Notes under the pieces: generated by a model
Database searches by the model: none
The model's input: the letters and a program-made list of their open reading frames with translations, nothing else
Told to the model about the DNA's origin: nothing
From: an uncultured Verrucomicrobiota bacterium
GTDB lineage: Bacteria > Verrucomicrobiota > Verrucomicrobiia > Palsa-1439
Length of the DNA: 64,000 bases
Reading direction: 5' to 3'
Assembly: GCA_964533295.1 (NCBI GenBank)
Contig: CAZHLM010000001.1
Location: 112,498-176,497, forward strand
Shown here: positions 1 through 64,000 of the stretch, piece after piece
Numbering within the stretch: the stretch's first letter is position 1
Layout of the letters: each line of letters starts with the position of its first letter
Translations under genes and position numbers: made by a program

Positions 1-342
1 CTGGAGGGCATCGGCGGCTCGATCTTGCTCGGAGAAGCGACCGTGACGGGCGAGGGTGAAGAGGGGGCCTTCGCGGCAACGTTCACGCTACCCACCGACC
101 TTGCGCCTGGGTCCTACACCGTGCGGGCCGCGACCGAGGCAGGTGAAGCTGCGACCACCGACCTGACCGTGACCGCGGCCGCCAATAACGCCAGCGCAGG
201 CCCGGCGATGGTCATGGATGAGGCCTCCGGCGAACTGCACGCCCTCGACCGCTCGAAGCCGGTCAGTCAGATCATCGCTGTGGCGGTGGTGATTACGTTG
301 AGCGCGGCGGCCGGATTTGTGCTGATTCGCAGCTCAAGGTAA
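1..342 (+). CDS. 3' part of a gene entering from upstream; Ig-like or secreted domain with a C-terminal TM anchor
   Basis: ORF open from position 1 in frame; hydrophobic C-terminal segment followed by basic residues; function unknown. Confidence 0.4.
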   Translation: MEGIGGSILLGEATVTGEGEEGAFAATFTLPTDLAPGSYTVRAATEAGEAATTDLTVTAAANNASAGPAMVMDEASGELHALDRSKPVSQIIAVAVVITLSAAAGFVLIRSSR

Positions 343-424
343 CCCAACAGGCCATTCGGCGCGCGGCCGAACGCGCCACACGGCGCTAGGGCCTCCAGCA
401 GTCATTCGCTAGACTGGAAGAGAG

Positions 425-820
425 GTGACAGCCATGAGGCACGGTGTCGTGTTCAGCGCCAACAGCGACCAGGCGACCAAGGCGATCAGGTCCGCCCTCG
501 AACGACAAGGCTTGAGTGCGGTCCGCAGCTTCGATCTGCGCGCAGCGCTGTCGACGCAGTCCGACTGCGTGTGTCTTCATCATGGCACGGCCGAGTGCGG
601 CTGCCAGTTCGCCGTACTGCTGGTCTACGGTGAGCATGTCGGGCCGGTGACGCTCACCATCCACAGTGATGACCATCAGACGGAGGCGCAGATCGTCCGT
701 GACCCGGCCGCGCCGCCGGATCCCCAACTGGTCGAATCGTTGATGGCGGCTCTTTTCGAGGCGGCGCTGGTCGCCCAGAGCGCGACGCTCCACCCGGTCC
801 CGACCGATGCCGGACGTTGA
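425..820 (+). CDS. DUF302-like protein, first gene of a two-gene unit with csoR
   Basis: 131 aa with the VVFSANSDQATKAIRSALERQGL pattern typical of DUF302; Cys/His cluster HHGTAECGC; overlaps the start of the downstream CsoR gene. Confidence 0.4.
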   Translation: MTAMRHGVVFSANSDQATKAIRSALERQGLSAVRSFDLRAALSTQSDCVCLHHGTAECGCQFAVLLVYGEHVGPVTLTIHSDDHQTEAQIVRDPAAPPDPQLVESLMAALFEAALVAQSATLHPVPTDAGR

Positions 821-1085
821 GGTAGCCCCCAAGGCCGATCTTCTCCGTCGCCTGCGCTGCACCGAAGGTCACCTGCGCGGCATCGCGACAATGGTCGAGC
901 GTGACGAGGAATGGGTAGGCATCCTGCGGCAGCTTCAGGCCGTTCAACGTGCATTGCGGGAGGTCCAGCACCGCATGGTGCGACAGTACCTGGCCGATTG
1001 CCTCCAGGTTGGGCTGCAAAGCCCTGACGGGGAGCGCCGCCAGCAAACCGGGGAACTGATCACGGCGCTCTATGAACTTCTGTGA
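807..1085 (+). CDS. csoR: CsoR/RcnR-family metal-sensing transcriptional repressor
   Basis: 92 aa all-helical protein; RCTEGHLRG ... HRMVRQYLADC conserved Cys/His/Cys ligand positions of the DUF156 family. Confidence 0.7.
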   Translation: MPDVEVAPKADLLRRLRCTEGHLRGIATMVERDEEWVGILRQLQAVQRALREVQHRMVRQYLADCLQVGLQSPDGERRQQTGELITALYELL

Positions 1086-1136
1086 CTCCAACAAGCCGGG
1101 CAGCTGGGTGGAGAGCTGCCCGGCTGTTTGTTTCCA

Positions 1137-1451
1137 TTACGGTATGGGCGTCGGCTCCGGCTCGGCGCTGCCGTACCATTGCTGGCGCCACTGCTTCAAC
1201 TGATCGATCTCGGCTTGTTGTTTTTCGATAATCTGTTGGGCGGTATCCCTGATTTCAGGGCGCGTGGCCTGCTGTTGGGCGAGCCGCGCAGCCTCAATGG
1301 CCATCTGGTGATGTCCGATCATCATATCAATAAAATGCTGGTCGAACGGTTCGGGCGCGACCTGCAACTGCTCGATGCTTGAGGCCATATCCATCATCAT
1401 CTGCCCGTCCATGTCCATCATCATGTCAGGCAACATCGGCATTTGGCTCAT
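1137..1451 (-). CDS. DUF305 domain protein (second half-repeat), Met-rich N-terminus
   Basis: FDQHFIDMMIGHHQMAIEAA DUF305 motif; MPMLPDMMMDMDGQMMMDM Met-rich stretch; in frame with the upstream DUF305 ORF across a TAG. Confidence 0.6.
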   Translation of the reverse strand: MSQMPMLPDMMMDMDGQMMMDMASSIEQLQVAPEPFDQHFIDMMIGHHQMAIEAARLAQQQATRPEIRDTAQQIIEKQQAEIDQLKQWRQQWYGSAEPEPTPIP

Positions 1452-1493
1452 GGGTGGGGTATCCCCGCTGCCGAACCATTGCCGGCGCCACGA

Positions 1494-1826
1494 CTAGAGC
1501 TGCTCCACTTCCTGCTGCTGATCTTCGATAACTTGAGAGGCCATCTCCTTAAGCTCAGAGTGCTCAGCCCGTTCTTGGGCGATCATGGCCATCTCAATCG
1601 CCGACTGGTGATGGGGCACCATCATGTCGATGAACATCTGATCAAATTCCGCCGTTACTGAGGTGGGCTGAGGTCGCGTTGTCGGCTCCGCTGCGTTCGC
1701 CTCGGTAGGCTGGGACGTCGCCGTCGACTCGGCAGGGCTGCTGCAAGCCACCAGCATCAGGCCGGTTGGGACCAGCAGAGAAAGCAGTCGGGGCATAAGA
1801 AATCGAAGCGGCTTTGCCGATTTCAT
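1494..1826 (-). CDS. DUF305 domain lipoprotein (first half-repeat), terminated by in-frame TAG
   Basis: Signal peptide with LVAC lipobox; FDQMFIDMMVPHHQSAIEMA motif; stop TAG at 1494-1496 followed in frame by the next DUF305 ORF. Confidence 0.6.
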   Translation of the reverse strand: MKSAKPLRFLMPRLLSLLVPTGLMLVACSSPAESTATSQPTEANAAEPTTRPQPTSVTAEFDQMFIDMMVPHHQSAIEMAMIAQERAEHSELKEMASQVIEDQQQEVEQL

Positions 1827-1889
1827 TTCTGGATTCCTCTTGGGTGGTATTTATCTGGGACAGCTTTTCTGCCCGTTTTACATCTTGAC

Positions 1890-2419
1890 TTAATCGCTCG
1901 AGGAGTGGTGTTGCTGCACGCCTTCGGGCTGAGAGGCGTCCTGTTGCGGGCCATGTCCGGTGACGCCGATCAGGTGGCGATAGGCCAACTCGCCGCCATA
2001 CCAGCCGGTCACCAGAAGCAACCCCACCGTCGTCCACGACAAGCCCAGCCCCCATGGCAGGACGGCGACCGTCGCGCCGCGCAGTCGGAGCACCAGACTC
2101 GTGAGGGCCAGCGCCAGTACGGCGACATTCCCGAGAAAGTGAACCCAGCCGTCAGTGTGCTCTCGCACCCGGCGAATGGTCAGGAAATCGGTCAGCCCAA
2201 AGATGGCCGCCAACCCACCGCCGACCAGCCCACCCCCCACCAGCCAGAGCGAGGTCCGGGCCCAGAACGGCTCGCCCGTCCACCAATAAGCCAAGTCGGT
2301 CAGCAGTGCGCCCGTCAGGAAAGCAATGGGAAACGGCACCAGCATCGGGTGGATGGGGTGACCGACGATCGCGGCTTTGCTCGGCGCGCCGCGGGTGTGA
2401 TCGTCCATCGAATGTTCCA
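1890..2419 (-). CDS. DUF2231-like integral membrane protein
   Basis: IHPMLVPFPIAFLTGALLTDLAYWW motif and four TM segments; start chosen at MEHSMDD; the long upstream extension in the ORF track overlaps the next gene. Confidence 0.5.
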
Positions 2420-2448
2420 TCGTCGACGGCTCCCTTCGGGCGGCCCAA

Positions 2449-3030
2449 CTAATGGTGAGCGCTCCGGCTCGGCTGCCCGGAGGTCTGAGCCTCTCCGGCC
2501 TCTCCTGACCCATTTCCTTCCACCAGCACCTCCAGGGCGCCGGCTTCCGCCAGCTTTTCCTGAACTTCGGGACGAGGGTCTTCGTCCACCGACGTGCGCA
2601 GCTCTTGCAGGTGCGCCGGCCGGGGCGCCTGCAGCAAATGCAACAGGGCTCCCAGTAGCCAACCCAATGTGCCCAATACCCCGGCACCGAGGCAGGCTGT
2701 GGCGACCGGCCCGGCGCTCAACGCCGGTGCGAGACCTGCGATCGTAAGGCGATTGGCATAGACGAGCGCCCCCAACAGGGCACCGATCAAGGCGCCAATC
2801 AACAGCCCGATCCAGGCTGGCACGCCGATCTCAACCGTGGAAATCCCTTCATGGGCCTGATGAAATTCTTCGCGCACGCGCTCGGCGTCCACCGCGCTCA
2901 CGTCAACGGAGGCGGCCGACGGGGCAATGCGGCGCTCGGCTTCGCGCGCCTGCGATTCGGTGGGAAAGTGGGCGACGATGTGGCGAGCCGAAGCGCCGTC
3001 GCCATGTTGGCCCTTGTGATCATGCTCCAT
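2449..3030 (-). CDS. glycine-zipper membrane protein (DUF1269-like), hypothetical
   Basis: GLLIGALIGALLGAL and GAGVLGTLGWLLGALL glycine-zipper TM helices; acidic, low-complexity C-terminus. Confidence 0.35.
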   Translation of the reverse strand: MEHDHKGQHGDGASARHIVAHFPTESQAREAERRIAPSAASVDVSAVDAERVREEFHQAHEGISTVEIGVPAWIGLLIGALIGALLGALVYANRLTIAGLAPALSAGPVATACLGAGVLGTLGWLLGALLHLLQAPRPAHLQELRTSVDEDPRPEVQEKLAEAGALEVLVEGNGSGEAGEAQTSGQPSRSAHH

Positions 3031-3033
3031 GGT

Positions 3034-4266
3034 TCAGTCCTCTGCTTCGCTCGCTTGGGGCGCCAGGAGCCCATCCAGTTCGCCCTGCAGGCGCAGGCTG
3101 ATCACGTCTGATCCGCCCACGATCGAGCCATGATTAAAAAGCTGGTCGTAGGGCGCTGCCGGTCGCGGCCGAACCGTTTCGCTCAGGTAACGCCGCACCG
3201 GCTCGGGCACCGTATCTTGTTGGACGAGCAGGATGGGTCCATGCTTGCCCCGGTGCGAGAGCACGCTGGCGGCCAGCCCTTCAGCCCACGCCTCGGGATT
3301 GACAAAGGTAAAGTTGTGGCCGGGCTCGGCGATGCCCCAGCCAAAGTCGCGCGCCTGGCGCCCCACCCAATAGCCAAAATCCTGCCCGCTGTCACGATAG
3401 CCGGCGAAGTATGCCGAAAGGGCATACGGATCAGGCGCAGCCAGACGCTGCACATGCCCGTACTGCGCCAGCTCACGCGCCACCGCCTCGGAGATCGCTG
3501 ACTCGGGCCCCATCAGGTACATGAAGGTCGGCCCAAATCGACGGCTCAGGAGCCGGCGGGTTGCCTCCGGGATGCTTTCGCGACGGACAAAGGCGAAGCC
3601 GGTGGGCATGTGGGCGACGAACGACAGGGCGGGCAGCGCGAAGTCGGGCGCGTCCAGCGAGGCCACGACTACGATGTCCGGGTGATCTGCGTGAAGCGCG
3701 GCGCGGTAGTCGTCCACGGCCTCGGCCAGGCTGGCCGGGTCGCCGGGTGTGCCCTGAATGCGGCGCACCTTGAGACCCATGGCCTCGACCTGCTGGACGA
3801 CACCGTCGGAGACCTCACCCACGACAATCACCTGCACATTGCGGTCGAAGGCGATGCCCTCCGGGTGGAACCGCCCGAGGGCGGCCCGTGTTTCGGGCGG
3901 CAGGCGATCCTGGTCAACAAACAAAATTGGAGCATCGACGGGATGGTGAATGAGCGAGACTGCGGACATCAACTGCTCTTTGCTGTCCAGCCGCGCCAGG
4001 ATGATGGCCCCAGGCTGGTTGGCATGGCTGGATGCCGGAAATGTGGTTTGGGCCAGGGTGACCGCCGTTTCATACGCGTTGCGCCCGGTATAGCGCGTGG
4101 TAAAGCCGGTGACGAGGGCGTTCTCCAGTAAAGGGGCTGGCTCGACCTGGGCCTGGGTGCTCGGCCACACCCGGCCAGCGCCGAATAGCACTGGCAGTGA
4201 AAGCAAGACCAGCGCGACGAAAACTGAGATTGAGGTAACGCCTTGTTTCGCGCTCAATTTTCTCAT
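3034..4266 (-). CDS. secreted protein with three cell-wall-binding-repeat-2 (CWB2)-like repeats
   Basis: Signal peptide; RYTGRNAYETAVTLAQ ... PILFVDQD ... VIVVGE repeat pattern three times; paralogous to the N-terminal region of the adjacent gene. Confidence 0.45.
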   Translation of the reverse strand: MRKLSAKQGVTSISVFVALVLLSLPVLFGAGRVWPSTQAQVEPAPLLENALVTGFTTRYTGRNAYETAVTLAQTTFPASSHANQPGAIILARLDSKEQLMSAVSLIHHPVDAPILFVDQDRLPPETRAALGRFHPEGIAFDRNVQVIVVGEVSDGVVQQVEAMGLKVRRIQGTPGDPASLAEAVDDYRAALHADHPDIVVVASLDAPDFALPALSFVAHMPTGFAFVRRESIPEATRRLLSRRFGPTFMYLMGPESAISEAVARELAQYGHVQRLAAPDPYALSAYFAGYRDSGQDFGYWVGRQARDFGWGIAEPGHNFTFVNPEAWAEGLAASVLSHRGKHGPILLVQQDTVPEPVRRYLSETVRPRPAAPYDQLFNHGSIVGGSDVISLRLQGELDGLLAPQASEAED

Positions 4267-4316
4267 CAGCTCATCTCTCTAGCCCCAGACCCATTCTCGT
4301 CCGCCTTTCAAAGTCA

Positions 4317-6158
4317 CTACATCGTCCCCGGCTGTTTGCCGCGCCGCACCAGCCAAGCGTCGATGGGCAAGGCCACTAGCCAGCCCACCAAAACGGAGAT
4401 GAGGGTCGTGCCCCACCACATGATCTCATCGTCTTCCGGCATGCCTTCCATCATCAATTCGGCCATCTGAATCCACCACATGAAACCCATCATGCCGATG
4501 GCCATGGCCGTCATCGACAGAAAGGCAGGCGGGAAGGCGCGCCGCACGGCCTGCCCATACGGAAGCTGATCGTGTTCCATGAACATGTGCGCGTGCATCA
4601 CCAGCCAGTGGAGCGCGAGCGCGCCGAAGTAAGCGATAAAGATGCCGACCATCATCGAGTTGCCCAGCCAAAAGCCGGGCCCGCGCAAGACGAGTAGGGG
4701 GAGACCCAAGGCAGTGACGATCCAGGAAATGACCAGCATGAGCGGACCATCGAAGCCCCGGTTCATGGCGGAGGCGGCCAGCGCTGCGCCAAACCCTTCA
4801 CGGTGCCACATCGTCATCTGGCCATGTTTCATCCAATGCACACGGTGGTAACTCTGGCGATAGAGCCAGACCGCCAGCGGCCCCAGCACCAGCCCGAGCA
4901 GCGTCCAGGTCGCGCGCATCACGGGGCCAATCTGCGGCAGACGGCGCAGGCTGTGCAGCAAAATCCAAAGCCCGCAGGCCAGGCCGGCAAGAATCCAGAC
5001 GATCCACAACACTTCCATGCCGGACAACCCCCCTTCTTCAAAGCGGTAGGCGCCGATCTCCTGTGAGAGATCGGCCTGGCCTTGGACACGGAGGCCGATC
5101 TGGTCCGGACCGCCCAATATCCACAGATGGTTGAACGGCCCTTCGGCAGGCGTGTTGAAGAACTCCGGCTTCATCTTCCATAGATACTGATCGGTGACCG
5201 GCGGGATGCGGTCGCGCTCCACCCACAACAGCGGACCAAACTTGCCAAAGCGGGCGAGCGCGATTCCGGCGAGCGCGATCATTGGATCGTCACGATTGGC
5301 AAGCACGAAGTTGTGAGTGGCGATGTAGTGGCTGCCGCCTGAGCCCCAACCGACGCCCGCCGCCTCATCGCGGTATTCGGCCAACGCGACTGCTGCTGCC
5401 AGGCCATTCCAGGCCACAATTCGCTGGAGGCTCCCATATTGGCTCAGGTCCTCTGGTTCGGGCACTGGCCCCACCAGATAGATATGGGCTTGCCCACCGC
5501 GCCGTTCCAGGGCCTGGCGAGTCGCCGCCGGCAGCGGGTCGCCGCCGAAGAGGATCACGTCACCGGACTGGGCGGCCCAGTAAGCGGCCGGGATGGCGTA
5601 AAGCGGATCCTCGGGCACGAGCAGGATATTCGCCTGGGGGCCGCCTGCCAGGCGCTCCACGAGCAGGTCCACACCAAGGGCCACGTCCGCCGCATCTCCG
5701 GCTGGCACTTGTACGCCGAGAGTTTGATCCGGTGGGTTGTGCCCGACCCAAACCACGCTGCCGCCCTCCAGAGTCTGGACTCCAGCAGGTTCTAACCGTG
5801 GAATCTCTATTTCCACCCCGGCACCTTCTTCCACCAGCACCAGTGGGCCGTCGAGCCAACGCACAAGCGGAGCGGCGGCTACCCCCGCCTGCCACCCGTC
5901 GGCGGGTGCGACGATCACAGCCCGGGGCCTCTTCTCGCTGCCCTCTGGAAACAGCGCCTCCGAAACGGCCCGGCTCAGCGCAGTCGGGTTGCTCTCAGCC
6001 AGCCGGGTGCTGTCCTTTGTGTTTAGGGTAAGGAGGCCCTCAGGGGGTGAAGCATCTGCCCCACTCCACGTCAACCACAAAATGTAGATGGGCACGAGCA
6101 GAACAGCCGACCCGAGCAGTCCGGCGATGATCAGGACGACCTTACGCATGAAACTCAT
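4317..6158 (-). CDS. fusion of CWB2-like repeats with a C-terminal polytopic Met/His/Trp-rich membrane domain
   Basis: N-terminal TM anchor, repeats resembling 3034-4266, C-terminal segment HWLVMHAHMFMEHDQ ... MMGFMWWIQMAELMMEGM spanning several TM helices. Confidence 0.45.
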   Translation of the reverse strand: MSFMRKVVLIIAGLLGSAVLLVPIYILWLTWSGADASPPEGLLTLNTKDSTRLAESNPTALSRAVSEALFPEGSEKRPRAVIVAPADGWQAGVAAAPLVRWLDGPLVLVEEGAGVEIEIPRLEPAGVQTLEGGSVVWVGHNPPDQTLGVQVPAGDAADVALGVDLLVERLAGGPQANILLVPEDPLYAIPAAYWAAQSGDVILFGGDPLPAATRQALERRGGQAHIYLVGPVPEPEDLSQYGSLQRIVAWNGLAAAVALAEYRDEAAGVGWGSGGSHYIATHNFVLANRDDPMIALAGIALARFGKFGPLLWVERDRIPPVTDQYLWKMKPEFFNTPAEGPFNHLWILGGPDQIGLRVQGQADLSQEIGAYRFEEGGLSGMEVLWIVWILAGLACGLWILLHSLRRLPQIGPVMRATWTLLGLVLGPLAVWLYRQSYHRVHWMKHGQMTMWHREGFGAALAASAMNRGFDGPLMLVISWIVTALGLPLLVLRGPGFWLGNSMMVGIFIAYFGALALHWLVMHAHMFMEHDQLPYGQAVRRAFPPAFLSMTAMAIGMMGFMWWIQMAELMMEGMPEDDEIMWWGTTLISVLVGWLVALPIDAWLVRRGKQPGTM

Positions 6159-6210
6159 TTCTTGGACGAACTACATCAGGTTCTTCGACGCGAGAACGGA
6201 GGTATCCGAC

Positions 6211-6573
6211 TTACGTCAACATCGCGGCCATCTGCCGGCAAGATTGAGCGCAGCGGCGGCAGGCCTCCGCACAGTTCTGCATCACCCTGTCGTCGGTGAA
6301 GCGCTCACAGTCTCTTGCACAGTGCTCGCACACATCGGCGCAGACGGCGCAGAGGCGAGGATGAAGGTCAGAACCGCGCAGCATGAAGTTTGCGCTGGTC
6401 TGACAAACCTCGGCACAGTCAAGCAATAACCGAATGTGCATGGCTTCTGCATGGCTGCCGCCCATGTCCAGACAGTGTGTGACGGTTTCAAGACAGATGC
6501 CGTGGCAGGTCAGGCACTCCTGAATGCATTTTTTCATCTCCGGACTCATCGCGTGACTCGGGGTGTGGGGCAT
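6211..6573 (-). CDS. four-helix-bundle cysteine-rich copper storage protein (Csp/DUF326 family)
   Basis: 120 aa with about 17 Cys in CxxxC spacing (CIQECLTCHGICLETVTHCL ...); GGAGG ribosome-binding site. Confidence 0.7.
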   Translation of the reverse strand: MPHTPSHAMSPEMKKCIQECLTCHGICLETVTHCLDMGGSHAEAMHIRLLLDCAEVCQTSANFMLRGSDLHPRLCAVCADVCEHCARDCERFTDDRVMQNCAEACRRCAQSCRQMAAMLT

Positions 6574-6989
6574 CGGAGGTCTCCGTGTGGCCGATGGTCA
6601 GTCGCTTGAACGAGGTGGTAAGTCTCCAAAGCGAATACGATGCTCAGAAAAGCAGCACAAATCTTACATAGGATAAGTTTTCTGAGGAGGCTATCGCTGT
6701 CGGTCCAGCGCCGATTTTGGTGTCGGATTTGGGTTGGTGGGTGTGTCGGCTTTGATCGGATCAAGCCAGACGTCGAGGCCAGCCAGGTTCGAGGAATTTA
6801 GTTATGGCGACCTCAGTTTGGGCGATCCAAAGGCACGCTGGGTGGTGGATAAGCCCCAGAACCTGTTCACACGCTCTTGGCGCCATAGGCTATTTGGCGC
6901 GCGGTCACACCCGCCACATAGCGCTGGTTCGCCATCGAGCTTTTCTATAGACTGCATCACAGGAAAGGACATTCGGAAGGTTGCGTGAA

Positions 6990-7010
6990 CCGAGGGGCAT
7001 GTCCCCTCGG
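6990..7010. promoter_or_regulatory. candidate operator: 8-bp inverted repeat CCGAGGGG-catgt-CCCCTCGG in the csp/copA1 divergent promoter region
   Basis: perfect inverted repeat read directly; G-tract palindromes are typical of CsoR-type operators; not verified. Confidence 0.3.
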
Positions 7011-7150
7011 AATCCCTGTTTCAGCTTGCGCCTACTCGCCGGCTGCTTGGCTCGGGTCGATTCGCAAGCTCAGGAGTGGCGCTTGTCATTCAATGCCCCA
7101 CGGCAAGTTCAACGTGTGGGGTTGTTCACAGGCCCCGGCAAAGGAATTCC

Positions 7151-9793
7151 ATGGCTGCACAAATCAAATCTCTCAGCCTGCCTGTTCAGGGCATGTCATG
7201 CGCTTCGTGCGTTTCACATGTGGAGGGCGCGCTCAAGGAACTGCCCGGCGTTGAAAGCGTGGTCGTCAACCTGGGCACCAACAAGGCTGCGCTCAATTTT
7301 GATCCGACCCGGGTCACCCTGACCGACCTGGCCCGCGCGGTCGACGAGGTGGGATATCGGGTGCCGACCTCTGAACTGGCGCTAGACGTGCGCGGCATGA
7401 CCTGCGCCTCGTGCGTGGCCCATGTCGAAGGGGCGCTGAAGGGGGTCGAAGGGGTCACCGGGGCAGTCGTGAACCTGGGTCTGGGCACGGCCCGCGTCAC
7501 CTACATCCCCGGCCTGGTCTCGATCAACGCCATGAAGCGGGCCGTGCGCGAGGTCGGCTACGAAGCCCAGGAGCGAAGCGAAGGCGTCGACGCGCTCGAC
7601 CGCGAGCGGCAGGCGCGCGAGGCCGAGATCCGGCGCCAGGGCCGCAACCTGCTCATCGCCGGGCTGGTTGGCCTGGTCGTCATGATCGGCACTTTCTACG
7701 ACATGCTTGGCCCCCTTAAGGTGTTGGTGCCGGCGTGGCTGGCCCAGAAGTGGGTCATCGGCCTGCTGACCACGCCCATCGTCTTCGGCCCCGGTCTGCA
7801 GTTCTTCGTCAACTCTTGGCGAGGGCTTAGGCACGGCGTGACCGACATGAACCTGCTGTACGCCACCGGCATTGGCGCCGCCTACGGCATCGCCGTCATC
7901 AACACCCTCTTCCCGGAGGCCGGCTTCGGGGGTGAGGGGGCCACCTTCTTCGAGAGCGCCGCCCTGCTGACGGCCTTCATCATCCTCGGCCGCTGGCTGG
8001 AGGCCCTCACCCGCGGGCGCACGTCCGAGGCCATCCGCAAGCTCATGAAGCTTCAGCCCAAGATCGCGCGCGTCGTCCGGGATGGAAAAGAACTGGAGAT
8101 CCCGGCGGAGGAGGTCGAGATCCACGACTTGATCCTGGTCCGCCCGGGCGAAGGCATCCCCGTGGACGGCCAGGTCGTCGACGGCTATTCCGCCGTCGAT
8201 GAGTCGATGCTGACCGGCGAGAGCCTGCCGGTGGAGAAGAAGGCCGGCGACCTCGTCATCGGCGGGACGCTCAATAAGACCGGCGCATTCCGCTTCTCGG
8301 CGACCCGCGTGGGCAAAGAGACGGCCCTGGCCCAGATCATCAAGCTGGTGGAGGACGCCCAGGCCAGCAAGGCGCCGATCCAGAAGCTGGCGGACTGGGT
8401 GGCCGGGCACTTCATCCTGGGCGTTCACGTGCTGGCGGTGCTGGTCTTCGTCTTCTGGTTCTTCTACGGCTTTGGGCGCTTCTTCGACCCGAATTCCAGC
8501 TTCATCCTCTCACCCTACAAGCTGGGCGAGATCGGCGTGTTCGGGTTCTCGCTCCTGCTGTCGGTGACGGTGCTGGTGATCTCCTGCCCGTGCGCCGTCG
8601 GCCTGGCCACCCCGAGCGCGATCATGGCTGGCGCCGGCAAGGCCGCCGAGCACGGCGTGCTCTTCAAGGGCGCCGAGGCCATCGAGAACGCCAGCAAGCT
8701 GCAGGTGATCGTCTTTGACAAGACCGGGACCCTCACCCAGGGCCAGCCGAGCGTGACGGATGTCGTGGTCAGTGATCAGTGGGCAGGGGTCAGTAACTCT
8801 GATCACTCTCCACTACCCACTGACCACCTGCTCCGCTACGCGGCCAGCGCCGAGAAGCACAGCGAGCATCCGCTGGGCGAGGCCATCCTCAAAGGAGCGG
8901 AGGCACGCGGCCTGACGCTGCCCACGCCCGAACAGTTCATTTCGATCCCCGGGCATGGCGTCGAGGCCCGAATTGAAGGCCGCGCCGTTCTGCTGGGCAA
9001 CCGCAAGCTGATGCGCGAGCGCGGCGTGGACTTCGGCGCGTTGCTGACGAGGGCGGAGGCACTGGAGGCCGATGGCAAGACGGCCATGTTCCTGGCCGTG
9101 GACGGCGCGCCGGCCGGCCTGATCGCCGTGGCCGACACGCTCAAGGAGTACTCGGCCGAGGCGGTTGCGCACCTGCACCGGCTGGGCATCCAGGTGGCCA
9201 TGATCACGGGTGACAACGCCCGCACCGCGCAGGCGATCGCCCGGCAGGTGGGCATCGACCGGGTGCTGGCGGAAGTCCTGCCCCAGGACAAGGCCGAAGA
9301 AGTCAAGAAGCTCCAAGCCGCCCCCGCTGGAAAGCGCGGGGCAGGCGGCCACAAGGTGGCCATGGTCGGGGATGGCGTCAACGATGCGCCGGCCCTGGCC
9401 CAGGCCGATGTCGGCCTGGCCATCGGCTCCGGGACCGACGTGGCCAAGGAAACCGGCGACGTCATCCTGATCAAGGACGACATCCGCGACGTGGTCGTGG
9501 CCCTGGAAGTGGCCCAGGCCACCATGCGCAAGGTCAAGCAGAACCTGTTCTGGGCCTTCGTCTACAACCTGCTGGGCATCCCGCTGGGGGCCGGGCTGTT
9601 CTACCCCTTCGTGTCGCTGATCATCAGCCCGGAGCTGGCCGGCCTGATGATGGCCGTCAGCTCGGTCTCGGTCACCCTGAACACGTTACTCCTCAAGCGC
9701 TTCCGGCCATCCATCCGCCGCGACGATGCGCCCTGGCCAGGCCCCCGCCAGGCACACCCAGGCCTGGCGCCGGCGCCAGCCAGCGGCGACTGA
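7151..9793 (+). CDS. copA: copper-translocating P1B-type ATPase with two N-terminal HMA domains
   Basis: two GMSCASC/GMTCASC HMA motifs, CPC TM motif ([11 protein letters not shown]), [21 protein letters not shown], MxxSS; AAGGA ribosome-binding site before the ATG at 7151. Confidence 0.9.
8765..8827. repeat. palindromic mini-element (terminal inverted repeats GTGGTCAGTG / CACTGACCAC) inserted in frame within copA1
   Basis: sequence gtggtcagtgatcagtggg ... cccactgaccac adds about 10 aa ([19 protein letters not shown]) between DKTGT and SEHP compared with the copA3 paralog. Confidence 0.6.
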
Positions 9794-9830
9794 CGCCGGA
9801 CTCACCCATGTACAAGGAGCTAGGCTCCCG

Positions 9831-10955
9831 ATGAAACGCGTTGTAATCTTTTCCTTCATTGCGGTCCTGGCGATCCTGATATCCGCCTGCAGCGGCCCCG
9901 CCGTGGTGGCGCCGGCAACCCAGGCCGCGCCAGTCGCGCCCACCATGGATCCCAACATGCCTGGCATGGACATGGGAGAGGGGCAGACGTCCACATTGGA
10001 GCCAAATTTGGACGAGATGCCGGGTGCCGGCATGGACGTCATGACCATGGAGGCCCCCATCCCCAGCCTGGGCGTACCGCCGGCGACCGAGACGGAGGGC
10101 GGCCAACCGCTGGCGTACACGCTGGACGGCGACGTGAAAGTCTTCCAGCTGACGGCCCAGCCGGTGCGCTGGAACATCCTCCGGGACGTCGTGGTGACCG
10201 CCTGGACTTACAACGGCACCGTGCCCGGGCCCATGATCCGGGTCAGCGAGGGCGACCAAGTCCGCGTCATCGTGAAGAATGAATTGCCGGAGGCGACCAG
10301 CATCCACTGGCACGGCCTGCCGGTGCCCAACGCCATGGACGGCGTGCCGCCGTTCACGCAGCCGGCCATTGAACCGGGCGAGACCTTTACGTATGAGTTC
10401 ACGGCGGCGCCGGCCGGCACGTTCATGTACCACTCCCACGTGGCCACGGACAAGCAAATCCCGGTGGGCCTGTACGCGCCGCTGGTGATCGAGCCCAAGG
10501 ACCCGCCCACGGACCCGCCCGCCGTCGACGAAGTTCTGATGCTGGGGGAATGGACGATTGGCCCGGACGGCGAGACCTATCCTTCCATGCCGATGGCCGG
10601 GGCCGAGCCGAACTACTTCACCGTCAACGGCAAGGCCTTCCCCGAGACCAAGCCGGTCACGGTCAGAGTGGGTGACGTGGTCCGTCTGCGCCTGGCCGCC
10701 ATTGGCCAGTTCACGCACCCCATGCACCTGCACGGCCAGTTCTTCAAGATCGTGGCGACGGATGGCAACCCGGTGCCCGAGGCCGCGCAGCTGACGAAGG
10801 ACACCGTCGCCGTCAATCCGGGCGAGCGCTACGACATCGAGTTCACGGCCACGAGCCCGGGGACGTGGGTCCTGCACTGCCACGTCCTGCATCACGTCAC
10901 CAACAACGACGTCGAGCCGGGCGGGCTGATTTACGTGATCAACGTCCAGCCTTAA
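9831..10955 (+). CDS. multicopper oxidase with Met-rich N-terminal region
   Basis: lipoprotein-like signal; HWHG, YHSH, HPMHLHG and HCHVLHH copper-ligand motifs; MDPNMPGMDMGEG / MPGAGMDVMTMEA Met-rich stretch; AAGGAG ribosome-binding site. Confidence 0.85.
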   Translation: MKRVVIFSFIAVLAILISACSGPAVVAPATQAAPVAPTMDPNMPGMDMGEGQTSTLEPNLDEMPGAGMDVMTMEAPIPSLGVPPATETEGGQPLAYTLDGDVKVFQLTAQPVRWNILRDVVVTAWTYNGTVPGPMIRVSEGDQVRVIVKNELPEATSIHWHGLPVPNAMDGVPPFTQPAIEPGETFTYEFTAAPAGTFMYHSHVATDKQIPVGLYAPLVIEPKDPPTDPPAVDEVLMLGEWTIGPDGETYPSMPMAGAEPNYFTVNGKAFPETKPVTVRVGDVVRLRLAAIGQFTHPMHLHGQFFKIVATDGNPVPEAAQLTKDTVAVNPGERYDIEFTATSPGTWVLHCHVLHHVTNNDVEPGGLIYVINVQP

Positions 10956-11023
10956 TCCAGGCTGTCTGACTTCCCGGAGGCTCCGCAGTCGGGGCTTCTG
11001 GGGCAACTGAAGGAGAGGCCCAC

Positions 11024-11245
11024 ATGGAACACGAGCAGGTCGAGAAAGACGTGGCGCGCCGGAGCGCCCTGATTTACCTGCCGATCTCGATCGGCGCCGC
11101 GCTGCTGTTTCTGCTGGCAGCCAGCCTGAGCGGTGACTACCCGAGCGTGGCCCGGTTCGGCGGCGCGGTCTGGGTGGGGCTGCTCAGCCTGATCGTCACG
11201 ATGCCGGTCGTCACGGCGCGCATCAAAAAGGCAGCCCGGCACTGA
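11024..11245 (+). CDS. small membrane protein, hypothetical
   Basis: 73 aa, two predicted TM helices. Confidence 0.3.
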   Translation: MEHEQVEKDVARRSALIYLPISIGAALLFLLAASLSGDYPSVARFGGAVWVGLLSLIVTMPVVTARIKKAARH

Positions 11246-11293
11246 GAGCAGCGGGTTGGCCCGGCCGGAATTTTTGGAGAAAGGAGGACTGCC

Positions 11294-11500
11294 GTGAGAC
11301 AGCGCTTCAGTCGTCATTCCGATGAGATGCTGCTGGCATTCGCCGTCTGGCTGTGCAGCCTGCCGCTGGTGGCAATCGTCATCCTTCCCCTCTTCGGCCT
11401 GAAAGTCGCGGCCATCGCGGCGCTCGTCTTGTTCCTGATCTTGCTGGCGGTCTGCTGGGGCGTTTGCGGGTGGCAGGCCGTCACCAGTCGGAGGCGTTGA
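11294..11500 (+). CDS. small membrane protein, hypothetical
   Basis: 68 aa, two hydrophobic helices; GGAGG-like ribosome-binding site upstream. Confidence 0.3.
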   Translation: MRQRFSRHSDEMLLAFAVWLCSLPLVAIVILPLFGLKVAAIAALVLFLILLAVCWGVCGWQAVTSRRR

Positions 11501-11502
11501 GG

Positions 11503-12546
11503 GTGCTCGGCGCGGTGTCACGGAGTGTTCTTCCTGAAGTCGTCAGCGACGAGCGCGCACTGATCGCTCATCTGAGCGAGGCCGTCGGGAGAGCCGGGAT
11601 CCAGGTGGACGCAGTTCCGCTGATCAACTACTACGTGGCGTTGAAGTCAAAGCCGCTGACGATCCTGGCCGGCCCGGCGGACAGCGGCAAGATCGCGGTG
11701 GCCGAAAGCCTGGGCCACCTCTTGACCGGGGGCGCCAGGCTGCAATACCAGCGGCTGGTCGGCCACCCCTGGTGGGCGAGCCAGAGTGAGAGTGTGGCGC
11801 TCTGCACCACGGCCCAGTCGCAGCTCAACGCCAGCAAAATCCTGGCGCTGGCCGAAGAGGCGATACAACCCGAGAACGGCAGCCGGGTCTATCTCGCTTG
11901 TCTGGCCCGCATCAGCCCGGCAGAGGTGGTGGGATTGCTGGAGGAAATTGCGCTGCAATTCCGGGCCGGCAGACTCGTGAGCCTGTCTGGTCTCTCCCTA
12001 GTCAACCCGATCCGCTTCCCGGCTAACCTGTGGCTGACGGCGACGGTGGATACAGACCGATCTGGCTGGGCCAGCGCCCAAACGTTTTCGCACGCCACGG
12101 CGGTCTATTGGCCGGCCGTCGCCTCCAGGTCTGGCGAGCTCAGGCGACCCGCCTCACAACTCGTTGGGGCTGAGCAGTTATTCCTCCGCGCCTGCATCCG
12201 GGATACGCGTGCGGCCCGGCGAAAGCTCCGCCGTGTCCTGGGCGCCTGGCCGGCCGCCTTTTCCGCGCTGGCACAGGTCACGGCAGTCTTGAGAAACATC
12301 CGGGAGGGCATCGCCTCGTTTCTTGGCGACGTGCTTGTGTTCCTGGCGAATGCCTGGACGAACACCGGGCATGGGCTGTTCGACGCCGCGCCAAAAGGCA
12401 ATCTGGCGATTGCCACCGACCTGGCTCTGGCGCAATTGCTCCTGCCGCGGCTGACCTTGAGCCCTTCCCTGCGCCGTCAGCTTCGCAGCCTGCTGGTGGG
12501 TAGCCAGTACTCGATTGCGGCCGCTGCGCTGGAGAGTTTTAGCTAA
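11503..12546 (+). CDS. P-loop (Walker A-like AGPADSGK) protein of unknown function
   Basis: GTG start immediately after the upstream stop; LTILAGPADSGKIAV motif; no further family assignment possible. Confidence 0.35.
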   Translation: MLGAVSRSVLPEVVSDERALIAHLSEAVGRAGIQVDAVPLINYYVALKSKPLTILAGPADSGKIAVAESLGHLLTGGARLQYQRLVGHPWWASQSESVALCTTAQSQLNASKILALAEEAIQPENGSRVYLACLARISPAEVVGLLEEIALQFRAGRLVSLSGLSLVNPIRFPANLWLTATVDTDRSGWASAQTFSHATAVYWPAVASRSGELRRPASQLVGAEQLFLRACIRDTRAARRKLRRVLGAWPAAFSALAQVTAVLRNIREGIASFLGDVLVFLANAWTNTGHGLFDAAPKGNLAIATDLALAQLLLPRLTLSPSLRRQLRSLLVGSQYSIAAAALESFS

Positions 12547-12607
12547 CGGAGACGCAGGGCTGACCATGCGGTTCGCCGTCCCGTTCACGCCCAAAAGGTT
12601 ATTTGAC

Positions 12608-13405
12608 ATGATCACAATCAGCATTGACCCGGTTCTCTTCAGTATCGGCCATTTCATGGTGCGCTGGTACAGTCTCATCGTCGTCGGGGCCATTGGCGTT
12701 GGCGTCTGGCTGGCAGCGCGCGAGGCCGGGCGCAAGGGCTTTAAGATGGATGAGATCTATGACGCCGCGCTGGGGGTCGTCCTGGGCGGCCTGCTCGGCG
12801 CGCGGCTCTTCCACGTGCTCGACCACTGGCCGCACGAGTACGCGGCGGACCCAGTTCGGGCGCTGTATGTGTGGGAGGGCGGGCTGGCGATCTGGGGCGG
12901 CGTGGCCGGCGGCCTGCTCGCCGTCGCCTGGCTGGCCTGGCGCCGGGGCTGGCCCCTGCCGCGCCTGCTCGATGCGGTGGCGCCGGGCCTGGTCCTGGCG
13001 CAGGCGGTCGGCCGCCTGGCCTGCATCATCACGGGCGATGCGATGGGTAAGCCCACGACCGGGCCATTCGGATTTGCGTACACCAGCCCGAACGCCATGG
13101 TGCCTCAGCTGGGCGTGTATTACACCCCGACGCCGGTGTATGAGATCGTCGTCAACCTGGGCATCTTCGCCGTCCTCTGGCAACTGCGCAAGAAAGGCTG
13201 GCCCGATGGTTTGCTCTTCCTCCTCTATGTGGTGCTATATAGCCTGGAACGGTTCCTGCTGGCCTTTACCAGTTCCTACCAGGTGATCGCGTTCGGGCTG
13301 ACTCAGTCCCAGATCGTCGCGCTGATCGCCCTGGCTGCTGCTCTGCCGCTCATCACCTGGATCCTGGCCCGCACGAGCCGATCCAGCCGAGCGCACGCCG
13401 GTTGA
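12608..13405 (+). CDS. lgt: prolipoprotein diacylglyceryl transferase
   Basis: FSIGHFMVRWYSLIVVGAIGVG N-terminus, GARLFHVLDHW and WEGGLAIWGG motifs characteristic of Lgt. Confidence 0.8.
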   Translation: MITISIDPVLFSIGHFMVRWYSLIVVGAIGVGVWLAAREAGRKGFKMDEIYDAALGVVLGGLLGARLFHVLDHWPHEYAADPVRALYVWEGGLAIWGGVAGGLLAVAWLAWRRGWPLPRLLDAVAPGLVLAQAVGRLACIITGDAMGKPTTGPFGFAYTSPNAMVPQLGVYYTPTPVYEIVVNLGIFAVLWQLRKKGWPDGLLFLLYVVLYSLERFLLAFTSSYQVIAFGLTQSQIVALIALAAALPLITWILARTSRSSRAHAG

Positions 13406-13498
13406 TTGACGGGCTTCACACGGTTTTCGGGAAGGCTTCACAAGTTCTTCACATGGCTCGGCTAGGGTAACGCATAGAAAGGATCTTCGGAGGTCAAC

Positions 13499-13870
13499 AT
13501 GAGCAAAGGTCTGCAATGGGTCCTCGGCGTCAGCGCCGTTCTGATCGTCGTCGCGGTCGTTGCTTCGACCGTCCTGCCATTCTTCTTCCATCAGACCGCC
13601 TGGGGCGGGTGGCAGGGGATGATGGGCCCAGGCCACATGTTCGGAGGTGCTCCTATGATGGGTGGTTTCGGAATGCCGTTCTTCGGTCTGGGGATGCTGC
13701 TGGGGCCGCTGCTGTTCGTCGGCCTGATCGTGCTCGGCGTCGTCTGGCTGGTCCGTGCGGTGGCGCCGCAGTCTCCGCCGCCCGCTCCTGTCGGCGTGAC
13801 CTGCGCCCACTGCGGCAAGCCGCTCCAGGCCGGCTGGAAGGCCTGTCCCTACTGCGGCGAGAAGGTCTGA
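13499..13870 (+). CDS. membrane protein with Met/Gly-rich periplasmic loop and C-terminal CxxC...CxxC zinc ribbon
   Basis: GMMGPGHMFGGAPMMGGFGMPFFG segment; CAHCGKPLQAGWKACPYCG; sits directly upstream of the two-component pair. Confidence 0.5.
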   Translation: MSKGLQWVLGVSAVLIVVAVVASTVLPFFFHQTAWGGWQGMMGPGHMFGGAPMMGGFGMPFFGLGMLLGPLLFVGLIVLGVVWLVRAVAPQSPPPAPVGVTCAHCGKPLQAGWKACPYCGEKV

Positions 13871-13938
13871 GCGAGGTCTCTTCTCCACAGACGAGCCGGA
13901 GCAAAGCCGCTCCGGCTCGTTTGATATACACTTCCAGT

Positions 13939-14619
13939 ATGGCCCAGACCATCCTCGTCGTGGACGACGAAGCCCAGATCGTGAAGGTCTTGCGCGGCTA
14001 CCTGGAGCAGGCCGGCTTCCGCGTGGTCACGGCCAGTGATGGGCCGACCGCCCTGGCCCAGGCCAAACGCGAAAAGCCGGACCTGGTACTCCTGGACCTG
14101 AGCCTCCCAGGGTTAGACGGCCTCGACGTCGCCCGGCGCCTGCGGGCCACATCCAACGTGTCCATCATCATGGTGACGGCGCGGGTCGAGGAGTCCGACC
14201 GCCTGGTCGGGCTGGAACTGGGTGCCGATGACTACGTCGTCAAGCCCTTCAGCCCGCGCGAGGTGGTGGCCCGCGTGCGAGCCGTGCTCCGGCGGACAGA
14301 AGCGCCGAGCGTCCCACAGATCATCCGGGCGGCCGACATCACCATCGACCTGACGCGGCACACGGTCGCCCGCAGCGATGACTCCATTGAGCTGACGCCG
14401 ACGGAGTTCGATCTGTTGGTTACGCTGGCGCGCGAGCCGGGCCGCGTTTTCACCCGCATGCAGTTGCTCGACGCCGCCCAGGGTGAGGCGTTTGAGGGCT
14501 ACGAGCGCACCGTGGACGCCCACATCAAGAACCTGCGCGCCAAGCTCGAACGTGATCCCAGGCAGCCCGAGTACGTCGTGACCGTGTTCGGCGTGGGTTA
14601 CAAGTTCGCAGACGGCTGA
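13939..14619 (+). CDS. OmpR/PhoB-family response regulator
   Basis: receiver domain (ILVVDDE, LVLLDLSLPGLDG) and winged-helix C-terminus (VFGVGYKF). Confidence 0.85.
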   Translation: MAQTILVVDDEAQIVKVLRGYLEQAGFRVVTASDGPTALAQAKREKPDLVLLDLSLPGLDGLDVARRLRATSNVSIIMVTARVEESDRLVGLELGADDYVVKPFSPREVVARVRAVLRRTEAPSVPQIIRAADITIDLTRHTVARSDDSIELTPTEFDLLVTLAREPGRVFTRMQLLDAAQGEAFEGYERTVDAHIKNLRAKLERDPRQPEYVVTVFGVGYKFADG

Positions 14620-14691
14620 GAGCGGTCACGGGCCACGAGTACGGTCTTCACCCTCCGCGATCAGCCATCAGCCATTCGCGATCAACCAGCC

Positions 14692-16095
14692 ATGCGTCTC
14701 TTCGCCAAGCTCTTGCTCTCTTTCCTGGCCGTTGTCCTGGTAGGCGTGGCCGTGGTGTCGCTGCTGGCCAACCAGGCGGCGGCCAGCGAGGTGCACAGCT
14801 TCATGTTCCAGGGCGGCATGACGAGCGACGCCGGCCTGGCGCAGGAGTTGGCAGGCTACTATCGTGGTCGTGGCTCCTGGGAGGGCGTCCAGACACTGGT
14901 GAGCGCCGGTCTGGGGATGGGCGGCATGGCGGGGATGATGGGCCAGCAGCTCCTCGTCGCCGATGCGCGCGGCCAGGTCGTGGCCGACTCCGCCGGCCAG
15001 CGCGTAGGCCAGACCCTGAGCCAGGCCGAACTGTCAGGCGGCACCGCCATCGTCGTCGACGGCCAGCGCGCCGGCACGCTCGTCGCCGTGGGCGGCATGG
15101 GGATGGGCGAGATCAGGGGTGGCCCGGGGCAGGCTGACAGCGCCACGAACGATCTGTTAGGGCGCGTCAACCGGGCCATCTGGCTGGCGGCACTGGCGGC
15201 GGGCGGCGCTGCTCTCGTGGTCGGCGGCATTTTGGCCTATGGCCTCGTTCGACCGATCCGGCGCCTCATGGCTGCGACGGCCGTCATCGCCCGCGGCGAC
15301 CTGGCCCAGCGTGTCCCGGTCACGTCTCAAGATGAAATCGGCGACCTGGCGGCCGCGTTCAACGCGATGGCGGCCGACCTGCAGAAGGCTGAGCGCCTGC
15401 GGCAGGACATGATCGCGGATATTGCCCATGAGCTGCGCAACCCCCTGGCGGCCCTGCAAGGCAGCCTGGAAGCGGTGGTCGACGGGGTGCTGCCGCCCAC
15501 CCAAGAGACCCTGGCGCCGCTGCTCGATCAGACGCAATTGCTCGCGCGGCTGGTGAGCGACCTGCGCACGCTGGCCCTTGCCGACGCCGGGCAACTGCCT
15601 CTGGATCGCCTCTCCATGAACCCCGCGGATCTGGTCCGGTCGGTGGTCGCCCAATTCACGCCCCAGGCTCAAGCCAAGCACCTCACCCTGCGCGCCGATA
15701 TTCCTGTCAGCCTGCCGACCCTCTCGCTCGATCCCCAACGCATCGCCCAGGTCCTCGGCAACCTGCTCGGCAATGCCATTCGTCACACGCCCGCAGGGGG
15801 AGTGATCAGTGTTCAGGGTTCAGTATCCAGTGAGCGCCCGGAAATCACTCTGAACACTGGGCACTATTTACGGATCACTGTTACTGACACCGGCTCCGGT
15901 ATCCCGCCTGAGGCTGTGCCGCATGTCTTCGACCGCTTCTATCGCGTCGACCGCGGGCGCTCGCGCAGCGAAGGCGGGACCGGCCTCGGCCTGGCCATCG
16001 CCAAACAACTGGTGCAGGCGCACGGCGGGCACATCTGGGTGACCAGCCAGCCCGGCCAGGGCACGCAAGTTTCGTTTACCCTGCCTCTCAACTGA
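14692..16095 (+). CDS. sensor histidine kinase (periplasmic Met/Gly-rich sensor, HAMP, HisKA, HATPase)
   Basis: IADIAHELRNPLAAL H-box, DTGSGIP and GGTGLGLAI G-boxes; sensor loop with GMGGMAGMMGQQ. Confidence 0.85.
   Translation: MRLFAKLLLSFLAVVLVGVAVVSLLANQAAASEVHSFMFQGGMTSDAGLAQELAGYYRGRGSWEGVQTLVSAGLGMGGMAGMMGQQLLVADARGQVVADSAGQRVGQTLSQAELSGGTAIVVDGQRAGTLVAVGGMGMGEIRGGPGQADSATNDLLGRVNRAIWLAALAAGGAALVVGGILAYGLVRPIRRLMAATAVIARGDLAQRVPVTSQDEIGDLAAAFNAMAADLQKAERLRQDMIADIAHELRNPLAALQGSLEAVVDGVLPPTQETLAPLLDQTQLLARLVSDLRTLALADAGQLPLDRLSMNPADLVRSVVAQFTPQAQAKHLTLRADIPVSLPTLSLDPQRIAQVLGNLLGNAIRHTPAGGVISVQGSVSSERPEITLNTGHYLRITVTDTGSGIPPEAVPHVFDRFYRVDRGRSRSEGGTGLGLAIAKQLVQAHGGHIWVTSQPGQGTQVSFTLPLN
15802..15890. 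repeat. palindromic mini-element of the CAGTGA/TCACTG family inserted in frame within the kinase ATP-binding domain
   Basis: gtgatcagtgttcagggttcag ... actctgaacactg ... cactgttactgacac; stem cagtgttcagggt pairs with actctgaacactg; encodes ISVQGSVSSERPEITLNTGHYLRITVTD. Confidence 0.55.
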
Positions 16096-16165
16096 TCCAC
16101 TCCGCCTTCAACGGCCAAAATCATAAGCCATTTCGCCTGTTCCACACTAGGTCGATTAGCGCTTT

Positions 16166-16220
16166 CCAAATGCCCGCCGGTGGATACACTTCTATGTGTG
16201 CCTAGTAGTTGGGCATTTGG
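16166..16220. promoter_or_regulatory. 10-bp perfect inverted repeat CCAAATGCCC ... GGGCATTTGG flanking a 35-nt lower-GC spacer upstream of copA2
   Basis: read directly; lies 24-78 nt upstream of the copA2 start. Confidence 0.3.
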
Positions 16221-16243
16221 ATTCTGAGAGAAAGGCTCATCTT

Positions 16244-18925
<2,682 letters not shown>

Positions 18926-18975
18926 TCATGGGTAATTGGTGATTGGTGATGGTTGATTGAAGACCGCAATCAACC
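18926..18975. repeat. tandem heptamer (TGATTGG) tract plus hairpin GGTTGATTG-aagaccg-CAATCAACC immediately after the copA2 stop
   Basis: read directly; a related ATCAGCC/ATCAACC tract at 14650-14691 precedes the kinase start. Confidence 0.4.
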
Positions 18976-18995
18976 ATCAGCCATGGAGAGATGCT

Positions 18996-19376
18996 ATGAC
19001 TCCCGATAAAATCCTTGTCATCCTGGGCGGGCTGGCCGCCATCGCCTTCATCGTCTGGTTTTTCTGGCTGGGCGAGAAGAAGGGTGTGAAAGCTGCACTG
19101 ACCAGCGGCGGCTATCAGGAAGCTATGGTGCTGGTCAAGGGTGGCTACACCCCGGACGTGATCGTGGTTGAGAAGGGCAAGCCGGTGCGCCTGAATTTCG
19201 TCCGGACCGAGTCGGCCTCGTGCTCCGAAATGGTGCTTTTCCCGGACTTCAAGAAGAGCGCCAAGCTCCCAGAAGGTGAGACCGTACCGGTAGAATTCCT
19301 GCCCGACAAAGCCGGCGAATACGAGTTCCAGTGCCAGATGGGTATGCTTCGGGGCAAGCTGATCGTTGAGGAATGA
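18996..19376 (+). CDS. membrane-anchored cupredoxin-like domain protein
   Basis: N-terminal TM helix; C-terminal EFQCQMGMLRGKLIV resembles cupredoxin_1-type domains commonly linked to copA; GGAGAG ribosome-binding site. Confidence 0.55.
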   Translation: MTPDKILVILGGLAAIAFIVWFFWLGEKKGVKAALTSGGYQEAMVLVKGGYTPDVIVVEKGKPVRLNFVRTESASCSEMVLFPDFKKSAKLPEGETVPVEFLPDKAGEYEFQCQMGMLRGKLIVEE

Positions 19377-19380
19377 GACG

Positions 19381-20262
19381 ATGGCAGTGGTGTCGCCGAG
19401 TCGCCTCACCTTCAGGCGGCCACCGATAATGGGCCCGGCCGGTCCGCCTCCAGCGCTCCACGTCTGCGAGGCCGGCCCGCCGGGCCGCACCCTGGTGTTC
19501 CTCCCCGGCCTGGGCGGGACGACCCGCTACTGGCAGGGGCGTCTTGGCGTGCTTGAGCAGAAGTATCATGCCGTCCTGGTGGATCCGTTGGGCTTCGGCG
19601 AGTCGCCCAAGCCCTGGACACGTTACACCGTCGAGCGGCACGTTCAGGCACTGCACCAGGCCCTCAGCCGGATGGCGCCTTTCACACTGGTGGGCCACTC
19701 GATGGGAGCCTTGCTGGCAGTCGCCTACGCCGCCCGTCATCCCGCCGACGTGGAGGGCCTGGTGCTGTTGGGGTTGCCGAATTTCGGGAGCCCGGAGAAG
19801 GCCTTCCGCTTCTTCCGCAAAGGCTCCTGGGTCAATCGCGTGTTTCTCTCGAACATGGTGCTGGCCGCGGTCATCTGCGTCTTGACCCGGCGCGTCTTCG
19901 CCTGGCTGGTGCCGTACTTGCAGCCCGAACTGCCGCGCGAGGTCGCAGCCGACGTCGTCCGGCACTCCTGGCGGTCGTTCACGTCATCGCTGTGGGAGGT
20001 CGTGTACAACTGTGACACCGCCCGAGACGCGGACAGGCTCGACCGCCGCCTGCCCGTCGTCTGCCTGCACGGCGATCGCGACATCACAGCCCCGCTGGAG
20101 GGGCTTCTGGCCCTGGTGCAGGGCCGCCCCAACTGGCGCGTGCGGGTCCTGCCCGGCGTGGACCACCATCCGCTGCTGCACGCCCCCGCTGAATGCTACC
20201 GGGCGATTGAGGCAGTGACACGGCGGGAGGAGCTGGGACCACAAGAAGCAGAGCTGGTTTGA
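19381..20262 (+). CDS. alpha/beta-hydrolase fold protein
   Basis: GHSMGALLA nucleophile elbow (GxSxG); HGDRD and DHHPLLH consistent with a catalytic triad. Confidence 0.7.
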   Translation: MAVVSPSRLTFRRPPIMGPAGPPPALHVCEAGPPGRTLVFLPGLGGTTRYWQGRLGVLEQKYHAVLVDPLGFGESPKPWTRYTVERHVQALHQALSRMAPFTLVGHSMGALLAVAYAARHPADVEGLVLLGLPNFGSPEKAFRFFRKGSWVNRVFLSNMVLAAVICVLTRRVFAWLVPYLQPELPREVAADVVRHSWRSFTSSLWEVVYNCDTARDADRLDRRLPVVCLHGDRDITAPLEGLLALVQGRPNWRVRVLPGVDHHPLLHAPAECYRAIEAVTRREELGPQEAELV

Positions 20263-20357
20263 TCTCTGGCGCCTGAACGAGAGACGACTCGGTCCCATCC
20301 CGCTGGCTGAGGAAGACCGGCGCCTCGAACAGCCCCGACTACGAATCGGAGGGCAGC

Positions 20358-21023
20358 ATGACGCACGCTTCCCGGCCTGCCACCATCCTCTTCGCCGACC
20401 TGTGCGGCTTCACGGCCCTGACCGAGACACACGGCGACGACGACGCGGCCGACATCGTGGCCCGGCTGTGCCGTCTGACGCAGGCCGCGCTGGCCGGCGA
20501 CGCCCGTCTGGCCAAATCCATCGGTGACGCCGTCATGGTTGTGGCCGGCGAGCCGGCGTCGGCTATCACGACCGTGTTTCAGCTCGCCGCCGCAGTCCAG
20601 GCGGAGCCGGGCTTCCCGGCCCTGCGCGCCGGCCTGCACGCCGGCCCGGTGGTCGAACGGGACGGCGACTATTTCGGCGCCACGGTGAACGTGGCCGCCC
20701 GCGTCGCCGCGTATGCGCGCTCAGACCAGATCCTGTGCACGGAGGCGGTGGCGGACGCGGTCCGCCCGCTCGCCATCGCCGGGGTGACCGGCCTGGGCGA
20801 GGTGTGGCTCAAGAACGTCTCCCATCCGGTCAAGCTCTTCACGCTGGAAGACTCGCGCCGTGCCGATGCTGCCGCCGAGTTCGACCCGGTGTGCCGGATG
20901 CGGCTTGACCTCGAGCGGGCCCTGGCCCGCCTGCCTTATGGGGGCCGGGTGTACCACTTCTGCTCATTCAACTGCGCCCAGAGATTTGCACAAACGCCGG
21001 AAGCCTATATCCCGACCAAGTAG
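20358..21023 (+). CDS. class III nucleotidyl cyclase domain fused to C-terminal YHS/TRASH metal-binding domain
   Basis: ILFADLCGFT and KSIGDAVM metal-Asp motifs, ATVNVAARV; C-terminal DPVCRMRLD ... GGRVYHFCSFNCAQRF. Confidence 0.7.
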   Translation: MTHASRPATILFADLCGFTALTETHGDDDAADIVARLCRLTQAALAGDARLAKSIGDAVMVVAGEPASAITTVFQLAAAVQAEPGFPALRAGLHAGPVVERDGDYFGATVNVAARVAAYARSDQILCTEAVADAVRPLAIAGVTGLGEVWLKNVSHPVKLFTLEDSRRADAAAEFDPVCRMRLDLERALARLPYGGRVYHFCSFNCAQRFAQTPEAYIPTK

Positions 21024-21064
21024 CCCTTTTTTCTCTCCTTGCGCCATTCTGCGCCCGGCCCAAT

Positions 21065-21078
21065 GCGCCAAATGGCGC
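21065..21078. promoter_or_regulatory. GCGCCAAATGGCGC palindromic motif (copy 1), about 100 nt upstream of the YVTN gene
   Basis: exact 14-mer; further copies at 50860-50873 and 24706-24719 (13/14), variants at 41832-41845 and 35339-35352. Confidence 0.35.
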
Positions 21079-21179
21079 TCGCCGATTGCCTTTCCCTGAT
21101 GCTAGTGTAAGGACCGGCTGGGGACCTTTTGGGCCATGTTTGCTGGCTTCAAATTCAATACAACAAGGAGAGTATTTCC

Positions 21180-22277
21180 ATGAAACACAGTAAAGGGATC
21201 CGTGTGGGCCTGGCGCTCAGCATCGGCCTGGCGTTGCTCCTGGCCGCGTGCAGTGGGGCGACCTCCGATGGCCCTGCGCCCGCCGTTTCGCAGAAGACGG
21301 CGCCTGGCGCCGTCTGGGTGGCCGATGAATATGGCAACAGCATCACGGTGATTGATGCTGCCAGCAACCGGGTGGTCGCCACCCTCACCGGCATCGAAGC
21401 GCCTCATAATCTCCAGGTCGCGCCGGATGGCAAGAGCGTCTGGGTGGTGAGCGGGCACGACTCATTTGCCGCGATGATTGATACCGCCACGTACAAGGTG
21501 CATGGCACCGTGATGACGGGCCAGGAGCCGGCCCACATCGTCCTGGCCCCGGATGGCAAAACCGCATATGCCACCAACGGCGACGAGGACAGCGTCACCG
21601 CGATCGACGTCGCCACGATGCAAGCCATCGCTACCATCCCGGTGGGGATGTATCCGCACGGCCTGCGCCCCAGCCCGGATGGGAAGTGGGTATACGTCGC
21701 CAATGCGAAGGACACGACTCTCAGCGTGATCGACACGTCAACCCACACCAAAGTGACCGACATCGAAGTGGGACAGAAGCCGGTACAGGTCGGCTTCTCG
21801 CCGGATGGCAAGGTCGTCTATTTCTCGCTCAACGCTGAGAATGCCGTCGGCAAAGTGGACGTGGCGACGCGCCAACTCGTCGGCAAGGTGGACGTCGGCG
21901 TTGGCCCGATCCAGGTCTTTGTGACGCCGGACGACAAGTACGTGCTCGCCGCTAACCAGGGAACACAAGATAATCCCAGCACGACCGTTTCCATCATCGA
22001 CACGGCGACGTTCACGGTGGTGGGCACCGTGGAGACCGGCAAAGGCGCACACGGCATCGTGATCGACCCATCCAGCCGCTACGCCTACATCACCAACATC
22101 TACGGGAACGACGTGGCGGTGTTGGATATCCCGACACGCAAAGTGGTCGCGACCATCCCCAGCGGCGCTGGTCCGAATGGTATCAGTTACTCACCCCAGG
22201 CGCCTGCTTCGGCGTCGGCCCCCGAGATCGACCTTGACTTGCCGGAAATGGATGACATGTCCGGCATGCAGCCATAA
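21180..22277 (+). CDS. YVTN-family beta-propeller repeat lipoprotein
   Basis: lipobox LLAACSG; repeated YVANAKDTTLSVIDTSTHTKV / YVLAANQGT ... SIIDTATFTVV 40-residue repeats; AAGGAG ribosome-binding site. Confidence 0.7.
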   Translation: MKHSKGIRVGLALSIGLALLLAACSGATSDGPAPAVSQKTAPGAVWVADEYGNSITVIDAASNRVVATLTGIEAPHNLQVAPDGKSVWVVSGHDSFAAMIDTATYKVHGTVMTGQEPAHIVLAPDGKTAYATNGDEDSVTAIDVATMQAIATIPVGMYPHGLRPSPDGKWVYVANAKDTTLSVIDTSTHTKVTDIEVGQKPVQVGFSPDGKVVYFSLNAENAVGKVDVATRQLVGKVDVGVGPIQVFVTPDDKYVLAANQGTQDNPSTTVSIIDTATFTVVGTVETGKGAHGIVIDPSSRYAYITNIYGNDVAVLDIPTRKVVATIPSGAGPNGISYSPQAPASASAPEIDLDLPEMDDMSGMQP

Positions 22278-22311
22278 GGGCTGCTCGAGCAGCGCATCCA
22301 TCTTTTCTCCT

Positions 22312-22377
22312 GAAAGCGCCGTTCCCCGGAAGGCTACGCCGATTGGCGTATGCCCCACCAGGCGGAACGGCGCTTTC
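22312..22377. promoter_or_regulatory. nested palindrome: outer 14-bp inverted repeat GAAAGCGCCGTTCC/GGAACGGCGCTTTC enclosing TACGCCGATTGGCGTA
   Basis: read directly; lies between the YVTN gene and the DUF2933 gene; could be a terminator/attenuator or a binding site. Confidence 0.3.
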
Positions 22378-22424
22378 GTTTGGCAGGCCTTCGGTGTTAG
22401 GGTACGAGTTGACAGGAGGCGCTG

Positions 22425-22667
22425 ATGAATTCAAGACAAGACTTCAGCCTGGGTCGCTGGCTGCGCTCGCGCACCGGGCTGGTGTTTCTCGTGTTCTCGG
22501 GCATCGCGGCGTTTTACCTGCTGACAGAACACACCGCCCACTTCTTCGGCATCCTGCCCTACGCGTTGCTCTTGCTGTGTCCGCTGCTGCATTTGTTCAT
22601 GCACAGCCGGCACGACGGTCTTAACGGTCATGCCGATCATCAGCCGCCCTCGGGGGAGAAGAAATGA
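22425..22667 (+). CDS. DUF2933-like small membrane protein
   Basis: 80 aa; CPLLHLFMHSRHDG motif typical of DUF2933; ATGA overlap with the downstream methyltransferase. Confidence 0.5.
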   Translation: MNSRQDFSLGRWLRSRTGLVFLVFSGIAAFYLLTEHTAHFFGILPYALLLLCPLLHLFMHSRHDGLNGHADHQPPSGEKK

Positions 22668-23320
22668 ACATCAATTCCCCCGCCTACGGGCTGTGGCCGC
22701 TCGTCTTCATAAACACGGCGGTCTTTATCGTCTTCGCCTTCAGCTTCACCAAGCCGCGCACCAGCCGAGACTGGCGCTCCTTCGGCGCGTTCTCGGCCTT
22801 CCTGGTGGCGCTGTTCACGGAGATGTACGGCTTCCCGCTGACGATTTACCTGCTCTCGGGCTGGCTGGGCAGCCGGATCCCGGGCCTGGACCTGCTCTCT
22901 CATAATGCCGGACACCTATGGCAGACACTCCTCGGCTGGAAGGGCGACCCGCACTTCACCCCCATCCATTGGTTGAGCGATGCGCTCATCGGCGGCGGGT
23001 TCGTCCTCATCGGTGCGGCCTGGGACGTGTTGTATAAGGCGCAGCGCGCACACCAACTGGCTATCGCCGGCCCGTATGCTTACCTGCGGCACCCCCAGTA
23101 CGTCGGCTTCATCGTGATCATGCTCGGCTTCCTCATCCAGTGGCCGACTATCACTACGCTGGTCATGTTTCCGATCCTGGTGTTCATGTATGTGCGGCTG
23201 GCGCGGCACGAGGAGCGCGAGGCATGGGCGGAGTTCGGCCAGGCGTATTCCGAGTATGCGGCCCGCACGCCGGCTTTCCTCCCGCGCCGCCGGCAGCCTG
23301 CCCCCGGAGGTGCTTTATGA
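22664..23320 (+). CDS. isoprenylcysteine carboxyl methyltransferase (ICMT)/phospholipid methyltransferase family membrane protein
   Basis: GPYAYLRHPQYVGFIV motif, multiple TM helices. Confidence 0.7.
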   Translation: MNINSPAYGLWPLVFINTAVFIVFAFSFTKPRTSRDWRSFGAFSAFLVALFTEMYGFPLTIYLLSGWLGSRIPGLDLLSHNAGHLWQTLLGWKGDPHFTPIHWLSDALIGGGFVLIGAAWDVLYKAQRAHQLAIAGPYAYLRHPQYVGFIVIMLGFLIQWPTITTLVMFPILVFMYVRLARHEEREAWAEFGQAYSEYAARTPAFLPRRRQPAPGGAL

Positions 23321-23814
23321 CCGTCGGACGTTTTCTCGTCATCGCCGGCATCGCGGCCCTCGTCGCCGGCACGGCCTGGCTGACCCTGAGCGGCGCCGAG
23401 GAGCGTACCGTGCGGCAGGTGATGGAGGAGGTTCAGACGGCGGCCCTCCAGGGCCTGAACCGCAAGAACCCGAACGCGCTCGACAGCTACTTCGCCTCTG
23501 AGGCCGAGGGCGCCGTGGCCGCCGGCCTGGCGCAGACCCGGCAGGCGTACCAAGACTTTGTTGACCAGCTTCCCAGCACCAACGCAGTCCAGTTCCATTC
23601 GTTCGACATCCAGGCGCTGGAGGTTCATGAGGAGGCTCGCCTGGCTAAAGTCACCTATCGCCTGCACTTCAGCGTCTTGAAGAACGGCCAGCCCATCTAC
23701 AGCGCCCGGGTGACCCAGGACCTGGCCTTTCGCAAGACCCCGCGCGGCTGGCGCATCTCGGGCGGCGACGCGCCGCAACTGGAAGACGTGACCGGAACCT
23801 GGCCGCCGCGTTGA
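23317..23814 (+). CDS. membrane-anchored NTF2-like hypothetical protein
   Basis: N-terminal TM helix then a soluble domain of about 130 aa; 4-nt overlap with the upstream gene. Confidence 0.35.
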   Translation: MTVGRFLVIAGIAALVAGTAWLTLSGAEERTVRQVMEEVQTAALQGLNRKNPNALDSYFASEAEGAVAAGLAQTRQAYQDFVDQLPSTNAVQFHSFDIQALEVHEEARLAKVTYRLHFSVLKNGQPIYSARVTQDLAFRKTPRGWRISGGDAPQLEDVTGTWPPR

Positions 23815-23824
23815 AGAGGGCAGG

Positions 23825-24436
23825 ATGAAACTCAACGCGCTCGAATTTGCGCTGATGAACAACCCCGTCCGCGCGGCCTCTCAGTGGTGGATTGAGACGC
23901 CGCTGCTGATCGGCCCGCGCGGCTCACTGGCCGGTCGGCAAGTTCTGGAGATCGGCTGCGGGCGCGGCGTAGGCATCGAAATTCTGCTCGCACGCGGCGC
24001 GGCGCAGGTCACCGGCTTCGACCTTGACCCGAAGATGATTTCCCTGGCCAGAAAGCACGTGGCGAAACATGGTGCGCGCGCCCGCGTCTTCGTCGGGGAC
24101 GCCGAGGCGATTGATGCGCCCAATTCCAGTTTCGACGCGGTCGTGGACTATGGCATCCTCCATCACATCCCCAACTGGCAGAAGGCGCTCGGCGAGATTG
24201 CGCGCGTGCTTCGAAGTCCCGACCCGGCGTCGGGGAGGCCAGGTGGCACGTTCTACTTTGAAGACCTGCTCAAGGGCTTCGTCTCGGCGTGGCCGGTGCG
24301 GGACCTCTTCGACCATCCCCAGGCGACCCAGTTCTATGGTCGTGAGCTCCGCGCAGGGCTGGTGGCGGCTGGCCTGCGCGTGACGCGGTGGCGGCAGTTG
24401 GGCGAGTGGGGGGTCATGGGGGCAGCGGTAAAATAG
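23825..24436 (+). CDS. class I SAM-dependent methyltransferase
   Basis: VLEIGCGRGVG motif I, DAVVDYGILHH motif. Confidence 0.7.
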   Translation: MKLNALEFALMNNPVRAASQWWIETPLLIGPRGSLAGRQVLEIGCGRGVGIEILLARGAAQVTGFDLDPKMISLARKHVAKHGARARVFVGDAEAIDAPNSSFDAVVDYGILHHIPNWQKALGEIARVLRSPDPASGRPGGTFYFEDLLKGFVSAWPVRDLFDHPQATQFYGRELRAGLVAAGLRVTRWRQLGEWGVMGAAVK

Positions 24437-24450
24437 CCGGCGACGACGCT

Positions 24451-24660
24451 ATGCCAGAAACGAGCCAGTCTGTGCCCGTCCCCGGGCCCGAGGCCATCAC
24501 CGCCTGCGGTGGCAAGCTCAAGGACCCTAGCCTGTACCCCAGCGCGGAGTATCGTGGACGGCGGGTCTATTTCTGCACGCGCGGCTGCCTGCGCGCCTTT
24601 GAAGCGGACCCCGACCGCTTCATGGCCGGCGAGATCGAGCACCCCGTCACGGCCGATTGA
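24451..24660 (+). CDS. stand-alone YHS/TRASH domain protein
   Basis: ITACGGKL ... YRGRRVYFCTRGCLRAFEADPDRF. Confidence 0.55.
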   Translation: MPETSQSVPVPGPEAITACGGKLKDPSLYPSAEYRGRRVYFCTRGCLRAFEADPDRFMAGEIEHPVTAD

Positions 24661-24812
24661 TCCCGAAGATCCGCACGAGCCCTCATCTGGGCTTAATCTC
24701 CCCCTCCGCCAAATGGCGCATTCTCAAACAGGCTAAACGCCTCTCACAGTTTTCGTCCCGCCCCGCTAGAGTCATCCTTGAAGCCAGACACCGATACCAA
24801 GGAGTGACTCAT

Positions 24813-25103
24813 ATGGAACACGTCCCGCATGCCTCTGAAACCGCCGACCGCCCACGGCGCGTCCCGCCCATCGTCTGGTTCCTCGGCCTTGGCCTGGTTG
24901 CTGCGTTGATCGCGATCTTCTTGTTCAACGTGGCCGTCGATACCGTCGTGTATTACTGCTTAATCGCCTTGATGGTGGGGAGTCACTTCTTTATGCACGG
25001 CTCGCACGGCGGGCATGCCGGTCATGGGCAACCAGGCACACCGACCGAAGCGGCCCGCTCAGATAAGGACCAGCACGCCGGCCACTCCGGCGGCTGCCAC
25101 TGA
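24813..25103 (+). CDS. DUF2933-like membrane protein with His-rich C-terminal tail
   Basis: MVGSHFFMHGSHGGHAGHG ... HAGHSGGCH; AAGGAG ribosome-binding site; GCCAAATGGCGC motif about 95 nt upstream. Confidence 0.5.
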   Translation: MEHVPHASETADRPRRVPPIVWFLGLGLVAALIAIFLFNVAVDTVVYYCLIALMVGSHFFMHGSHGGHAGHGQPGTPTEAARSDKDQHAGHSGGCH

Positions 25104-25130
25104 CCTCTTGTCGCCCCGAAGGAGGACCCC

Positions 25131-25457
25131 ATGAGCACCGACTGTCACGTTGAGCCGTTGTGGAAGACCGCCACCCCCGAAGAACTGCAGCAGGGGACGT
25201 CGGCGCTGCTGTCCGTCCAGGGCCTGGGCTGTCCGAACTGCGCCCTACGGGTCCGCAATAGCCTGCTCTCCGTCCGTGGCGTGGTGGAAGCCCACGTCGT
25301 CCATGAGATCGGCATCGCCGAGGTGGTGTTCAACCCCAACCTGACCAACGTCTTGGTCCTGATCGAGGCCGTCGCCCGGGCGGGGAACGACGGGCATCAC
25401 GCCTACAGCGCCCGGCTGATCGATGGACCGGGAGTGGAACGTGACCATCCGCGTTGA
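25131..25457 (+). CDS. HMA-like (ferredoxin-fold) metal-binding domain protein with atypical GCPNC site
   Basis: LSVQGLGCPNCALRVRNSLLSVRGVVEAHV resembles an HMA domain with a non-canonical metal site. Confidence 0.5.
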   Translation: MSTDCHVEPLWKTATPEELQQGTSALLSVQGLGCPNCALRVRNSLLSVRGVVEAHVVHEIGIAEVVFNPNLTNVLVLIEAVARAGNDGHHAYSARLIDGPGVERDHPR

Positions 25458-26646
25458 GCGCTATGACGCCATCATCGCCGGCGCCGGCCCGGCCGGGGCG
25501 ACCGCGGCGTATTTCCTTGGCGAAGCCGGCCGGCGCGTGCTGGTCCTGGAGAAGGACATCCTGCCGCGCTACAAGCCGTGCGGCGGCGGGCTCTCGGCCC
25601 ACATGCTGACGAAGATGTTCCCCTTCTCGTTCGACCCGGTCGTCGAAACACGCATCCAGGCCGTCACCTACGCGCTCGGCCGGCACTCCGTCACCATCCC
25701 GATCCCGGGCCTCGGCGTTCGGACGGTGATGCGCGATCGCTTCGACACGCATATCCTGGCGCACGCCCGGGCCGAGGTGCGCTCCGGCGTCGTCGTCCGT
25801 AAGGTGACGGAGACGGCCGAGGCGGTGACCGTCGAAACGACCACGGGCGAAGCTTTCACGGCGCGCTACCTGATCGGTGCGGACGGCGCGAACTCGGTCG
25901 TCGCCCATTCGCTGGGCCTGCGCCGGGGCAGGCGCAAGAACCTGGCGGCCGCCCTTGAGGCCGAAGTGCCCGCCTCCCCCGAGGCGCTGCGCCGCTTCGG
26001 CCCGGCGCTGTGGGTCCTCCTGGGCGAGATCCGCTTCGGGTACGCGTGGATTTTCCCGAAAGCCGATCATCTCTCGGTGGGCATCGCCGCGCTGCGCCCC
26101 AGGCCCGGCGAACTGCAAGCCAGGCTGGCCGACATGGCGGCCCGCTATGGCCTTTCGCTCGATCAGGCGCAGGTGAGGGGCCATCCCATCCCGCTGTACA
26201 CCCGCCGCGAGCGCATCGCCACCGCGCGCACGCTGCTGGCCGGCGACGCCGCCGGGCTGGTCGACCCGCTCAGCGGCGAGGGCATCCGCCTGGCCATCAA
26301 GAGCGGCAAACTGGCCGCGCAGGCTATCCTGAGCGAGCGGCCCGGCTCGTATCCGGAGCTGGTCCATCGCGAGATCGGCCTGTGCCACACGATTGGCCTG
26401 GGCGTGGCCTGGCTGTTCTATCACTTCCCGAGCGCCTGTTTCTGGTTGGGCACGCGTAACCCCTTTGCCACCCGGGCCTTCATGGCCATGCTCGCCGACC
26501 GCGCCGACTACCCGCAGGTAATCCTGCAAATCGTCGGCACCCTGCCGATTTTCCTGCTCACTGAAACCATAGCCGCGCTGGCGGGCCTGATCGGTGGGCG
26601 GGAGCGCCGCGAGCGCGTGCGGGCCGCCGTGTACCCAGGTGCCTGA
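25423..26646 (+). CDS. FAD-dependent oxidoreductase, geranylgeranyl reductase family
   Basis: DAIIAGAGPAGATAA dinucleotide-binding motif, GDAAGLVDPLSGEGI. Confidence 0.7.
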   Translation: MDREWNVTIRVERYDAIIAGAGPAGATAAYFLGEAGRRVLVLEKDILPRYKPCGGGLSAHMLTKMFPFSFDPVVETRIQAVTYALGRHSVTIPIPGLGVRTVMRDRFDTHILAHARAEVRSGVVVRKVTETAEAVTVETTTGEAFTARYLIGADGANSVVAHSLGLRRGRRKNLAAALEAEVPASPEALRRFGPALWVLLGEIRFGYAWIFPKADHLSVGIAALRPRPGELQARLADMAARYGLSLDQAQVRGHPIPLYTRRERIATARTLLAGDAAGLVDPLSGEGIRLAIKSGKLAAQAILSERPGSYPELVHREIGLCHTIGLGVAWLFYHFPSACFWLGTRNPFATRAFMAMLADRADYPQVILQIVGTLPIFLLTETIAALAGLIGGRERRERVRAAVYPGA

Positions 26647-26647
26647 G

Positions 26648-28339
<1,692 letters not shown>

Positions 28340-28362
28340 ACCTCAGCCAAGGGAGAAAACGC

Positions 28363-28596
28363 ATGAGCAAAATCGCCAAGTCAACGACTTCGAAAAACAC
28401 ACGGACCCGCCGCGAGTGGCCGGTCGTCGTGTATGTCTGGATCATCGGGCTGGGGCTGCTCAGTTATCTCTTCGTCGGGGAGGTCGTCCTCGGCGGGCAG
28501 CCTCATCCCTGGCACTGGGTGGCCGCGGTCGCCGGCGCCGTCGTCGGCTACTTCGTCGGCTGGCAGTGGTATCGTTGGCGTGGGGACATCATTTGA
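28363..28596 (+). CDS. small membrane protein, hypothetical
   Basis: 77 aa, two TM helices, AGGGAG ribosome-binding site. Confidence 0.3.
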   Translation: MSKIAKSTTSKNTRTRREWPVVVYVWIIGLGLLSYLFVGEVVLGGQPHPWHWVAAVAGAVVGYFVGWQWYRWRGDII

Positions 28597-28647
28597 GCAG
28601 CGGACCCACCGGCGCCGCAATCACTCTCACGAACGGAAGGAAACCTT

Positions 28648-28845
28648 ATGCATCAAGATCCGGTCTGCGGCAAACGGCTCAATCGGGGCAAGGCGCACGC
28701 CATCGTCGAGCACCAGGGTGTGAGCTATTTCCTGTGCTGTCCGCTCTGCCAGGCGGAGTTTGAGCGCGAGCCGCGGAGATACGCCCGGCCCGAGCTGGGC
28801 GAGAAGACCAGGAAGAAAGAACACCAGCCCTACCGCCGGTTGTAG
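28648..28845 (+). CDS. stand-alone YHS/TRASH domain protein
   Basis: DPVCGKRL ... HQGVSYFLCCPLCQAEF. Confidence 0.6.
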   Translation: MHQDPVCGKRLNRGKAHAIVEHQGVSYFLCCPLCQAEFEREPRRYARPELGEKTRKKEHQPYRRL

Positions 28846-28916
28846 GCTTGAGGCGACGACAAGATGGACAGGGCGCCGGGACTGGTGAGGGATTTCGCAG
28901 CGTAACCAGAACACGT

Positions 28917-29410
28917 ATGGGCCTGAACAGCATCTCGTTGGAACTTGACGCCCAGATGTTCCTGCGCCTGCTGGTCGCGATGGTGCTCGGCGCGCTGGTG
29001 GGCTATGAGCGCGAGCGCGCGGGCAAGCCGGCCGGGGTGCGGACGCACGGCATGGTCAGCCTGGGTGCAGCGCTGTTCGCGGTCGTGTCGCTGCATGGGT
29101 TCGGCAGCGCGGGCGACCCGGCCCGCGTGGCGGCCCAGATCGTCACCGGCATCGGCTTCCTCGGCGCGGGCGCGACACTTGCACCTGCGCTGCAAGTGCA
29201 GGTGTCCTGCACGAGCGCGGCAGCATTCACGGCCTGACCACCGCCGCGAGCCTGTGGGTCACGGCGGCCATCGGTCTGTCCGTCGGCGTCGGCATGGTGC
29301 TCATGTCGGTGGCGACGGCGGCCCTGGTCTTCCTGCTTCTGCGCTTTGGCCCGCGCCCCAGGCTCAGAACCGAGGCTAGCGACACCGAGAAGCAACTCTC
29401 AGGAGAATGA
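28917..29410 (+). pseudogene. mgtC: MgtC/SapB-family gene disrupted by a 35-nt palindromic insertion (frameshift)
   Basis: LVGYERERAGKPAGVRTHGMVSLGAALF ... GIGFLGAGA in one frame, the conserved GLTTAASLWVTAAIGLSVG continues in another frame after acttgcacctgcgctgcaagtgcaggtgtcctgca. Confidence 0.6.
29177..29211. repeat. 35-nt palindromic insertion within mgtC (contains hairpin GTGCAGG-tgt-CCTGCAC)
   Basis: read directly; length not a multiple of 3; removing it restores the MgtC frame. Confidence 0.5.
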
Positions 29411-29413
29411 AAC

Positions 29414-31015
29414 GTGCAAACACAAACTACTCGCAGCCAGTACGGCTTAGAAAATCACGGCATCCAGAACGTAAACGCCGTGTACTGGAATCTCTCCACG
29501 CCGCTGCTCTACGAAGAAGCCATCCGCCGCCGCGAGGGCCGCATGGCCCACCTCGGCCCGCTGGTGGTCCGCACCGGCCAGCATACCGGGCGCTCGCCCA
29601 ACGACAAGTTCGCGGTGAAGGAGCCGACCAGCGAGGGCAATATCTGGTGGGGCAAGGTCAACCGCCCGCTCGAACCGGCCAGGTTCGAGCTGCTCAAGAA
29701 ACGGATGCTGGCCTACCTGCAAGGCAAGGACCTGTTTGTGCAGGACTGCTTCGCCGGGGCCGACCCGCAGTACCATCTGCCGATCCGCGTGATCACGGAG
29801 ACCGCCTGGCACAGCCTGTTCGCCCGCGACATGTTCATCCAGGCCCGGCCCGAGGAACTCGCCGTCCACGTGCCCGAATTCAGCGTGCTGAATGCGCCGA
29901 ATTTCCACGCCGACCCCGAGGTCGACGGCACCCGTTCGGAGGTGTTCATCGTGCTTAACTTCGCCCAGAAACTGGTGTTAATCGGCGGAACACAGTACGC
30001 GGGTGAGATCAAGAAGTCCATCTTCACGGTGATGAACTACCGGTTGCCGCTGCAAGGCGTGCTCTCCATGCACTGCTCGGCTAACATCGGGCCGCGCGGC
30101 GACGTGGCCGTGTTCTTCGGGCTCTCCGGCACCGGCAAGACGACGCTGAGTGCCGATCCCGGGCGCACGCTGATCGGCGACGACGAGCACGGCTGGAGCG
30201 AGCGCGGCGTGTTCAACTTCGAGGGCGGCTGTTACGCCAAGGTCATTCGACTGTCCTCCGCCGCCGAGCCCGAGATCTACGAGACCACGCGCCGCTTCGG
30301 GACGATCCTGGAGAACGTCGGCTTCGACAGCGCCACCGGGCGGCTGGACCTGGACGACGACTCACTGACCGAGAACACACGCGCCGCGTATCCGATCAGC
30401 CACATCCCCAACGCGACGCGCGACGGCCTGGGCGGTCACCCCACGAACATTGTCATGCTGACCGCTGACGCCTTTGGGGTCCTGCCGCCCATCGCCCGGC
30501 TGACGCCCGCGCAGGCGATGTATCACTTCCTCTCCGGTTACACCGCCAAGGTGGCCGGGACCGAGAAGGGCGTGACCGAGCCGTCGGCCACCTTCAGCAC
30601 CTGCTTCGGCGCGCCGTTCATGGCGCTCTCGCCCACGGTCTACGCGGATCTGCTGGGCACGAAGATCGCCCAGCACAACGTCAAAGTCTGGCTGGTGAAC
30701 ACCGGCTGGAGCGGCGGCCCCTATGGCGCGGGGCAGCGGATGAAGATCGCCTACACGCGGGCGATGGTCAATGCGGCGCTGAGCGGCGCACTGGACGACG
30801 TCGCCACGACGCCCGATCCCATCTTCGGCGTGGGCGTGCCCGCGGCCTGCCCGGACGTTCCAACGGACGTGCTCAACCCCCGCACCACCTGGGCCGACAA
30901 GGCCGCCTATGATGCCCAGGCCAGGAAGCTGGCCGGGATGTTTGTGGATAATTTCAAGGCGTTCGAGGGCGAGGTGACGGCCGAAGTGCAGGCGGCCGGA
31001 CCGAGGGTTGGATAA
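29414..31015 (+). CDS. pckA: phosphoenolpyruvate carboxykinase (ATP)
   Basis: [19 protein letters not shown] kinase-1a, overall PEPCK-ATP architecture; GTG start with AGGAGA ribosome-binding site. Confidence 0.9.
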
Positions 31016-31060
31016 TTTCCGCCTTCACCCAGAAAGGCCCTGAACAGACAGAGAGATCTG

Positions 31061-31951
31061 GTGGCCATCGCCAAGATCGCCGCCCTGGTGGGATTAACCG
31101 TCGTCTATGCCGTCTGCTTCATGCTGATCAAGGCCGGGCTGGCGTTCGCGCCGCCGCTGCTGTTCGGCGGGCTGCGGGCGCTCATCGGCGGCGTTGCGCT
31201 GCTGGGGGTGGCGCCCGTCTTTCACGAACCGCTGCTTCCCCGCCCCGCCACCTGGAGCAGCCTGCTCGCCCTGGCGCTGACCTCCACCGCCCTGGCCTAT
31301 GGGGCGATGTTCCTCAGTCCTGGTCGAACCGGTGCGGGGCTCGCCTCGGTCCTGGGCAACACGCAGCCGTTGATGGCGGTGGCGCTGGCCGCGCTGTTCC
31401 TGGGTGAGCGTATTACAGGCCCGCATTGGGCAACGCTGGCGCTTGGCCTGGCGGGCGTGGCCCTTATCTCACTACCGGCGCTGGCCGCGTCGGGGGCCGA
31501 CGGCGTCTCGGGCGCGGCCCTGGCGCTGGCGGCGTCGTTAGGAGCGGCGAGCGGGAGCGTGATTTTCAAGCGCCTGGGCGCACAGACCCCGGTGCTGACG
31601 GTCACGGCCTGGCAATTGATCCTGGGCAGCCTGCCGCTGCTGGCGCTGTCGGCGATCGTCGAACGTGGCGCGACCGTGACCTGGAGCGCGCCGTTGCTGG
31701 GGACGCTCTTGTTCCTGGCGTTGCCCGGCACGGCCCTCGCGAACGCCGTCTGGTACTGGCTGGTCAGGCGTCACGCGGTCGGGCGGCTTACAATGTACCT
31801 GTTTCTCGTGCCGATATTCGGCCTCGGTCTCGGCGCGCTCGCCTTCGGCGAACGGATTGGCCCGTGGGAAGGCCTCGGCAGCGGCCTGGTCATCGCCGGG
31901 ATCGGCGCGGCGACGTCGTGGATCAGGCCACCCTCTGACCGAGGCGGCTGA
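31061..31951 (+). CDS. EamA/DMT-family transporter
   Basis: ten TM helices in two EamA-like repeats. Confidence 0.7.
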   Translation: MAIAKIAALVGLTVVYAVCFMLIKAGLAFAPPLLFGGLRALIGGVALLGVAPVFHEPLLPRPATWSSLLALALTSTALAYGAMFLSPGRTGAGLASVLGNTQPLMAVALAALFLGERITGPHWATLALGLAGVALISLPALAASGADGVSGAALALAASLGAASGSVIFKRLGAQTPVLTVTAWQLILGSLPLLALSAIVERGATVTWSAPLLGTLLFLALPGTALANAVWYWLVRRHAVGRLTMYLFLVPIFGLGLGALAFGERIGPWEGLGSGLVIAGIGAATSWIRPPSDRGG

Positions 31952-31954
31952 GCG

Positions 31955-32416
31955 ATGAAAGTCCGTGCCTGGTACGGCCTGACCGGTGAGATCGAGGTCG
32001 AGAACGAGCTCTGGCACCTGGTGAGCATCGGCGGCCTGCGCCTCCCGCACCCGCCGCTGGTCAACCTGGTCCTGCGCCGCGGGTTGTCTCCGGAAGACCG
32101 CCGGCGATTGAGCTTCCTGCACGAGTTCGGTCATTTCCAGACTCTGCCGTTAGCACTCGTGCATGCGCTATGGGTGCTCTCGGCCGGGCGAGGGCAGCGC
32201 CGCTCGCTGCCGGGCTGGCTGGCCTGGCTGGCTGCAGCCGGCCTGGCGCATGAGGCCGTCTGGGAGATACTATCGGAAGGTTACGTCTTCGTGCATGAAG
32301 GCTCCACCTACCTGGACGTCTACCGGCGAAGGCCCAATGGGCTTGTGCCGCTCTTCTGGGTGGTGATGGGCGTTCTGGGGATTGGATTGAGCCGGGCGCT
32401 GTGGCGCCGGCGCTAA
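31955..32416 (+). CDS. membrane protein with HExxH motif (SFLHEFGHFQT), hypothetical
   Basis: 153 aa, TM helices; HEFGH could be a zincin-like site but there is no further support. Confidence 0.35.
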   Translation: MKVRAWYGLTGEIEVENELWHLVSIGGLRLPHPPLVNLVLRRGLSPEDRRRLSFLHEFGHFQTLPLALVHALWVLSAGRGQRRSLPGWLAWLAAAGLAHEAVWEILSEGYVFVHEGSTYLDVYRRRPNGLVPLFWVVMGVLGIGLSRALWRRR

Positions 32417-33681
32417 AGCAGAGTCCCGCTGCGCGCGATCTTTTTCAGGATGGAGTGGTCGTCGCCCAGGCGGCACAGCGCGTCGCAGTGCTCGCACAGG
32501 TCATCGAAGGGGATAAAGGCCAGCGAGATGCCGGCCAGGTCATCGCGGAAGGCCGGCCGCGCCAGCTGCGCCATCACTTCCTTCTCGCGGCGGTCGGGCG
32601 CAACCAGATAAAGATGGCAGGTGCAGCCGGGGATGGAGCGCGCCAGGTCTTCCAGCCGCAGGATCCCGGAATAGATCGAGGTGCTCTTCTCGACCTCAAA
32701 CGCGCTGACGATCTCGCCCGTGCCTGGTTTCAGCCAGATCACGTCGATCAGGCCCACCGTCTCCGCGACTTCGGACGGCCAGCCCATCGCCGGCAACTCC
32801 GGCACCGTGAGCAGCGCAAACGACTGGCCGTCGTAAGAACGATGCCGGTCGTTGCGCGCCACATAGACGTCATACTTCAGCGCGCGCCCGATCTTGATCA
32901 GAAAATACTGAATCTGCGTATGCTCTGACTTTTCCTTCTGCTCGGCCAGCACGTCGGCGTGGCGGGCTTTGGCCGCCTTTTCCGCCTTCGCCTTCTCGGC
33001 CTGGAGGACGGCGTCCACATTGCCGCCTACCACGAGCCGGCCCATGCCGATCTCGAAGAGCAGCCCCGCAAACGCGCCCAGATCCTTGGAGAGCAGGTCG
33101 CGCCTCTCGGCGTTGGTGCGCACGATGACCTCGCGCATCTCCAGATAGCTGCCCCAGGAGCCGAGCTTCTTCCTGTCCCCAAACAGGGCGTTGAAGCCGT
33201 TGACCATGGCAGTGTTGAAGGGCGGCACAATCGTTGGGTGCAGGAAATAGACGATGTTGGCCACAGCCGGCCCCAGGCCCTTGATGTGTGCCCCGGCCAG
33301 GCGGCTTATCTCAGCCAGCACCTGCTCCTCGCGAGTGGCGGCCAGGCAGGCTTCCAGAAACGAGCCAAACCGGCGCTGGTTGGCCTCGTTTTCGTAGATG
33401 TCCGGGATGCGCAGCTTGGGCTTCCAATAGAACGGATGCGCTGCGCCTTCGAACACCTGCTTCTGCTCGGTGATGGCCGTCAGCACGACCTCCAGCGGCG
33501 AGCCTTTGAAATCGTTGCCGAACGACCCCGCAGCGATGGCCTCCACCGTGTCGCGCACGCCGCGCCGGATAGCCCGGAAGGCCTTCATGCGTTCCTCGCC
33601 GCCCACGAACCAGGTGTTATACACCGTCTCCGGGTCAGACTTATAACGCTCAATCAACTCAACCAGCGCGGCTTTGTCCAT
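32413..33681 (-). CDS. putative nuclease: N-terminal helix-hairpin-helix-containing domain plus C-terminal PD-(D/E)xK (restriction-endonuclease-like) domain
   Basis: HIKGLGPAVANIVYF HhH-like motif; C-terminus GLIDVIWL ... EIVSAFEVEKS matches the D ... (D/E)xK pattern; start at M16 supported by AGGAGGG ribosome-binding site; TATAAT box upstream. Confidence 0.5.
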   Translation of the reverse strand: MDKAALVELIERYKSDPETVYNTWFVGGEERMKAFRAIRRGVRDTVEAIAAGSFGNDFKGSPLEVVLTAITEQKQVFEGAAHPFYWKPKLRIPDIYENEANQRRFGSFLEACLAATREEQVLAEISRLAGAHIKGLGPAVANIVYFLHPTIVPPFNTAMVNGFNALFGDRKKLGSWGSYLEMREVIVRTNAERRDLLSKDLGAFAGLLFEIGMGRLVVGGNVDAVLQAEKAKAEKAAKARHADVLAEQKEKSEHTQIQYFLIKIGRALKYDVYVARNDRHRSYDGQSFALLTVPELPAMGWPSEVAETVGLIDVIWLKPGTGEIVSAFEVEKSTSIYSGILRLEDLARSIPGCTCHLYLVAPDRREKEVMAQLARPAFRDDLAGISLAFIPFDDLCEHCDALCRLGDDHSILKKIARSGTLL

Positions 33682-33750
33682 TGGTCCCTCCTGCCGGGTA
33701 CGCCAAATTATAGGCGCATGCGCCAAATTGCGGTATGTGTCTCAGTCAAT

Positions 33751-35302
33751 GGTGTAAATGGATTGAGTGCAACCTGAAGGTGCCAGAGTTTAGTCAGTGG
33801 TCGTGAGCTCGCTCCTGAAAGTCAGAAACGACATCATGTGAAGCGCCGCGCCCACAGCCGGCGAGCGCGCCCGCAGGCCGGGCCCCGGTCAAGGTGGAGC
33901 GAGCGCGCGAGCTGGGCCGCCCCCTGGGGCGGCGCGCGCTCGACGACCTTGACCGGGTGGCCGGAGGGTGCCGCCTCGCGCGGCGGGCGCCGGCGCGAAC
34001 CGGTCAGCGCACAGGCGCCAAGGCCGGAGCAATCATGAGCGCGCCCGCGTGCGGGTCCAAAAGCCGCTGCATGCTCGCTTGGCTGAAGTAGCGGCGCTCA
34101 ATGGCCCACTCGTCCGCCAGTTCCAACAGGACCATGCCGGTGAGACGCAGCACGGCCGGGTCATTCGGAAAGACCTGCACCACGTCCGTGCGGCGCTTGA
34201 TCTCCCGATTGACGCGTTCTAAGACGTTGGTGGAATAGAGCCGGGTCCAGTGTTCGGGCGGGAACGTCAGATAGGCCAGTACATCGTCTTCGGCCGTCCG
34301 TAACAGCGCGGCGGCTTTGGGCCAGCGCGTCTGCATCCCGCGCGCCACTTCGGCCAGCTGTTGACCAGCCGCCTCCCGATTGGGCTGGGCAAAAATCGTG
34401 CGGACCAGGGCCGCCACGACGGCCTTATCGGCGTGCGGGATATGGGCCAGCAGATTGCGCATAAAGTGCACGCGACAGCGCTGCCAGGTGGCCCCGGTCA
34501 AGACCTGAGCAATGGCCGCTTTCAGGCCTTCGTGGGCGTCACTAATGACTAACTGAACGCCGGCCAGACCTCGACCGACGAGACTACGCAAAAACTCGCT
34601 CCAGAAGGCTTGTTCTTCGCTCGCTCCCAACGCCAGGCCCAACACCTCGCGTTCGCCGGTCTCTCGCACACCGACCGCCACCACCAGGGCTTTACTGACA
34701 ATCCGCTGATTGGCACGTACTTTCACGTAGACCGCATCTAGCCACATATAGGGATAGGCCCCGCTCAAAGGTCGTTGCCGAAAGGCCGTCACTTGCTCAT
34801 CGAGCCCCTGGCACAGGCGCGACACCTTGGACTTGTCGATCCCACTCAGGCCGAGGGCTTGCACCAGATCGTCCACTTTGCGGGTGCTCACCCCGGCCAC
34901 ATACGCTTCTTGAATGACGGCCACCAGGGCCTGCTCCGTCCGCCGACGCGGCTCCAGCAAGCTTGGAAAGTAACTCCCCTGGCGGAGTTTGGGGATCCGT
35001 AACTGGAGTTCCCCCACGCGCGTTTCCAACGGCCGTTCGCGATAGCCGTTGCGCTGGGTGGTGCGCGCCGGGCTGCGCTCGTACTTCCCCGCCCCAATCT
35101 GCTGTTCGGCTTCCAATTCGATCAACTGCTGCAGTAGCCACTCCAACGCCGGCCGCAGGGCCTCCCCATCCAACGTCAGGCCCATCTTGCGTAGGTGCTC
35201 ATTCAGTGCGATAGTCAATTCGGTCATCGGGTGCTCCTGTTGCGATGTGGTAGTCACTTCAGGTAGCACTCGATGACTCGTTTTGTCAAATCCGATTTAC
35301 AC
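33751..35302. mobile_element. IS256-family insertion sequence
   Basis: transposase gene flanked by imperfect inverted repeats GGTGTAAATGGATTGAGTGCAACCTGAAG (left) and revcomp GGTGTAAATCGGATT ... GAGTGCTACCTGAAG (right); no clear target-site duplication. Confidence 0.65.
34004..35227 (-). CDS. IS256-family (Mutator-type) transposase
   Basis: 407 aa with the DDE region of IS256 transposases (YMWLDAVYVKVR ... LVISDAHEGLKAAI ... RCRVHFMRN). Confidence 0.85.
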   Translation of the reverse strand: MTELTIALNEHLRKMGLTLDGEALRPALEWLLQQLIELEAEQQIGAGKYERSPARTTQRNGYRERPLETRVGELQLRIPKLRQGSYFPSLLEPRRRTEQALVAVIQEAYVAGVSTRKVDDLVQALGLSGIDKSKVSRLCQGLDEQVTAFRQRPLSGAYPYMWLDAVYVKVRANQRIVSKALVVAVGVRETGEREVLGLALGASEEQAFWSEFLRSLVGRGLAGVQLVISDAHEGLKAAIAQVLTGATWQRCRVHFMRNLLAHIPHADKAVVAALVRTIFAQPNREAAGQQLAEVARGMQTRWPKAAALLRTAEDDVLAYLTFPPEHWTRLYSTNVLERVNREIKRRTDVVQVFPNDPAVLRLTGMVLLELADEWAIERRYFSQASMQRLLDPHAGALMIAPALAPVR

Positions 35303-35939
35303 CACCTCTCAAGACATTATCAAATTGCGCATTCATCCTGCGCCTTTTGGCGCTTACGGCGGACGTGGGGGCCAAGTACCATCGACAGTCAGAGCGCGCC
35401 TTTGGAGGTGGCCATGTACGTTGTACCGTTGTACCTTTTCCTTTCGCTCCTGCCGATTGCCTGGTTGCTGAGGCGATCACGGAGGCGGCCTGCCGCTGCG
35501 CTGCGCCATGTGACGGTGAGCATGGGCCCGACCTCCAAGAGGGGGTAGCGATGAGCACACTGAACCGCATCCTCCTGGGGTTGGCGCTGCTGACCCTGAT
35601 TGGCGTGGCCGCGCTGGCCGACGGCGCAGTGGGTGGCGGCGCGGTCTATTGGGTCTTGCGTGGACAGTTGCGTCTGCCCTGGCGCCCGCTTTCACGGTGA
35701 ATGGCGCGCCCCTGGCCGTTACTCGCTCTGCCCCCGACACCGGTGCGCGGACTATGGCCCTTGGTTGGGCGCTGGCAGATATCCGCCGAGCGCTGGATTC
35801 TCGGCGCCAGCATGTTTGTACAGCGCTATTTCCTCCCCGACAGTGGGCAGATCCCGGTCAGTGAGGTGAACAGCCTCGCCAAAGCCGCCGGGTTTGAGGT
35901 GCGTGATTCGGTTGCCCTTTTGTCTTACAGGTTGTAAGA

Positions 35940-36180
35940 TAGACCCACCACACGAGTTTCCGAGGGTGGACACAATCCAGTTGCTGGATGATGTCTCGCG
36001 GTAACTGGACAAGCAGAGCGTGCGCGTGGCCGCTGTGTATGACGGTGCCAACTACCTGGGTTTGATCAGCTTGGAAGGTATCGCTGAAACGCTGGCTGGG
36101 ATGTTTGGGCGGCGCCGGAAGCGGCTTCGCCAGATGCCGGCCGGCACATCATCGCCCGTGCCCGGCAACGGAGTGCAGTG
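35940..36180 (+). pseudogene. CBS-domain gene remnant with in-frame TAA
   Basis: [42 protein letters not shown] reads as a CBS domain interrupted by a stop; no start or N-terminal part; adjacent to the IS256 element. Confidence 0.3.
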
Positions 36181-36182
36181 AG

Positions 36183-38708
36183 ATGAAGACGACAGTCATC
36201 TTTCTGGAAGGCATTGAGTCCGTGCTTTCGCCGGCCGGGGTCGAGAAGCAGTTGTGCCGGCATCCCGGCATCCACAAGGTTGAAACGAACTTCATGACGG
36301 GCACGGCCACCGTCTACCATGACGAGTCGGTGCCGCTGGCGGAGATCAAGCGTTACGTGGCCGAATGTGGCTACGCCTGCTCAGGTGAGTGCCTGCCACA
36401 GCACGTGACCCAGCCGGGCGATCCGCCAATGGAAATGGCGCACGCCGGCCATGCGATGCGCGACGCCGGAGCTGGAGAACACGCCAGGCCTGAGATGCGC
36501 GCACATGTCGGGCACGTGATGCCGGCGTCTGAACATGACGCCCATGCCGGCCACGCCATGCCGACGGCGAAAGCGCCCGCCACAGCCGAGGCCCATGCCG
36601 GGCATGAGACACCGGCACTTGCGCCCGGTGCAAGTGTGGCTGCGGCCGGCGAAATGGAAGCTATGGCTCACGAGATGGGCCACGGCGCGGGAATGAGCAT
36701 GGAGGCCATGGTGCGTGACATGCGCAACCGCTTCCTGGTTGCGTTCGTCCTCGCCATCCCCGTCTTCCTGTACTCGCCGCTGTTTACCGACTTTTTCCAG
36801 GTTCAGCTGCCACTTCCATTCGGGCTATCAAATGAAGCGCTGTCGTTTCTGCTCGCCACACCCGCCGTGCTGTACAGCGGCTGGGTCTTCTATATCGGCG
36901 CATGGCGCGGGCTGAAGAATGGGGTACTGAACATGGCCGTGCTGGTCACGCTCTCGGTATTGGCCGGATACATCTTCAGCGTCGCCGCCACGTTCCTGTT
37001 TGAAGGTGAAGTCTTCTACGAGGCCGCGGTGCTGCTGCTGGCCTTTGTGCTCTTCGGCCACTGGATGGAGATGCGCGCCCGCTCCGGCGCGTCGCAGGCC
37101 ATTCAGGCGTTGATGAACCTCGCGCCGCCGAAGGCCACCGTCATCCGCGGCGGGCAGCAGGTCGAAGTTCCGACTTCGGAAGTGCTGCTGGACGACGTCG
37201 TCCTCATCCGACCCGGCGACAAGATCCCGGTGGACGGCGTAGTCATCGAGGGCGAGTCGAGTGTGGACGAGTCCATGCTGACGGGCGAGAGCCTGCCGGT
37301 GAAGAAGGCTGTCGGCTCCAGCGTCGTTGGCGCGACGATCAATAAGACCGGCGCGTTCAAATTCCGCACCACCAAAGTGGGCGCGGATACTGCCCTGGCG
37401 CAGATCGTCAAGCTGGTGCAGGTGGCGCAGAACTCGAAAGCACCCTCGCAGCGGCTGGCGGACCGGGCTGCGCAATGGCTGGTAGCCGCCGCCATCGTCT
37501 TCGGACTGGCGACGTTTTTCGGCTGGTATTTCTTTGGCGGGTCGGCCATCCCGCCGGGAGTGGACAGGACGGTGTGGGCCCTGACGCTCGCCATCACGGT
37601 CGTCGTCATCGCCTGCCCTGATGCGCTCGGGTTGGCCACGCCCACGGCGGTGATGGTGGGCACCGGCCTCGGCGCGCAGAACGGCATCCTGTACAAGAAT
37701 GCCACCGCGCTGGAAGAGGCAGCCAAGTTGCAGGCCATCATCTTCGACAAGACCGGCACGCTCACCGAGGGCAAACCCCAGGTGGTTGAAATCGTGGCAT
37801 CGGGCAACCCGCTCACCGAGGCCGACCTGTTGCGGCTGGTCGCCTCGGCGGAGCAATCATCCGAACACCCGCTGGCCCAGGCCATCGTGGAAAAAGCCAA
37901 GGCGCAAAACGTGAAGCTGGAAGACGCGGGTGGCTTTGAGGCCATCCCCGGCCACGGCATGAAGGCGGTAGTCGCTGGCCGGACTCTGCTGGTAGGCAAC
38001 CGCAAGCTGATGCGTGACAACCAGATCGCACTCAATGAACTGGGAGAGCGCGCCGCCTCCCTGGAAGGCGCGGGGCGCACGGTGGTATATGCCGCTGCGG
38101 ATGGCCAATTCGTCGGGCTCATCGCCATCGCCGACGCGGTGCGGCCCAACGCCCGGCTCGCCGTCGAGAAGCTGACCAGCATGGGCGTACAGGTTGCCAT
38201 GCTCACCGGCGACAATCGTGCCACCGCTGAACGTATCGCGGGCGAGCTCGGTATCCAGACCGTGTTCGCCGAAGTGCTGCCGGGCCAGAAAGCTGACAAG
38301 GTGAAGGAGCTGCAATCGCAGGGGAAGCTGGTGGCGATGGTGGGCGATGGCATCAACGACGCCCCGGCGCTGGCGCAGGCCGACGTGGGCATCGCCATCG
38401 GCGCGGGCACCGACGTGGCGATGGAGACCGCCGACGTGGTGCTGATGAAGTCCGATCCGTTCGACGTGATTGGTGCCATCACGCTCAGCCGGGCGACGTT
38501 GAGCAAGATGCACCAGAATCTGTGGTGGGCAGCGGGTTACAATACCATTGCCTTCCCCATTGCCGCCGGCTTGTTCTACCCGGCCTTCGGGCTGATCCTG
38601 CGCCCCGAAATTGCCGCCATCTCGATGTCGGGTTCGTCTCTGCTGGTAGCGGTCAATGCCTTGATGCTAAAGAACACGAAGCTGGAAGGCATCCGGGCCA
38701 AAGCATAA
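36183..38708 (+). CDS. P1B-type heavy-metal ATPase with cysteine-free HMA-like N-domain, His/Met-rich stretch and CPD TM motif
   Basis: [10 protein letters not shown] ... [20 protein letters not shown] ... [25 protein letters not shown] instead of [26 protein letters not shown] and MSGSS. Confidence 0.85.
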
Positions 38709-38754
38709 TGCCCGCGCTGCTGTGAACCGCATCCGGATTATCCGACCCGCATCC

Positions 38755-39321
38755 ATGCCGAAACGCATTATCGAACCGAACACGACTTTATATCCCGTAC
38801 CAGTGGTGTTGATCACCAGCGGCGGGAACACGCCCAACGTGATGACCTGCAACCGCATCGCCTCGTGTTCCGCCGAGCCGCCGCGCCTGGCAATCTCCGT
38901 CCGCCCCGGTCGCTATTCCCATTCGCTGATCCATGAGAGCGGCGAGTTCGTCGTCAACATCCCGACGCCCGAGCAGTCTGTCCTCGCGGATTACGCTGGA
39001 GTCGTAACCGGCAAGAAGGAAGACAAGATCGCGATCGCACATCTCAAACTTGCGCCCGCGCTCAAGATCAAGACACCTCTGCTGGCGGATTGCCCGGTCA
39101 ACATCGAGTGCGTTGTCGATCGAGAGATCGCGCTCGATTCACACACGCTGTTTATCGGGCTCGTGCAGGCGGTACACGCCGACGAGTCCCTGCTCGACGA
39201 GCACGGCGACGTGGAGGTGAAGCGCGCGCAGGGCCTCTTCTACGACAACGGCACAGTTCGCGAGAAGCCCAATTACAAATTCCGCGTGGACGATCTGCGC
39301 CGCGCCGTGCAATCTCGTTGA
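38755..39321 (+). CDS. flavin reductase-like FMN-binding protein
   Basis: LYPVPVVLITSG ... NVMTCNRIASCS ... flavin_reduct-like pattern; start uncertain (GTG 38722 or ATG 38755). Confidence 0.65.
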   Translation: MPKRIIEPNTTLYPVPVVLITSGGNTPNVMTCNRIASCSAEPPRLAISVRPGRYSHSLIHESGEFVVNIPTPEQSVLADYAGVVTGKKEDKIAIAHLKLAPALKIKTPLLADCPVNIECVVDREIALDSHTLFIGLVQAVHADESLLDEHGDVEVKRAQGLFYDNGTVREKPNYKFRVDDLRRAVQSR

Positions 39322-39334
39322 GTTTTCCTTCGCG

Positions 39335-40475
39335 TATGTTCGACACCAAACGCGTTCCAGGTTGTGCGGTCTGCCTGACCCTTACCGCCCTCCTGGCGGC
39401 GTGCGGCACCGCGCCCCCGGGCACGCCGGCAACGCTGGTCACGCAGACCCCGCCCTCCCCCAGCACGCCGATCCCCGCATCGGCAACGCTGGCAGAACAG
39501 AACCTCCCGCCCACCGCAGCGAGCGAAGGGGTCTTGCCAGCGGCCACACTCGCCGCCAACGCGGCCGCCGGGCCGACCCCCGAGCCCTCGCCCACGCCGC
39601 TCTATCCCCTCGCGATCGAAGCGATGCGCGCGCGCGACTATCCCGGCAGCGACATTGCCATTGAACAGAGTCTCGCGCCGGGCAGCAACTATCAGCGTTA
39701 CCTCGCCTCGTACCAATCCGACGGTCTGAAAATTTACGCGCTCATGACGGTGCCGGATGGCGACAGGCCCCCGACGGGCTGGCCCGTGATTGTGTTCAAT
39801 CACGGCTTCATTCAGCCCGAACGGTATCGCACCACCGAGCGCTACGTCGCCTACCAGGACGCGCTGGCGCAGTCCGGGTACATCACGCTCAAATCGGATT
39901 ATCGCGGGAATGGCGATTCAGAAGGGACGCCGAGCGGGCATTTTGCGCCGGGCACACAATTGACGTGCTGAACGCGGTCGGCGCGCTCAAGAAATACCTG
40001 CGGCCGATACGAATCGGATTGGCATGTGGGGCCACTCGCTGGGCGGAGAGATTACTCCGCGTGATGGTCGTCAGCCAGGACATCACGGCGGGCGTGATCT
40101 GGGCAGGCACCGTGGCCCCGCCCGGAGAACAGTTGGGCAGGTGGGGCGGCGGGTCGCGCGGGGGCTCACGGTGGCTCAGGCGCGCTCGGTCAGTTGATGG
40201 AGCAATATGGCACGCCTGAGGAGAATCCCGAATTCTGGGCTTCGCTGTCAGCCACTGCCTACCTGGGCGAGCTATCGGGACCGGTCCAGTTGCATCATGG
40301 GGAGGCAGACGAAGAGGTGCCGTTGAGCTGGTCGCAATCGGTGTACGACGCGATCAACCAGACAGGCGGGGTCGTCGAAATGTATACGTATCCTGGCAGC
40401 GATCACAACCTCTCACAGGGGTTTGACCTGGCGATGCAGCGCACGATTGAGTTCTTCGACAAGTACACGAAATGA
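39335..40475 (+). pseudogene. secreted alpha/beta hydrolase (S9/dienelactone-hydrolase-like) lipoprotein gene broken by at least four frameshifts
   Basis: lipobox LTALLAACG; catalytic GHSLGG elbow readable only in a third frame (IGMWGHSLGGEIT); C-terminal part in ORF 40194-40475. Confidence 0.6.
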
Positions 40476-40700
40476 AGGTCCAGCCCTGAGCTTCGAGCCA
40501 GGAGCCGGCCGGTGACACACATCCGACGCGCTCTCGCTTCTGTAGCCTCTTGTCCATCAACTTCTTGACAGCCCAGGCATTCCGGGTAGCAACCCGGCCC
40601 GATCGAGCCGCTTGCCAACGGCGCCAGTCTTTGCGATCAATCGCGACCGCTCGCTACTGACAGCGGTCGCTGACCGCATTCCGTCATACAAGGGAACCCC

Positions 40701-41663
40701 ATGCGACACACGAAGATAACACTTGCTCTGATGGGCGTGGCCACGCTCATGTGCGCGGCGATATCGGCTGCCTGGCCGGGCCCCGGCATACCGACGCCCG
40801 CCACAACGACAACTCGAACCGCCACGGCAACCTCGACCAGCACCCCAGCCCTGCTGCCCACACCGACCGCCACGCTCACCTCGGCGCCAACCCTTATCCC
40901 GTCTCTGACTCCCGCGCAGTCTCAAGACCTGAATGCCCTGCCGACGCCGGACGCCGGCGCGGAAGCCCGAATGGCTCGTCTGCCGGTACTGATGTACCAC
41001 TACGTCGAGCCCTGGCCGGCGGACGCCGATGAGGCGCGCAAGAACCTGACCGTGCGCCCGGAGGATTTCGCCGCGCAGATGCAGTATTTGGCAGAAAACG
41101 GTTACGCCACCGTCAGCCTGTATGACCTTCTCGATGCGCTGTCGCTGGGGCGGACCCTGCCTGAAAAAGCCGTGGTGCTGACCTTCGACGACGGCTATCG
41201 CGGCCTGATGGAGTACGCTCTGCCGGTCATGCAGCGCTACGGTTTCGCCGGCACGGTCTTCGTCATCACCGAGTTCAGCGATCGCGAGCTGCCGGCGTAC
41301 CTGACCTGGCCTCAGGTCAGGCAACTCTTCGGACTCGGCTGGCGCATCGAGCCCATCACCAAGACCCACACCCCACTGGCGGGCCAGCCTCGCGACAAGC
41401 AGCTCTACGAGATGTTGGGCTCCATAGAAACAATCCAAGCCAATCTCGGCGTGCGCCCGCGCTTCTTCGCCTACCCGATGGGCAAATACGACGAGCTGAC
41501 GCTGCAACTGGCGCGCGAGATGCACCTGTGGGGCGGCGTCACCACCGGTGGGGGCCGCCTCCACGCCTACACTGAGCGTTTCACCTGGACCCGGATGCGC
41601 GTGGACGGCCGGGGCACGCTGAAGGACTTCATCAACGCGGTCGAGGGCGATCTGAGGCGTTAG
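40701..41663 (+). CDS. polysaccharide deacetylase (NodB homology) lipoprotein with Thr/Pro-rich linker
   Basis: LTFDDGYRGLMEYALPVMQRYGFAGTVFV NodB motifs; N-terminal signal plus TTTTRTATATSTSTP linker. Confidence 0.75.
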   Translation: MRHTKITLALMGVATLMCAAISAAWPGPGIPTPATTTTRTATATSTSTPALLPTPTATLTSAPTLIPSLTPAQSQDLNALPTPDAGAEARMARLPVLMYHYVEPWPADADEARKNLTVRPEDFAAQMQYLAENGYATVSLYDLLDALSLGRTLPEKAVVLTFDDGYRGLMEYALPVMQRYGFAGTVFVITEFSDRELPAYLTWPQVRQLFGLGWRIEPITKTHTPLAGQPRDKQLYEMLGSIETIQANLGVRPRFFAYPMGKYDELTLQLAREMHLWGGVTTGGGRLHAYTERFTWTRMRVDGRGTLKDFINAVEGDLRR

Positions 41664-41925
41664 CTGTCAGGACGCTATCTTCAATTCAGTAGTTTGGGCC
41701 GATCCGATTGGAAAGCTGAGCCAACGCTCTATTACCATGCTGGCGTTCTCCGGCCTGATGGCCCGTTTGAGGTGAATTCAGTGGAAGGGTGGATCCTCTT
41801 GCGACATGCGCCGTTAAGCCCGTTCCAACGTGCGCCATTTGGCTCTTTCGGCCTTCATCCCCAACTCCTAAACTGAGGAGAGTTGTTGTTCATCCCTGAC
41901 GCGCGCGTCTCACGGGAGGCGGTTT

Positions 41926-42990
41926 GTGGAATCCCCAACGCCCTTGATCACGCCTGAAGGTGTCCGGCTTGCTCTCTGCCACGTGATTGACCCTGAACTG
42001 GGCCGTGACCTCGTCTCGCTCGACATGATCCGAGACGTGCAGGTTGATGATGGCGCGGTGCGCTTCACCCTACACCTCACCACGCCCGCCTGCCCCATCC
42101 GCGATCAGTTAGTCGCCATGGCCCGCCAAGCCGTCGCCGCGCTGCCCGGCGTCCGCGAGGTCTACGTGAACGTGCAGGCCGAAGTGCCGCGAGGTTTTGG
42201 CCTGCCCCAGCAGCAGCGTATCCCCGGCGTCCGCCAGATCATGGCCGTGGCCTCGGGCAAGGGCGGCGTCGGCAAGTCCACCGTCGCCGTGAACCTGGCT
42301 CTGGCGCTGGCCGAAGCCGGGGCACGCGTCGGCCTGCTGGATGCGGATTTCTTTGGCCCGAACGTGCCCCAGATGCTCGGCAGCACTGGTGGCCCGAGTT
42401 TGCGCAACGGCCATCTGGCGCCGATTGAGGCGCGCGGTCTGCAGGTCATGTCGTTCGCCTACCTGGTGGAGCCGGGCCATCCCGTCATCTGGCGCGGGCC
42501 GCTGCTCATCCAGGCGCTGATGCAGATGCTCTTCGACGTGGATTGGGGCGAGCTCGATTACCCGATCGTGGACCTGCCGCCAGGCACCGGCGATGTGCCC
42601 CTGTCGCTGGTGCAATTCGTCCCACTCGCCGGCGTCGTGGTCGTCACCACGCCGCAGAATGTCGCCATCGCCGACGTCATACGCTGCATCGAGATGTTCC
42701 AGGTGACCGGCGCCCCGGTGCTGGGTGTGGTAGAGAACATGAGTTATCTGCAATGCCCTGACTGCGGCCGGCGGCTGGAGGTCTTCGGGCGCGGCGGCGG
42801 GCGGTGGCTGGCCGAGCAATTCGATGTGCCCCTCCTGACCCAGATTCCGCTCGACCCGGCGATTTGTGAGAACGGCGACCTCGGCCAACCCGCGAGCGGG
42901 CCTGACTCGCCGGTCGCGCAGGCCTTCCGCGAGCTGGCCGGGAAGGTGGCCGCCCAGGTGAGCGTCCGTCATTTCGCGGGCGCGAATTAG
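41926..42990 (+). CDS. apbC: Mrp/NBP35-family Fe-S cluster carrier ATPase with N-terminal DUF59
   Basis: MAVASGKGGVGKSTVAVNLA P-loop, CPDCG motif, DUF59-like N-terminus; GTG start with GGGAGG ribosome-binding site. Confidence 0.8.
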   Translation: MESPTPLITPEGVRLALCHVIDPELGRDLVSLDMIRDVQVDDGAVRFTLHLTTPACPIRDQLVAMARQAVAALPGVREVYVNVQAEVPRGFGLPQQQRIPGVRQIMAVASGKGGVGKSTVAVNLALALAEAGARVGLLDADFFGPNVPQMLGSTGGPSLRNGHLAPIEARGLQVMSFAYLVEPGHPVIWRGPLLIQALMQMLFDVDWGELDYPIVDLPPGTGDVPLSLVQFVPLAGVVVVTTPQNVAIADVIRCIEMFQVTGAPVLGVVENMSYLQCPDCGRRLEVFGRGGGRWLAEQFDVPLLTQIPLDPAICENGDLGQPASGPDSPVAQAFRELAGKVAAQVSVRHFAGAN

Positions 42991-43006
42991 CGTTTGGCGG
43001 AACTCG

Positions 43007-44329
43007 ATGACCACCCCCAGCCTCTTCACCCGCCCACATCGCCTGCTTCTGGCCCGCTTCTTCTCGCAAGGCTTCGTCGCCGCGGCTATCGTCACCATCA
43101 TTGTGGGTGCGGTGCTCACCCAGTTAGAACGCGATAACTATCTTCGGCGCCTGACTGAGTCGGCCCGCGAGCGCGTCGCGCGCCTGGCCACCCACATCGG
43201 CCATCAACTGCGCACGCTGGAGCCCCTCACGCATGCGCTCGACGCGGAGACCGAGGCGGCCACGCCCATTCAGCAGTTGGTATTACAGGAAGCCAGGAAC
43301 AGTGGCCTGTTGCGTCTGGAACTGGCAGACAGCTCCGGTATGATCATCGGCTCGAGCGACCCGGCAGCACTGGGACAACGCCTGGATGCGGCCGAGGCTG
43401 CCGAGGTGCATACTTCCGGCCAGGTGATCAGCCGCATCGTCGGATCGGGGGCGGCGGCCTATCTCCACTTCGCGGCGCCCATCCAGGTCGAAGGCGAGAG
43501 CTACACCGTGATCGTGGACGAGCCGCTGGCCGGGATGGAGGCCCTCGCCCGGGACAGCCTGGTGGCCGTGACGCTGACCCTGTCGATTGGCTTCGCGCTC
43601 ACCTTCGCCGCCCTGGGTTTTATCGTGCGCCGCGCGGGGCTGGACCTGGAGCGCCATCAACAGGAGGAAGCGCGCGTCAAAGCCCTGCTCGGCCGATATG
43701 TTTCTCATCAGGTCGCGCGCCAGATCCTCGCTCAAGGCGGGCTGAAAGTCGGCGGTGAACGGCGCGAGATCACGGTGCTCTTTGCCGACATTCGCGGGTT
43801 CACGGCCTTCGCCGAAAAATTACCCCCGGAGCGCGTCGTGTCGTTGTTGAACGACTACCTGGCGGCGATGACGGAGGCGGTGTTCAAATATGACGGCACG
43901 GTGGATAAATTTCTCGGCGACGGATTGATGGCCATCTTCGGCGCACCGCTCGACCACCCCGACGACGCCGACCGGGCGCTCGCCTGCGCGAAAGAGATGC
44001 AACTCGCCTTCAAACGTCTCTGTGCGGAATGGCGCCAAAAGGGCCTGCCCGACCTTGGCCTCGGCATCGGGATCAACACCGGCGAAGCCGTCGTCGGCAG
44101 CATCGGCTCCAGCAAACGGCTGGACTATACGGCGATCGGCGATGCCGTCAACACGGCGCACCGCCTGCAGAGCATTGCCCTCGGCGGGCAGGTTCTCCTC
44201 AGCGCGGCAACCCGCGCGCGGGTGGGCGGCGCACTGCTCGAATCGCTGGGGCCAACACAGGTGAAGGGCAGACGCCAGGCTGTCGAAGTGTTCCGCCTCG
44301 TATTCGCCCAACCTCACAGCAGCGCCTGA
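43007..44329 (+). CDS. membrane-anchored class III adenylate/guanylate cyclase
   Basis: two TM helices plus periplasmic region; ITVLFADIRGFT, FLGDGLMAIFGAP, GINTGEAVVGSIG. Confidence 0.8.
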   Translation: MTTPSLFTRPHRLLLARFFSQGFVAAAIVTIIVGAVLTQLERDNYLRRLTESARERVARLATHIGHQLRTLEPLTHALDAETEAATPIQQLVLQEARNSGLLRLELADSSGMIIGSSDPAALGQRLDAAEAAEVHTSGQVISRIVGSGAAAYLHFAAPIQVEGESYTVIVDEPLAGMEALARDSLVAVTLTLSIGFALTFAALGFIVRRAGLDLERHQQEEARVKALLGRYVSHQVARQILAQGGLKVGGERREITVLFADIRGFTAFAEKLPPERVVSLLNDYLAAMTEAVFKYDGTVDKFLGDGLMAIFGAPLDHPDDADRALACAKEMQLAFKRLCAEWRQKGLPDLGLGIGINTGEAVVGSIGSSKRLDYTAIGDAVNTAHRLQSIALGGQVLLSAATRARVGGALLESLGPTQVKGRRQAVEVFRLVFAQPHSSA

Positions 44330-44470
44330 CGAACCGCCGCTCTCCTGTTCGAAATCAGCCGCGCGCCATTTCGCCTGTGCCCGAACACGCCGCTTGGCGC
44401 TTGAAGTCCGCCCCCCCGCGCCCTACGATACAGAGGGGTAGCCCCATCGTCATGGACGGAGGGCTGACCA

Positions 44471-44685
44471 TGCTCGCCAGGCTGAAATCGCTACGGAAAA
44501 TCCAACGCGCAGACCGCTGTCCGGTCTGCGGTGAGTTCATCCCCGGCGCGGGTGTGGAACGCTACGGGAAACGCTTCTGCCGGACGTGGCACGCTGACTT
44601 CTATCGCCCGCCTCCGCCGTGGTGGCGGCGCTTGCGCTGGCCCGACGACGCCGGCGGGGGTGGCGGCGGAGGCTGCTGCGGCTAG
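44471..44685 (+). CDS. small Cys/Gly-rich protein with YHS/TRASH-like CxxC ... C ... H arrangement
   Basis: CPVCGEFIPGAGVERYGKRFCRTWHADFY then a GGGGGGGCCG tail; weak. Confidence 0.3.
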
Positions 44686-44706
44686 CCCGCGGCCGGCGGA
44701 CCCGCG

Positions 44707-45408
44707 ATGGCCCTCTCGGTGCTCATCCTCGGCCCGACCCTGCTGTGTGAGGGCCTGCGCGCGCTCCTCGCCCAGGAGGAAGACCTGGCGGTGGGCATCG
44801 GGGTGGGCCATGATTTTGGGGATCGACCCCCGCCGGATGTGGTCGTCCTCTGCGCCGAGGCACCGGAGACCGTGCGCGACCTGCGCGCGCACTGGCCGCA
44901 GACCAGGCTGCTCGTCGTCGCCGACCTCTCGCCCTCAACCGCCGGCCGGTTGATGGACCTGGGTGTATTGGGCCTGTATCCGCTGATGACCGGACCGGAC
45001 GAATTGATCTGGGCGATCCGCCAGGTTGCGCAGGGCCGGCTCACCCTGCACCCGGCCGTGCTGCGCGCGATCGTGGCCCACCTGGCCAAGACCGAGCACG
45101 CCCCACCCCCACCGCCTCTTCCCCTGACAGCCCGCGAGCGCGACGTGCTGCGCTGCCTGGCGCAGGGCGCCAGCGACAAGGACATCGCCCAGCAGCTATA
45201 CCTCAGCGTCCGGACGGTCCAATCGCACCTGACCCACCTGTATTACAAGCTGGGCGTGCATTCGCGCACGGCCGCTGCCCTGGTCGCCCTCCGCGCCGGG
45301 TGGTTTGCGCAGGAAGCCGCCGGCGGCCCAGACGAATTGCGTAGTTCTACTGAGACGGCTCACGCCGCTCGGCGCTTGTCGCCGTCCGGCCCAGATGATA
45401 CCTTGTGA
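44707..45408 (+). CDS. LuxR-family transcriptional regulator with atypical receiver-like N-domain
   Basis: C-terminal LTARERDVLRCLAQGASDKDIAQQLYLSVRTVQSHL HTH; N-terminal domain lacks the canonical acidic pocket. Confidence 0.7.
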   Translation: MALSVLILGPTLLCEGLRALLAQEEDLAVGIGVGHDFGDRPPPDVVVLCAEAPETVRDLRAHWPQTRLLVVADLSPSTAGRLMDLGVLGLYPLMTGPDELIWAIRQVAQGRLTLHPAVLRAIVAHLAKTEHAPPPPPLPLTARERDVLRCLAQGASDKDIAQQLYLSVRTVQSHLTHLYYKLGVHSRTAAALVALRAGWFAQEAAGGPDELRSSTETAHAARRLSPSGPDDTL

Positions 45409-45515
45409 TCGAAAGTGACCTCTGACCTGCCGGACAGGTTCCGGACGTGCATATCCTTTCCTCACAGGCGCCTGTGGTTTTCTGGAAGCGGATGGGTTCA
45501 TGGAAAGGAGGCCGC

Positions 45516-45852
45516 TGTGTTTTGGATCACAGGTATTCTGGGCCTGGCGCTCGTCCTGGCGCCCTTCCTAATGGGCTTCGCCGAGCACGGCATCGCGCTG
45601 TGGACGAGCCTCGTGCTCGGCGTCATCGCCTTAGCCGTGTCCAGCATTGGCCTGGTCTCGAAGGCGCTGGACAAGCGCCGGGAGTACTGGGCGCTCGGTC
45701 TGGCCGGGCTGGCGGCATTCATCGCGCCGTTCGTGTTCGGCTACGCCAGGCATGTGCAGGCTTTGTGGGCGGGGCTATTCATGGGTGCCGCCCTCGTGCT
45801 GGCCAGCCTCTGGGCCTCTCAGGCGCCATCGGAAATATCCTCGCACCACTAG
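45516..45852 (+). CDS. SPW-repeat-like small membrane protein
   Basis: two repeats of a TM pair with LAPFLMGF / IAPFVFGY; GTG start 8 nt after AAAGGAGG. Confidence 0.4.
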
Positions 45853-45975
45853 CGCCCCGTCCCGGTGAAGCGGATGAGCTTGCCCGCCTGGCGCGCCGTT
45901 GGCGGGCTGGCCGGCTTGCCCTCTCAATCACGTCCTGACGGGGTACCAGCCGAGCGGCTGCCCGGCGCGAGCCTC

Positions 45976-46599
45976 ATGAGACTTGCAATGACCAGGAGCC
46001 GGGTAGCCGTGTTGGGGACGTTGTCCGATCTGCACCAGCAATCCATCGCCTATGACCTGCGAATGCTGGCCCGGTTGGTCAGGCGGATCCAGCCGGACTT
46101 GCTGTGCGCTGAGATCGGGCGTGACCACTGGGAGACGAGCGACCTGGCCCGGATGCCGGTGGAGTACCGCGAGGCCCTCATCCCGGTCTGCAAGCGCAGC
46201 GACATCGTGCTCGTCCCGGTGGCCGGTGGCGAGGCCGAGGCATTCGTCGCTCGGCGCGGCGGGCGTTGGCGCGCTCTCCGCTCGGCCCTCGTCGGCCTGC
46301 TCAACTGGCAATTGCGGCTGATGCAGCGGCTGGCCGGCACTCCCGAGGCCATCAACTCCGGGGCGTTCGGCAGGCTCTGCACCCGGATGTGCGGCTGGAT
46401 CGCCTGGGCCTGCGGGCCGGAGGCCCAACGGGCGTGGGCAACGGCCAACGACCAGATTCTGCAAAACGTCCTGGCCGCTGTGCGGCGCGACCCCGGCCGC
46501 CGGGTGCTGGTGACCGTGGACTGCCGCCGCCGGCACCTGCTCGACCGCCGGCTGCGTGCGTTTGCCGAACTTGAAGTCGTCGCGTTTTATCAGCTGTGA
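45976..46599 (+). CDS. hypothetical protein (weak TraB/GumN-like pattern)
   Basis: RVAVLGTLSDLHQQS ... PDLLCAEIGRD and C-terminal RRVLVTVDCRRRHL; start uncertain. Confidence 0.3.
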   Translation: MRLAMTRSRVAVLGTLSDLHQQSIAYDLRMLARLVRRIQPDLLCAEIGRDHWETSDLARMPVEYREALIPVCKRSDIVLVPVAGGEAEAFVARRGGRWRALRSALVGLLNWQLRLMQRLAGTPEAINSGAFGRLCTRMCGWIAWACGPEAQRAWATANDQILQNVLAAVRRDPGRRVLVTVDCRRRHLLDRRLRAFAELEVVAFYQL

Positions 46600-46614
46600 A
46601 AGGAGGTGAGGAAC

Positions 46615-46812
46615 ATGAATTGCTATACATGCGCCAAAGAAGACAAGACTACCGAGGCGGTCGCCGTGTGTGCGGTATGCGGAATGGCCCTGTGCCTGGA
46701 CCATGTGCATGAGCGCGAAGTGCCGATGGTGCAGCGCACTTCCGGCTGGGCGAGCACAACCGCGATGCACATCCTGTGCGAGCGGTGCGCGAAGCTGGCG
46801 GTCAGCGCCTGA
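46615..46812 (+). CDS. DUF2180-like zinc-ribbon protein
   Basis: MNCYTCAKEDK ... AVCAVCGMALCLDH ... ILCERC; AAGGAGG ribosome-binding site. Confidence 0.45.
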   Translation: MNCYTCAKEDKTTEAVAVCAVCGMALCLDHVHEREVPMVQRTSGWASTTAMHILCERCAKLAVSA

Positions 46813-46898
46813 CGCTCCGGCCGGCCACAGCGGTTAACTGCGCGCCGGGCATGCAGTCTTCCACGCGGCGCCCGGCGCCAATCGAAAGGAGATTGGTT

Positions 46899-47201
46899 AT
46901 GAGACTCCTATCCTTCTGGCCCGTGGCCTGGACGCTGGCGATCTTCGCCGCCGTCGTCTTCACGCTCGATATGCTGCTCGGCGTGCTGTTCCCGAACTGG
47001 TGGGTGATGCAGAAAGCCTGGGAGCTGGTGCTGCCTGGCTTCACCTTCATCAGTTGGGGTGCTTTCTTCCTCGGCCTGGTGGAGAGTTTCATCGGCGGGT
47101 TCCTGACGGCTGTCGGGCTCGTCCTGATCTACAACTTCTTCGCCAGCCGCGAGGCGGCCAAGGCAGCGCCGACGATGACGCCGGCTGGCGAGCATCACTG
47201 A
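46899..47201 (+). CDS. small membrane protein, hypothetical
   Basis: 100 aa, three TM helices. Confidence 0.35.
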   Translation: MRLLSFWPVAWTLAIFAAVVFTLDMLLGVLFPNWWVMQKAWELVLPGFTFISWGAFFLGLVESFIGGFLTAVGLVLIYNFFASREAAKAAPTMTPAGEHH

Positions 47202-47280
47202 ACAGCTCCGCGACAATTGCATAACCCATCTCTGGCGAGTCCGGCATAGCCGGGCTCGCGCTGTTCATTTGGTTGAGGCG

Positions 47281-47973
47281 ATGATTCCTCTGCTGTATGC
47301 ACTCATCACGTCGGCGGCCACACTGGCCGGCGGCGCGCTCCCCATGTATACCCGCCTGCGGCTCGTCGAACAGCGTTACATGGTCGCCTTCGCGGGCGGG
47401 GCGATGGTCGCCATCGCGCTGTTTGACCTGATCCCGGAGATGAAGGCTCACAACGCCGTGGCGCTCATGCTCGGTTTTTTCGCGATCTACCTGCTCGAGA
47501 AACTCGTAATGATCCACGCCTGCGGCGAGGCCGAATGTGAAACGCACGCGATGGGCTGGCCGGCGCTGATCGGCATCGCCACCGAAAGCCTGATAGACGG
47601 GTTGGCGATTGCAGTGGGCTTCGGGGTCGCCCCCTCACTGGGCCTGCTGATCGCTCTGGCAGTATTGGCGCACGAGTTGCCGCGCGGGCTGACGACGACC
47701 GTCATCATGCAGGAGGCAGGCTACAGCCGCCCTCGTGTTTGGGCAGCCCTGCTGGTGGACGCCGGCTTTGCACCGTTGGGCGTGCTGCTCTCCGGCCTGA
47801 TCCCGCCCTCGGTCTTCGAGCCGCTGATCGGCTTCACGGCGGGCGTGTTCCTGTACGTCGGCGCGAGCGACCTGCTGCCGGAGGCCCATCGGCGCTTTAA
47901 TCTCCGCGTAGTACTCGCGACCCTGGCCGGAGGCGGACTCATTCCGGTGCTGGGCAGCGTGCTGGGCCGGTGA
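47281..47973 (+). CDS. ZIP-family divalent metal transporter
   Basis: eight TM helices, LAHELPRGL and His-rich loop (HACGEAECETHAMG); ZupT-like. Confidence 0.7.
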   Translation: MIPLLYALITSAATLAGGALPMYTRLRLVEQRYMVAFAGGAMVAIALFDLIPEMKAHNAVALMLGFFAIYLLEKLVMIHACGEAECETHAMGWPALIGIATESLIDGLAIAVGFGVAPSLGLLIALAVLAHELPRGLTTTVIMQEAGYSRPRVWAALLVDAGFAPLGVLLSGLIPPSVFEPLIGFTAGVFLYVGASDLLPEAHRRFNLRVVLATLAGGGLIPVLGSVLGR

Positions 47974-48155
47974 GGAAAACGTGATGACCTATCTGAATGA
48001 GAACTCCCCAACCCAGGTATCGCGATGACTCACCTGCGCCGTATTCGTTTCCCGTTCATGCCCCTCACCCCGCCACGCCCCGGTGAACGGCTCGTCATCG
48101 ACCTAGAGAAACTGATCAAGGGCGTCCTGTTCCAATGCAGCACGTGCGGCAGCAA

Positions 48156-49470
48156 TCAGAACTGCCCGCCCAACAGCCGAAAGATCAGCAGGCCATTGAG
48201 AAGCAGGATCAGGCCAATGACGACAATGGCAAGCGCCGTGGTTTTGCGGCTGTTGACAAAGCCGCCCATCAATCGGCGGTCGGCGGTGAATATCAACAAC
48301 GGGACAGTCGCAAAAGGTAATTGAAAACTCAGGCTGGCCTGGCTGAGCACGAGGATGTTGAGCGGGTCTAGCCGGAAGGCTACGGCCCAGCACCGCCGGG
48401 ATCATGACCAGCAGCCGATAGATCAAGCGGCGCAGCCAAGGCCTCACCTGCACATGCAGGAAACCTTCCATCACGACCTGACCAGCCAGGGTAGCCGTTG
48501 TCGAGGAGGCGATGCCAGAGGCCAGCAACGCAATCGCAAAGGCAAATCCGGCCATCGTGCCCAGCAAGGGCACGAGCGTCTGGTACGCCTGCTCGAGGGA
48601 AGTCACCTGCAAGCCGTTGCGATAGAAGACCGCCGCGGCCATCACCAGGATCGCCCCGTTGACGAAGAAAGCGCCGTTGGGCGCGATGGCCGAATCGAGC
48701 ACGGCCAATCGGAAAACATTCCGCTTACGTGCGGGCGGGTCTTCCGGCTGCACACGTGAGTGGATCAAACGCGAATGCAGATAGAGGTTATGGGGCATCA
48801 CCGTGGCCCCCAGCATGCCGATGGCCACGTAAATGCTGTCCGAGTTGAGGCGCGGCACCACGGTGCTGTAAGCCAGCGCTCCCCACTCCGGCCGGGACAA
48901 CCAGATTTCTATCACATGAGCCACGCTCACGACCGCAATCAGGCTGAGGATGGCGTATTCCACCTTGCGAAAGCCATAGCGCTGGAGCCCCAGGATCAGA
49001 AATACGTCCAGGCCGGTGATCAGCGTGGCGGTGAGCAGGGGCAGTTTGAAGAGCAGGCTCAAGCCAATCGCCGATCCCAGGAACTCAGCCAGGTCGGTGG
49101 CCATCATGGCGATTTCCGCCGTGAGCCACAGGAAAATCGCCACTGGTTGAGGGAAGCGCTCGCGGCAGAGTTGGGCCAGGTCTTTGCCGGTGGCGATACC
49201 CAATTTCGCCGAGAGGCTCTGCAACAGGATCGCCACCAGATTGCTCAGCAGGAGCACCCAGAGCAGGCTGTAGCTGAAGCGTGCGCCGCCCTCCAAATCC
49301 GTAGCCCAGTTGCCGGGATCCATGTAACCCACGCTGACAATAAAGGCCGGCCCAGAAATGCTAGAATGCGGCGCAGGGTCCGGCCCGCCCCCTCGCGCCG
49401 AATGGCGCCAGCCAAGTCGGTCCAGCCGGGGATCAAGCGCGGCACCCGAGCGAGGGACCCCAATGACCAT
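48156..49470 (-). pseudogene. mntH: NRAMP-family Mn/Fe transporter with a frameshift near the 3' end
   Basis: GYMDPGNWATDLEGG signature; the conserved C-terminus VLSQASLSFQLPFATVPLLIFT is in a different frame (ORF 48156-48350) from the main ORF; shift near 48360-48380. Confidence 0.7.
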
Positions 49471-49756
49471 TCCCCTGGCGCTGCTCGATCAGCGACGATG
49501 CTGCTGGAGACCAGGGCGGTTTTCTGTGATGAGTTCGGCATTTTATTTCCGATAATCAAATTTATCATTTAGTTGTGCCTAAATTAACGGCTTGCCGCGA
49601 ACTCGTCAATACGCCATTCCGCGTGCTCGACGCGGCCCGGTCGCCTGCAACAGCGGCGGGTAGATCAACACGCCATTGTGCCTGTTTGAAAACCGGCTAA
49701 ACGGCGCTAACGCTATCAGGCTGTGCGGCTTACCATGGTAAGCGATTGGATCGGCT

Positions 49757-50170
49757 ATGCCCATCAGCCTGACGAAACTCAACTGTCCCAACTGCGGCGC
49801 GCCGCTGGAGTGGGACGGGACGTACGGCAAGCCCATCACCTGCCCGTACTGCGGCGCGCAGTTCATGCCCGGCCCGACCGAGGTGGACGATCTCTGGCTG
49901 TTCACCGACCCCGTGGCCCGCGCGCGCTTTGAGTACAACGGCACGCTGGACAAACTCGAGCACGACATCCGCTACGAAGTGCTGCGCGGCGGGACGTGGA
50001 GCGACCGCGACCGCGAATGCAAACACGAACTCGACCGGCTGGAACGCGACGGCATCATCCGCAAGCTGGCTTCCTTCTGGGCGCTCTCCCCTTTCCCGCC
50101 CATCTATCGCGCCCGGCAGGAGGGCGAACTGACCCTCGGCGGACACCGCTTCCCCTTTCGCAAAGGGTAG
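49757..50170 (+). CDS. uncharacterised family, paralog 1: N-terminal zinc ribbon plus conserved core (WLFTDPVAR ... DIRYEVLRGG ... SPFPPIYRARQEGELTLGG)
   Basis: CPNCG ... CPYCG ribbon; core shared with the two downstream paralogs; ends with TAG. Confidence 0.5.
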   Translation: MPISLTKLNCPNCGAPLEWDGTYGKPITCPYCGAQFMPGPTEVDDLWLFTDPVARARFEYNGTLDKLEHDIRYEVLRGGTWSDRDRECKHELDRLERDGIIRKLASFWALSPFPPIYRARQEGELTLGGHRFPFRKG

Positions 50171-50323
50171 GAGCTCGTCTGGGCCTGCCCGATGACGCGC
50201 GACCGCTTCGAACTCGACGATCCCATCCTCATCGGCGATTTCGCCTCCGAGCGCGTGCAGCGCCTGTGCGGCGAGATGGCCGACGCGATGATGGGCCGGA
50301 TGAAAGGTATGGAGGTCTGACCG

Positions 50324-50805
50324 ATGTCCGATCTGCTCAAAGCACTGTTCGGCATCCCCAATATGTTTCGCGTACTGACACCACCCCTGACGGCCCCGAC
50401 CCTGACCCGAACGACGTCTGGGCATTCACCGACCCGGACGCTCGCGATGAGTACACCCGCCAGGGTCGATTGAAGCGCCTCGAACGCGACATCCACTACG
50501 AGGTCATGCGCGGCGGCCCCTGGCAGCCCGAGGAGCTGGAGTACAAGTCTGAGATCCGCCAGTTGCTGCGCGAAGGCGCCATCGCCGACAAGGGCACCTA
50601 CTGGTTCCGCAGCCCGCACCCCACGATCTACCGCGCCCAGCGCGAGGGCGTGCTCTCGGTGGCCGGGAGAATCTATTGCTTCGGCGTGGGCGACGACCTG
50701 GTCTTTCAATGCCGCATGGAACGCGATGAGGCCGTGGATAACCCAGGCGCCATGTTGTGCGGCAATTGGTCTGATGCAATGAGGGACGTGCGCCGGCGAA
50801 TGTAG
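50324..50805 (+). pseudogene. uncharacterised family, paralog 2; N-terminal frame does not match core frame (frameshift or non-ATG start)
   Basis: ATG at 50324 gives MSDLLKALF (resembles paralog 3 MYDVLRSQL) in frame 2, but the conserved core VWAFTDPDAR ... DIHYEVMRGG ... SPHPTIYRAQREGVLSVAG is in frame 1, which has no ATG after 50170. Confidence 0.4.
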
Positions 50806-51200
50806 TGTGCGCCCGTCACAAGGACGCCACATTAGCGTTCAATGAGCTACACCTTGTACGCGCCAAATGGCGCTTGTGTGCCGGCAGGAGTTGCAGTACC
50901 GTGAAAGTGTAGCCATTGCAGCCTCGACGATGCCCTTCCCTTTACGCGGAACCATCGACAACATTCACGCGGCATAGGTCTGGCGGCGTGGGTGGAGTGG
51001 CTGCCTAAGCCGGACCGAAGGCCAGGGCGAGCCGAACTTTCGCCGCTACCCTACCCTGGTAGGGTCTCTCCCAAAAAACGGCTTCACTGTAGAGCATCGT
51101 CGGCGACGTCAGGGCCTCGACCGGACGGGCCCGAACGCAGTTTGTGTTCGGGCCCGTCCATTATTACCAGTGACAGTGGTCAGAAGACGAGGCGTTCAGG

Positions 51201-51776
51201 ATGTACGACGTCCTCAGGTCCCAACTCAGCGACCAGCTTCGCTTGCCCAGTGACGCCCCGAGCGTGAATTGCGAGCTGAGACGGAACAATCTCTGGCTGT
51301 TTACCGACCCGGTCGCCCGGCACCTTTACGCGAAACGGAAACGGCTGGGCCAGCTGAAGCACGACATTCAGGCCCACGTCATGCGTAATCACTGCTGGGC
51401 CGCTGAAGAGCTGGCGCTTGCGCGTGAGATCCTCCGCCTGGTGCACACCGGCGTGCTTTGGCCCAAGGGCACTTTCGGCTACCTGAGCCCACACCCGCCG
51501 GTATACCGCGCCGTGCGCGAGGACGTGCTGACGATCGACGGTCAGAAATATCACTTCCGCGCCGGTAACGATCTCGTCTTCGTGCCCTGGCTGGCGCGGG
51601 CGTCGTCCCCCGGTCTTTCTGGACCCGTGAAAATTGGTCGATTGCAGACGGTCACGGACCTTTGCCTGTGCTGCGAAGCATTCCCGTTCGTGAGCACACT
51701 CTGCTCAAGAGCCATCGCTCACCTGCAGAAGACAGTCCCCGACAACGCGCTTTCACGCCTCACCCGTCATCCATAA
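51201..51776 (+). CDS. uncharacterised family, paralog 3 with extended Cys-containing C-terminus
   Basis: LWLFTDPVAR ... DIQAHVMRN ... SPHPPVYRAVREDVLTIDG core; C-terminal LCLCCEAFPFVSTLC. Confidence 0.5.
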   Translation: MYDVLRSQLSDQLRLPSDAPSVNCELRRNNLWLFTDPVARHLYAKRKRLGQLKHDIQAHVMRNHCWAAEELALAREILRLVHTGVLWPKGTFGYLSPHPPVYRAVREDVLTIDGQKYHFRAGNDLVFVPWLARASSPGLSGPVKIGRLQTVTDLCLCCEAFPFVSTLCSRAIAHLQKTVPDNALSRLTRHP

Positions 51777-51944
51777 CCAGATCGCCGGAATTGTCCGCGC
51801 ACAATCAGTTGCGCCGATGAGGGAGTCAGTGTAGACTAAAAATCTTACAGCGTGTAAGTTTATGGCGCGCCTGCATTGTCACTATCTTCCGGACGCGTCG
51901 TTCGATTGAAGTAGACGATTTGCACGATCTGCGGAACTGGGGCC

Positions 51945-53807
51945 ATGCCACCGTTCACAATTGTCCCGCTGATTTTGCTTTTCCCGATCCTTGGCCTTCT
52001 CATCAATCTTACTCTTGGCAGCCGGCGAGACGAGAAGTGGATAGGGAGGGTGGCCTGCAGCGCCGTCGCAGCGTCGTTCGCCGTGGCGGTGACGATGCTG
52101 GACACCCTGCTGCGCGAGCCGCAGGGCGGCGAGGTCATGCTCTGGGAGTGGTTGAGGATCGGAACGTTGACCATCCCGGTGACCCTGAAAGTAGACGCGC
52201 TCGCCACGACGATGAGCCTGGTGGTGACCGGCGTCGGAACGCTTATCCACATCTATGCCATCGGGTACATGGGGGGCGATCCCCGCTTCCGGAGCTTCTT
52301 CATCTATCTTAATCTGTTTGTTGCGGCGATGCTGGTGCTGGTGCTGGCCGACAATTATCTGCTGCTCTTCATCGGCTGGGAGCTGGTGGGGCTGTGTTCG
52401 TACTTACTCATCGGTTTCTGGTTCGAGGACCTGAACAACGTGGTGGCGGCGAGAAAAGCGTTCATCGTCAATCGCGTGGGTGATGTCGCTTTTCTGTTGG
52501 GCCTCATTCTGATCTTCTGGACCTTCGATAGCCTGCGTTACGCCGAAGTGTTCTCCAATGCCAAGGCGACATTCCGCGCGGGCGCACCCGTGGTTACGGC
52601 CATCACGTTGCTCCTGTTCATGGGTGTCACGGGAAAGAGCGCCCAGATCCCGCTGTTCATCTGGCTGCCGGATGCGATGGCGGGGCCGACTCCGGTCTCG
52701 GCCCTCATCCATGCGGCCACGATGGTGACCGCTGGGGTGTACCTGATCGCGCGCAGCCAGGCGCTCTTCGACCTGGCGCCACTGACTCAATCCATCATTG
52801 CCTGGACCGGCGGTGTGACCGCACTGTTCGCCGCCACGATCGCCATCGCGCAGTGGGATATGAAGAAGGTGATGGCCTACTCAACCATCAGCCAGCTCGG
52901 CTACATGATCGCCGCAGTTGGGCTGGGCGGCTACATCGCCGGGCTCTTTCACCTGATCATCCATGCCTTCTTCAAGGCGCTGCTCTTTCTAAGCGCAGGT
53001 TCGGTGATGCACGGCTGTGGCAACGAGGGCGACATGCGCCGCCTCGGGGGGTTGCGCCGGGCCATGCCAATCACGTTCGCCACCTTCATCATCGGCGGCC
53101 TGGGGTTGGCAGGCGTGCCGGCCTTCGCCGGCTTCTGGAGCAAAGACGGGATCATCGCCGAAGCGTCCAGGAAGGACATGGGTGTTTTCGTGCTCCTGCT
53201 GGTCGCGACAGGCGTTACGGCCTTCTACATCTTCCGGCAACTATATCTGGTATTTGCGGGTGAACAACGCAGCCGTGCCTATCACCCCCACGAAAGCCCA
53301 CGCGTGATGACGGGGCCGCTCATCGCCCTGGCCATACTGGTCGGCGTTGGCGGGATCGTGAACGCGCCGCCTATCCACCTGCTCACGCGTTTTCTCGGCG
53401 GTGAGGCGCCGCCTTTTGAAATGAACGTTGCGGCGGCCTCAGTGGGGCTCACGGCGGCAAGTTGGGCCGCGGCCTGGGCGCTGTATGGCCGCCGGCCACT
53501 ACTCGCCAGGGAGGCCGATCCGTTGGGGCGTGTCCTCGGCCGGCTGTACAGGGTGCTGGAGCGGAAGTACTTCGTGGATGAACTCTATGGGGTCTGGATT
53601 GTGCGGCCCTATCAAGCCTTGACCCAAGTCTTCGGAGCGCTGGACCGGCGGCTCGTCGACCCGGGCATTGACCGGACGGCGGCTTTGTCGGGTGACCTCG
53701 CCAGGTGGTTGAGCCTGGCGCAGTCCGGCTACGTGCGCCGATATGCACTCTGGTTCGTGTTCGGCGCCGTGCTGGTGCTGGGCTACTTCCTGGTGGCCTC
53801 ACGCTGA
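51945..53807 (+). CDS. nuoL: NuoL/ND5-type antiporter-like subunit
   Basis: about 16 TM helices, WEWL ... LFIGWELVGLCSYLLIGFWF, conserved charged TM residues, long C-terminal helix region. Confidence 0.85.
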   Translation: MPPFTIVPLILLFPILGLLINLTLGSRRDEKWIGRVACSAVAASFAVAVTMLDTLLREPQGGEVMLWEWLRIGTLTIPVTLKVDALATTMSLVVTGVGTLIHIYAIGYMGGDPRFRSFFIYLNLFVAAMLVLVLADNYLLLFIGWELVGLCSYLLIGFWFEDLNNVVAARKAFIVNRVGDVAFLLGLILIFWTFDSLRYAEVFSNAKATFRAGAPVVTAITLLLFMGVTGKSAQIPLFIWLPDAMAGPTPVSALIHAATMVTAGVYLIARSQALFDLAPLTQSIIAWTGGVTALFAATIAIAQWDMKKVMAYSTISQLGYMIAAVGLGGYIAGLFHLIIHAFFKALLFLSAGSVMHGCGNEGDMRRLGGLRRAMPITFATFIIGGLGLAGVPAFAGFWSKDGIIAEASRKDMGVFVLLLVATGVTAFYIFRQLYLVFAGEQRSRAYHPHESPRVMTGPLIALAILVGVGGIVNAPPIHLLTRFLGGEAPPFEMNVAAASVGLTAASWAAAWALYGRRPLLAREADPLGRVLGRLYRVLERKYFVDELYGVWIVRPYQALTQVFGALDRRLVDPGIDRTAALSGDLARWLSLAQSGYVRRYALWFVFGAVLVLGYFLVASR

Positions 53808-53820
53808 TAGGGAACACGAG

Positions 53821-55893
53821 ATGAACCTGCATTCCCTGGTCTGGCTTATCCCGCTCCCTCCTTTTCTGGCCTTCGCGCTCATCATCCTGTTCACCTATCG
53901 CTGGCGGGCATTCAGCCACACGCTGGCCATTGGGATGATGGGCGTCTCGTTTGTGCTCGCTCAGGTTGTCTTCTGGAGCGGCGTGCTCAGCGGGCGGCTG
54001 GCTGAAGAACCGGTCGGCTCATCGTTGGCCTGGCTACCCTTTCGCCAGTTTGAGACCTGGCTTCGCGTTGGGGTGTTGGTGGACCCGCTCGCGGCCGTGA
54101 TGCTCTTCATGGTCACACTGACCTGCCTGCTGATTTTCATCTACAGCACGGAATATATGCGCGGCGACCCGCGCTACAGCCGCTTCTTCGCCTATCTCTC
54201 GCTCTTCGCCACCGGCATGCTCGGCCTGGTGGTCGCGGATAACTTGCTGGCGTTGTTTGTGTTCTGGGAAATCATGGGCCTGTGCTCGTACCTGCTCATC
54301 TGCTTCTGGTTTGAGAAGCCGTCCGCCTGCCGCGCGGCGATGAAAGCATTCATGACCACCCGCATCGGCGACGTGTTGATGCTCCTCGGCATCGTGAATC
54401 TGTACAGCCAGACCGGGCGGCTGGATTTTGAGACACTGTTGAGCTCTTCGACTCTGGCGATGTTGGGCGCGACGCCGTCAGTGATCCAGGGTCTCTCGGT
54501 GGCCGGGCTGGCTGGGCTGCTGATCTTCGCCGGGACGGTCGGCAAATCCGCGCAGTTCCCGCTGCACGTCTGGCTGCCGGATGCCATGGAAGGCCCGACG
54601 CCCGTGAGCGCCATGATCCACGCCGCCACCATGGTCTCGGCCGGTGTCTATCTGGTCATCCGCGTTCTGCCCCTGCTGACGGCCGGGGGAGCACCCCTTC
54701 CGGCGATGGCTCTCATTGGCGGGTTCTCGGCCTTCTTCGCCGCGACCATCGCGCTCGCGCAGGACGATGTCAAGCGCGTGATGGCGTACTCGACCATCAG
54801 CCAGCTCGCATACATGATCGCCGCCCTGGGCGTGGGTGCGTATTTCGCTGCCCTCTTCCACCTGCTGATGCACGCCGTCTTCAAGGCTCTGCTATTCCTT
54901 AGCGCCGGATCGGTCATCCACGGCGTCGAACATGGGGCGCACGTGACGTATCAACATCTGAATCCCCAGGACATGCTCAATATGGGCGGCCTGCGGCGGC
55001 GCATGCCGCGCACGTTCGTCGCGTTCATGGCTGGGGGACTCGCCCTCACGGGAATCCCGCCCTTTGCCGGCTTCTGGAGCAAGGACGCGATTCTCGGTGG
55101 GGCATTTGAAGCTTACCGCGTGTCCGGCGTGGCCTCGTGGGGGTTCTACGTCTGGCTGATGCTTTCGGCCTCGGTCTTCCTGACCGCGCTGTACGCCGGG
55201 CGGCAGATGTTCCTCGTGTTCGGCGGCGAGCCGCGGACTTCGGCAGCCGAACACGCCCACGAGACAGGCTGGGCCATCAGCCTGCCGCTGCTGGTGCTGG
55301 CGGCCTTCGCGGCGCTGGCCGGGTTCGTGGGCGTTCCGGAAGAGTTTGCGGTGCTGGGCCCGCTGCTCGGCCACAACTGGCTGCTGCGGTTTGTGAGCGA
55401 GCACTATGGCGAGGCGCGACTGAGCATTGGCGTGATGGGCTTCTCGGTGGCGCTCTCGTTGACCGGCTGGGGTGTGGCCTGGCTGCTGTACGGACGCCGG
55501 CCGTTGAAAGCCGGACAGCCGGACCCGCTCATCGCTGCGCTCGGCGGCCTCCACACACTGCTCAAGAACAAATACTACGTCGACGAGCTGTATACGGCCG
55601 TCATCGTACAGCCCGTCGTGGCCCTGGCGGGTTGGGTGTCTGACTCGGTTGACCGTGGTGCGATTGATGGACTCCTGCACACCGTCGCGCGCCTCAACCG
55701 GCGGTGGAGCGAGCTCAACCGTTTGTTTGACCGATACATCGTGAACGGGTCCAGTGACCTGCTGGGCGAAGGCGCCAAGCGTTTGGGCCGCGAATTGCGC
55801 CTTATCCAGACGGGACGCGTGCAGCACTATCTGGCCTTCTCACTGCTGATCGTCATCGTGCTGGGCGCCATCCTGCTGGTGCTCGTCCGTTGA
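53821..55893 (+). CDS. nuoL: second NuoL/ND5-type antiporter-like subunit (paralog)
   Basis: LFVFWEIMGLCSYLLICFWF, SAQFPLHVWLPDAMEGPTPVSAMIHAATMV; 690 aa. Confidence 0.85.
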   Translation: MNLHSLVWLIPLPPFLAFALIILFTYRWRAFSHTLAIGMMGVSFVLAQVVFWSGVLSGRLAEEPVGSSLAWLPFRQFETWLRVGVLVDPLAAVMLFMVTLTCLLIFIYSTEYMRGDPRYSRFFAYLSLFATGMLGLVVADNLLALFVFWEIMGLCSYLLICFWFEKPSACRAAMKAFMTTRIGDVLMLLGIVNLYSQTGRLDFETLLSSSTLAMLGATPSVIQGLSVAGLAGLLIFAGTVGKSAQFPLHVWLPDAMEGPTPVSAMIHAATMVSAGVYLVIRVLPLLTAGGAPLPAMALIGGFSAFFAATIALAQDDVKRVMAYSTISQLAYMIAALGVGAYFAALFHLLMHAVFKALLFLSAGSVIHGVEHGAHVTYQHLNPQDMLNMGGLRRRMPRTFVAFMAGGLALTGIPPFAGFWSKDAILGGAFEAYRVSGVASWGFYVWLMLSASVFLTALYAGRQMFLVFGGEPRTSAAEHAHETGWAISLPLLVLAAFAALAGFVGVPEEFAVLGPLLGHNWLLRFVSEHYGEARLSIGVMGFSVALSLTGWGVAWLLYGRRPLKAGQPDPLIAALGGLHTLLKNKYYVDELYTAVIVQPVVALAGWVSDSVDRGAIDGLLHTVARLNRRWSELNRLFDRYIVNGSSDLLGEGAKRLGRELRLIQTGRVQHYLAFSLLIVIVLGAILLVLVR

Positions 55894-55911
55894 TCTGCTC
55901 GGGAGGCCTCA

Positions 55912-57435
55912 ATGACGGACTTCGCCTCCAGTAATCTGCTCAGCCTGATGGTCTTCTCGCCCCTGATCGGCGCAGCCCTCGTCGTGGTGCTGCCCGACGG
56001 CGAGAAGGGTGTTATCCGCTGGATTGCCTTTCTCACCACACTGGTGCCGCTGGGCTTGGCCGGCTGGGCCTGGGCCCGCTTCCAGCCAGGACAGCCGGGT
56101 TACCAGTTCGAGCAGTTTACCCCCTGGTACACCGTGCTCGGGATCAGCTATCACGTAGGCGTGGATGGGATCAGTCTGCCGTTGGTGCTGCTGACAGCGC
56201 TGCTCGCGCCGCTTGCAGCATTGATCTCCTTCAGCATCTCCGAGCGTGTGAAGATGTACTTCGTGCTGTTCCTCGTCCTCGAGACCGCGATGCTAGGCAC
56301 CTTCGTCGCGCTCGACCTGATCATCTTTTTTATCTTCTTTGAGTTCACGCTGCTGCCGATGATGTTCCTGATCATGTTGTGGGGCGGCGAGAACCGTGAC
56401 TATGCCAGCATGAAGTTCATGCTATACACCATGGCCGGCAGCCTGGCGATGCTGCTGGCCTTCCAGGTGATCGGGCTCAACCTGCGCTCCTTTGACCTGG
56501 TGAATGCGGCCCGCGCCTGGCCGGCCTTCGACCGCGGGCTATTCGGCCTGAGTGCGGAGACGGCGAAGGCGATTACCTTCTGGGGCGTCTTCCTCGGCCT
56601 GGCCATCAAAGTTCCCATCTGGCCGTTTCACACCTGGCTGCCCGACGCGCACACCGAGGCCCCTACGGCGGGCAGCATGCTCCTGGCCGGAGTCCTGCTC
56701 AAACTGGGCGGGTATGGTTTCCTGCGCATCCTGCTGCCGCTCTTTCCCGAACAGTCCGCCCGGTTCGCCCCGCTTATCGCGCTGTTGGCATTGGCCGCCA
56801 TTGTATTCGGCGCGCTGGCCGCGCTGGCGCAGACGGACTTCAAGCGGCTGGTGGCGTATTCATCAGTGAATCACATGGGCCTGATCGTGCTCGGGATCGC
56901 CGTCGTGGCCGCCGCCTATGGCCGCCCCGATCTGACTGACTCCGCCGTGGTCTCTGGCAACGGCGCGGTCTTGCAGATGTTCAATCACGGCCTCACCTCG
57001 GCAGCCCTGTTCCTGCTCGTCGGCGTGATATATGAACGCGCGCACACGCGGGACTTGCGCGAATTCGGCGGACTGGGCGTCATCGTCCCGGCGTATGGCG
57101 GCATCCTATTGTTTTCGGCGCTCGCCAGCTTGGGCCTGCCCGGGCTGAACGGGTTCGTGGGTGAATTCCTGCTCTTCCGGGGCGCGTGGCCGGTGTTCAC
57201 CCTCGTCACGGCGCTGGCAACGCTAGGCCTGCTCTTCACGGGCGCCTATTTGTTGTGGATGATCCAGCGGGTGCTGCTCGGCCCGCTGAATCCTCGCCGG
57301 GCACAGCTGGACGAGATCGGCTGGCGTGAGACGCTGGCCGTGACGCCCCTGTTGGCTCTGATGGTGCTCACCGGCCTGTGGCCGAGCTGGATATTGGCGA
57401 CGATTAATGAGACGGTGAGCAGACTGTTCGGGTAA
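55912..57435 (+). CDS. nuoM: NuoM/ND4-type antiporter-like subunit
   Basis: 507 aa, 14 TM helices, WPFHTWLPDAHTEAPTAGSMLLAGV motif; GGGAGG ribosome-binding site. Confidence 0.85.
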   Translation: MTDFASSNLLSLMVFSPLIGAALVVVLPDGEKGVIRWIAFLTTLVPLGLAGWAWARFQPGQPGYQFEQFTPWYTVLGISYHVGVDGISLPLVLLTALLAPLAALISFSISERVKMYFVLFLVLETAMLGTFVALDLIIFFIFFEFTLLPMMFLIMLWGGENRDYASMKFMLYTMAGSLAMLLAFQVIGLNLRSFDLVNAARAWPAFDRGLFGLSAETAKAITFWGVFLGLAIKVPIWPFHTWLPDAHTEAPTAGSMLLAGVLLKLGGYGFLRILLPLFPEQSARFAPLIALLALAAIVFGALAALAQTDFKRLVAYSSVNHMGLIVLGIAVVAAAYGRPDLTDSAVVSGNGAVLQMFNHGLTSAALFLLVGVIYERAHTRDLREFGGLGVIVPAYGGILLFSALASLGLPGLNGFVGEFLLFRGAWPVFTLVTALATLGLLFTGAYLLWMIQRVLLGPLNPRRAQLDEIGWRETLAVTPLLALMVLTGLWPSWILATINETVSRLFG

Positions 57436-57446
57436 TCACAGGCATC

Positions 57447-58055
57447 TCATCGCTTCGTTGCCGTTGCGATGAAGAACATCCCCATCCCGTATTGCCGCAC
57501 TTGTACAGCGCCGAAGCCGCGCCGCAGTTCGTCCGGAGTCTGGCGGCTCATGTCCACCGCGCAGATGCCGGCCAGTGGCTTGAGCCAGCCCGGCACGGCG
57601 TGAACGCGCGCTCCCATCTCCAGCGAGACGAAGCGCCCGCCCGACGCCAGGACGCGTCTGATCTCTTCAATCGCACGTACATCGTTCGGGATGATGTTCA
57701 GCGCGAACGTGCAGATGGCTTTGTCGAACGAGGCCTCCGGAAAGGGCAACTGCGCCGCATCCGCCTCGCGGACTTCGACGTTCTTCCAGCCGTGCCGCGC
57801 AATCCGACGCTGTGCTCTCTCCAGCATCGCCGGGGTCAGGTCCACGCCGACGACCTGGCCTTCATCCCCCACGAGTTCGCGCAGGTGGGCGAAGTTCAGG
57901 CCGGTGCCACAGGCGACCTCCAAGACGCGGTCACCGCGCTGCGCGCCGAGCGCCAACCGGGCTTCGCGCCGGAAGGGCAGTGTCCAGGCGTGGGTCGCGT
58001 CGTAAAAGGGCGCCCACCCGGTGAAAGTCTTGCGAACGGCTTCGACGGTAAACAT
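57447..58055 (-). CDS. class I SAM-dependent methyltransferase
   Basis: VLEVACGTGLN motif I, DKAICTFAL post-I motifs. Confidence 0.7.
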   Translation of the reverse strand: MFTVEAVRKTFTGWAPFYDATHAWTLPFRREARLALGAQRGDRVLEVACGTGLNFAHLRELVGDEGQVVGVDLTPAMLERAQRRIARHGWKNVEVREADAAQLPFPEASFDKAICTFALNIIPNDVRAIEEIRRVLASGGRFVSLEMGARVHAVPGWLKPLAGICAVDMSRQTPDELRRGFGAVQVRQYGMGMFFIATATKR

Positions 58056-58149
58056 GGTCGCTTTCCTTCGTATCCACAAGCGAAGCATGCTCGCTGTGAG
58101 GGGATGTCAACCGACATACGGACCTCCGATGCCGACGAGAGGTGGATCG

Positions 58150-59724
58150 TCACGGCTCGAACGTCACCTCGGCAATCATCCCGGGCTTGAGCGCCAGGTC
58201 AGGGTTCTCCAGCCCGATGACCACGGCATACACCAGCCGCGAGCGGTCCTCCTTCGTCTGCACGTTGGTGGGCGTGAACTCGGCCTCGTCGGCCATCCGC
58301 AACACCGTGCCCGCAAACACGCGATCCGGGTAAGCGTCCACGCGCACACGGGCCGCCTGGCCGGGCGTCACCAGCCCGAAGCGCTCCTCGGGCAGGTAGA
58401 CGATCAGCTCCAATGAACTCAGCCGCCCGATCTCCAGGAGTGTCCCACCGGGCAGGGCGGTCTGCCCGACCTCGGCGTTGCGGCTGAGCACCACGCCATC
58501 CCACGGTGCTGTCAGGCTGAGTTTCTCGAGTTGGAGATCCAGCGCGTCTAGCTGGGCCTGGGCCGCATCCACCTGCGCCTGCGCGGCGTCCATCACTTCG
58601 GCGCGCGCGCCATTCCGGAGCGAGGCGAGATTGGCCGCCGCCGTGTCGCGCAGCGCCGTCGCCGCGTCTATCTGCGCCAGCAGGGTCTCCACCGAGAGCG
58701 GCACACTGGCAACACCGGCTCCGCCCGCACGCTGCCCAACCAAACTGAACGTGGCCAGATGAGATTGCGCCCGCAGGACTTCGGCCCAGGCGGCATCCAG
58801 GCGAGGCGCAGACGTGCCGGAAGTCAGCGTATCATAGGCGGCCTTGGCCGTCTCCGCCTGGTCCTGCGCATCGTTGAGCGTTGCTTCGGCGGCGTCAAGC
58901 GCCTCCGGGGTCGTGCGCGCGTCGTCCTTCAGGCTTTCAAGCCGGGCCTGAGCCTGCGCTGCATTGGCCTGGGCCACCTCCCAGTTCAAGCGCGCCAGCT
59001 CAAGTTGTGAATAGTATGGTTGCGACTCATCCTTGGCCGCTCCGTAGGCCTGTCTGGCTGCGTCCGCTGCCGCTCGGGCATCTGCGACAGCGGCCACGGC
59101 CGCGGCGATGACGGAGGCCGGGTTGCGCGTATCCTGTGCCAGTTCATCGCGCCGGGCCATCGCTTCCGACAGGTTGCCCTCCGCCGTCGTCAGCGCTGCG
59201 CGCACTTTTTCGATTTGATCGGCAGCGAAGCTGGCCGTCAGGCCGTAGTATTCGGCCCGGGCCAGCTCGAGATGGGTGCGCATGGCGGCCAGATCCTCTG
59301 GGCGCGTCCCGTTCGTTGCGGCCTCGAGCGCCGCCTGAGCCATGCGGAGGTTAGCCTGGGCCCCCGCCAGTTGTGCCTCGGCCGCGTTGATCTGATCGCC
59401 GGTGGCGCCGGCTTTCAACAGGGCCAGGTTCGCCTGTGCTGCCCGCAGCGCGGCTTCGGCCTGAGCGCGCTGAGTGCTGAGCAACGAGTCATCCAGTCTC
59501 GCCAGCGGCTGGCCGGCCGTGACCTGCTGCCCCTCCTCAACCAGAACTTCGACGACCTTGCCGCCGGTTTCCGGGGCGACGCCAACCTGGCGCGCTTCGA
59601 TCACACCGGTGGCTTCCAGCGGCGGCGCCTCTGCTGCCGCGCCGGCCTGTGACAGCCACCACCCGCCGCCTCCAGCGGCCACAAGGACAAGCACCACCGC
59701 GATGATGAGGTTTCTGTGTTTCAT
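58150..59724 (-). CDS. HlyD-family periplasmic adaptor (membrane fusion protein) with long Ala/Gln coiled coil
   Basis: N-terminal TM anchor, beta-barrel/lipoyl-like segments flanking about 300 aa of coiled coil; YbhG-like. Confidence 0.8.
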   Translation of the reverse strand: MKHRNLIIAVVLVLVAAGGGGWWLSQAGAAAEAPPLEATGVIEARQVGVAPETGGKVVEVLVEEGQQVTAGQPLARLDDSLLSTQRAQAEAALRAAQANLALLKAGATGDQINAAEAQLAGAQANLRMAQAALEAATNGTRPEDLAAMRTHLELARAEYYGLTASFAADQIEKVRAALTTAEGNLSEAMARRDELAQDTRNPASVIAAAVAAVADARAAADAARQAYGAAKDESQPYYSQLELARLNWEVAQANAAQAQARLESLKDDARTTPEALDAAEATLNDAQDQAETAKAAYDTLTSGTSAPRLDAAWAEVLRAQSHLATFSLVGQRAGGAGVASVPLSVETLLAQIDAATALRDTAAANLASLRNGARAEVMDAAQAQVDAAQAQLDALDLQLEKLSLTAPWDGVVLSRNAEVGQTALPGGTLLEIGRLSSLELIVYLPEERFGLVTPGQAARVRVDAYPDRVFAGTVLRMADEAEFTPTNVQTKEDRSRLVYAVVIGLENPDLALKPGMIAEVTFEP

Positions 59725-59736
59725 GGGTTGCTCCTT

Positions 59737-60879
59737 CTACATCAAACTGCGTCTGAACCGCGCCAGCCCGATCCCCAGGATGGCGGCGGTGAAGACTGCC
59801 AGCGCTGCGGCGTGGGGCCAGACCACACTCAGACCGGCACCCTTGAGGAACAGGCTGAGGGCCAATGACAGGTAGTGCCGCATCGGGCTGACGAACGAAA
59901 TCCATTGCAGCCAGTCGGGCATCGCCGTCACCGGCGTGATCGTGCCGGAAAGGAACATCATGGGAAACAGGACGAAGAACGCGATCAACAACGCTTGCAG
60001 CAGGTTCCGGGCGACGGTCGCAATCCAGATGCCGATGCCGGCGCTGGCGAGAAAGGCGAGCGTGGAGAGCGCGAAGAACAGCGCCAATGCAGCAGGCGCG
60101 TCGCCATGCGGGGCCACACCGAAGACCACAAAGCCCAGCGTTACGCCGATCCCCAGCCCCGCAATCTCCAGCGCCACCATCGGGATTACCTTGGCCAGGG
60201 TGAGCTCCAGGGGGCGGATCGGGGTGACCATCAACTGCTCCAGCGTGCCGGCCTCCTTCTCGCGCACGATGGCCGCCGCGGCCAGCAACGTGCCCAGCAT
60301 CACGACGGACAGCGCCACCATCGCCACCATGTTGAAATGGATGTACCGCATCTCCGGCAGGTACCAGGCCCGAACGTTATTGACGATGGACGGCAGACCA
60401 TTGACCACGGCCATCCCGGATCTGTTCAGCCGCTCTACTTCAATCCCCGTTGAGTAGCGCCGCACGATTTGGGTCACATAACCCAGGGAGAGCAGCGCCG
60501 GGTTCGACTGCGTGCCGTCGGCCAGGACCTGAATGCTCACCGGCCGGCCCCCGGCCAGATCCCGGCCGAAGTCGGGTGGGATGATCAGGCCGAGCGCGGC
60601 CTGGCCAGAATCGAGCAGCCGGTCAAGTTCAGCCTCGTCCACCGGATAGAAATCCACCTTGAACGAGTCGGCCTGGCGGAAGCGCTCGACCAGGGCGCGG
60701 CTGGCGGGCGAGTTGTCCCGGTCGAGCACCGCGGTGGGGGTATGCTTCACGTCCATCGTCAGCGCCCAACCGCACAGCACGATCTCGGCGAACGAATACA
60801 ACACCAGGAACACGATCGGGAGGTCGCGCAGGGTCTGGGTGAATTCCTTCCGAATAAGCGAACGCAGCCGGCCGTTCAT
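59737..60879 (-). CDS. ABC-2 family transporter permease
   Basis: N-terminal TM, large periplasmic loop, five C-terminal TM helices; YbhR/YbhS-like. Confidence 0.8.
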   Translation of the reverse strand: MNGRLRSLIRKEFTQTLRDLPIVFLVLYSFAEIVLCGWALTMDVKHTPTAVLDRDNSPASRALVERFRQADSFKVDFYPVDEAELDRLLDSGQAALGLIIPPDFGRDLAGGRPVSIQVLADGTQSNPALLSLGYVTQIVRRYSTGIEVERLNRSGMAVVNGLPSIVNNVRAWYLPEMRYIHFNMVAMVALSVVMLGTLLAAAAIVREKEAGTLEQLMVTPIRPLELTLAKVIPMVALEIAGLGIGVTLGFVVFGVAPHGDAPAALALFFALSTLAFLASAGIGIWIATVARNLLQALLIAFFVLFPMMFLSGTITPVTAMPDWLQWISFVSPMRHYLSLALSLFLKGAGLSVVWPHAAALAVFTAAILGIGLARFRRSLM

Positions 60880-60880
60880 A

Positions 60881-62017
60881 TCAGCCAATCCGTTTCTTGA
60901 AGCGTAAGGCGGAAATCGCGACCAGCCCCGCCGCGTAGAGCGCCAGAAAGCCCATGGCCGGGGCGATGGTCTCAAGTCCTTGTCCCTTGAGCGCGATGGC
61001 GCGCGAGATATCAATGAAGTAACGCGCTGGGAAGACATTGGCATAAGCCTGCATCGGCGTTGGCATGGTGTGCACCGGGAAGATGAAGCCGGAGAATAGC
61101 ATCGCGGGCATGATGGTTAGCACGATGGCGAGCAGCATCGCCGCGACCTGGGTGCGGGCGAGGGTCGAGACGAGCAGGCCAATGCCGACAGTGCAAAGCA
61201 CGTACAACGTCGCGGCCATGAGGAATAGCGGCAGGCTGCCGCGGAACGGGACGCCGAACCAGAACACGCCGCCCGTCAGTACCAACAGCATTTCGAGGAA
61301 GGCAATCACGCCATAAGGGATCAGTTTGCCGAGCACCAATTCGACCGGGCGAATGGGTGAGACGTAGACTTGCTGGATCGAGCCGCGTTCCTTCTCACGC
61401 ACGATGGCCAGCGCCGAAAGCAGCGGTGGGAAGGCCATCAGGATCACGCCGAACAGGCCGGGCACAGTCGAATTCACGCTCTCCAGCGTCGGGTTGTAGC
61501 GCACGCGGGCATTGACCGCGACCGGCCCGGATTGATCCAGCGTTTGCCCCGTCCGGCTTTCGACAAACTCGGCCAGCACGCGCCCGCCGTAGGCGGCGTT
61601 GATGGCGTTGACGTAGGCTTGCGTCACCTGGGCAAAGGGCGTGTAGGAACCGTCGAGCAGAGTCTGGGCCTCGGCAGTCCGGCCTGCGCTGAGGGCGGCG
61701 CCAAAACCGGGCGGGATCACCAGGGCCACATCCGCCGTGTCGCGGCCCAGCGCCTCCGCAATAGCGTCGTAATCGTTCACCGCGCCGGCGATGCGGAAGT
61801 AGCCGGAGTTGACGAACGCCTGCGCGTACGCGCGGCTGGCGGCGGTGCGGTCGAGATCGAGCAAGATCATCTGAATGTTCTTGACATCCGTGTTCACGCC
61901 GTAGGCGAACAGGAAGAGCATGATGAGCGGCAGCACCAGCGCGATGCCGAGCGTGTACGGGTCGCGCAGGATTTCGCGGCTTTCCTTGCGCAGGACGGCG
62001 AGGGTACGGGTAAACAT
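60881..62017 (-). CDS. ABC-2 family transporter permease
   Basis: same architecture as its neighbour; start at MFTRTLAVLRKE; the upstream extension in the ORF track is encoded by the repeat element. Confidence 0.8.
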   Translation of the reverse strand: MFTRTLAVLRKESREILRDPYTLGIALVLPLIMLFLFAYGVNTDVKNIQMILLDLDRTAASRAYAQAFVNSGYFRIAGAVNDYDAIAEALGRDTADVALVIPPGFGAALSAGRTAEAQTLLDGSYTPFAQVTQAYVNAINAAYGGRVLAEFVESRTGQTLDQSGPVAVNARVRYNPTLESVNSTVPGLFGVILMAFPPLLSALAIVREKERGSIQQVYVSPIRPVELVLGKLIPYGVIAFLEMLLVLTGGVFWFGVPFRGSLPLFLMAATLYVLCTVGIGLLVSTLARTQVAAMLLAIVLTIMPAMLFSGFIFPVHTMPTPMQAYANVFPARYFIDISRAIALKGQGLETIAPAMGFLALYAAGLVAISALRFKKRIG

Positions 62018-62018
62018 A

Positions 62019-62108
62019 GTGGTCAGTGGACAGCGAGCAGTGATCAGTGCGCAGTGATCAGTGGGTAGTCTCGAAGGGATGCTTCGCAGTGAGCAGAGTT
62101 TGATCACT
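62019..62108. repeat. 90-bp palindromic element (terminal inverted repeats GTGGTCAGTG / CACTGACCAC) at the ABC ATPase/permease junction
   Basis: arms cagtgatcagtgggtagtc and gactacccactgaccactg are reverse complements; encodes the last 17 aa of the ATPase and abuts the permease start. Confidence 0.6.
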
Positions 62109-64000
62109 GTCGACTACCCACTGACCACTGTTCCGGCTTTCTTCCATTTCGATGAAGACCACAAACAAGTCTTCGAGCGAGAACGGGATGGGCGCGACGC
62201 GGTGCGCGGCATGGCCCTCGGCGGCAAAGGCGGCTTGAATTTCGGGCACCAGGCGGGCCGCATCCTCGACGAGGACGTGAACCCGGTCGCCAAACAGCCC
62301 GGCGCTGAGCACACCGTCCATCTTCTGCATGGCCCGTAGGGCGCGGACGGGTTCAGGGCAGGCCACTTCGAGCATTTCACCCGCGCGCATATTCTCGCGC
62401 AGGCTCGCCGGGCTGCCGGTGGCGATCAGGCGCCCGGAGTAGATCAGCCCGAGCGTCCCGCAGTGCTCGGCCTCGTCCATGTAATGCGTCGTCACGAACA
62501 CCGTTACCCCACGCCCGGCCAGTTCGTAAATCAGGTCCCAGAAGGCGCGGCGCGAGAGCGGGTCAACGCCTGAAGTCGGCTCGTCCAGGAATAAGATACG
62601 TGGCTCATGCAGGATGGCGCAGCCCAGGGCCAGGCGCTGCTTCCACCCGCCGGAGAGGGCGCGCGTCATGGCCCGTTCGCGGCCCACCAGCCCGGCCATC
62701 TCCAGCGCCCAGCGTTTGCGTGAGGCCAGCCGGCTGCCGGGCACGCCGTACACACCGCCGTAAAAGTCCAGGTTCTCTTCGACCGTCAGGTCGTTGTAGA
62801 GCGAGAACTTCTGTGACATGTAGCCGATGTCGGGCTTGATCTGTGTCTGCTCGCGCACGATATCGCGCCCGGCCACCGTGCCGCTTCCGGCGGTGGGCGG
62901 CAGCAGGCCGCACAACATACGGAGGGTCGTCGTCTTGCCGCTGCCGTTCGGGCCGAGGAAGCCGTAGACCTCACCTGCGCGCACGTCCAGGGAGAGGCGA
63001 TCCACTGCCGTGAAGTCGCCGAATTTTCTGGTGAGGCTGGAGAGGCGTATGGCGTAATCCGCATCACGCGTCACAGGTTTCGCCTGCTTATTATTCGCCG
63101 CGAGTGCAATGCCACCCGCAGTGGGGGCCGCCCGGCGGCCATCCGCCGCGCGCGACTCCAGTGTCGCCACGAACACGTCTTCGAGGCTGGGCGTTGCGCG
63201 GCGCACATCGGAGAGGCGGATACCAGCGGCGCTCATCTCAGTTTGCAGCACGGGCAGAGCGCCCTCCGGCTGTTCCATCAGCAAATGCACACGCTCGCCA
63301 AAGACCTGCACGTGCGAGACATTTGGGAGAGCGCGGAGCCGGCTCACGGCTGCACGCTGCGGCAGGGCCAGCAGGTCGAACATATCGCCCTTCAAACTCG
63401 CCCTGAGGGCCGCGGGTGTGTCGCAGGCGACGATCTCGCCCTGGTGCATCAGCGCCACCCGATGGAAGCGTTCAGCCTCGTCCATGTACGGCGTCGTCAC
63501 CAAAATGGTGATCCCTTGCGCCAGGAAGTCGTTGAGCAGCAGCCAGAAGTCGCGGCGGCTGACCGGGTCCACGCCGGTGGTCGGCTCGTCAAGGAACAAG
63601 ACCTGCGGTGAATAGACGAGCGCGCAGGCCAGGGCCAGTTTCTTCTTCATGCCGCCGGAGAGGTGCTCGGCCCGGCGGTCGGCGATGCGTTCAAGCCGGG
63701 CGAAGCGGAGCAGATCGGTGATACGGCGTTCGCGCTCTTCGGGTGGTAGGTGGTAGAGGTCGGCAAAGAAGTCCAGGTTTTCACGGATGCTGAGCGAGCC
63801 GTACAGCGTGAAGCCTTCGGACATGTAGCCGATCTTCCCGCCCAGGGCCGACGGGCTGGCGGCCACGTCCACCCCGGCCACGGTCGCTCGCCCGGCGCTG
63901 GGGCGCAGCAGGCCGCACAGCATTTGCAGCGTCGTGGTCTTGCCGGCGCCGTCCGGCCCAACCAGGCCGAAGATTTCGCCCCGGCGCACGTCCAGGTCGA
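62058..64000 (-). CDS. fused tandem-ABC ATP-binding protein (YbhF-like), 5' end beyond window
   Basis: two Walker A (GPDGAGKTT, GPNGSGKTT), two LSGG signatures and two Walker B; ORF still open at position 64000. Confidence 0.85.
   Translation of the reverse strand, partial: DLDVRRGEIFGLVGPDGAGKTTTLQMLCGLLRPSAGRATVAGVDVAASPSALGGKIGYMSEGFTLYGSLSIRENLDFFADLYHLPPEERERRITDLLRFARLERIADRRAEHLSGGMKKKLALACALVYSPQVLFLDEPTTGVDPVSRRDFWLLLNDFLAQGITILVTTPYMDEAERFHRVALMHQGEIVACDTPAALRASLKGDMFDLLALPQRAAVSRLRALPNVSHVQVFGERVHLLMEQPEGALPVLQTEMSAAGIRLSDVRRATPSLEDVFVATLESRAADGRRAAPTAGGIALAANNKQAKPVTRDADYAIRLSSLTRKFGDFTAVDRLSLDVRAGEVYGFLGPNGSGKTTTLRMLCGLLPPTAGSGTVAGRDIVREQTQIKPDIGYMSQKFSLYNDLTVEENLDFYGGVYGVPGSRLASRKRWALEMAGLVGRERAMTRALSGGWKQRLALGCAILHEPRILFLDEPTSGVDPLSRRAFWDLIYELAGRGVTVFVTTHYMDEAEHCGTLGLIYSGRLIATGSPASLRENMRAGEMLEVACPEPVRALRAMQKMDGVLSAGLFGDRVHVLVEDAARLVPEIQAAFAAEGHAAHRVAPIPFSLEDLFVVFIEMEESRNSGQWVVDSDQTLLTAKHPFETTH

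What the first reader, a model, noticed from the sequence alone, without database searches (positions are those of the whole stretch)
49757..51776. Tandem triplet of paralogous uncharacterised proteins (WxFTDPxAR ... DI.YEV.RGG.W ... SP.PP.YRA.REG.L) immediately upstream of an orphan NuoL-NuoL-NuoM cluster
Three consecutive plus-strand genes share a conserved core of about 100 aa with variable ends. Paralog 1 has an N-terminal CPNCG...CPYCG zinc ribbon. Paralog 2 has an acidic N-terminal linker and an apparent frameshift at its start. Paralog 3 has a Cys-bearing C-terminal extension (LCLCCEAFPFVSTLC). I could not assign the core to a named domain family. They sit between NRAMP/ZIP metal transporters and the antiporter-like subunit cluster, separated from nuoL by only 169 nt. 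This could be a novel accessory module, for example regulators or soluble partners of the antiporter-like proteins, or a metal-related family.
Basis: partly seen in the sequence, partly recalled or inferred. Interest (0 to 1): 0.75.

Follow-up and report, generated by a model that had tools for sequence, protein, structure and literature searches.

The report
Undescribed metal-island protein family, two copies broken
The three neighbouring genes are real paralogues of a small, undescribed protein family, found mostly in Chloroflexota, that sits in copper/heavy-metal resistance islands rather than with NuoL/M, and in this genome two of the three copies are recent pseudogenes.

Summary

Homology runs on to 50320, full-length relatives are 187 aa, and a relative about 98% identical has CAG there. 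Paralog 2 has a 1-nt deletion after 50354, a 12-codon deletion and a lost invariant Met. The adjacent Nramp gene is also frameshifted. Four independent assemblies are 100% identical here, so these lesions are real. Only paralog 3, a divergent "C-type", is intact.

Family-wide, the genes form a conserved co-directional pair: A (zinc ribbon plus core) followed by B. Of 30 non-redundant loci, 20 carry a P1B metal ATPase, 14 YHS and 9 HMA. NuoL/M appears in one. NuoJ-NuoK(-NuoL) follows the pair only in the closest clade.

A and B carry invariant C-x-M-x-R-D and L-C-x-x-M-x-x-A-M motifs. Other lineages fuse the domain to YHS, a Ser/Thr kinase or VWA.

Best reading: a cytoplasmic module that binds or senses a thiophilic metal, probably Cu(I). 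It is not a NuoL/M accessory. Interest is moderate.

The parts
49757..50320 (+). Paralog 1, A-type (N-terminal C4 zinc ribbon plus family core plus Cys/Met tail). A pseudogene, or at best a truncated product of 137 aa.
   Evidence: Translation through the TAG gives 187 codons that are 98% identical to P0001 (187 aa) and 87% identical to P0003. Alignment A2 shows homology continuing after the stop.
49784..49852 (+). Zinc ribbon of paralog 1 (C10-x2-C13 ... C29-x2-C32).
   Evidence: Sub-threshold hits to many zinc-ribbon Pfam models, such as Zn_ribbon_3 and DZR. The ribbon is present in the A-type members of the family.
50168..50170 (+). In-frame TAG (codon 138) that truncates paralog 1 before the C-x-M-x-R-D motif and the Met-rich tail.
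   Evidence: The closest relative L014 (98% identical over 942 nt) has CAG (Gln) here, so the change is a single C to T. Other A-type homologues have Q, E, D or H. The same base is present in four independent assemblies.
50186..50317 (+). Untranslated remainder of paralog 1, encoding the WACPMTRD motif (50186-50203 holds C144..D149) and LCGEMADAMMGRMKGMEV (50264-50317).
   Evidence: C, M, R and D of the first motif, and C, M, M of the second, are invariant in 14/14 A-type and 49/49 B-type sequences.
50324..50805 (+). Paralog 2, B-type. A pseudogene with a start at ATG 50324 (MSDLLKALFG), a frame lost after 50354, a core read in the next frame to TAG 50803-50805, a 12-codon internal deletion near 50749-50757, and an invariant Met replaced (LCGEM to LCGNW).
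   Evidence: M161 is Met in 49/49 B-types.
50354..50355 (+). Site of the 1-nt deletion (GGCA[C]TCCCC in the relative, GGCATCCCC here) that frameshifts paralog 2 at about codon 11.
   Evidence: blastn alignment of the window against L014. The deletion is identical in four independent assemblies, whose gene callers split the region into 42-, 49- and 111-aa ORFs.
51201..51776 (+). Paralog 3, C-type. Intact at 191 aa. A divergent subfamily that has P-W-L in place of C-x-M and lacks the Met-rich tail. It ends in CLCCEAFPFVSTLC.
   Evidence: Identical to P0002. It has the same length as P0075 and P0133, both 191 aa. C-type copies are also present in L019, and as a remnant in L015.
48103..49470 (-). 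Context: Nramp (MntH-like) gene, frameshifted near its 3' end.
   Evidence: The main ORF covers Pfam Nramp profile positions 1-308/357. The ORF at 48156-48350(-), in another frame, covers 324-357.
47269..47973 (+). Context: ZIP-family metal transporter.
   Evidence: Pfam Zip in the gene table of the identical contig. Sub-threshold ZupT hit in NCBIfam.
51945..57435 (+). Context: NuoL, NuoL, NuoM genes (51945-53807, about 53821-55893, 55912-57435), all full length.
   Evidence: The NCBIfam NuoL equivalog is passed by both L copies (711 and 606 bits against a cut-off of 556). The NuoM subfamily model is also passed.

Best explanation
The three ORFs belong to a small, undescribed protein family found mostly in Chloroflexota (Anaerolineales and Ardenticatenales). 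Its normal form is a co-transcribed gene pair. A has a zinc ribbon plus the core. B has a short N-terminal peptide, an acidic Pro-rich linker and the core. A third, divergent C-type is sometimes present. The core is a compact alpha/beta domain (three helices packed on a five- to six-stranded sheet) with no detectable relative among solved structures. In A and B it ends in two invariant sulphur-rich motifs, C-x-M-x-R-D and L-C-x-x-M-x-x-A-M-x-G, followed by a Met-rich tail. I infer that A and B form a cytoplasmic hetero-oligomer that binds a thiophilic metal, most likely Cu(I), through these Cys and Met residues. I further infer that it acts as a metal sensor, buffer or hand-over module within heavy-metal homeostasis islands. 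The fusions of the same domain to a Ser/Thr kinase, to VWA domains and to YHS suggest that it is a ligand-sensing input domain. In this particular genome the system is decaying. A carries a nonsense mutation. B carries a frameshift, a 12-codon deletion and a lost invariant Met. The neighbouring Nramp is frameshifted. Only the C-type copy, which lacks the Cys/Met motifs, is intact. What is shown: paralogy, family distribution, pair architecture, gene context, motif invariance, the fusions, the lesions and their derived state. What is inferred: metal binding, heteromer formation, and the sensor or buffer role.
For: Family and rarity. There were 431 hits in the word-indexed search. Every hit that carries a taxon name is from Chloroflexi or Anaerolineales. 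An exhaustive profile search of 1.84 billion representatives found only 92 clusters. A scan of 185,579 species genomes found 32 loci, mostly Chloroflexota MAGs.

Pair architecture. A is followed by B on the same strand, with gaps of about 7-140 nt, in about 31 of 37 non-redundant loci.

Context. Of 30 non-redundant loci of at least 8 kb, 20 have a P1B ATPase, 14 have YHS and 9 have HMA. ICMT/PEMT, UbiE- and CMAS-type methyltransferases and DUF5676 also recur. Gene tables list HMA, YHS, PCYCGC, cupredoxin, ArsR (HTH_5) and Zip next to the pair. In a Spirochaete MAG, two family members directly follow a cupredoxin-HMA-ATPase-YHS pump. The window itself has three P1B ATPases and several YHS/HMA genes.

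Motifs. C130, M132, R134, D135, C158, M161 and M165 are invariant in 49/49 B-type and 14/14 A-type sequences.

Fusions. These are C-type plus YHS, followed by an HMA gene; Ser/Thr kinase plus domain; and TerB-like plus domain plus Met-rich linker plus VWA. YHS has been reported as a probable copper-sensor module (PMC4626032, title and abstract seen).

Lesions. The window is 100% identical to four independent assemblies over up to 4.1 kb.
Against: No experiment or structure shows metal binding. Met-rich Cu(I) motifs are more typical of periplasmic proteins, yet A and B have no signal peptide. One distant member (P0138) does have a lipoprotein signal. The C-type and a few distant members (P0135, P0152) lack the Cys/Met motifs, so metal binding cannot be the universal function of the fold. 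About a quarter of loci show no recognisable metal gene within the sequence held, for example L017, L038 and L039, although L039 has a MerC-like gene. The census used single-sequence tblastn queries, so the counts are lower bounds and were not compared with a measured genomic background. Which metal is involved is a guess from the neighbours. Fold comparison was possible only against the PDB, because the AlphaFold database libraries were unavailable.
Confidence: 0.5

Rival explanations
1. One reading: the paralogs are soluble accessory, assembly or regulatory partners of the adjacent antiporter-like Nuo membrane subunits (NuoL-NuoL-NuoM here, NuoJ-NuoK(-NuoL) in relatives).
For: In the closest clade (A-type at least 83% identical), Nuo membrane-arm genes follow the pair. 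L015 has A-(C remnant)-B-NuoJ-NuoK, with the B stop overlapping the NuoJ start by 4 nt. L016 and L017 have A-B-abhydrolase-NuoJ-NuoK. L019 has C-A-B-abhydrolase-NuoJ-NuoK-NuoL. The window has A-B-C-NuoL-NuoL-NuoM. In both L019 and the window, these Nuo pieces are embedded between metal-island genes.
Against: The link is absent from all loci whose A-type is less than 83% identical, and from L009, L011, L018 and L020 within the close clade. The Nuo genes that follow differ between loci (J/K versus L/L/M), and the intervening genes vary. In the window, A and B are inactivated while all three Nuo ORFs are full length and pass the NCBIfam NuoL and NuoM cut-offs. The Spirochaete, archaeal and other distant members sit next to P1B ATPases. 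Synteny inherited within one narrow clade explains the pattern.
Confidence: 0.08
2. The family is a transcriptional or signalling regulator rather than a metal binder. The zinc ribbon plus helical subdomain contacts DNA or a partner protein, and the Cys/Met motifs are structural or redox-sensing.
For: The architecture is a zinc ribbon plus a three-helix subdomain. The domain is fused to a Ser/Thr kinase and to VWA, which are typical signalling contexts. GerE- and ArsR-type regulators recur nearby, so the islands are regulated units.
Confidence: 0.15
3. The domain is an enzyme of unknown activity that acts on a metal-related or stress-related substrate. The invariant D, E and R residues (D51, R55, E68, D70, R72, E74, R77, R118, R148, D149 in P0001 numbering) would form an active site.
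For: There are many invariant charged residues. Methyltransferases, an FAD oxidoreductase (DAO-like), an alpha/beta hydrolase and a beta-CASP nuclease recur next to the pair.
Against: No similarity to any enzyme family or fold was found. The small size, the obligatory pairing and the use as a fused terminal module are more typical of binding or sensor domains.
Confidence: 0.1
4. The stop codon and the frameshift are not lesions but recoding signals (TAG read-through or Pyl, programmed frameshifting), or they are assembly errors, so all three genes are functional here.
For: The downstream reading frames are still almost undamaged: 98% identity to L014 after the TAG.
Against: The closest relative has CAG and an in-frame sequence at the two sites, and no other homologue has a stop or a shift there. 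The sites are therefore not conserved recoding signals. Four independent assemblies give the identical sequence, which argues against random error. Paralog 2 additionally lacks 12 conserved codons and an invariant Met. The neighbouring Nramp is frameshifted as well.
Confidence: 0.05

Closest known systems
Small cytoplasmic copper chaperones and metal-binding modules of copper islands (CopZ/HMA PF00403, YHS PF04945/TRASH, PCYCGC PF13798)
   Same: They share the genomic niche, next to P1B-type ATPases, cupredoxins and ArsR/SmtB regulators. They are small and have no signal peptide. They have conserved Cys-containing motifs. One family member is physically fused to YHS.
   Different: There is no sequence or fold similarity. 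The core is about 130 aa with three helices plus a sheet, not the ferredoxin-like HMA fold or the small YHS/TRASH knuckle. The motif is C-x-M ... C-x-x-M-x-x-x-M rather than CxxC. The genes come as an obligatory A/B pair.
Met-rich Cu(I)/Ag(I) binding motifs of CusF, CopC/PcoC, SilE/PcoE, CueO and Ctr1 'Mets' motifs (from general knowledge, not tested here)
   Same: The C-terminal tails are rich in Met at i, i+3 and i+4 spacing (LCGEMSGAMKGMGRRM). The tail expands to MANAMMGMEEMGKMDMGEMKEM in the VWA fusions.
   Different: Those proteins are periplasmic or extracellular and unrelated in fold. Here the motif is combined with two invariant Cys residues in an apparently cytoplasmic protein.
HMBD heavy-metal-binding domain (PF19335, CPMH...CPxCGM)
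   Same: 24 of 109 members give weak HMBD hits (best E 4.9e-05). A-types also contain a 'CPM' tripeptide.
   Different: In the one sequence where the hit was located, it falls in the N-terminal zinc ribbon and is below the gathering score (15.1 against 23.6 bits). The C-terminal WACPMTRD region gives no hit at all. This is generic zinc-ribbon resemblance, not membership.
TerB/TerY-type (VWA) stress-sensing systems with Ser/Thr kinases (Ter-dependent systems; from general knowledge)
   Same: In other lineages the domain is fused to VWA, to a TerB-like N-terminal region and to a Ser/Thr kinase.
   Different: The TerB and DUF533 hits are sub-threshold (E of 1e-3 to 5e-4). The window copies have none of these fusions. 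No Ter genes are nearby.
Complex I / Mrp accessory or assembly factors
   Same: The genes lie next to NuoL/NuoM here and next to NuoJ/NuoK in the closest relatives.
   Different: There is no homology to any known complex I or Mrp subunit or assembly factor. The association is confined to one narrow clade.

Membership tests
Any Pfam-A / NCBIfam / PADLOC family (for the core) | Score at or above the curated cut-off of a family model | tested here: not met
   There were no hits for the core in the three window proteins, in 109 family members scanned one by one, or in isolated C-terminal halves at E up to 10.
Zinc ribbon (for example PF13248 Zn_ribbon_3, PF12773 DZR), N-terminus of paralog 1 | Two CxxC knuckles about 15 residues apart, and a score at or above the gathering threshold | tested here: inconclusive
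   The CPNC...CPYC pattern is present. The best score is 21.3-25.9 bits against a cut-off of 27. The AF2 model shows short paired strands at residues 8-9, 16-17, 27-28 and 35-36. This is a zinc ribbon by pattern, with no specific family.
HMBD heavy-metal-binding domain (PF19335) | Match at or above 23.6 bits covering the CPMH...CPxCGM motif | tested here: not met
   In the one member where the match was located, the score is 15.1 bits and the match lies in the zinc ribbon (residues 22-41). The best E-value across all members is 4.9e-05. The CPM-containing C-terminal region gives no hit.
HMA / CopZ-like metallochaperone (PF00403) | Ferredoxin-like beta-alpha-beta-beta-alpha-beta fold with an MxCxxC loop | tested here: not met
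YHS / TRASH (PF04945) | YHS motif domain of about 45 aa | tested here: not met
   The domain is absent from the three window proteins. It is present only as a separate fused domain in P0136.
Complex I / Mrp subunit or known accessory protein | Homology to a Nuo/Mrp/Mbh subunit, or conserved co-occurrence with them across the family | tested here: not met
   There is no homology. NuoL/M co-occurs in 1 of 30 non-redundant loci, and NuoJ/K only in L015, L016, L017 and L019.
The undescribed A/B/C family itself (as defined here) | Core motifs W-x-F-T-D-P-x-A-[RK], D-I-[RH]-x-E-V-M-R, S-P-x-P-x-[VI]-Y-R-A; for A and B also C-x-M-x-R-D and L-C-x-x-M-x-x-A-M | tested here: met
   All three window copies carry the core motifs. 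Paralog 1 carries both Cys/Met motifs, but only downstream of its stop codon. Paralog 2 keeps C-R-M-E-R-D but has LCGNW in place of LCGEM. Paralog 3 has the C-type variants.
Cu(I)-binding protein (functional class) | Demonstrated metal binding through Cys and Met ligands | not testable with these tools
   This rests only on motif invariance and gene context. It requires biochemistry.

The most novel reading that the evidence does not exclude
The A/B pair is a new class of cytoplasmic Cu(I) or thiophilic-metal sensor with a previously unseen fold, whose metal-loaded state is read out by different partners in different lineages. In some it is fused directly to a Ser/Thr kinase or to VWA/TerB-like modules. 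In one Anaerolineales clade it is translationally coupled to orphan NuoJ-NuoK(-NuoL) membrane subunits. That coupling would mean complex-I-type antiporter modules have been recruited into metal-resistance islands as a metal-regulated ion-translocating device.
Probability: 0.1. Interest if true: 0.75.

Novelty: new variant of a known kind. Interest (0 to 1): 0.4.

Why it matters
If the inference holds, this is an undescribed metal-binding or metal-sensing domain with a fold not represented among solved structures. It is confined largely to Anaerolineae-type Chloroflexota, which are abundant in sediments, groundwater, hot springs and wastewater and whose metal biology has hardly been studied experimentally. 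It would add a component to bacterial copper and heavy-metal homeostasis. It would also supply a candidate input domain for kinase and VWA signalling. The family could be registered as a new domain family, replacing the current 'hypothetical' or 'zinc ribbon domain-containing protein' labels. For this particular locus the practical message is more sober: two of the three copies and the neighbouring Nramp are recently inactivated. The site documents ongoing decay of part of a large metal island, not a working NuoL/M accessory module.

Tried and rejected
- Pfam, NCBIfam and PADLOC scans of the three proteins, of 109 family members and of isolated N- and C-terminal halves gave only sub-threshold zinc-ribbon hits.
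- The HMBD lead was rejected. The one hit I located lies in the zinc ribbon and is below threshold.
- A profile search against PDB sequences gave nothing below E = 1.
- The afdb50 library was not available, so the AlphaFold database was not compared.
- Rfam scans of the whole window and of 47900-52100 found no riboswitch or other RNA.
- The promoter and terminator scan was uninformative.
- The contexts of the kinase fusion (P0123) and of one VWA fusion (P0150) lie on short contigs and told nothing.
- The cluster look-up did not reveal the source organism of the window.
- The window's own genome was not among the genome-contig hits.
- Literature searches found no description of the family.
- Pyl, read-through and programmed frameshifting were considered and rejected, because the sites are not conserved in the nearest relative.
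Full report
**1. The observation**

The region 49757-51776 holds three + strand ORFs: 49757-50170 (137 aa), a long ORF 49996-50805 whose 3' two-thirds carry the conserved core, and 51201-51776 (191 aa). They align with 33-45% identity and 30-36 invariant columns. Cross-paralog tblastn E-values are 1e-18 to 1e-34. Paralog 1 starts with a CPNCG...CPYCG zinc ribbon, which gives only sub-threshold zinc-ribbon Pfam and NCBIfam hits. The core hits nothing in Pfam, NCBIfam or PADLOC.

**2.

Reading through the TAG at 50168-50170 gives 50 further codons (ELVWACPMTRDRFELDDPILIGDFASERVQRLCGEMADAMMGRMKGMEV) that align with the C-terminal parts of paralogs 2 and 3. Full-length homologues of paralog 1 are 181-189 aa. 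The closest, P0001, is 187 aa, 98% identical, and has Gln at that codon. At the DNA level the contig encoding P0001 (L014, 98% identical over 942 nt) has CAG where the window has TAG.

Paralog 2 begins, like its homologues of about 168-176 aa, with MSDLLKALFG at ATG 50324. It then loses frame because one C is missing after 50354: GGCACTCCCC in L014 against GGCATCCCC here. The repaired protein aligns end to end with P0046 (69% identity) except for a 12-residue gap that removes PVLIARLQxxxx. Its LCGEM motif has become LCGNW. That Met is invariant in 49 of 49 B-type sequences.

The window is 100% identical, over up to 4.1 kb, to four independently assembled contigs from four samples. The gene callers on those contigs produced the same fragments of 137, 42, 49 and 111 aa. 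The lesions are therefore real and dominant in the population, and they are derived relative to the nearest relative. The adjacent Nramp gene is frameshifted as well: Pfam profile positions 1-308 lie in one frame and 324-357 in another. Paralog 3 is intact. It is identical to P0002 and has the same length as P0075 and P0133.

**3. The family**

A profile of the three paralogs found 431 proteins. All the named ones come from Chloroflexi or Anaerolineales MAGs and are labelled 'hypothetical' or 'zinc ribbon domain-containing protein'. An exhaustive HMM search of 1.84 billion cluster representatives found only 92 clusters. A scan of one genome per species (185,579 species) found 32 loci. They are overwhelmingly Anaerolineales, Ardenticatenales or unclassified Chloroflexota. 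A few come from bins labelled otherwise, including two Spirochaete MAGs and one archaeal MAG.

The family splits into three types:
- A-type: zinc ribbon plus core.
- B-type: MSDLLKxLFG, then an acidic Pro-rich linker, then the core.
- C-type: rarer, and the type of paralog 3.

In about 31 of 37 non-redundant loci an A gene is followed on the same strand by a B gene, with gaps of about 7-140 nt. This is the signature of a co-translated pair.

**4. Structure**

**5. Gene neighbourhood**

Gene tables for seven further loci show the pair flanked by several metal-related gene types:
- P1B-type ATPases carrying HMA and YHS domains, and small YHS and HMA proteins.
- Cupredoxins, PCYCGC proteins and ArsR/SmtB (HTH_5) regulators.
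- Zip, DUF5676, ICMT/PEMT, and UbiE- and CMAS-type methyltransferases.
- MacB and ABC2 exporters with CusB/YknX-like adaptors.

A tblastn census of 30 non-redundant loci of at least 8 kb found the following:

| Gene type | Loci (of 30) |
|---|---|
| P1B ATPase | 20 |
| YHS | 14 |
| HMA | 9 |
| NuoL/M | 1 |

In a Spirochaete MAG, two family members directly follow a cupredoxin-HMA-ATPase-YHS pump. One has an unknown 230-aa N-terminal region in front of the domain. The other has the domain followed by VWA. The 64-kb window is itself such an island. It holds three P1B ATPases (7076-9793, 16196-18925, 36105-38708), at least four YHS segments, an HMA gene and an ICMT gene.

**6. The Nuo question**

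Family-wide this fails (section 5). The closest clade (A-type at least 83% identical) does carry complex-I membrane-arm genes after the pair:
- L015: A, a C remnant, B, NuoJ, NuoK, with the B stop overlapping the NuoJ start.
- L016 and L017: A, B, alpha/beta hydrolase, NuoJ, NuoK, then a beta-CASP gene.
- L019: Zip, C, A, B, hydrolase, NuoJ, NuoK, NuoL, then GerE.

The window's NuoL and NuoM proteins pass the NCBIfam NuoL equivalog and NuoM subfamily cut-offs, and L019's NuoK passes a NuoK cut-off. Four other members of the same clade lack any Nuo gene next to the pair: L009, L011, L018 and L020. In the window the Nuo ORFs are intact while A and B are dead. I therefore regard the linkage as clade-specific synteny. 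It is curious in its own right, because complex-I fragments are embedded in a metal island, but it is not evidence that the family serves NuoL/M.

**7. Motifs and fusions, and what they suggest**

In all 49 B-type and 14 A-type sequences examined, the residues C, M, R and D of C-x-M-x-R-D are invariant, as are C, M and M of L-C-x-x-M-x-x-A-M. In nine C-type sequences the first Cys is Pro in eight and Ser in one, and the Met positions are mostly Leu, Ala or Val. The tails are Met-rich. In the VWA fusions the tail expands to runs such as MANAMMGMEEMGKMDMGEMKEM.

Domain fusions found in the exhaustive search are:
- Ser/Thr kinase plus domain (P0123).
- TerB-like region (sub-threshold) plus domain plus Met-rich linker plus VWA (P0145, P0150, P0151, P0155).
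- Domain plus VWA (P0154, P0158).
- An unknown helical N-terminal region plus domain (P0124-P0127, P0130).
- C-type plus YHS (P0136), followed by an HMA gene.

YHS has been reported as a probable copper-sensor module (PMC4626032, from its title and abstract). From general knowledge, paired Cys residues with Met-rich stretches are typical ligands for Cu(I) and Ag(I).

Putting these together, the best-supported mechanism is that A and B form a cytoplasmic complex that binds a thiophilic metal, most likely Cu(I), through the invariant Cys and Met residues. The complex would serve as a sensor, buffer or hand-over module of the island. The same domain would act as an input module when fused to kinase or VWA outputs. 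Metal binding, heteromer formation and the identity of the metal are inferences. Nothing here tests them directly.

**8. Rivals**

The alternatives are a Nuo accessory (confidence about 0.08), a DNA- or partner-binding regulator (0.15), an unknown enzyme (0.10), and recoding or assembly error instead of pseudogenes (0.05). They are set out with their evidence in the Rival explanations section.

**9. Comparison with known systems**

In niche and likely role the family resembles small copper-island proteins such as CopZ/HMA, YHS/TRASH and PCYCGC, and the Met-rich Cu(I) motifs of CusF, PcoC and SilE. It fails every membership test that could be run. There is no family-model hit, the topology differs from HMA, and the HMBD resemblance, where it was located, lies in the zinc ribbon and is below threshold.

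**10. Verdict**

The paralog triplet is real and belongs to an undescribed, lineage-restricted family. Its fold prediction is confident and matches no solved structure. It has a consistent heavy-metal (copper-type) genomic context. The NuoL/M-partner interpretation is not supported, and the metal-related alternative is. Locally the module is decaying, since only the divergent C-type copy, which lacks the motifs, remains intact. Interest is moderate at 0.4. This is a good candidate for a new domain family and a testable metallobiology lead, but it is not a surprise to a specialist and it answers no long-standing question.

Noticed in passing
window 48103-49470 (-), with 48156-48350 (-): The Nramp/MntH-like gene next to paralog 1 is frameshifted near its 3' end. 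The main ORF covers Pfam Nramp profile positions 1-308/357, and a 64-aa ORF in another frame covers 324-357. The same sequence is present in four independent assemblies. Three disrupted genes therefore lie within about 2.7 kb.
   Followed up: partly
window about 7000-62000: The whole window looks like one large heavy-metal homeostasis island. It holds three P1B-type ATPases (7076-9793, 16196-18925, 36105-38708), YHS segments near 16250, 20883, 24505 and 28648, an HMA gene at 25140-25421, ICMT/PEMT at 22664-23320, Zip, Nramp, and an ABC2 exporter with a YknX/CusB-like adaptor (58150-63989).
   Followed up: partly
window 51945-57435; L015 1869-2677; L016 4024-4826; L017 11983-12791; L019 12080-14844: Fragments of the complex I membrane arm are embedded in metal islands. 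The window has NuoL-NuoL-NuoM, with no NuoJ/K homologue anywhere in the 64 kb. Related MAGs have NuoJ-NuoK or NuoJ-NuoK-NuoL directly after the A-B pair. I did not determine whether these are extra copies or pieces of a split nuo operon.
   Followed up: partly
window 51123-51159: A perfect 17-bp G+C-rich hairpin (GGACGGGCCCGAAC...GTTCGGGCCCGTCC, -41 kcal/mol, z = -5.85) lies 42 nt upstream of the paralog 3 start codon. It is unique in the window and is not followed by a T run. It could be a terminator for the A-B unit or a regulatory element.
   Followed up: partly
window 44707-45408 and 46009-46599; also L009, L012, L018, L019, L023-L026: A GerE/LuxR-type regulator and an unannotated 196-aa protein with no Pfam or NCBIfam hit recur in family loci (7 and 8 of the 30, respectively) and lie next to each other where their positions were examined (L018, L019). 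This may be another conserved, uncharacterised component of these islands.
   Followed up: no
L050 (= L043) 6574-12595: A Spirochaetaceae MAG has a Cu-type P1B ATPase (cupredoxin + HMA + YHS), then a 411-aa protein (unknown helical N-terminal region plus family domain), then a 446-aa protein (family domain plus VWA). This elaborated version of the A/B pair lies outside Chloroflexota.
   Followed up: partly
P0138 (196 aa, from the exhaustive search): One distant family member has a lipoprotein-type signal (…LALAGC…) in front of the domain, so the domain may also function outside the cytoplasm in some lineages.
   Followed up: no
L015 951-1343: In the MAG contig JACQED010000026, a C-type-like stretch lies between A and B. 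It has no + strand ORF of at least 80 aa, so it appears to be a decayed C-type copy. This suggests that gain and loss of the third paralog is recurrent.
   Followed up: no

What the first reader, a model, noticed from the sequence alone, without database searches (positions are those of the whole stretch)
51945..57435. Orphan cluster of two NuoL-type and one NuoM-type antiporter-like subunits without other complex I genes
nuoL (620 aa), a second nuoL paralog (690 aa) and nuoM (507 aa) are tightly linked (13-18 nt gaps, good ribosome-binding sites). No Q-module, N-module, nuoA/J/K/H/N or Mrp small-subunit genes lie within about 6 kb on either side. The neighbours are the uncharacterised triplet upstream and a methyltransferase downstream. 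Stand-alone L/M pairs are known in CO2-uptake (NdhF3/D3-CupA, DabAB) and Mrp systems. An L-L-M trio with a novel small-protein family nearby could represent a distinct ion-translocating module.
Basis: partly seen in the sequence, partly recalled or inferred. Interest (0 to 1): 0.6.

Follow-up and report, generated by a model that had tools for sequence, protein, structure and literature searches.

The report
Trimmed accessory complex I pump-subunit cluster
Three intact proton-pump subunits of respiratory complex I (two NuoL, one NuoM) sit alone in a copper/metal-resistance island of a hot-spring Chloroflexota bacterium. They are the cut-down version of a recurring, apparently undescribed accessory gene cluster, not a piece of the normal complex I operon.

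Summary
L1 (51945-53807, 620 aa), L2 (53821-55893, 690 aa) and M (55912-57435, 507 aa) are genuine NuoL/NuoL/NuoM proteins separated by 13 and 18 nt. No other complex I or Mrp gene lies anywhere in the 64 kb, which is a copper/metal-homeostasis island.

The trio is a trimmed derivative of a larger cluster. A 27-codon relic of a nuoK-like gene lies directly before L1. Related Anaerolineae contigs carry nuoJ-nuoK-L1-(nuoJ')-L2-M. J-K-L1 and J'-L2-M come from two different complex I lineages; L2-M is closest to the Chloroflexota '2M' operon nuoAHJKLM1M2N.

Gene content varies between contigs: IS-truncated M, an L1::L2 chimera, and J or K relics. Even so, L1 and L2 keep all proton-transfer residues and are under purifying selection (dN/dS 0.10-0.26).

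Lateral-helix lengths fall into two classes: 50 residues (window L1) and 77-80 (L2 and L1 relatives).

My best model (about 45%) is spare distal pump subunits that dock onto a complex I encoded elsewhere. The rivals are a free-standing Mrp-like antiporter module, a decaying relic, and the genome's only L/M copies.

The upstream small proteins recur near the cluster, but two of the three are pseudogenes here. I rate this a new variant of a known kind, of moderate interest.

The parts
51945..53807 (+). L1: NuoL-type antiporter-like subunit, 620 aa, with a lateral helix of canonical length (50 residues from DELY to GYVRRY)
   Evidence: NF005141 711.5 bits. Aligns end to end with solved NuoL chains 8e9g_L and 4he8_L. 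E146, K231, H256, H340, K344, K400 and D401 are present. Exact 30-aa gap in the lateral helix relative to the 72%-identical orthologue. dN/dS 0.26 against L095.
53821..55893 (+). L2: second NuoL-type subunit, 690 aa, with an extended '2M-type' lateral helix (77 residues)
   Evidence: NF005141 606.2 bits. 79% identical to L2 of L092 and 57% to the Thermoflexus operon NuoL. Nests in the Chloroflexota 2M NuoL clade. The lateral-helix insertion is visible against 6hum_F. E150, K242, H267, H351, K355, K421 and D422 are present.
55912..57435 (+). M: NuoM-type subunit (M1 type), 507 aa
   Evidence: TIGR01972 542.6 bits. 57% identical to Thermoflexus NuoM1 and 38% to NuoM2. Aligns over its full length with 8qby_M. 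E144, K233, K264, H359 and E418 are present.
51854..51934 (+). Relic of the 3' end of a nuoK-like gene (27 codons, with an in-frame stop upstream)
   Evidence: tblastn with the K protein of L092, residues 73-99, 67% identity, E 8e-7. Frame translation. The same relic is present in L095.
51844..51858 (.). Perfect palindrome CTTACAgcgTGTAAG, 87 nt upstream of the L1 ATG; operator-like
   Evidence: An exact second copy lies at 35924-35938. The motif also occurs in L095 (twice) and in L100 upstream of the M50-CBS/P-type ATPase operon.
35924..35938 (.). Second exact copy of the palindrome, upstream of a CBS-domain remnant and the P1B-type ATPase gene 36105-38708
51201..51776 (+). p191: intact member of a rare small-protein family, with a C-terminal CxCC...C motif
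   Evidence: 15 clusters in 5.8 billion proteins. A homologue sits directly upstream of J-K-L1 in L096. dN/dS 0.28 against L095. AF2 model has no PDB fold match.
49757..50320 (+). p137 plus p42: zinc-ribbon plus p-domain gene interrupted by a TAG nonsense codon at 50168-50170 (its homologue is a single 188-aa protein)
   Evidence: The same split gene calls appear in independent assemblies L001-L003 and L103.
50324..50805 (+). p49 plus p111: frameshifted copy of a 172-aa p-domain gene (shift near 50360)
46615..47973 (+). DUF2180 (46615-46812), DUF5676 and ZIP transporter (47344-47973); ZIP and DUF2180 directly precede nuoJ in the intact cluster
   Evidence: 89% (ZIP) and 75% (DUF2180) identical to the genes flanking J in L092. 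Pfam hits. Contexts.
48103..49323 (-). Nramp metal transporter, lying between ZIP and the p-genes where relatives have nuoJ-nuoK
   Evidence: Pfam 373 bits. 88% identical to the Nramp next to the p191 homologue in L100.
57447..58055 (-). Class I SAM (UbiE-like) methyltransferase, convergent with M
   Evidence: Pfam and NCBIfam hits. A 63%-identical homologue lies near J-K-L1 in L089, and a methyltransferase follows M-atpE in L106.

Best explanation
L1, L2 and M are accessory paralogues of the distal membrane-arm subunits of respiratory complex I.

Shown:
- They are the trimmed version of a recurrent but unstable accessory cluster, nuoJ-nuoK-L1-(nuoJ')-L2-M, carried by a narrow Anaerolineae (Chloroflexota) lineage inside metal-homeostasis islands.
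- The cluster was assembled from partial copies of two different nuo membrane-arm operons. J-K-L1 comes from one lineage. J'-L2-M comes from the Chloroflexota '2M' operon nuoAHJKLM1M2N-atp.
- In this window J, most of K, and J' have been deleted, and L1's lateral helix is shortened by exactly 30 residues.
- The three large subunits are intact, keep every charged residue of the proton-transfer chain, and are still under purifying selection.

Inferred (mechanism):
- Each protein forms one proton-translocating module. Because the cluster never encodes enough modules to fill the span of its own lateral helices, the proteins most likely act as interchangeable 'spare' distal subunits. They would dock onto the membrane arm of a complex I whose remaining subunits (NuoA, H, J, K, N, M2 and the peripheral arm) are encoded elsewhere, much as cyanobacteria swap NdhD/NdhF isoforms.
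- L2 (long helix) together with M would fit a four-pump '2M' arm. L1 (canonical helix) would fit a three-pump arm.
- Expression is probably tied to the metal-stress regulon, because the same perfect palindrome precedes both L1 and a heavy-metal P-type ATPase operon.
For: Family identity and intact catalytic residues:
-.
- Motifs are conserved in 22-23 of 23 L1-clade and 18 of 18 L2-clade proteins.

Trimmed from a larger cluster:
- K relic at 51854-51934.
- L092 carries ZIP-DUF2180-J-K-L1-J'-L2-M.
- L105 carries the same order with an extra ZIP gene between J' and L2.
- L106 carries J-K-L1(620 aa, short helix)-L2-M-atpE-methyltransferase.
- L104 carries a J relic followed by L2-M.
- L085, L087, L089, L093, L096 and L099 carry J-K-L1.

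Two evolutionary sources:
- In a neighbour-joining tree L2 nests among the 2M operon NuoL proteins next to Thermoflexus, while L1 groups with a different Anaerolineae NuoL set.
- J' is 51% identical to Thermoflexus NuoJ; J is only 27% identical.
- The atpE after M in L106 is 83% identical to the atpE downstream of a canonical 2M operon (locus L012).

Individually dispensable, hence accessory:
- M is truncated in L092, L105 and L090, by IS elements in L105 and L090.
- P0024 is an L1::L2 chimera.
- J/K are lost in the window and in L095.
- K of L087 lacks 8 residues including the TM2 Glu.

Still selected:
- dN/dS between L092 and L105: L1 0.105, L2 0.12, J 0.18, K 0.15, J' 0.17, against ZIP 0.05.
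- L1 of the window against L095, both lacking J-K: 0.26, with 26 nonsynonymous and 33 synonymous differences.
- Over 5.4 kb of L1-L2-M there is no disruption, against two disruptions in about 1.1 kb of the p-genes.

Lateral helices:
- Lengths fall into two classes only, 50-51 and 77-80 residues. They differ by about the ~26-residue insertion reported for NuoL of 2M complex I (PMC9040806), and L2's nearest relatives sit in 2M operons.
- The clusters encode at most one M, so the modules the helices would span must come from elsewhere. This is inference.

Shared operator-like palindrome.
Against: - The rest of the source genome could not be examined, so the presence of a canonical nuo operon supplying A/H/J/K/N/M2 and the peripheral arm is assumed, not shown.
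- No expression or assembly data exist.
- The genes sit among metal transporters; ZIP is interleaved with the cluster in L105. That context fits a transport function better than a respiratory one.
- J+K+L+M is exactly the set of complex I homologues of MrpA-N, MrpA-C, MrpC and MrpD (PMC9568556), which suits a free-standing antiporter module.
- Frequent erosion of J, K, J' and M, and the somewhat raised dN/dS in the window lineage (0.26 against 0.105), are compatible with slow decay.
- Having two NuoL isoforms with different helix lengths in one operon has no characterised precedent.
Confidence: 0.45

Rival explanations
1. Free-standing, redox-independent antiporter module. The cluster (J, K, L1, L2, M; here L1-L2-M) would assemble by itself into an Mrp-like secondary transporter. 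It would use the proton-motive force to move H+ against Na+/K+ or another cation, as part of the metal and ion-homeostasis island.
For: - J+K+L+M are the complex I counterparts of MrpA C-terminal domain, MrpC, MrpA N-terminal domain and MrpD (PMC9568556).
- NuoA and NuoH, the subunits that couple the arm to the quinone site, are never present in the cluster.
- The cluster is tightly adjacent to ZIP and DUF2180, and a ZIP gene lies between J' and L2 in L105.
- The whole window is a transporter-rich copper island.
- The palindrome is shared with a P-type ATPase operon.
- All proton-path residues are conserved.
Against: - There are no MrpB/E/F/G equivalents, and the MrpA models score 270-320 bits against cutoffs of 937-1117.
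- Composition varies from J-K-L1 alone to L2-M alone to L1-L2-M, which is unlike an obligate complex.
- Lateral helices keep complex I lengths that would span two or three modules the cluster does not encode.
- The window copy lacks J/K altogether.
Confidence: 0.25
2. Decaying relic. The cluster would be a segmental duplicate or horizontally acquired fragment of nuo operons that no longer has a function in this lineage. L1, L2 and M would simply not yet have been hit by disruptive mutations.
For: - In the window: K relic, loss of J and J', a 30-aa deletion in L1, and two adjacent pseudogenes.
- In relatives: IS insertions and truncations of M, a chimeric L, a J' fragment and a K with an internal deletion.
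- An IS256-type transposase lies in the window.
- dN/dS of L1 is higher in the J/K-less lineage (0.26) than between J/K-bearing relatives (0.105).
Against: - 5.4 kb of uninterrupted reading frames in a region where 1.1 kb of neighbouring genes carries two disruptions.
- dN/dS is well below 1 after the J/K loss, which is shared with L095.
- All catalytic residues are retained.
- The same L1(short helix)-L2-M arrangement is intact in the distantly related L106, at 64-70% identity.
- The 30-aa deletion is in frame and restores a canonical helix length.
Confidence: 0.15
3. Split canonical operon. L2 and M (and perhaps L1) would be the organism's only NuoL/NuoM1, relocated away from nuoAHJK...M2N, which would lie outside the window.
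For: - Chloroflexota already split nuo genes: nuoBCDI are separate from the membrane-arm operon (PMC7117926; L008).
- L2 and M branch where orthologues of a Thermoflexus relative would be expected.
- The genome outside the window was not seen.
Against: - Two NuoL genes and, in relatives, two NuoJ genes sit in one cluster.
- In six loci the L2 clade is never inside an AHJKLMMN operon.
- M is truncated in three lineages while L1, L2, J, K and J' stay under purifying selection. J/K are deleted here. Each gene is therefore dispensable somewhere.
- All 80 related genome loci and L107/108 keep L-M1-M2-N contiguous.
Confidence: 0.1

Closest known systems
'2M' complex I of Nitrospira and Chloroflexi (nuoL-M1-M2-N, with a NuoL lateral-helix insertion; Chadwick et al. 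2018 as cited in PMC9040806 and PMC7117926)
   Same: L2 and M are the closest relatives of NuoL and NuoM1 of these operons: 50-58% and 55-61% identity, and they fall in the same tree clade. L2 carries the extended lateral helix, and so do L1's orthologues.
   Different: There is no second nuoM, no nuoN and no nuoA/H/J/K. Two NuoL genes lie in tandem, and one of them has the insertion precisely removed. The location is a metal island rather than next to the atp operon.
Cyanobacterial NDH-1 isoforms (multiple NdhD/NdhF paralogues such as NdhF3/NdhD3/CupA, encoded away from the core ndh genes)
   Same: Stand-alone L/M-type gene pairs encoded apart from the core enzyme, proposed here to swap into a common core. 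L2's best solved match is NdhF1 (6hum_F).
   Different: The TIGR01960 NdhF3 score is 281-285 bits against a cutoff of 588.7. There is no CupA/CupS-like partner. Here J and K paralogues are also duplicated. The phylum and the genomic context (metal homeostasis) are different.
Mrp (Mnh/Pha) multisubunit cation/proton antiporter
   Same: It is built from the same module families: MrpA-N resembles NuoL, MrpD resembles NuoM/N, MrpC resembles NuoK, and MrpA-C resembles NuoJ. It is redox-independent.
   Different: There is no MrpB/E/F/G and no fused MrpA C-terminal domain. Sequences are clearly NuoL/NuoM rather than MrpA/MrpD. The window copy has no K- or J-type subunit.
DAB (DabB-DabA) vectorial CO2 hydration complex
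   Same: A PF00361 antiporter-like subunit used outside complex I.
   Different: No DabA (DUF2309) gene is present. DabB is a single subunit without a NuoL-type lateral helix partner set.

Membership tests
Complex I subunit NuoL | Sequence reaches the curated equivalog cutoff (NF005141, 556 bits) | tested here: met
   L1 scores 711.5 bits and L2 scores 606.2 bits.
Complex I subunit NuoL | Conserved charged chain (TM5 Glu, TM7 Lys, TM8 His, TM11 His/Lys, TM12 Lys-Asp) | tested here: met
   L1 has E146/K231/H256/H340/K344/K400/D401 and L2 has E150/K242/H267/H351/K355/K421/D422. Assignment of residues to helices follows E. coli numbering recalled from the literature.
Complex I subunit NuoL | C-terminal lateral helix plus terminal TM anchor | tested here: met
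   L1 aligns to the end of solved NuoL chains. The DELY-to-GYxRxY distance is 50 residues in L1 and 77 in L2.
Complex I subunit NuoL / NuoM | Encoded together with other nuo genes (A, H, J, K, N, or the Q/N-module) | tested here: not met
   None in the 64 kb. Only a 27-codon nuoK relic is present.
Complex I subunit NuoL / NuoM | Physically part of an NADH:quinone oxidoreductase | not testable with these tools
   Needs proteomics or structure work, and the rest of the genome.
Complex I subunit NuoM | Sequence cutoff and the E/K/K/E residues | tested here: met
   TIGR01972 542.6 bits against a cutoff of 263.8; the equivalog models are not reached (470 against 585). E144/K233/K264/E418 are present. 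Full-length alignment to 8qby_M.
2M-type complex I | Insertion of about 26 aa in the NuoL lateral helix | tested here: met
   L2 has 77 residues against the canonical 50-51. L1 of the window lacks the insertion, while its orthologues have 80.
2M-type complex I | Second nuoM between nuoM1 and nuoN (nuoLM1M2N) | tested here: not met
   There is only one M, of M1 type, and no N.
Mrp antiporter | MrpA with a C-terminal domain, plus MrpB, C, D, E, F and G | tested here: not met
   The best MrpA models score 270-320 bits against cutoffs of 937-1117. No small Mrp subunit families appear in the Pfam scans.
DAB / cyanobacterial CO2-uptake NDH-1 | DabA (DUF2309) or CupA partner; NdhF3-family score | tested here: not met
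   No such Pfam family is in the window. TIGR01960 scores 281-285 bits against a cutoff of 588.7.
Accessory Anaerolineae nuoJ-K-L1-(J')-L2-M cluster (defined in this work) | L1 in the L1 clade and L2 in the L2 clade, adjacent to each other | tested here: met
   The L1 clade is 64-72% identical, followed by a gap to 55%. The L2 clade is 66-80% identical, followed by a gap to 61%. The two clades share contigs.
Accessory Anaerolineae nuoJ-K-L1-(J')-L2-M cluster (defined in this work) | nuoJ- and nuoK-like genes directly upstream of L1 | tested here: not met
   They are deleted; only the K relic at 51854-51934 remains. L095 is in the same state.

The most novel reading that the evidence does not exclude
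The tandem NuoL paralogues differ in lateral-helix length by almost exactly one pump-module width (50 against 77 residues). They could let the cell assemble complex I membrane arms with three or four proton pumps on demand. That would be a variable H+/e- 'gearbox', switched on together with copper/metal-stress genes through a shared operator. Alternatively, the J-K-L-L-M set could be a previously unrecognised minimal antiporter module derived from complex I and dedicated to metal-stress ion homeostasis.
Probability: 0.2. Interest if true: 0.75.

Novelty: new variant of a known kind. Interest (0 to 1): 0.5.

Why it matters
Complex I stoichiometry is usually treated as fixed by one operon. This locus suggests otherwise.

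- **A mobile, reshuffled kit of distal pump subunits.** A natural set of J, K, two L and M paralogues is reshuffled between lineages, and lateral helices are lengthened or shortened by one module. That would show how pump number evolves, and perhaps how it is regulated.
- **Natural deletion and chimera variants.** The L1::L2 fusion, the precise 30-residue helix deletion and the loss of J' are ready-made tests of the 'lateral helix as clamp' idea.
- **If free-standing instead.** The set would be the smallest known antiporter module related to Mrp and complex I.
- **A caution for annotation.** Copies annotated 'NuoL/NuoM' in metal islands of Chloroflexota MAGs should not be counted as evidence for, or as part of, a canonical complex I.

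Tried and rejected
**Searches that fell short**
- The genome-contig scan with L2 returned only canonical 2M operons at 58% identity or less.
- The metagenome scan with L1 gave only 7 loci.
- The P0161 look-up was a gamble to find the source organism's main operon. It returned a canonical nuoAHJKLM1(HepT/MNT)M2N-atp operon, but from other samples. It serves as a reference only.
- The 246-kb NCBI contig that carries the identical proteins could not be retrieved beyond the 10-kb flanks.
- Rfam gave no hits in the window.
- The promoter and terminator scan was no better than shuffled sequence.
- Foldseek against the PDB with the p191 model gave no match with E below 0.78.
- Four literature searches and a survey preprint turned up no description of a nuoJ-K-L(-L-M) accessory cluster. 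This is absence in an open-access subset only.

**Ideas rejected**
- CO2-uptake roles of the NdhF3/D3-CupA or DabAB type were rejected on scores and on the missing partners.
- A hydrogenase (Hyf/Mbh) association was rejected because no hydrogenase genes are present.
- A strict link between the long L1 helix and the presence of J' was rejected. L087 and L093 have the long helix without J'.
- The small-protein triplet as a dedicated partner was rejected. Two of the three copies are pseudogenes here, and the family also occurs without nuo genes.

Full report
**1. The observation**

The three ORFs are present as described.
- L1 (51945-53807, 620 aa) and L2 exceed the curated NCBIfam equivalog cutoff for NuoL, with 711.5 and 606.2 bits against 556.
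- L2's real start is 53821, which gives 690 aa.
- M (55912-57435, 507 aa) scores 542.6 bits on TIGR01972 NuoM, cutoff 263.8. Pfam shows Proton_antipo_N plus Proton_antipo_M for both L proteins.
- The gaps are 13 and 18 nt. A clear GGGAGG ribosome-binding site precedes M; the sites before L1 and L2 are weaker.
- L1 aligns end to end with solved NuoL chains (8e9g_L, 4he8_L). L2 aligns best with cyanobacterial NdhF1 (6hum_F). M aligns with Paracoccus NuoM (8qby_M).

No other complex I gene lies anywhere in the 64 kb.
- tblastn with NuoA/H/J/K/N from a Thermoflexus operon finds only the three genes.
- Pfam scans of about 70 ORFs show no Q-module, N-module, Mrp small-subunit, DabA or CupA family.

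**2. The setting**

The window is a copper/metal-homeostasis island. It contains:
- a CsoR-type repressor, DUF305 and DUF326;
- three P1B-type ATPases with HMA domains;
- a multicopper oxidase, a cupredoxin, and YHS and HMA proteins;
- a two-component system and MgtC;
- ZIP and Nramp transporters;
- UbiB/ABC1 plus an FAD monooxygenase;
- an IS256-type transposase;
- downstream, an ABC-2/HlyD exporter.

The identical locus occurs in hot-spring metagenome assemblies: JGI 3300007072 and 3300022554, and Logan SRR10095373/4. The nearest named relatives are Anaerolineae and Thermoflexus MAGs. I therefore infer that the organism is a Chloroflexota of the class Anaerolineae.

**3. The trio is a trimmed copy of a larger cluster**

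L1's closest relatives form a discrete clade: 64-72% identity, about 650 aa, and then a drop to 55%. In their contigs L1 is always preceded by nuoJ-like (about 168 aa) and nuoK-like (about 100 aa) genes.

| Locus | Gene order |
|---|---|
| L085/86 | J-K-L1-J' |
| L087/88 | J-K-L1 |
| L089 | J-K-L1-J' fragment |
| L090/91/94 | ZIP-DUF2180-J-K-L-M fragment-IS91 |
| L092 | ZIP-DUF2180-J-K-L1-J'-L2-M |
| L093, L096, L099 | J-K-L1 |

L2 has its own discrete clade: 66-80% identity, then a drop to 61%. It shares contigs with the L1 clade.

| Locus | Gene order |
|---|---|
| L105 | ZIP-DUF2180-J-K-L1-J'-ZIP-L2-M(truncated) |
| L106 | M50/CBS-J-K-L1(620 aa)-L2-M-atpE-methyltransferase |
| L104 | p-genes-M50/CBS-J relic-L2-M |

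In the window, tblastn with the L092 proteins finds no J or J'. It does find a 27-codon remnant of the 3' end of K at 51854-51934, abutting the L1 start, with an in-frame stop upstream.

L095 is a contig whose L1 is 93% identical. It has the same K relic and the same p191-L1 junction. The loss of J and K therefore predates the split of these two lineages.

**4. Two evolutionary sources**

- In a neighbour-joining tree, L2 (window and L092) nests inside the Chloroflexota NuoL clade whose genes lie in nuoA-H-J-K-L-M1-M2-N operons, next to Thermoflexus. L1 groups with a different set of Anaerolineae NuoL proteins.
- J' is 51% identical to Thermoflexus NuoJ, whereas J is only 27% identical. M is 57% identical to NuoM1 and 38% to NuoM2.
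- In the 80 related genome loci the order L-M-M-N is the rule for Chloroflexota, Acidobacteriota and Verrucomicrobiota. L008 and L107/108 show the complete membrane-arm operon followed by atp genes. This is the published '2M' arrangement (PMC7117926; PMC9040806).
- The orphan atpE after M in L106 is 83% identical to the atpE downstream of one such operon (locus L012).

I infer from this that the J'-L2-M part descends from a copy of a main nuo-atp locus that suffered internal deletions.

**5. Lateral helices**

The distance from the DELY motif to the GYxRxY motif falls into two classes.
- It is 50 residues in window L1 and 51 in the L1 of L106 (P0023). This is the canonical class; L1 aligns to the end of solved NuoL chains.
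- It is 80 in all other L1-clade members.
- It is 77 in L2 and the L2 clade.

The difference of 27-30 residues is close to the ~26-residue insertion reported for NuoL of 2M complexes and proposed to accommodate an extra pump subunit.

Window L1 differs from its 72%-identical orthologue by one exact, in-frame 30-residue gap at this point. The nearest outgroups of the L1 clade carry a homologous insertion with the motif RFLHDFxHD, so the window's short state is probably a secondary deletion.

The short helix is seen only where L1 is followed directly by L2-M without J' (the window and L106; n=2). The long helix occurs both with J' (L092, L105, L085, L089) and without it (L087, L093). A strict coupling between J' and helix length is therefore not supported.

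**6. Functional state**

- Every residue of the canonical proton-transfer chain is present in L1, L2 and M. The motifs are conserved in 22-23 of 23 L1-clade proteins and 18 of 18 L2-clade proteins.
- Between L092 and L105, dN/dS is 0.105 (L1), 0.12 (L2), 0.18 (J), 0.15 (K), 0.17 (J') and 0.20 (N-terminal part of M), against 0.05 for the adjacent ZIP gene.
- Between the window and L095, both lacking J/K, L1 has dN/dS 0.26, with 26 nonsynonymous and 33 synonymous differences. Selection is relaxed but clearly purifying.

The cluster is nevertheless unstable.
- M is cut short at about residues 178-215 in L090, L092 and L105. It is followed by IS91 genes in L090 and by a transposase-like reverse ORF (judged by eye from its sequence, not scanned) in L105; in L092 the contig ends.
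- P0024 is an L1::L2 chimera that removes J'.
- L089 has only a J' fragment.
- K of L087 lacks 8 residues, including the TM2 Glu.
- J' has Gly where NuoJ has a conserved Tyr.

Each gene is thus dispensable in some lineage. That argues against these being the sole copies of essential complex I subunits.

**7. The small proteins**

The three upstream genes share a domain of about 100 residues.
- Relative to the intact homologues in L085 (188 and 172 aa), the first window gene carries a TAG nonsense codon at 50168-50170, and the second is frameshifted near 50360. The same split gene calls appear in independent assemblies.
- p191 is intact, with dN/dS 0.28.

Homologues lie near the cluster in L085/86, L096, L095 and L104. 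A p191 homologue also sits beside Nramp in L100 with no nuo genes.

The family is rare.
- It has 15 clusters among 5.8 billion proteins.
- It has about 90 representatives among 1.8 billion.
- In some proteins the domain is fused to Ser/Thr kinase or VWA domains.
- An AlphaFold2 model (pLDDT 68 overall; 72-89 in the core) has no PDB fold match.
- The proteins have a zinc ribbon, Met-rich tails and a CxCC...C motif. By eye this suggests metal binding; I did not test it.

I regard these proteins as components of the metal island, not as demonstrated partners of the pump subunits.

**8. Regulation hint**

A perfect palindrome, CTTACA-N3-TGTAAG, occurs exactly twice in the window.
- One copy lies 87 nt upstream of L1 (51844-51858).
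- The other lies upstream of a CBS-domain remnant and the P-type ATPase at 36105 (35924-35938).

About 0.3 matches are expected by chance even when two mismatches are allowed. The motif also precedes L1 and lies at a second site about 5 kb upstream in L095, and it precedes the M50-CBS/ATPase operon in L100. It is absent from the loci that retain J-K.

I infer that the rearrangement which removed J-K placed L1-L2-M behind an operator of the metal regulon.

**9. Explanations**

*Best, about 45%: accessory isoforms that dock on a complex I encoded elsewhere.*
- The genes are individually dispensable yet selected.
- They are unmistakably NuoL/NuoM rather than MrpA/D.
- Their lateral helices keep the two discrete lengths of three-pump and four-pump complex I, although the cluster never encodes the modules that would lie under those helices.
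- The duplicated partners are M1, which is L's direct neighbour, and J/K, which lie at the proximal end where, as I recall from published structures, the helix anchor sits.

*Rival, about 25%: a free-standing Mrp-like antiporter module.*
- J+K+L+M is exactly the homologue set of MrpA-C, MrpC, MrpA-N and MrpD (PMC9568556).
- NuoA and NuoH are never included.
- The context is transporters.
- Against it: MrpB/E/F/G are missing, composition varies, and the window copy has no J/K.

*Rival, about 15%: a decaying relic.*

*Rival, about 10%: the sole L/M copies of a split operon.*

The rest of the genome could not be inspected, which is the main limitation.

**10. Novelty**

The parts are known families, and accessory L/M paralogues are known in cyanobacteria. 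Within the searchable literature I could not find any description of the following:
- a recurrent nuoJ-K-L-(J')-L-M accessory cluster in Anaerolineae metal islands;
- tandem NuoL paralogues that differ by one lateral-helix module;
- the natural chimeras and precise helix deletions.

I rate this a new variant of a known kind, with interest about 0.5.

Noticed in passing
window 49757-51776; loci L085 7182-8270, L104 7538-8629, L096 375-944, L100 10001-10570: A rare domain family of about 100 residues, with conserved W..TDP.A...L..D...W...SPHP.YRA. There are about 90 representatives among 1.8 billion proteins. It occurs as small proteins with a zinc ribbon, Met-rich tails or a CxCC..C motif, and is elsewhere fused to Ser/Thr kinase or VWA domains. 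The AF2 model has no PDB fold match.
   Followed up: partly
window 35924-35938 and 51844-51858; L095 764-778 and 5746-5760; L100 2195-2209: A perfect palindrome, CTTACA-N3-TGTAAG. In the window it lies upstream of a heavy-metal P-type ATPase operon and upstream of L1; in L100 it lies upstream of the M50-CBS/ATPase operon; in L095 it lies upstream of L1 and at a second site about 5 kb upstream. It is a candidate operator of an unidentified metal-responsive regulator and loosely resembles the TACAnnTGTA 'cop box' (recalled from memory, not tested).
   Followed up: partly
window 1-48000: The whole window is a copper/metal island. It holds a CsoR-type repressor (807-1085), DUF305, DUF326, three P1B ATPases (7076-9793, 16196-18925, 36105-38708), a multicopper oxidase (9726-10955), a cupredoxin, YHS/HMA proteins, DUF2933, MgtC, and an adenylate cyclase with a YHS domain (20358-21023).
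   Followed up: partly
window 35940-36104: The sequence just upstream of the ATPase gene reads like the C-terminal part of a CBS-domain protein ([24 protein letters not shown]). In relatives (L085, L100, L104) an intact M50-CBS peptidase gene occupies this position, so this looks like another truncated gene.
   Followed up: no
window 34004-35269 (-): A Mutator/IS256-family transposase lies inside the island. This fits the rearrangements seen around it.
   Followed up: no
window 25423-28339 and 23825-24436, 57447-58055; L104 604-3472: Quinone-biosynthesis-like genes (UbiB/ABC1 kinase, a UbiH-like FAD monooxygenase, UbiE-like methyltransferases) recur near the pump-subunit cluster, both in the window and in L104. 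A possible link to quinone chemistry was not examined.
   Followed up: no
L090/L094 10001-12010 (protein P0024): A natural chimera. The N-terminal part is L1-like and the C-terminal part, including the lateral helix, is L2-like. J' is deleted. A truncated M and IS91-family genes follow.
   Followed up: partly
L107/L108 13646-14288: A HepT/MNT (nucleotidyltransferase) toxin-antitoxin pair is inserted between nuoM1 and nuoM2 of an otherwise canonical 2M complex I operon.
   Followed up: no
L106 7156-7392: An orphan F-type ATPase c-subunit gene (atpE) sits directly after M in the accessory cluster. It is 83% identical to the atpE downstream of a canonical 2M operon (L012), which suggests the cluster arose from a nuo-atp segment with internal deletions.
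   Followed up: partly
L087 9718-9996; L092 11964-12464: The nuoK-like gene of L087 lacks 8 residues, including the conserved TM2 glutamate. All J' proteins have Gly in place of the conserved Tyr of the NuoJ TM3 motif (IYxGAI becomes LGIGAI).
   Followed up: no
window L1 versus p191, compared with L095: Synonymous divergence between the window and L095 is four times lower for L1 (dS 0.14) than for the adjacent p191 gene (dS 0.55). This hints at recent recombination or transfer of the L1 segment, or at strong codon constraints.
   Followed up: no

Follow-up and report, generated by a model that had tools for sequence, protein, structure and literature searches.

A hairpin with arms of seven-nucleotide units at the junction between a tandem-ABC ATPase and a permease gene

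In the window, a term we use for the whole stretch of 64,000 nucleotides that was analysed, the genes coding for a tandem-ABC ATPase and for the first ABC-2 permease are both located on the minus strand and meet in a palindromic element. This element had been described in an earlier note as a 90-bp palindrome at positions 62019-62108 with nearly complementary arms. The palindrome is real and not explained by chance, with the best pair of arms (62052-62070 and 62112-62130) covering 19 nt at 95% complementarity. Its span is larger, however, as an alignment with relatives carrying an empty site (L129, L130 and L156) sets the borders at 62018 and 62133, corresponding to a length of 116 nt, and the previously proposed end at 62108 falls inside the sequence that had been quoted along with it. 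The features of the junction are as follows:

62018..62133, minus strand: entire heptamer-array hairpin of 116 nt at the junction of the tandem-ABC ATPase and permease 1, recognized from its inverted repeats and RNA fold
62101..62133, minus strand: 5' arm (mRNA sense) with the reverse-type units CAGTGGT CAGTGGG TAGTCGA CAGTGAT CA, translated as NSGQWVVDSDQ, which is part of the ATPase tail
62071..62100, minus strand: central loop region, translated as TLLTAKHPFE
62072-62086, minus strand: small hairpin CGAAG-CATCC-CTTCG nested in the central loop
62018..62070, minus strand: 3' arm (mRNA sense) with the forward-type units ACTACCC ACTGATC ACTGCGC ACTGATC ACTGCTC GCTGTCC ACTGACC ACT
62061..62129, minus strand: C-terminal tail of the ATPase encoded by the element, SGQWVVDSDQTLLTAKHPFETTH, 23 codons; orthologues end in ...EESR(R)N(S/I)H... 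without this tail
62058..62060, minus strand: stop codon TGA of the ATPase, originating from CCACTGA, a forward unit in the 3' arm
62015..62017, minus strand: start codon ATG of permease 1, confirmed by the N-terminus MF(T/S)R that is conserved among relatives

Both arms of the hairpin are built as arrays from a degenerate 7-nt unit and are thus not unique sequence. In mRNA sense, the architecture can be described as 5'-(nnYCAGT)n, followed by a loop with a nested small hairpin and subsequently by (ACTGRnn)n-3', and it reads the same on either strand. In an alternative phase, the 3' arm appears as ...CCCACTGA TCACTGC GCACTGA TCACTGC ... CCACTGA CCACT. An exact spacing of 7 nt is found on both sides, with four CAGT units at 62038-62062 and two ACTG units at 62120-62130 in addition to degenerate units, and longer arm pairs of 29-31 nt extend to 62018 and 62131. 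The sense RNA is predicted to fold with an energy of –49.8 kcal/mol (z = –4.5), a stability reached by none of 200 shuffled sequences. The sequence of the element is identical in six independent assemblies, which rules out an assembly artefact. In searches with Rfam covariance models, we found no match in the whole window at gathering thresholds and only chance-level matches (E-values of about 0.5 to 10) when applying E-value thresholds to the region 61900-62250. Similarly, a scan of both strands between 61700 and 62400 detected neither a promoter nor an intrinsic terminator, and the junction lacks the U tract behind a GC-rich stem that defines Rho-independent terminators, with AUGUUUACC located directly 3' of the stem.

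The reading frame of the ATPase crosses the 5' arm and the loop and ends at the first in-frame TGA, which resides in a forward unit of the 3' arm. The earlier note had assigned the last 17 residues of the protein to the right arm of the palindrome. While the element does supply the C-terminus, the tail comprises about 23 residues and its coding region encompasses, on the plus strand, the right arm, the loop and also the initial 13 nt of the left arm. We also considered a rule by which the 5' arm would be open and the 3' arm closing in all frames. It does not hold for this copy, as the 5' arm contains TAG and TGA codons that close both remaining frames earlier than that of the ATPase. The intergenic spacer of 40 nt (62018-62057) consists throughout of 3'-arm sequence, which ends a single nucleotide ahead of the permease ATG. 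No Shine-Dalgarno motif precedes the permease, although such a motif is present in roughly half of its neighbours. In the minimum-energy fold, two nucleotides of the permease AUG, the U and the G, are engaged in base pairs at the foot of the stem. In public gene calls, the permease starts at this ATG and contains 378 residues, with the exact protein being present in several assemblies. The 30-residue N-terminal extension starting from a GTG at 62107 is thus spurious, as had been suspected.

The history of the junction is reflected in the organization of related loci. Homologues of the ATPase without the element terminate in ...FIEMEESRRNSHPGGAA (81% identity), ...EESRINNHVQ, ...EESRRNIHVQ or ...EERRSNGHVQ, and the C-termini of the orthologues P0001, P0006-8 and P0060 all lack the tail. 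In relatives at 72-77% identity that do not carry the element (L129, L130, L137/L162, L151 and L156), the ATPase ends in ...EESRxNxHVQ* and its stop codon is found 11 nt downstream of the permease ATG, so that both genes overlap; one of them (L129) contains an AGGAGG 7 nt upstream of this ATG. The two genes overlap by 4 nt in L159/L165. At 84% identity, the pair L145/L148 shows a spacer of 33 nt, GGCAGTTGGAAGGAAACTGAACGCC, consisting of one reverse and one forward unit, where the ATPase stop TGA is part of an ACTGA and where the fold is not significant (z 0.15). The closest relatives (L007/L153, 94.5% identity) exhibit flanks that are nearly identical to those in the window, and they harbour at the same junction another, shorter heptamer hairpin of 72 nt (z –6.1), which encodes the tail SEQLSVIGDQSPATDH* and cannot be aligned with the element of the window. 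Taken together, the C-termini of orthologues without the tail, the relatives with empty sites and the different hairpin in L007/L153 show that the tail of the window ATPase comes from the element. Orthologous ATPases sharing these C-terminal residues without the palindromic DNA, which the earlier note had named as a refutation, were not encountered. When comparing filled (window, L007) with empty sites (L129, L130, L156), we did not find any target-site duplication; instead, a few nucleotides of the ancestral spacer have been replaced.

These comparisons show an ancestral junction in which the ATPase stop and the permease start were combined in an 11-nt overlap and a Shine-Dalgarno sequence (AGGAGG) lay within the ATPase gene. 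In the lineage shared by the window and L007/L153 (94.5% identity), a hairpin of heptamers then arose or was inserted just upstream of the permease ATG. As a consequence, the ATPase lost about its last four codons (the ancestral ...HVQ) and is now read through the 5' arm and the loop up to the TGA in the 3' arm, adding approximately 23 element-encoded residues, while the permease was left without a Shine-Dalgarno sequence and with a start codon 1 nt past the stem. A mechanism where the hairpin brings an upstream Shine-Dalgarno sequence next to the AUG, as in gene 38 of phage T4, was discarded, since the AGGAGG is gone in the window (AGCCGGAAC) and in L007.

Tandem runs of 7-nt units with a CAGT/ACTG core are not confined to this junction. 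Within the 64-kb window, six such runs were observed compared to 1.3 ± 1.2 in shuffled sequences, and they define only four loci, which besides the ABC junction include three coding regions:

8765..8827, plus strand: in-frame copy in copA1, 21 codons, z –4.9
15800..15897, plus strand: in-frame copy in a histidine kinase gene, partly decayed, between the N box and the G1 box, z –1.8
17993..18058, plus strand: in-frame copy in copA2, 22 codons, z –2.5

The assignment of these three copies to the same kind of element, already proposed in the earlier note, withstood a comparison with homologues, according to which they appear as true in-frame insertions. The hairpins in copA1 and copA2 occupy a homologous site following DKTGT...TDVV, where they account for an insertion of 11-12 residues relative to the CopA structures in the PDB. 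The distance between DKTGT and SEHP amounts to 48 residues in CopA of the window, compared to a mode of 36-37 in 63 of 117 proteins (from 120 homologues), and it ranges from 39 to 68 residues in Chloroflexota-like CopA relatives, which contain recognizable or decayed inserts. Recognizable arm-derived peptides are retained in copA orthologues at 74-86% identity. Two loci from Anaerolineae MAGs that were identified by their DNA pattern alone (L117 and L120) turned out to be copA genes with a hairpin at the same site of the protein, the former being 78.5% identical over copA1. The kinase copy has arms of 19 nt that are 84% complementary, and its 3' arm merges with native ITVTD codons (ATCACTGTTACTGAC). 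The distance between N box and G1 box is 42 residues compared to a modal value of 32 (62 of 118 homologues), and a homologue at 55% identity contains a 57-residue version with an unmistakable heptamer peptide. Generally, the closest homologues and loci of the window carry names of Chloroflexota or Anaerolineae. The four copies differ greatly in sequence and extend over 116 (ABC junction), 63 (copA1), 66 (copA2) and about 98 nt (kinase). The copies at the ABC junction and in copA1 share the 11-nt motif CTACCCACTGA, which is absent from every other fetched locus and points to copying within this genome. Hairpins with a periodicity of 7 nt that are built from unrelated units were found at 18942-18984 of the window and in L139, hinting at a generic slippage or template-switch process instead of a sequence-specific element. 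A 12-nt core is shared with L139 in inverted orientation; where this core occurs again, in L081, it belongs to ordinary coding sequence.

For a wider survey, a collection of 596 Gb comprising one genome per species was scanned with the pattern AGTGATCAGTG-N26-56-ACTGAYCAC. In this way, we obtained at least 120 loci, compared to about 67 matches that we estimate to be expected by chance over the whole collection. As judged by eye, about 118 of the 120 matches listed show additional heptamer units beyond the pattern. Among the matches listed, Acidobacteriota are the most frequent, and others belong to Chloroflexota, Verrucomicrobiota, Planctomycetota, Bacteroidota, Desulfobacterota, Gemmatimonadota, Nitrospirota and other phyla. 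The polarity of the arms is strict: in IMG/VR, 42 stretches match the pattern and a single one its version with swapped arms, and among array pairs that were not seeded by the pattern, 101 are of the reverse-then-forward and one of the forward-then-reverse type, a ratio of about 100:1. Some contigs contain a hairpin in nearly every spacer, with nine found within 10.7 kb in one example, and the copies of L194, which typically hold 4-5 units per arm, share a consensus of about 40 nt. At least on such hairpin-dense contigs, the shared consensus argues for a true dispersed repeat family. In a typical context, the element follows the end of an upstream gene and precedes the start of a downstream gene. 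[quoted passage not shown] No preference for gene starts over gene ends was detected (86 compared to 87 sides). The hairpins are located in 83 co-directional, 20 convergent and 15 divergent spacers and in 11 cases within genes, a distribution that seems to resemble roughly the proportions of spacer types generally found in bacteria.

Several known repeat systems show a resemblance to the described element. STRRs are tandem repeats of 7 bp in cyanobacteria, which form hairpins between the co-transcribed genes hupS and hupL, where they were proposed to affect transcript stability or translational coupling (PMC2670836). In Nostoc PCC 7120, the spacer between hupS and asr0689 contains ttgtcagttgtcagttgtca followed by ccactgactactgac, and Nostoc spacers show ttgtcagttgtcag... 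followed by ccactgactactgac (PMC2408588). The Nostoc PCC 7120 spacer and our element thus have in common 7-nt units, the same CAGT/ACTG core and the same order of the units, with ttgtcagttgtcag and ccactgactactgac matching the units TGTCAGT and CCACTGA in the window and in L007. Both also form hairpins between co-transcribed genes. STRRs are dispersed in large numbers, and four copies of the present element lie in the 64 kb of the window, two of them sharing the genome-specific motif CTACCCACTGA. Conversely, the host of the window is not a cyanobacterium, as its homologues carry the names Chloroflexota or Anaerolineae, and the element differs from STRRs by entering coding sequence, where it contributes a stop codon and a tail of 23 residues, and by its in-frame copies inside conserved enzymes. 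In the literature consulted, we found a description neither of the strict reverse-then-forward polarity nor of the distribution over many phyla.

A second resemblance concerns the direct TAACTGA repeats found in marine Beggiatoaceae, cyanobacteria and some Bacteroidetes (MacGregor, 2015, PMC4679880). These arrays end a few nucleotides, most often one, before a start codon, where they replace the Shine-Dalgarno sequence, and they overlap the stop codon of the preceding ORF by virtue of the TGA contained in the unit; when translated, they give rise to peptides of the LITDN/LSVISYQ type (PMC4679880). Nearly all of them are direct, with only one inverted repeat being reported (PMC4679880). The forward unit nnACTGA of our element is related, its array likewise ends 1 nt before an ATG lacking a Shine-Dalgarno sequence and includes the TGA of the ATPase, and equivalent peptides are encoded by the elements described here (...TTH*, PATDH*, SLTTDN, VISDQ). 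In one locus from a Chloroflexota MAG (L024), TAACTGA itself is found as one variant unit inside the hairpin arms. However, the units in the window are richer in GC (TCACTGA, CCACTGA, GCACTGA) and are not exact direct TAACTGA repeats, each of their forward arrays forms a long hairpin with a reverse array located upstream, and the host phyla are different.

The behaviour of the element is also reminiscent of the REP, BIME and REPIN sequences of proteobacteria, abundant short palindromes that fill co-directional and convergent spacers and are transcribed with operons. REPs may donate stop codons to a flanking ORF or reside inside ORFs (PMC3733652), and those near stop codons affect translation (PMC12306157). 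In contrast to REPs and REPINs, the window element lacks terminal GTAG/CGTC sequences, since its termini are CAGTG...CCACT and GTAG is only found internally as part of the unit variant GGGTAGT, and its arms are tandem 7-nt arrays instead of a unique palindrome of 20-40 nt. To our knowledge, heptamer hairpins are not associated with a RAYT. Rickettsia palindromic elements, finally, are repeats of 100-150 bp with unique sequence, restricted to Rickettsia, which are found in-frame at permissive sites of functional protein genes, where they add a peptide segment. They resemble the present case as palindromic in-frame insertions into protein genes but are neither periodic in heptamers nor related in sequence to the window element. 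They are mentioned in PMC3733652. A full-text search of the accessible literature with the repeat sequences identified here did not return any paper containing them. As judged from these sequence comparisons, the element is best read as being of the same kind as the STRR heptamer and TAACTGA repeats while behaving like REP-type palindromes. This relationship, as well as the 7-nt unit structure, the strict polarity of the arms and the true extent of the hairpin, goes beyond what the earlier note had described.

The position of the hairpin has potential consequences for the translation of both genes. In a polycistronic mRNA, a stem of about –50 kcal/mol would bury the initiation region of the permease and block de novo binding of the 30S subunit. 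Ribosomes completing the ATPase would unzip this stem and terminate 40 nt ahead of the permease AUG, so that translation of the permease would stay dependent on that of the ATPase. The junction would thereby keep the coupling by means other than the ancestral overlap, which would explain why the insertion was tolerated and does not require that the hairpin has been selected as a regulator. The earlier note had offered two readings, an RNA hairpin for translational coupling and an element that has donated a C-terminal tail. The former is mechanically plausible, given the AUG in the stem, the missing Shine-Dalgarno sequence and the stop codon in the 3' arm, but the sense RNA was no more stable than the antisense RNA over 83 co-directional junctions. 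In these cases, the mean difference of 2.0 kcal/mol even favoured the antisense strand (p 0.035), and at the ABC junction the antisense hairpin is more stable by 8.6 kcal/mol (–49.3 in sense and –57.9 in antisense direction). A selection at the RNA level, as it might be manifested in an asymmetry of G.U pairs, is thus unsupported. The donated tail emerges as the better of the two readings. Coupling itself is likely on mechanistic grounds, and we regard it together with the tail as a consequence of the element and not as a demonstrated selected function. The strong hairpin of different sequence that persists in the relative at 94.5% identity keeps a selected hairpin under consideration.

We consider it probable that a dispersed REP-like DNA palindrome with arms of 7-nt units has replaced the ancestral overlap and donated the tail of the ATPase, with coupling as a by-product. 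The element would propagate or expand as DNA with fixed polarity of its arms, its dispersed or mobile nature being suggested by the shared consensus and by its presence and absence at orthologous sites. Since no greater stability was seen for the sense than for the antisense hairpin, we rank such a tolerated palindrome above a hairpin selected as a regulator of coupling, of the ATPase to permease ratio or of the stability of the upstream cistron in the operon mRNA. The latter we hold to be unlikely, even though an AUG and its initiation region embedded in a stem of –50 kcal/mol, preceded at 40 nt by a stop codon within the 3' arm and lacking a Shine-Dalgarno sequence, would suit a regulatory element, and comparable proposals have been published for the STRR hairpins of hupS-hupL and for REPs located close to stop codons. 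The strong hairpin with different sequence at the same site of the 94.5% identical relative (z –6.1) and the arm-derived peptides that are still recognizable in copA orthologues at 74-86% identity would also be in line with selection. Besides the energetic preference for the antisense strand in the 83 co-directional cases, it is at odds with proportions of convergent, divergent and co-directional locations that look like the usual mix of spacers, with the simple overlap of 11 nt that suffices in relatives, and with the copies in coding loops of CopA and the kinase, which have no obvious regulatory logic. That the lineages of the window and of L007 both keep strong but differing hairpins at one site could equally indicate selection for structure.

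The origin of the palindrome can be envisaged in other ways. The strict polarity of the arms, the long consensus shared by copies on the same contig with typically 4-5 units per arm and the presence or absence at orthologous junctions would all be expected of a classical MITE, a non-autonomous transposon moved in trans whose terminal inverted repeats contain several transposase-binding heptamers. We view this as quite improbable, given the missing target-site duplication between filled and empty sites, the wide variation of copies in the window in both length and sequence, the existence of an intermediate with one reverse and one forward unit in L145 and the distribution of the heptamer over many phyla, which would be unusual for a single IS family. 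The same intermediate fits a purely local origin, where arrays would have grown by slippage from native codons resembling the unit and the palindrome by intrastrand template switching, with no copying between loci. Such codons do exist, as in the ITVTD of the kinase (ATCACTGTTACTGAC), which is located beside the copy, and at the start of the permease, where MF(S/T) is encoded by GTTCA(G/C)T. For the VTD of CopA, GTC ACT GAY would match the unit, and the actual codons are GTG ACG GAT. The variable unit numbers among relatives and the 7-periodic hairpins with unrelated units would also be accommodated. We nevertheless see only a small chance for a local origin, since the 11-nt genome-specific motif common to the ABC and copA1 copies and the consensus of about 40 nt among L194 copies both speak against it, symmetric slippage does not predict a polarity of 100:1, and the identity of the element in six assemblies implies that it is not hypervariable on short timescales. 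A chance palindrome or an assembly artefact, for which nothing but the low-complexity appearance of the sequence could be invoked, is already refuted by the z-score of –4.5 with none of 200 shuffles being as stable, by the same sequence in six independent assemblies and by the at least 120 pattern loci compared to about 67 expected by chance in the whole 596-Gb collection.

In a more far-reaching and speculative interpretation, which in our judgement is rather unlikely to be correct, the reverse-then-forward hairpins would constitute one class of junction modules that extends over many phyla, includes STRR and TAACTGA repeats and depends on a single sequence-specific machinery. This class, 5'-(nnYCAGT)n...(ACTGRnn)n-3', may have its polarity and core conserved over Acidobacteriota, Chloroflexota, Planctomycetota, Verrucomicrobiota, Bacteroidota and cyanobacteria. 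If this were the case, the conserved machinery could be an unrecognized mobilizing enzyme or an interaction with a universal component. A candidate for the latter is suggested by the GAUCAC of the forward unit, which is identical to the 3' tail of 16S rRNA next to the anti-Shine-Dalgarno sequence, with the GUGAUC of the reverse unit being complementary to this tail, and might reflect mimicry. The hairpins would then act as self-terminating junction modules that are opened by ribosomes and that could also be domesticated as protein loops.

For the annotation of the respective genes, the element accounts for the non-homologous C-terminal tail of the ATPase, for the spurious 30-residue extension of the permease and for inserted peptides of the type VISDQ...LTTDH that are seen in CopA and histidine kinases, which recur in proteins of Chloroflexota and could be mistaken for functional motifs. 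Heptamer-repeat hairpins were already known from cyanobacteria and a few sulfur bacteria. New is their wide distribution in Acidobacteriota, Chloroflexota and PVC phyla and, as our sequence comparisons suggest, the finding of a partly coding heptamer-repeat element outside of the previously described host phyla. Heptamer hairpins can remodel the junction between two genes, so that a hairpin separates what used to overlap, and they can add coding sequence. Most worthy of follow-up are the wide distribution among phyla, the strict arm polarity and the inserts that recur in frame within CopA and kinases, and the window offers a testable case of how an operon and enzymes can accommodate a palindromic repeat.

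At the junction between the tandem-ABC ATPase and the permease, where the window carries the heptamer-array hairpin, we find a different hairpin in a relative of 73.6% identity (L139, 3555-3632), which is built from units TCCCYNC (z -2.8). Read in reverse complement, its core GGGATGCTTCGC matches the loop core GCGAAGCATCCC of the window element exactly, and it may represent an inverted loop. The same junction in L145 (1566-1598) and L148 (84% identity) consists of a 33-nt spacer that holds no more than a single heptamer unit of each orientation, reverse and forward, and in which ACTGA supplies the ATPase stop, and this spacer may represent either a proto-element or a remnant. Finally, in L008 (80% identity), a gene encoding a methyltransferase of the PEMT/ICMT family (1555-2145) is inserted between ATPase and permease. 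The ATPase/permease junction has been repeatedly rearranged within the group.

Concerning the ATPase itself, public gene calls assign a length of 674 amino acids (L001, 7936-9960), placing the true start beyond the end of the window, and the ORF of 643 residues listed from GTG 63989 is truncated (63989-64000). In L007, the relative of 94.5% identity, gene calling divides the tandem ATPase into two ORFs of 377 and 280 residues (1675-3666), a split that may reflect a frameshift or an assembly error at low coverage (about 2.4).

Heptamer hairpins or their decayed remains are also found in CopA genes of Chloroflexota at the exact site of the copA1 and copA2 copies, with inserts ranging from +2 to +31 residues in the following homologues:

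L117 and L120: loci from Anaerolineae MAGs, CopA with hairpin or remnant
P0129-P0139, P0198 and P0218: CopA proteins with hairpin or remnant

Similarly, the segment connecting the N-box to G1 in the histidine kinase homologue P0252 encompasses 57 residues and, at the site that corresponds to the kinase copy of the window, contains a peptide clearly derived from heptamers, CSVNSDQLTVNSKQWSVSSEQ...LITDHWLLITVTD. In three IMG/VR contigs classed as viral (L194, L170 and L169, GC 62%), nearly every intergenic spacer harbors a reverse-then-forward heptamer hairpin, with the common consensus TTTGCCTTTACTGATCACTGGCCACTGATCACTGATCACT.

A 7-nt-periodic hairpin of a second kind, with units TTGGTGA / TCACCAA, is located immediately 3' of the copA2 stop (18925) at 18942-18984 of the window, its arms of 18 nt showing 89% complementarity (z -3.3).

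Conserved codon strings adjoining the copies, or the corresponding empty site, already resemble the heptamer unit, in copA1 (window 8750-8765) and at the following positions:

Window 15874-15888: kinase ITVTD codons, ATCACTGTTACTGAC
L129 986-1000: MFS codons of the permease start in empty-site relatives, ATGTTCAGT

The VTD codons of CopA in the window read GTG ACG GAT, and a match to the unit would require GTC ACT GAY. Such strings may have served as seeds of the element or as its preferred targets.
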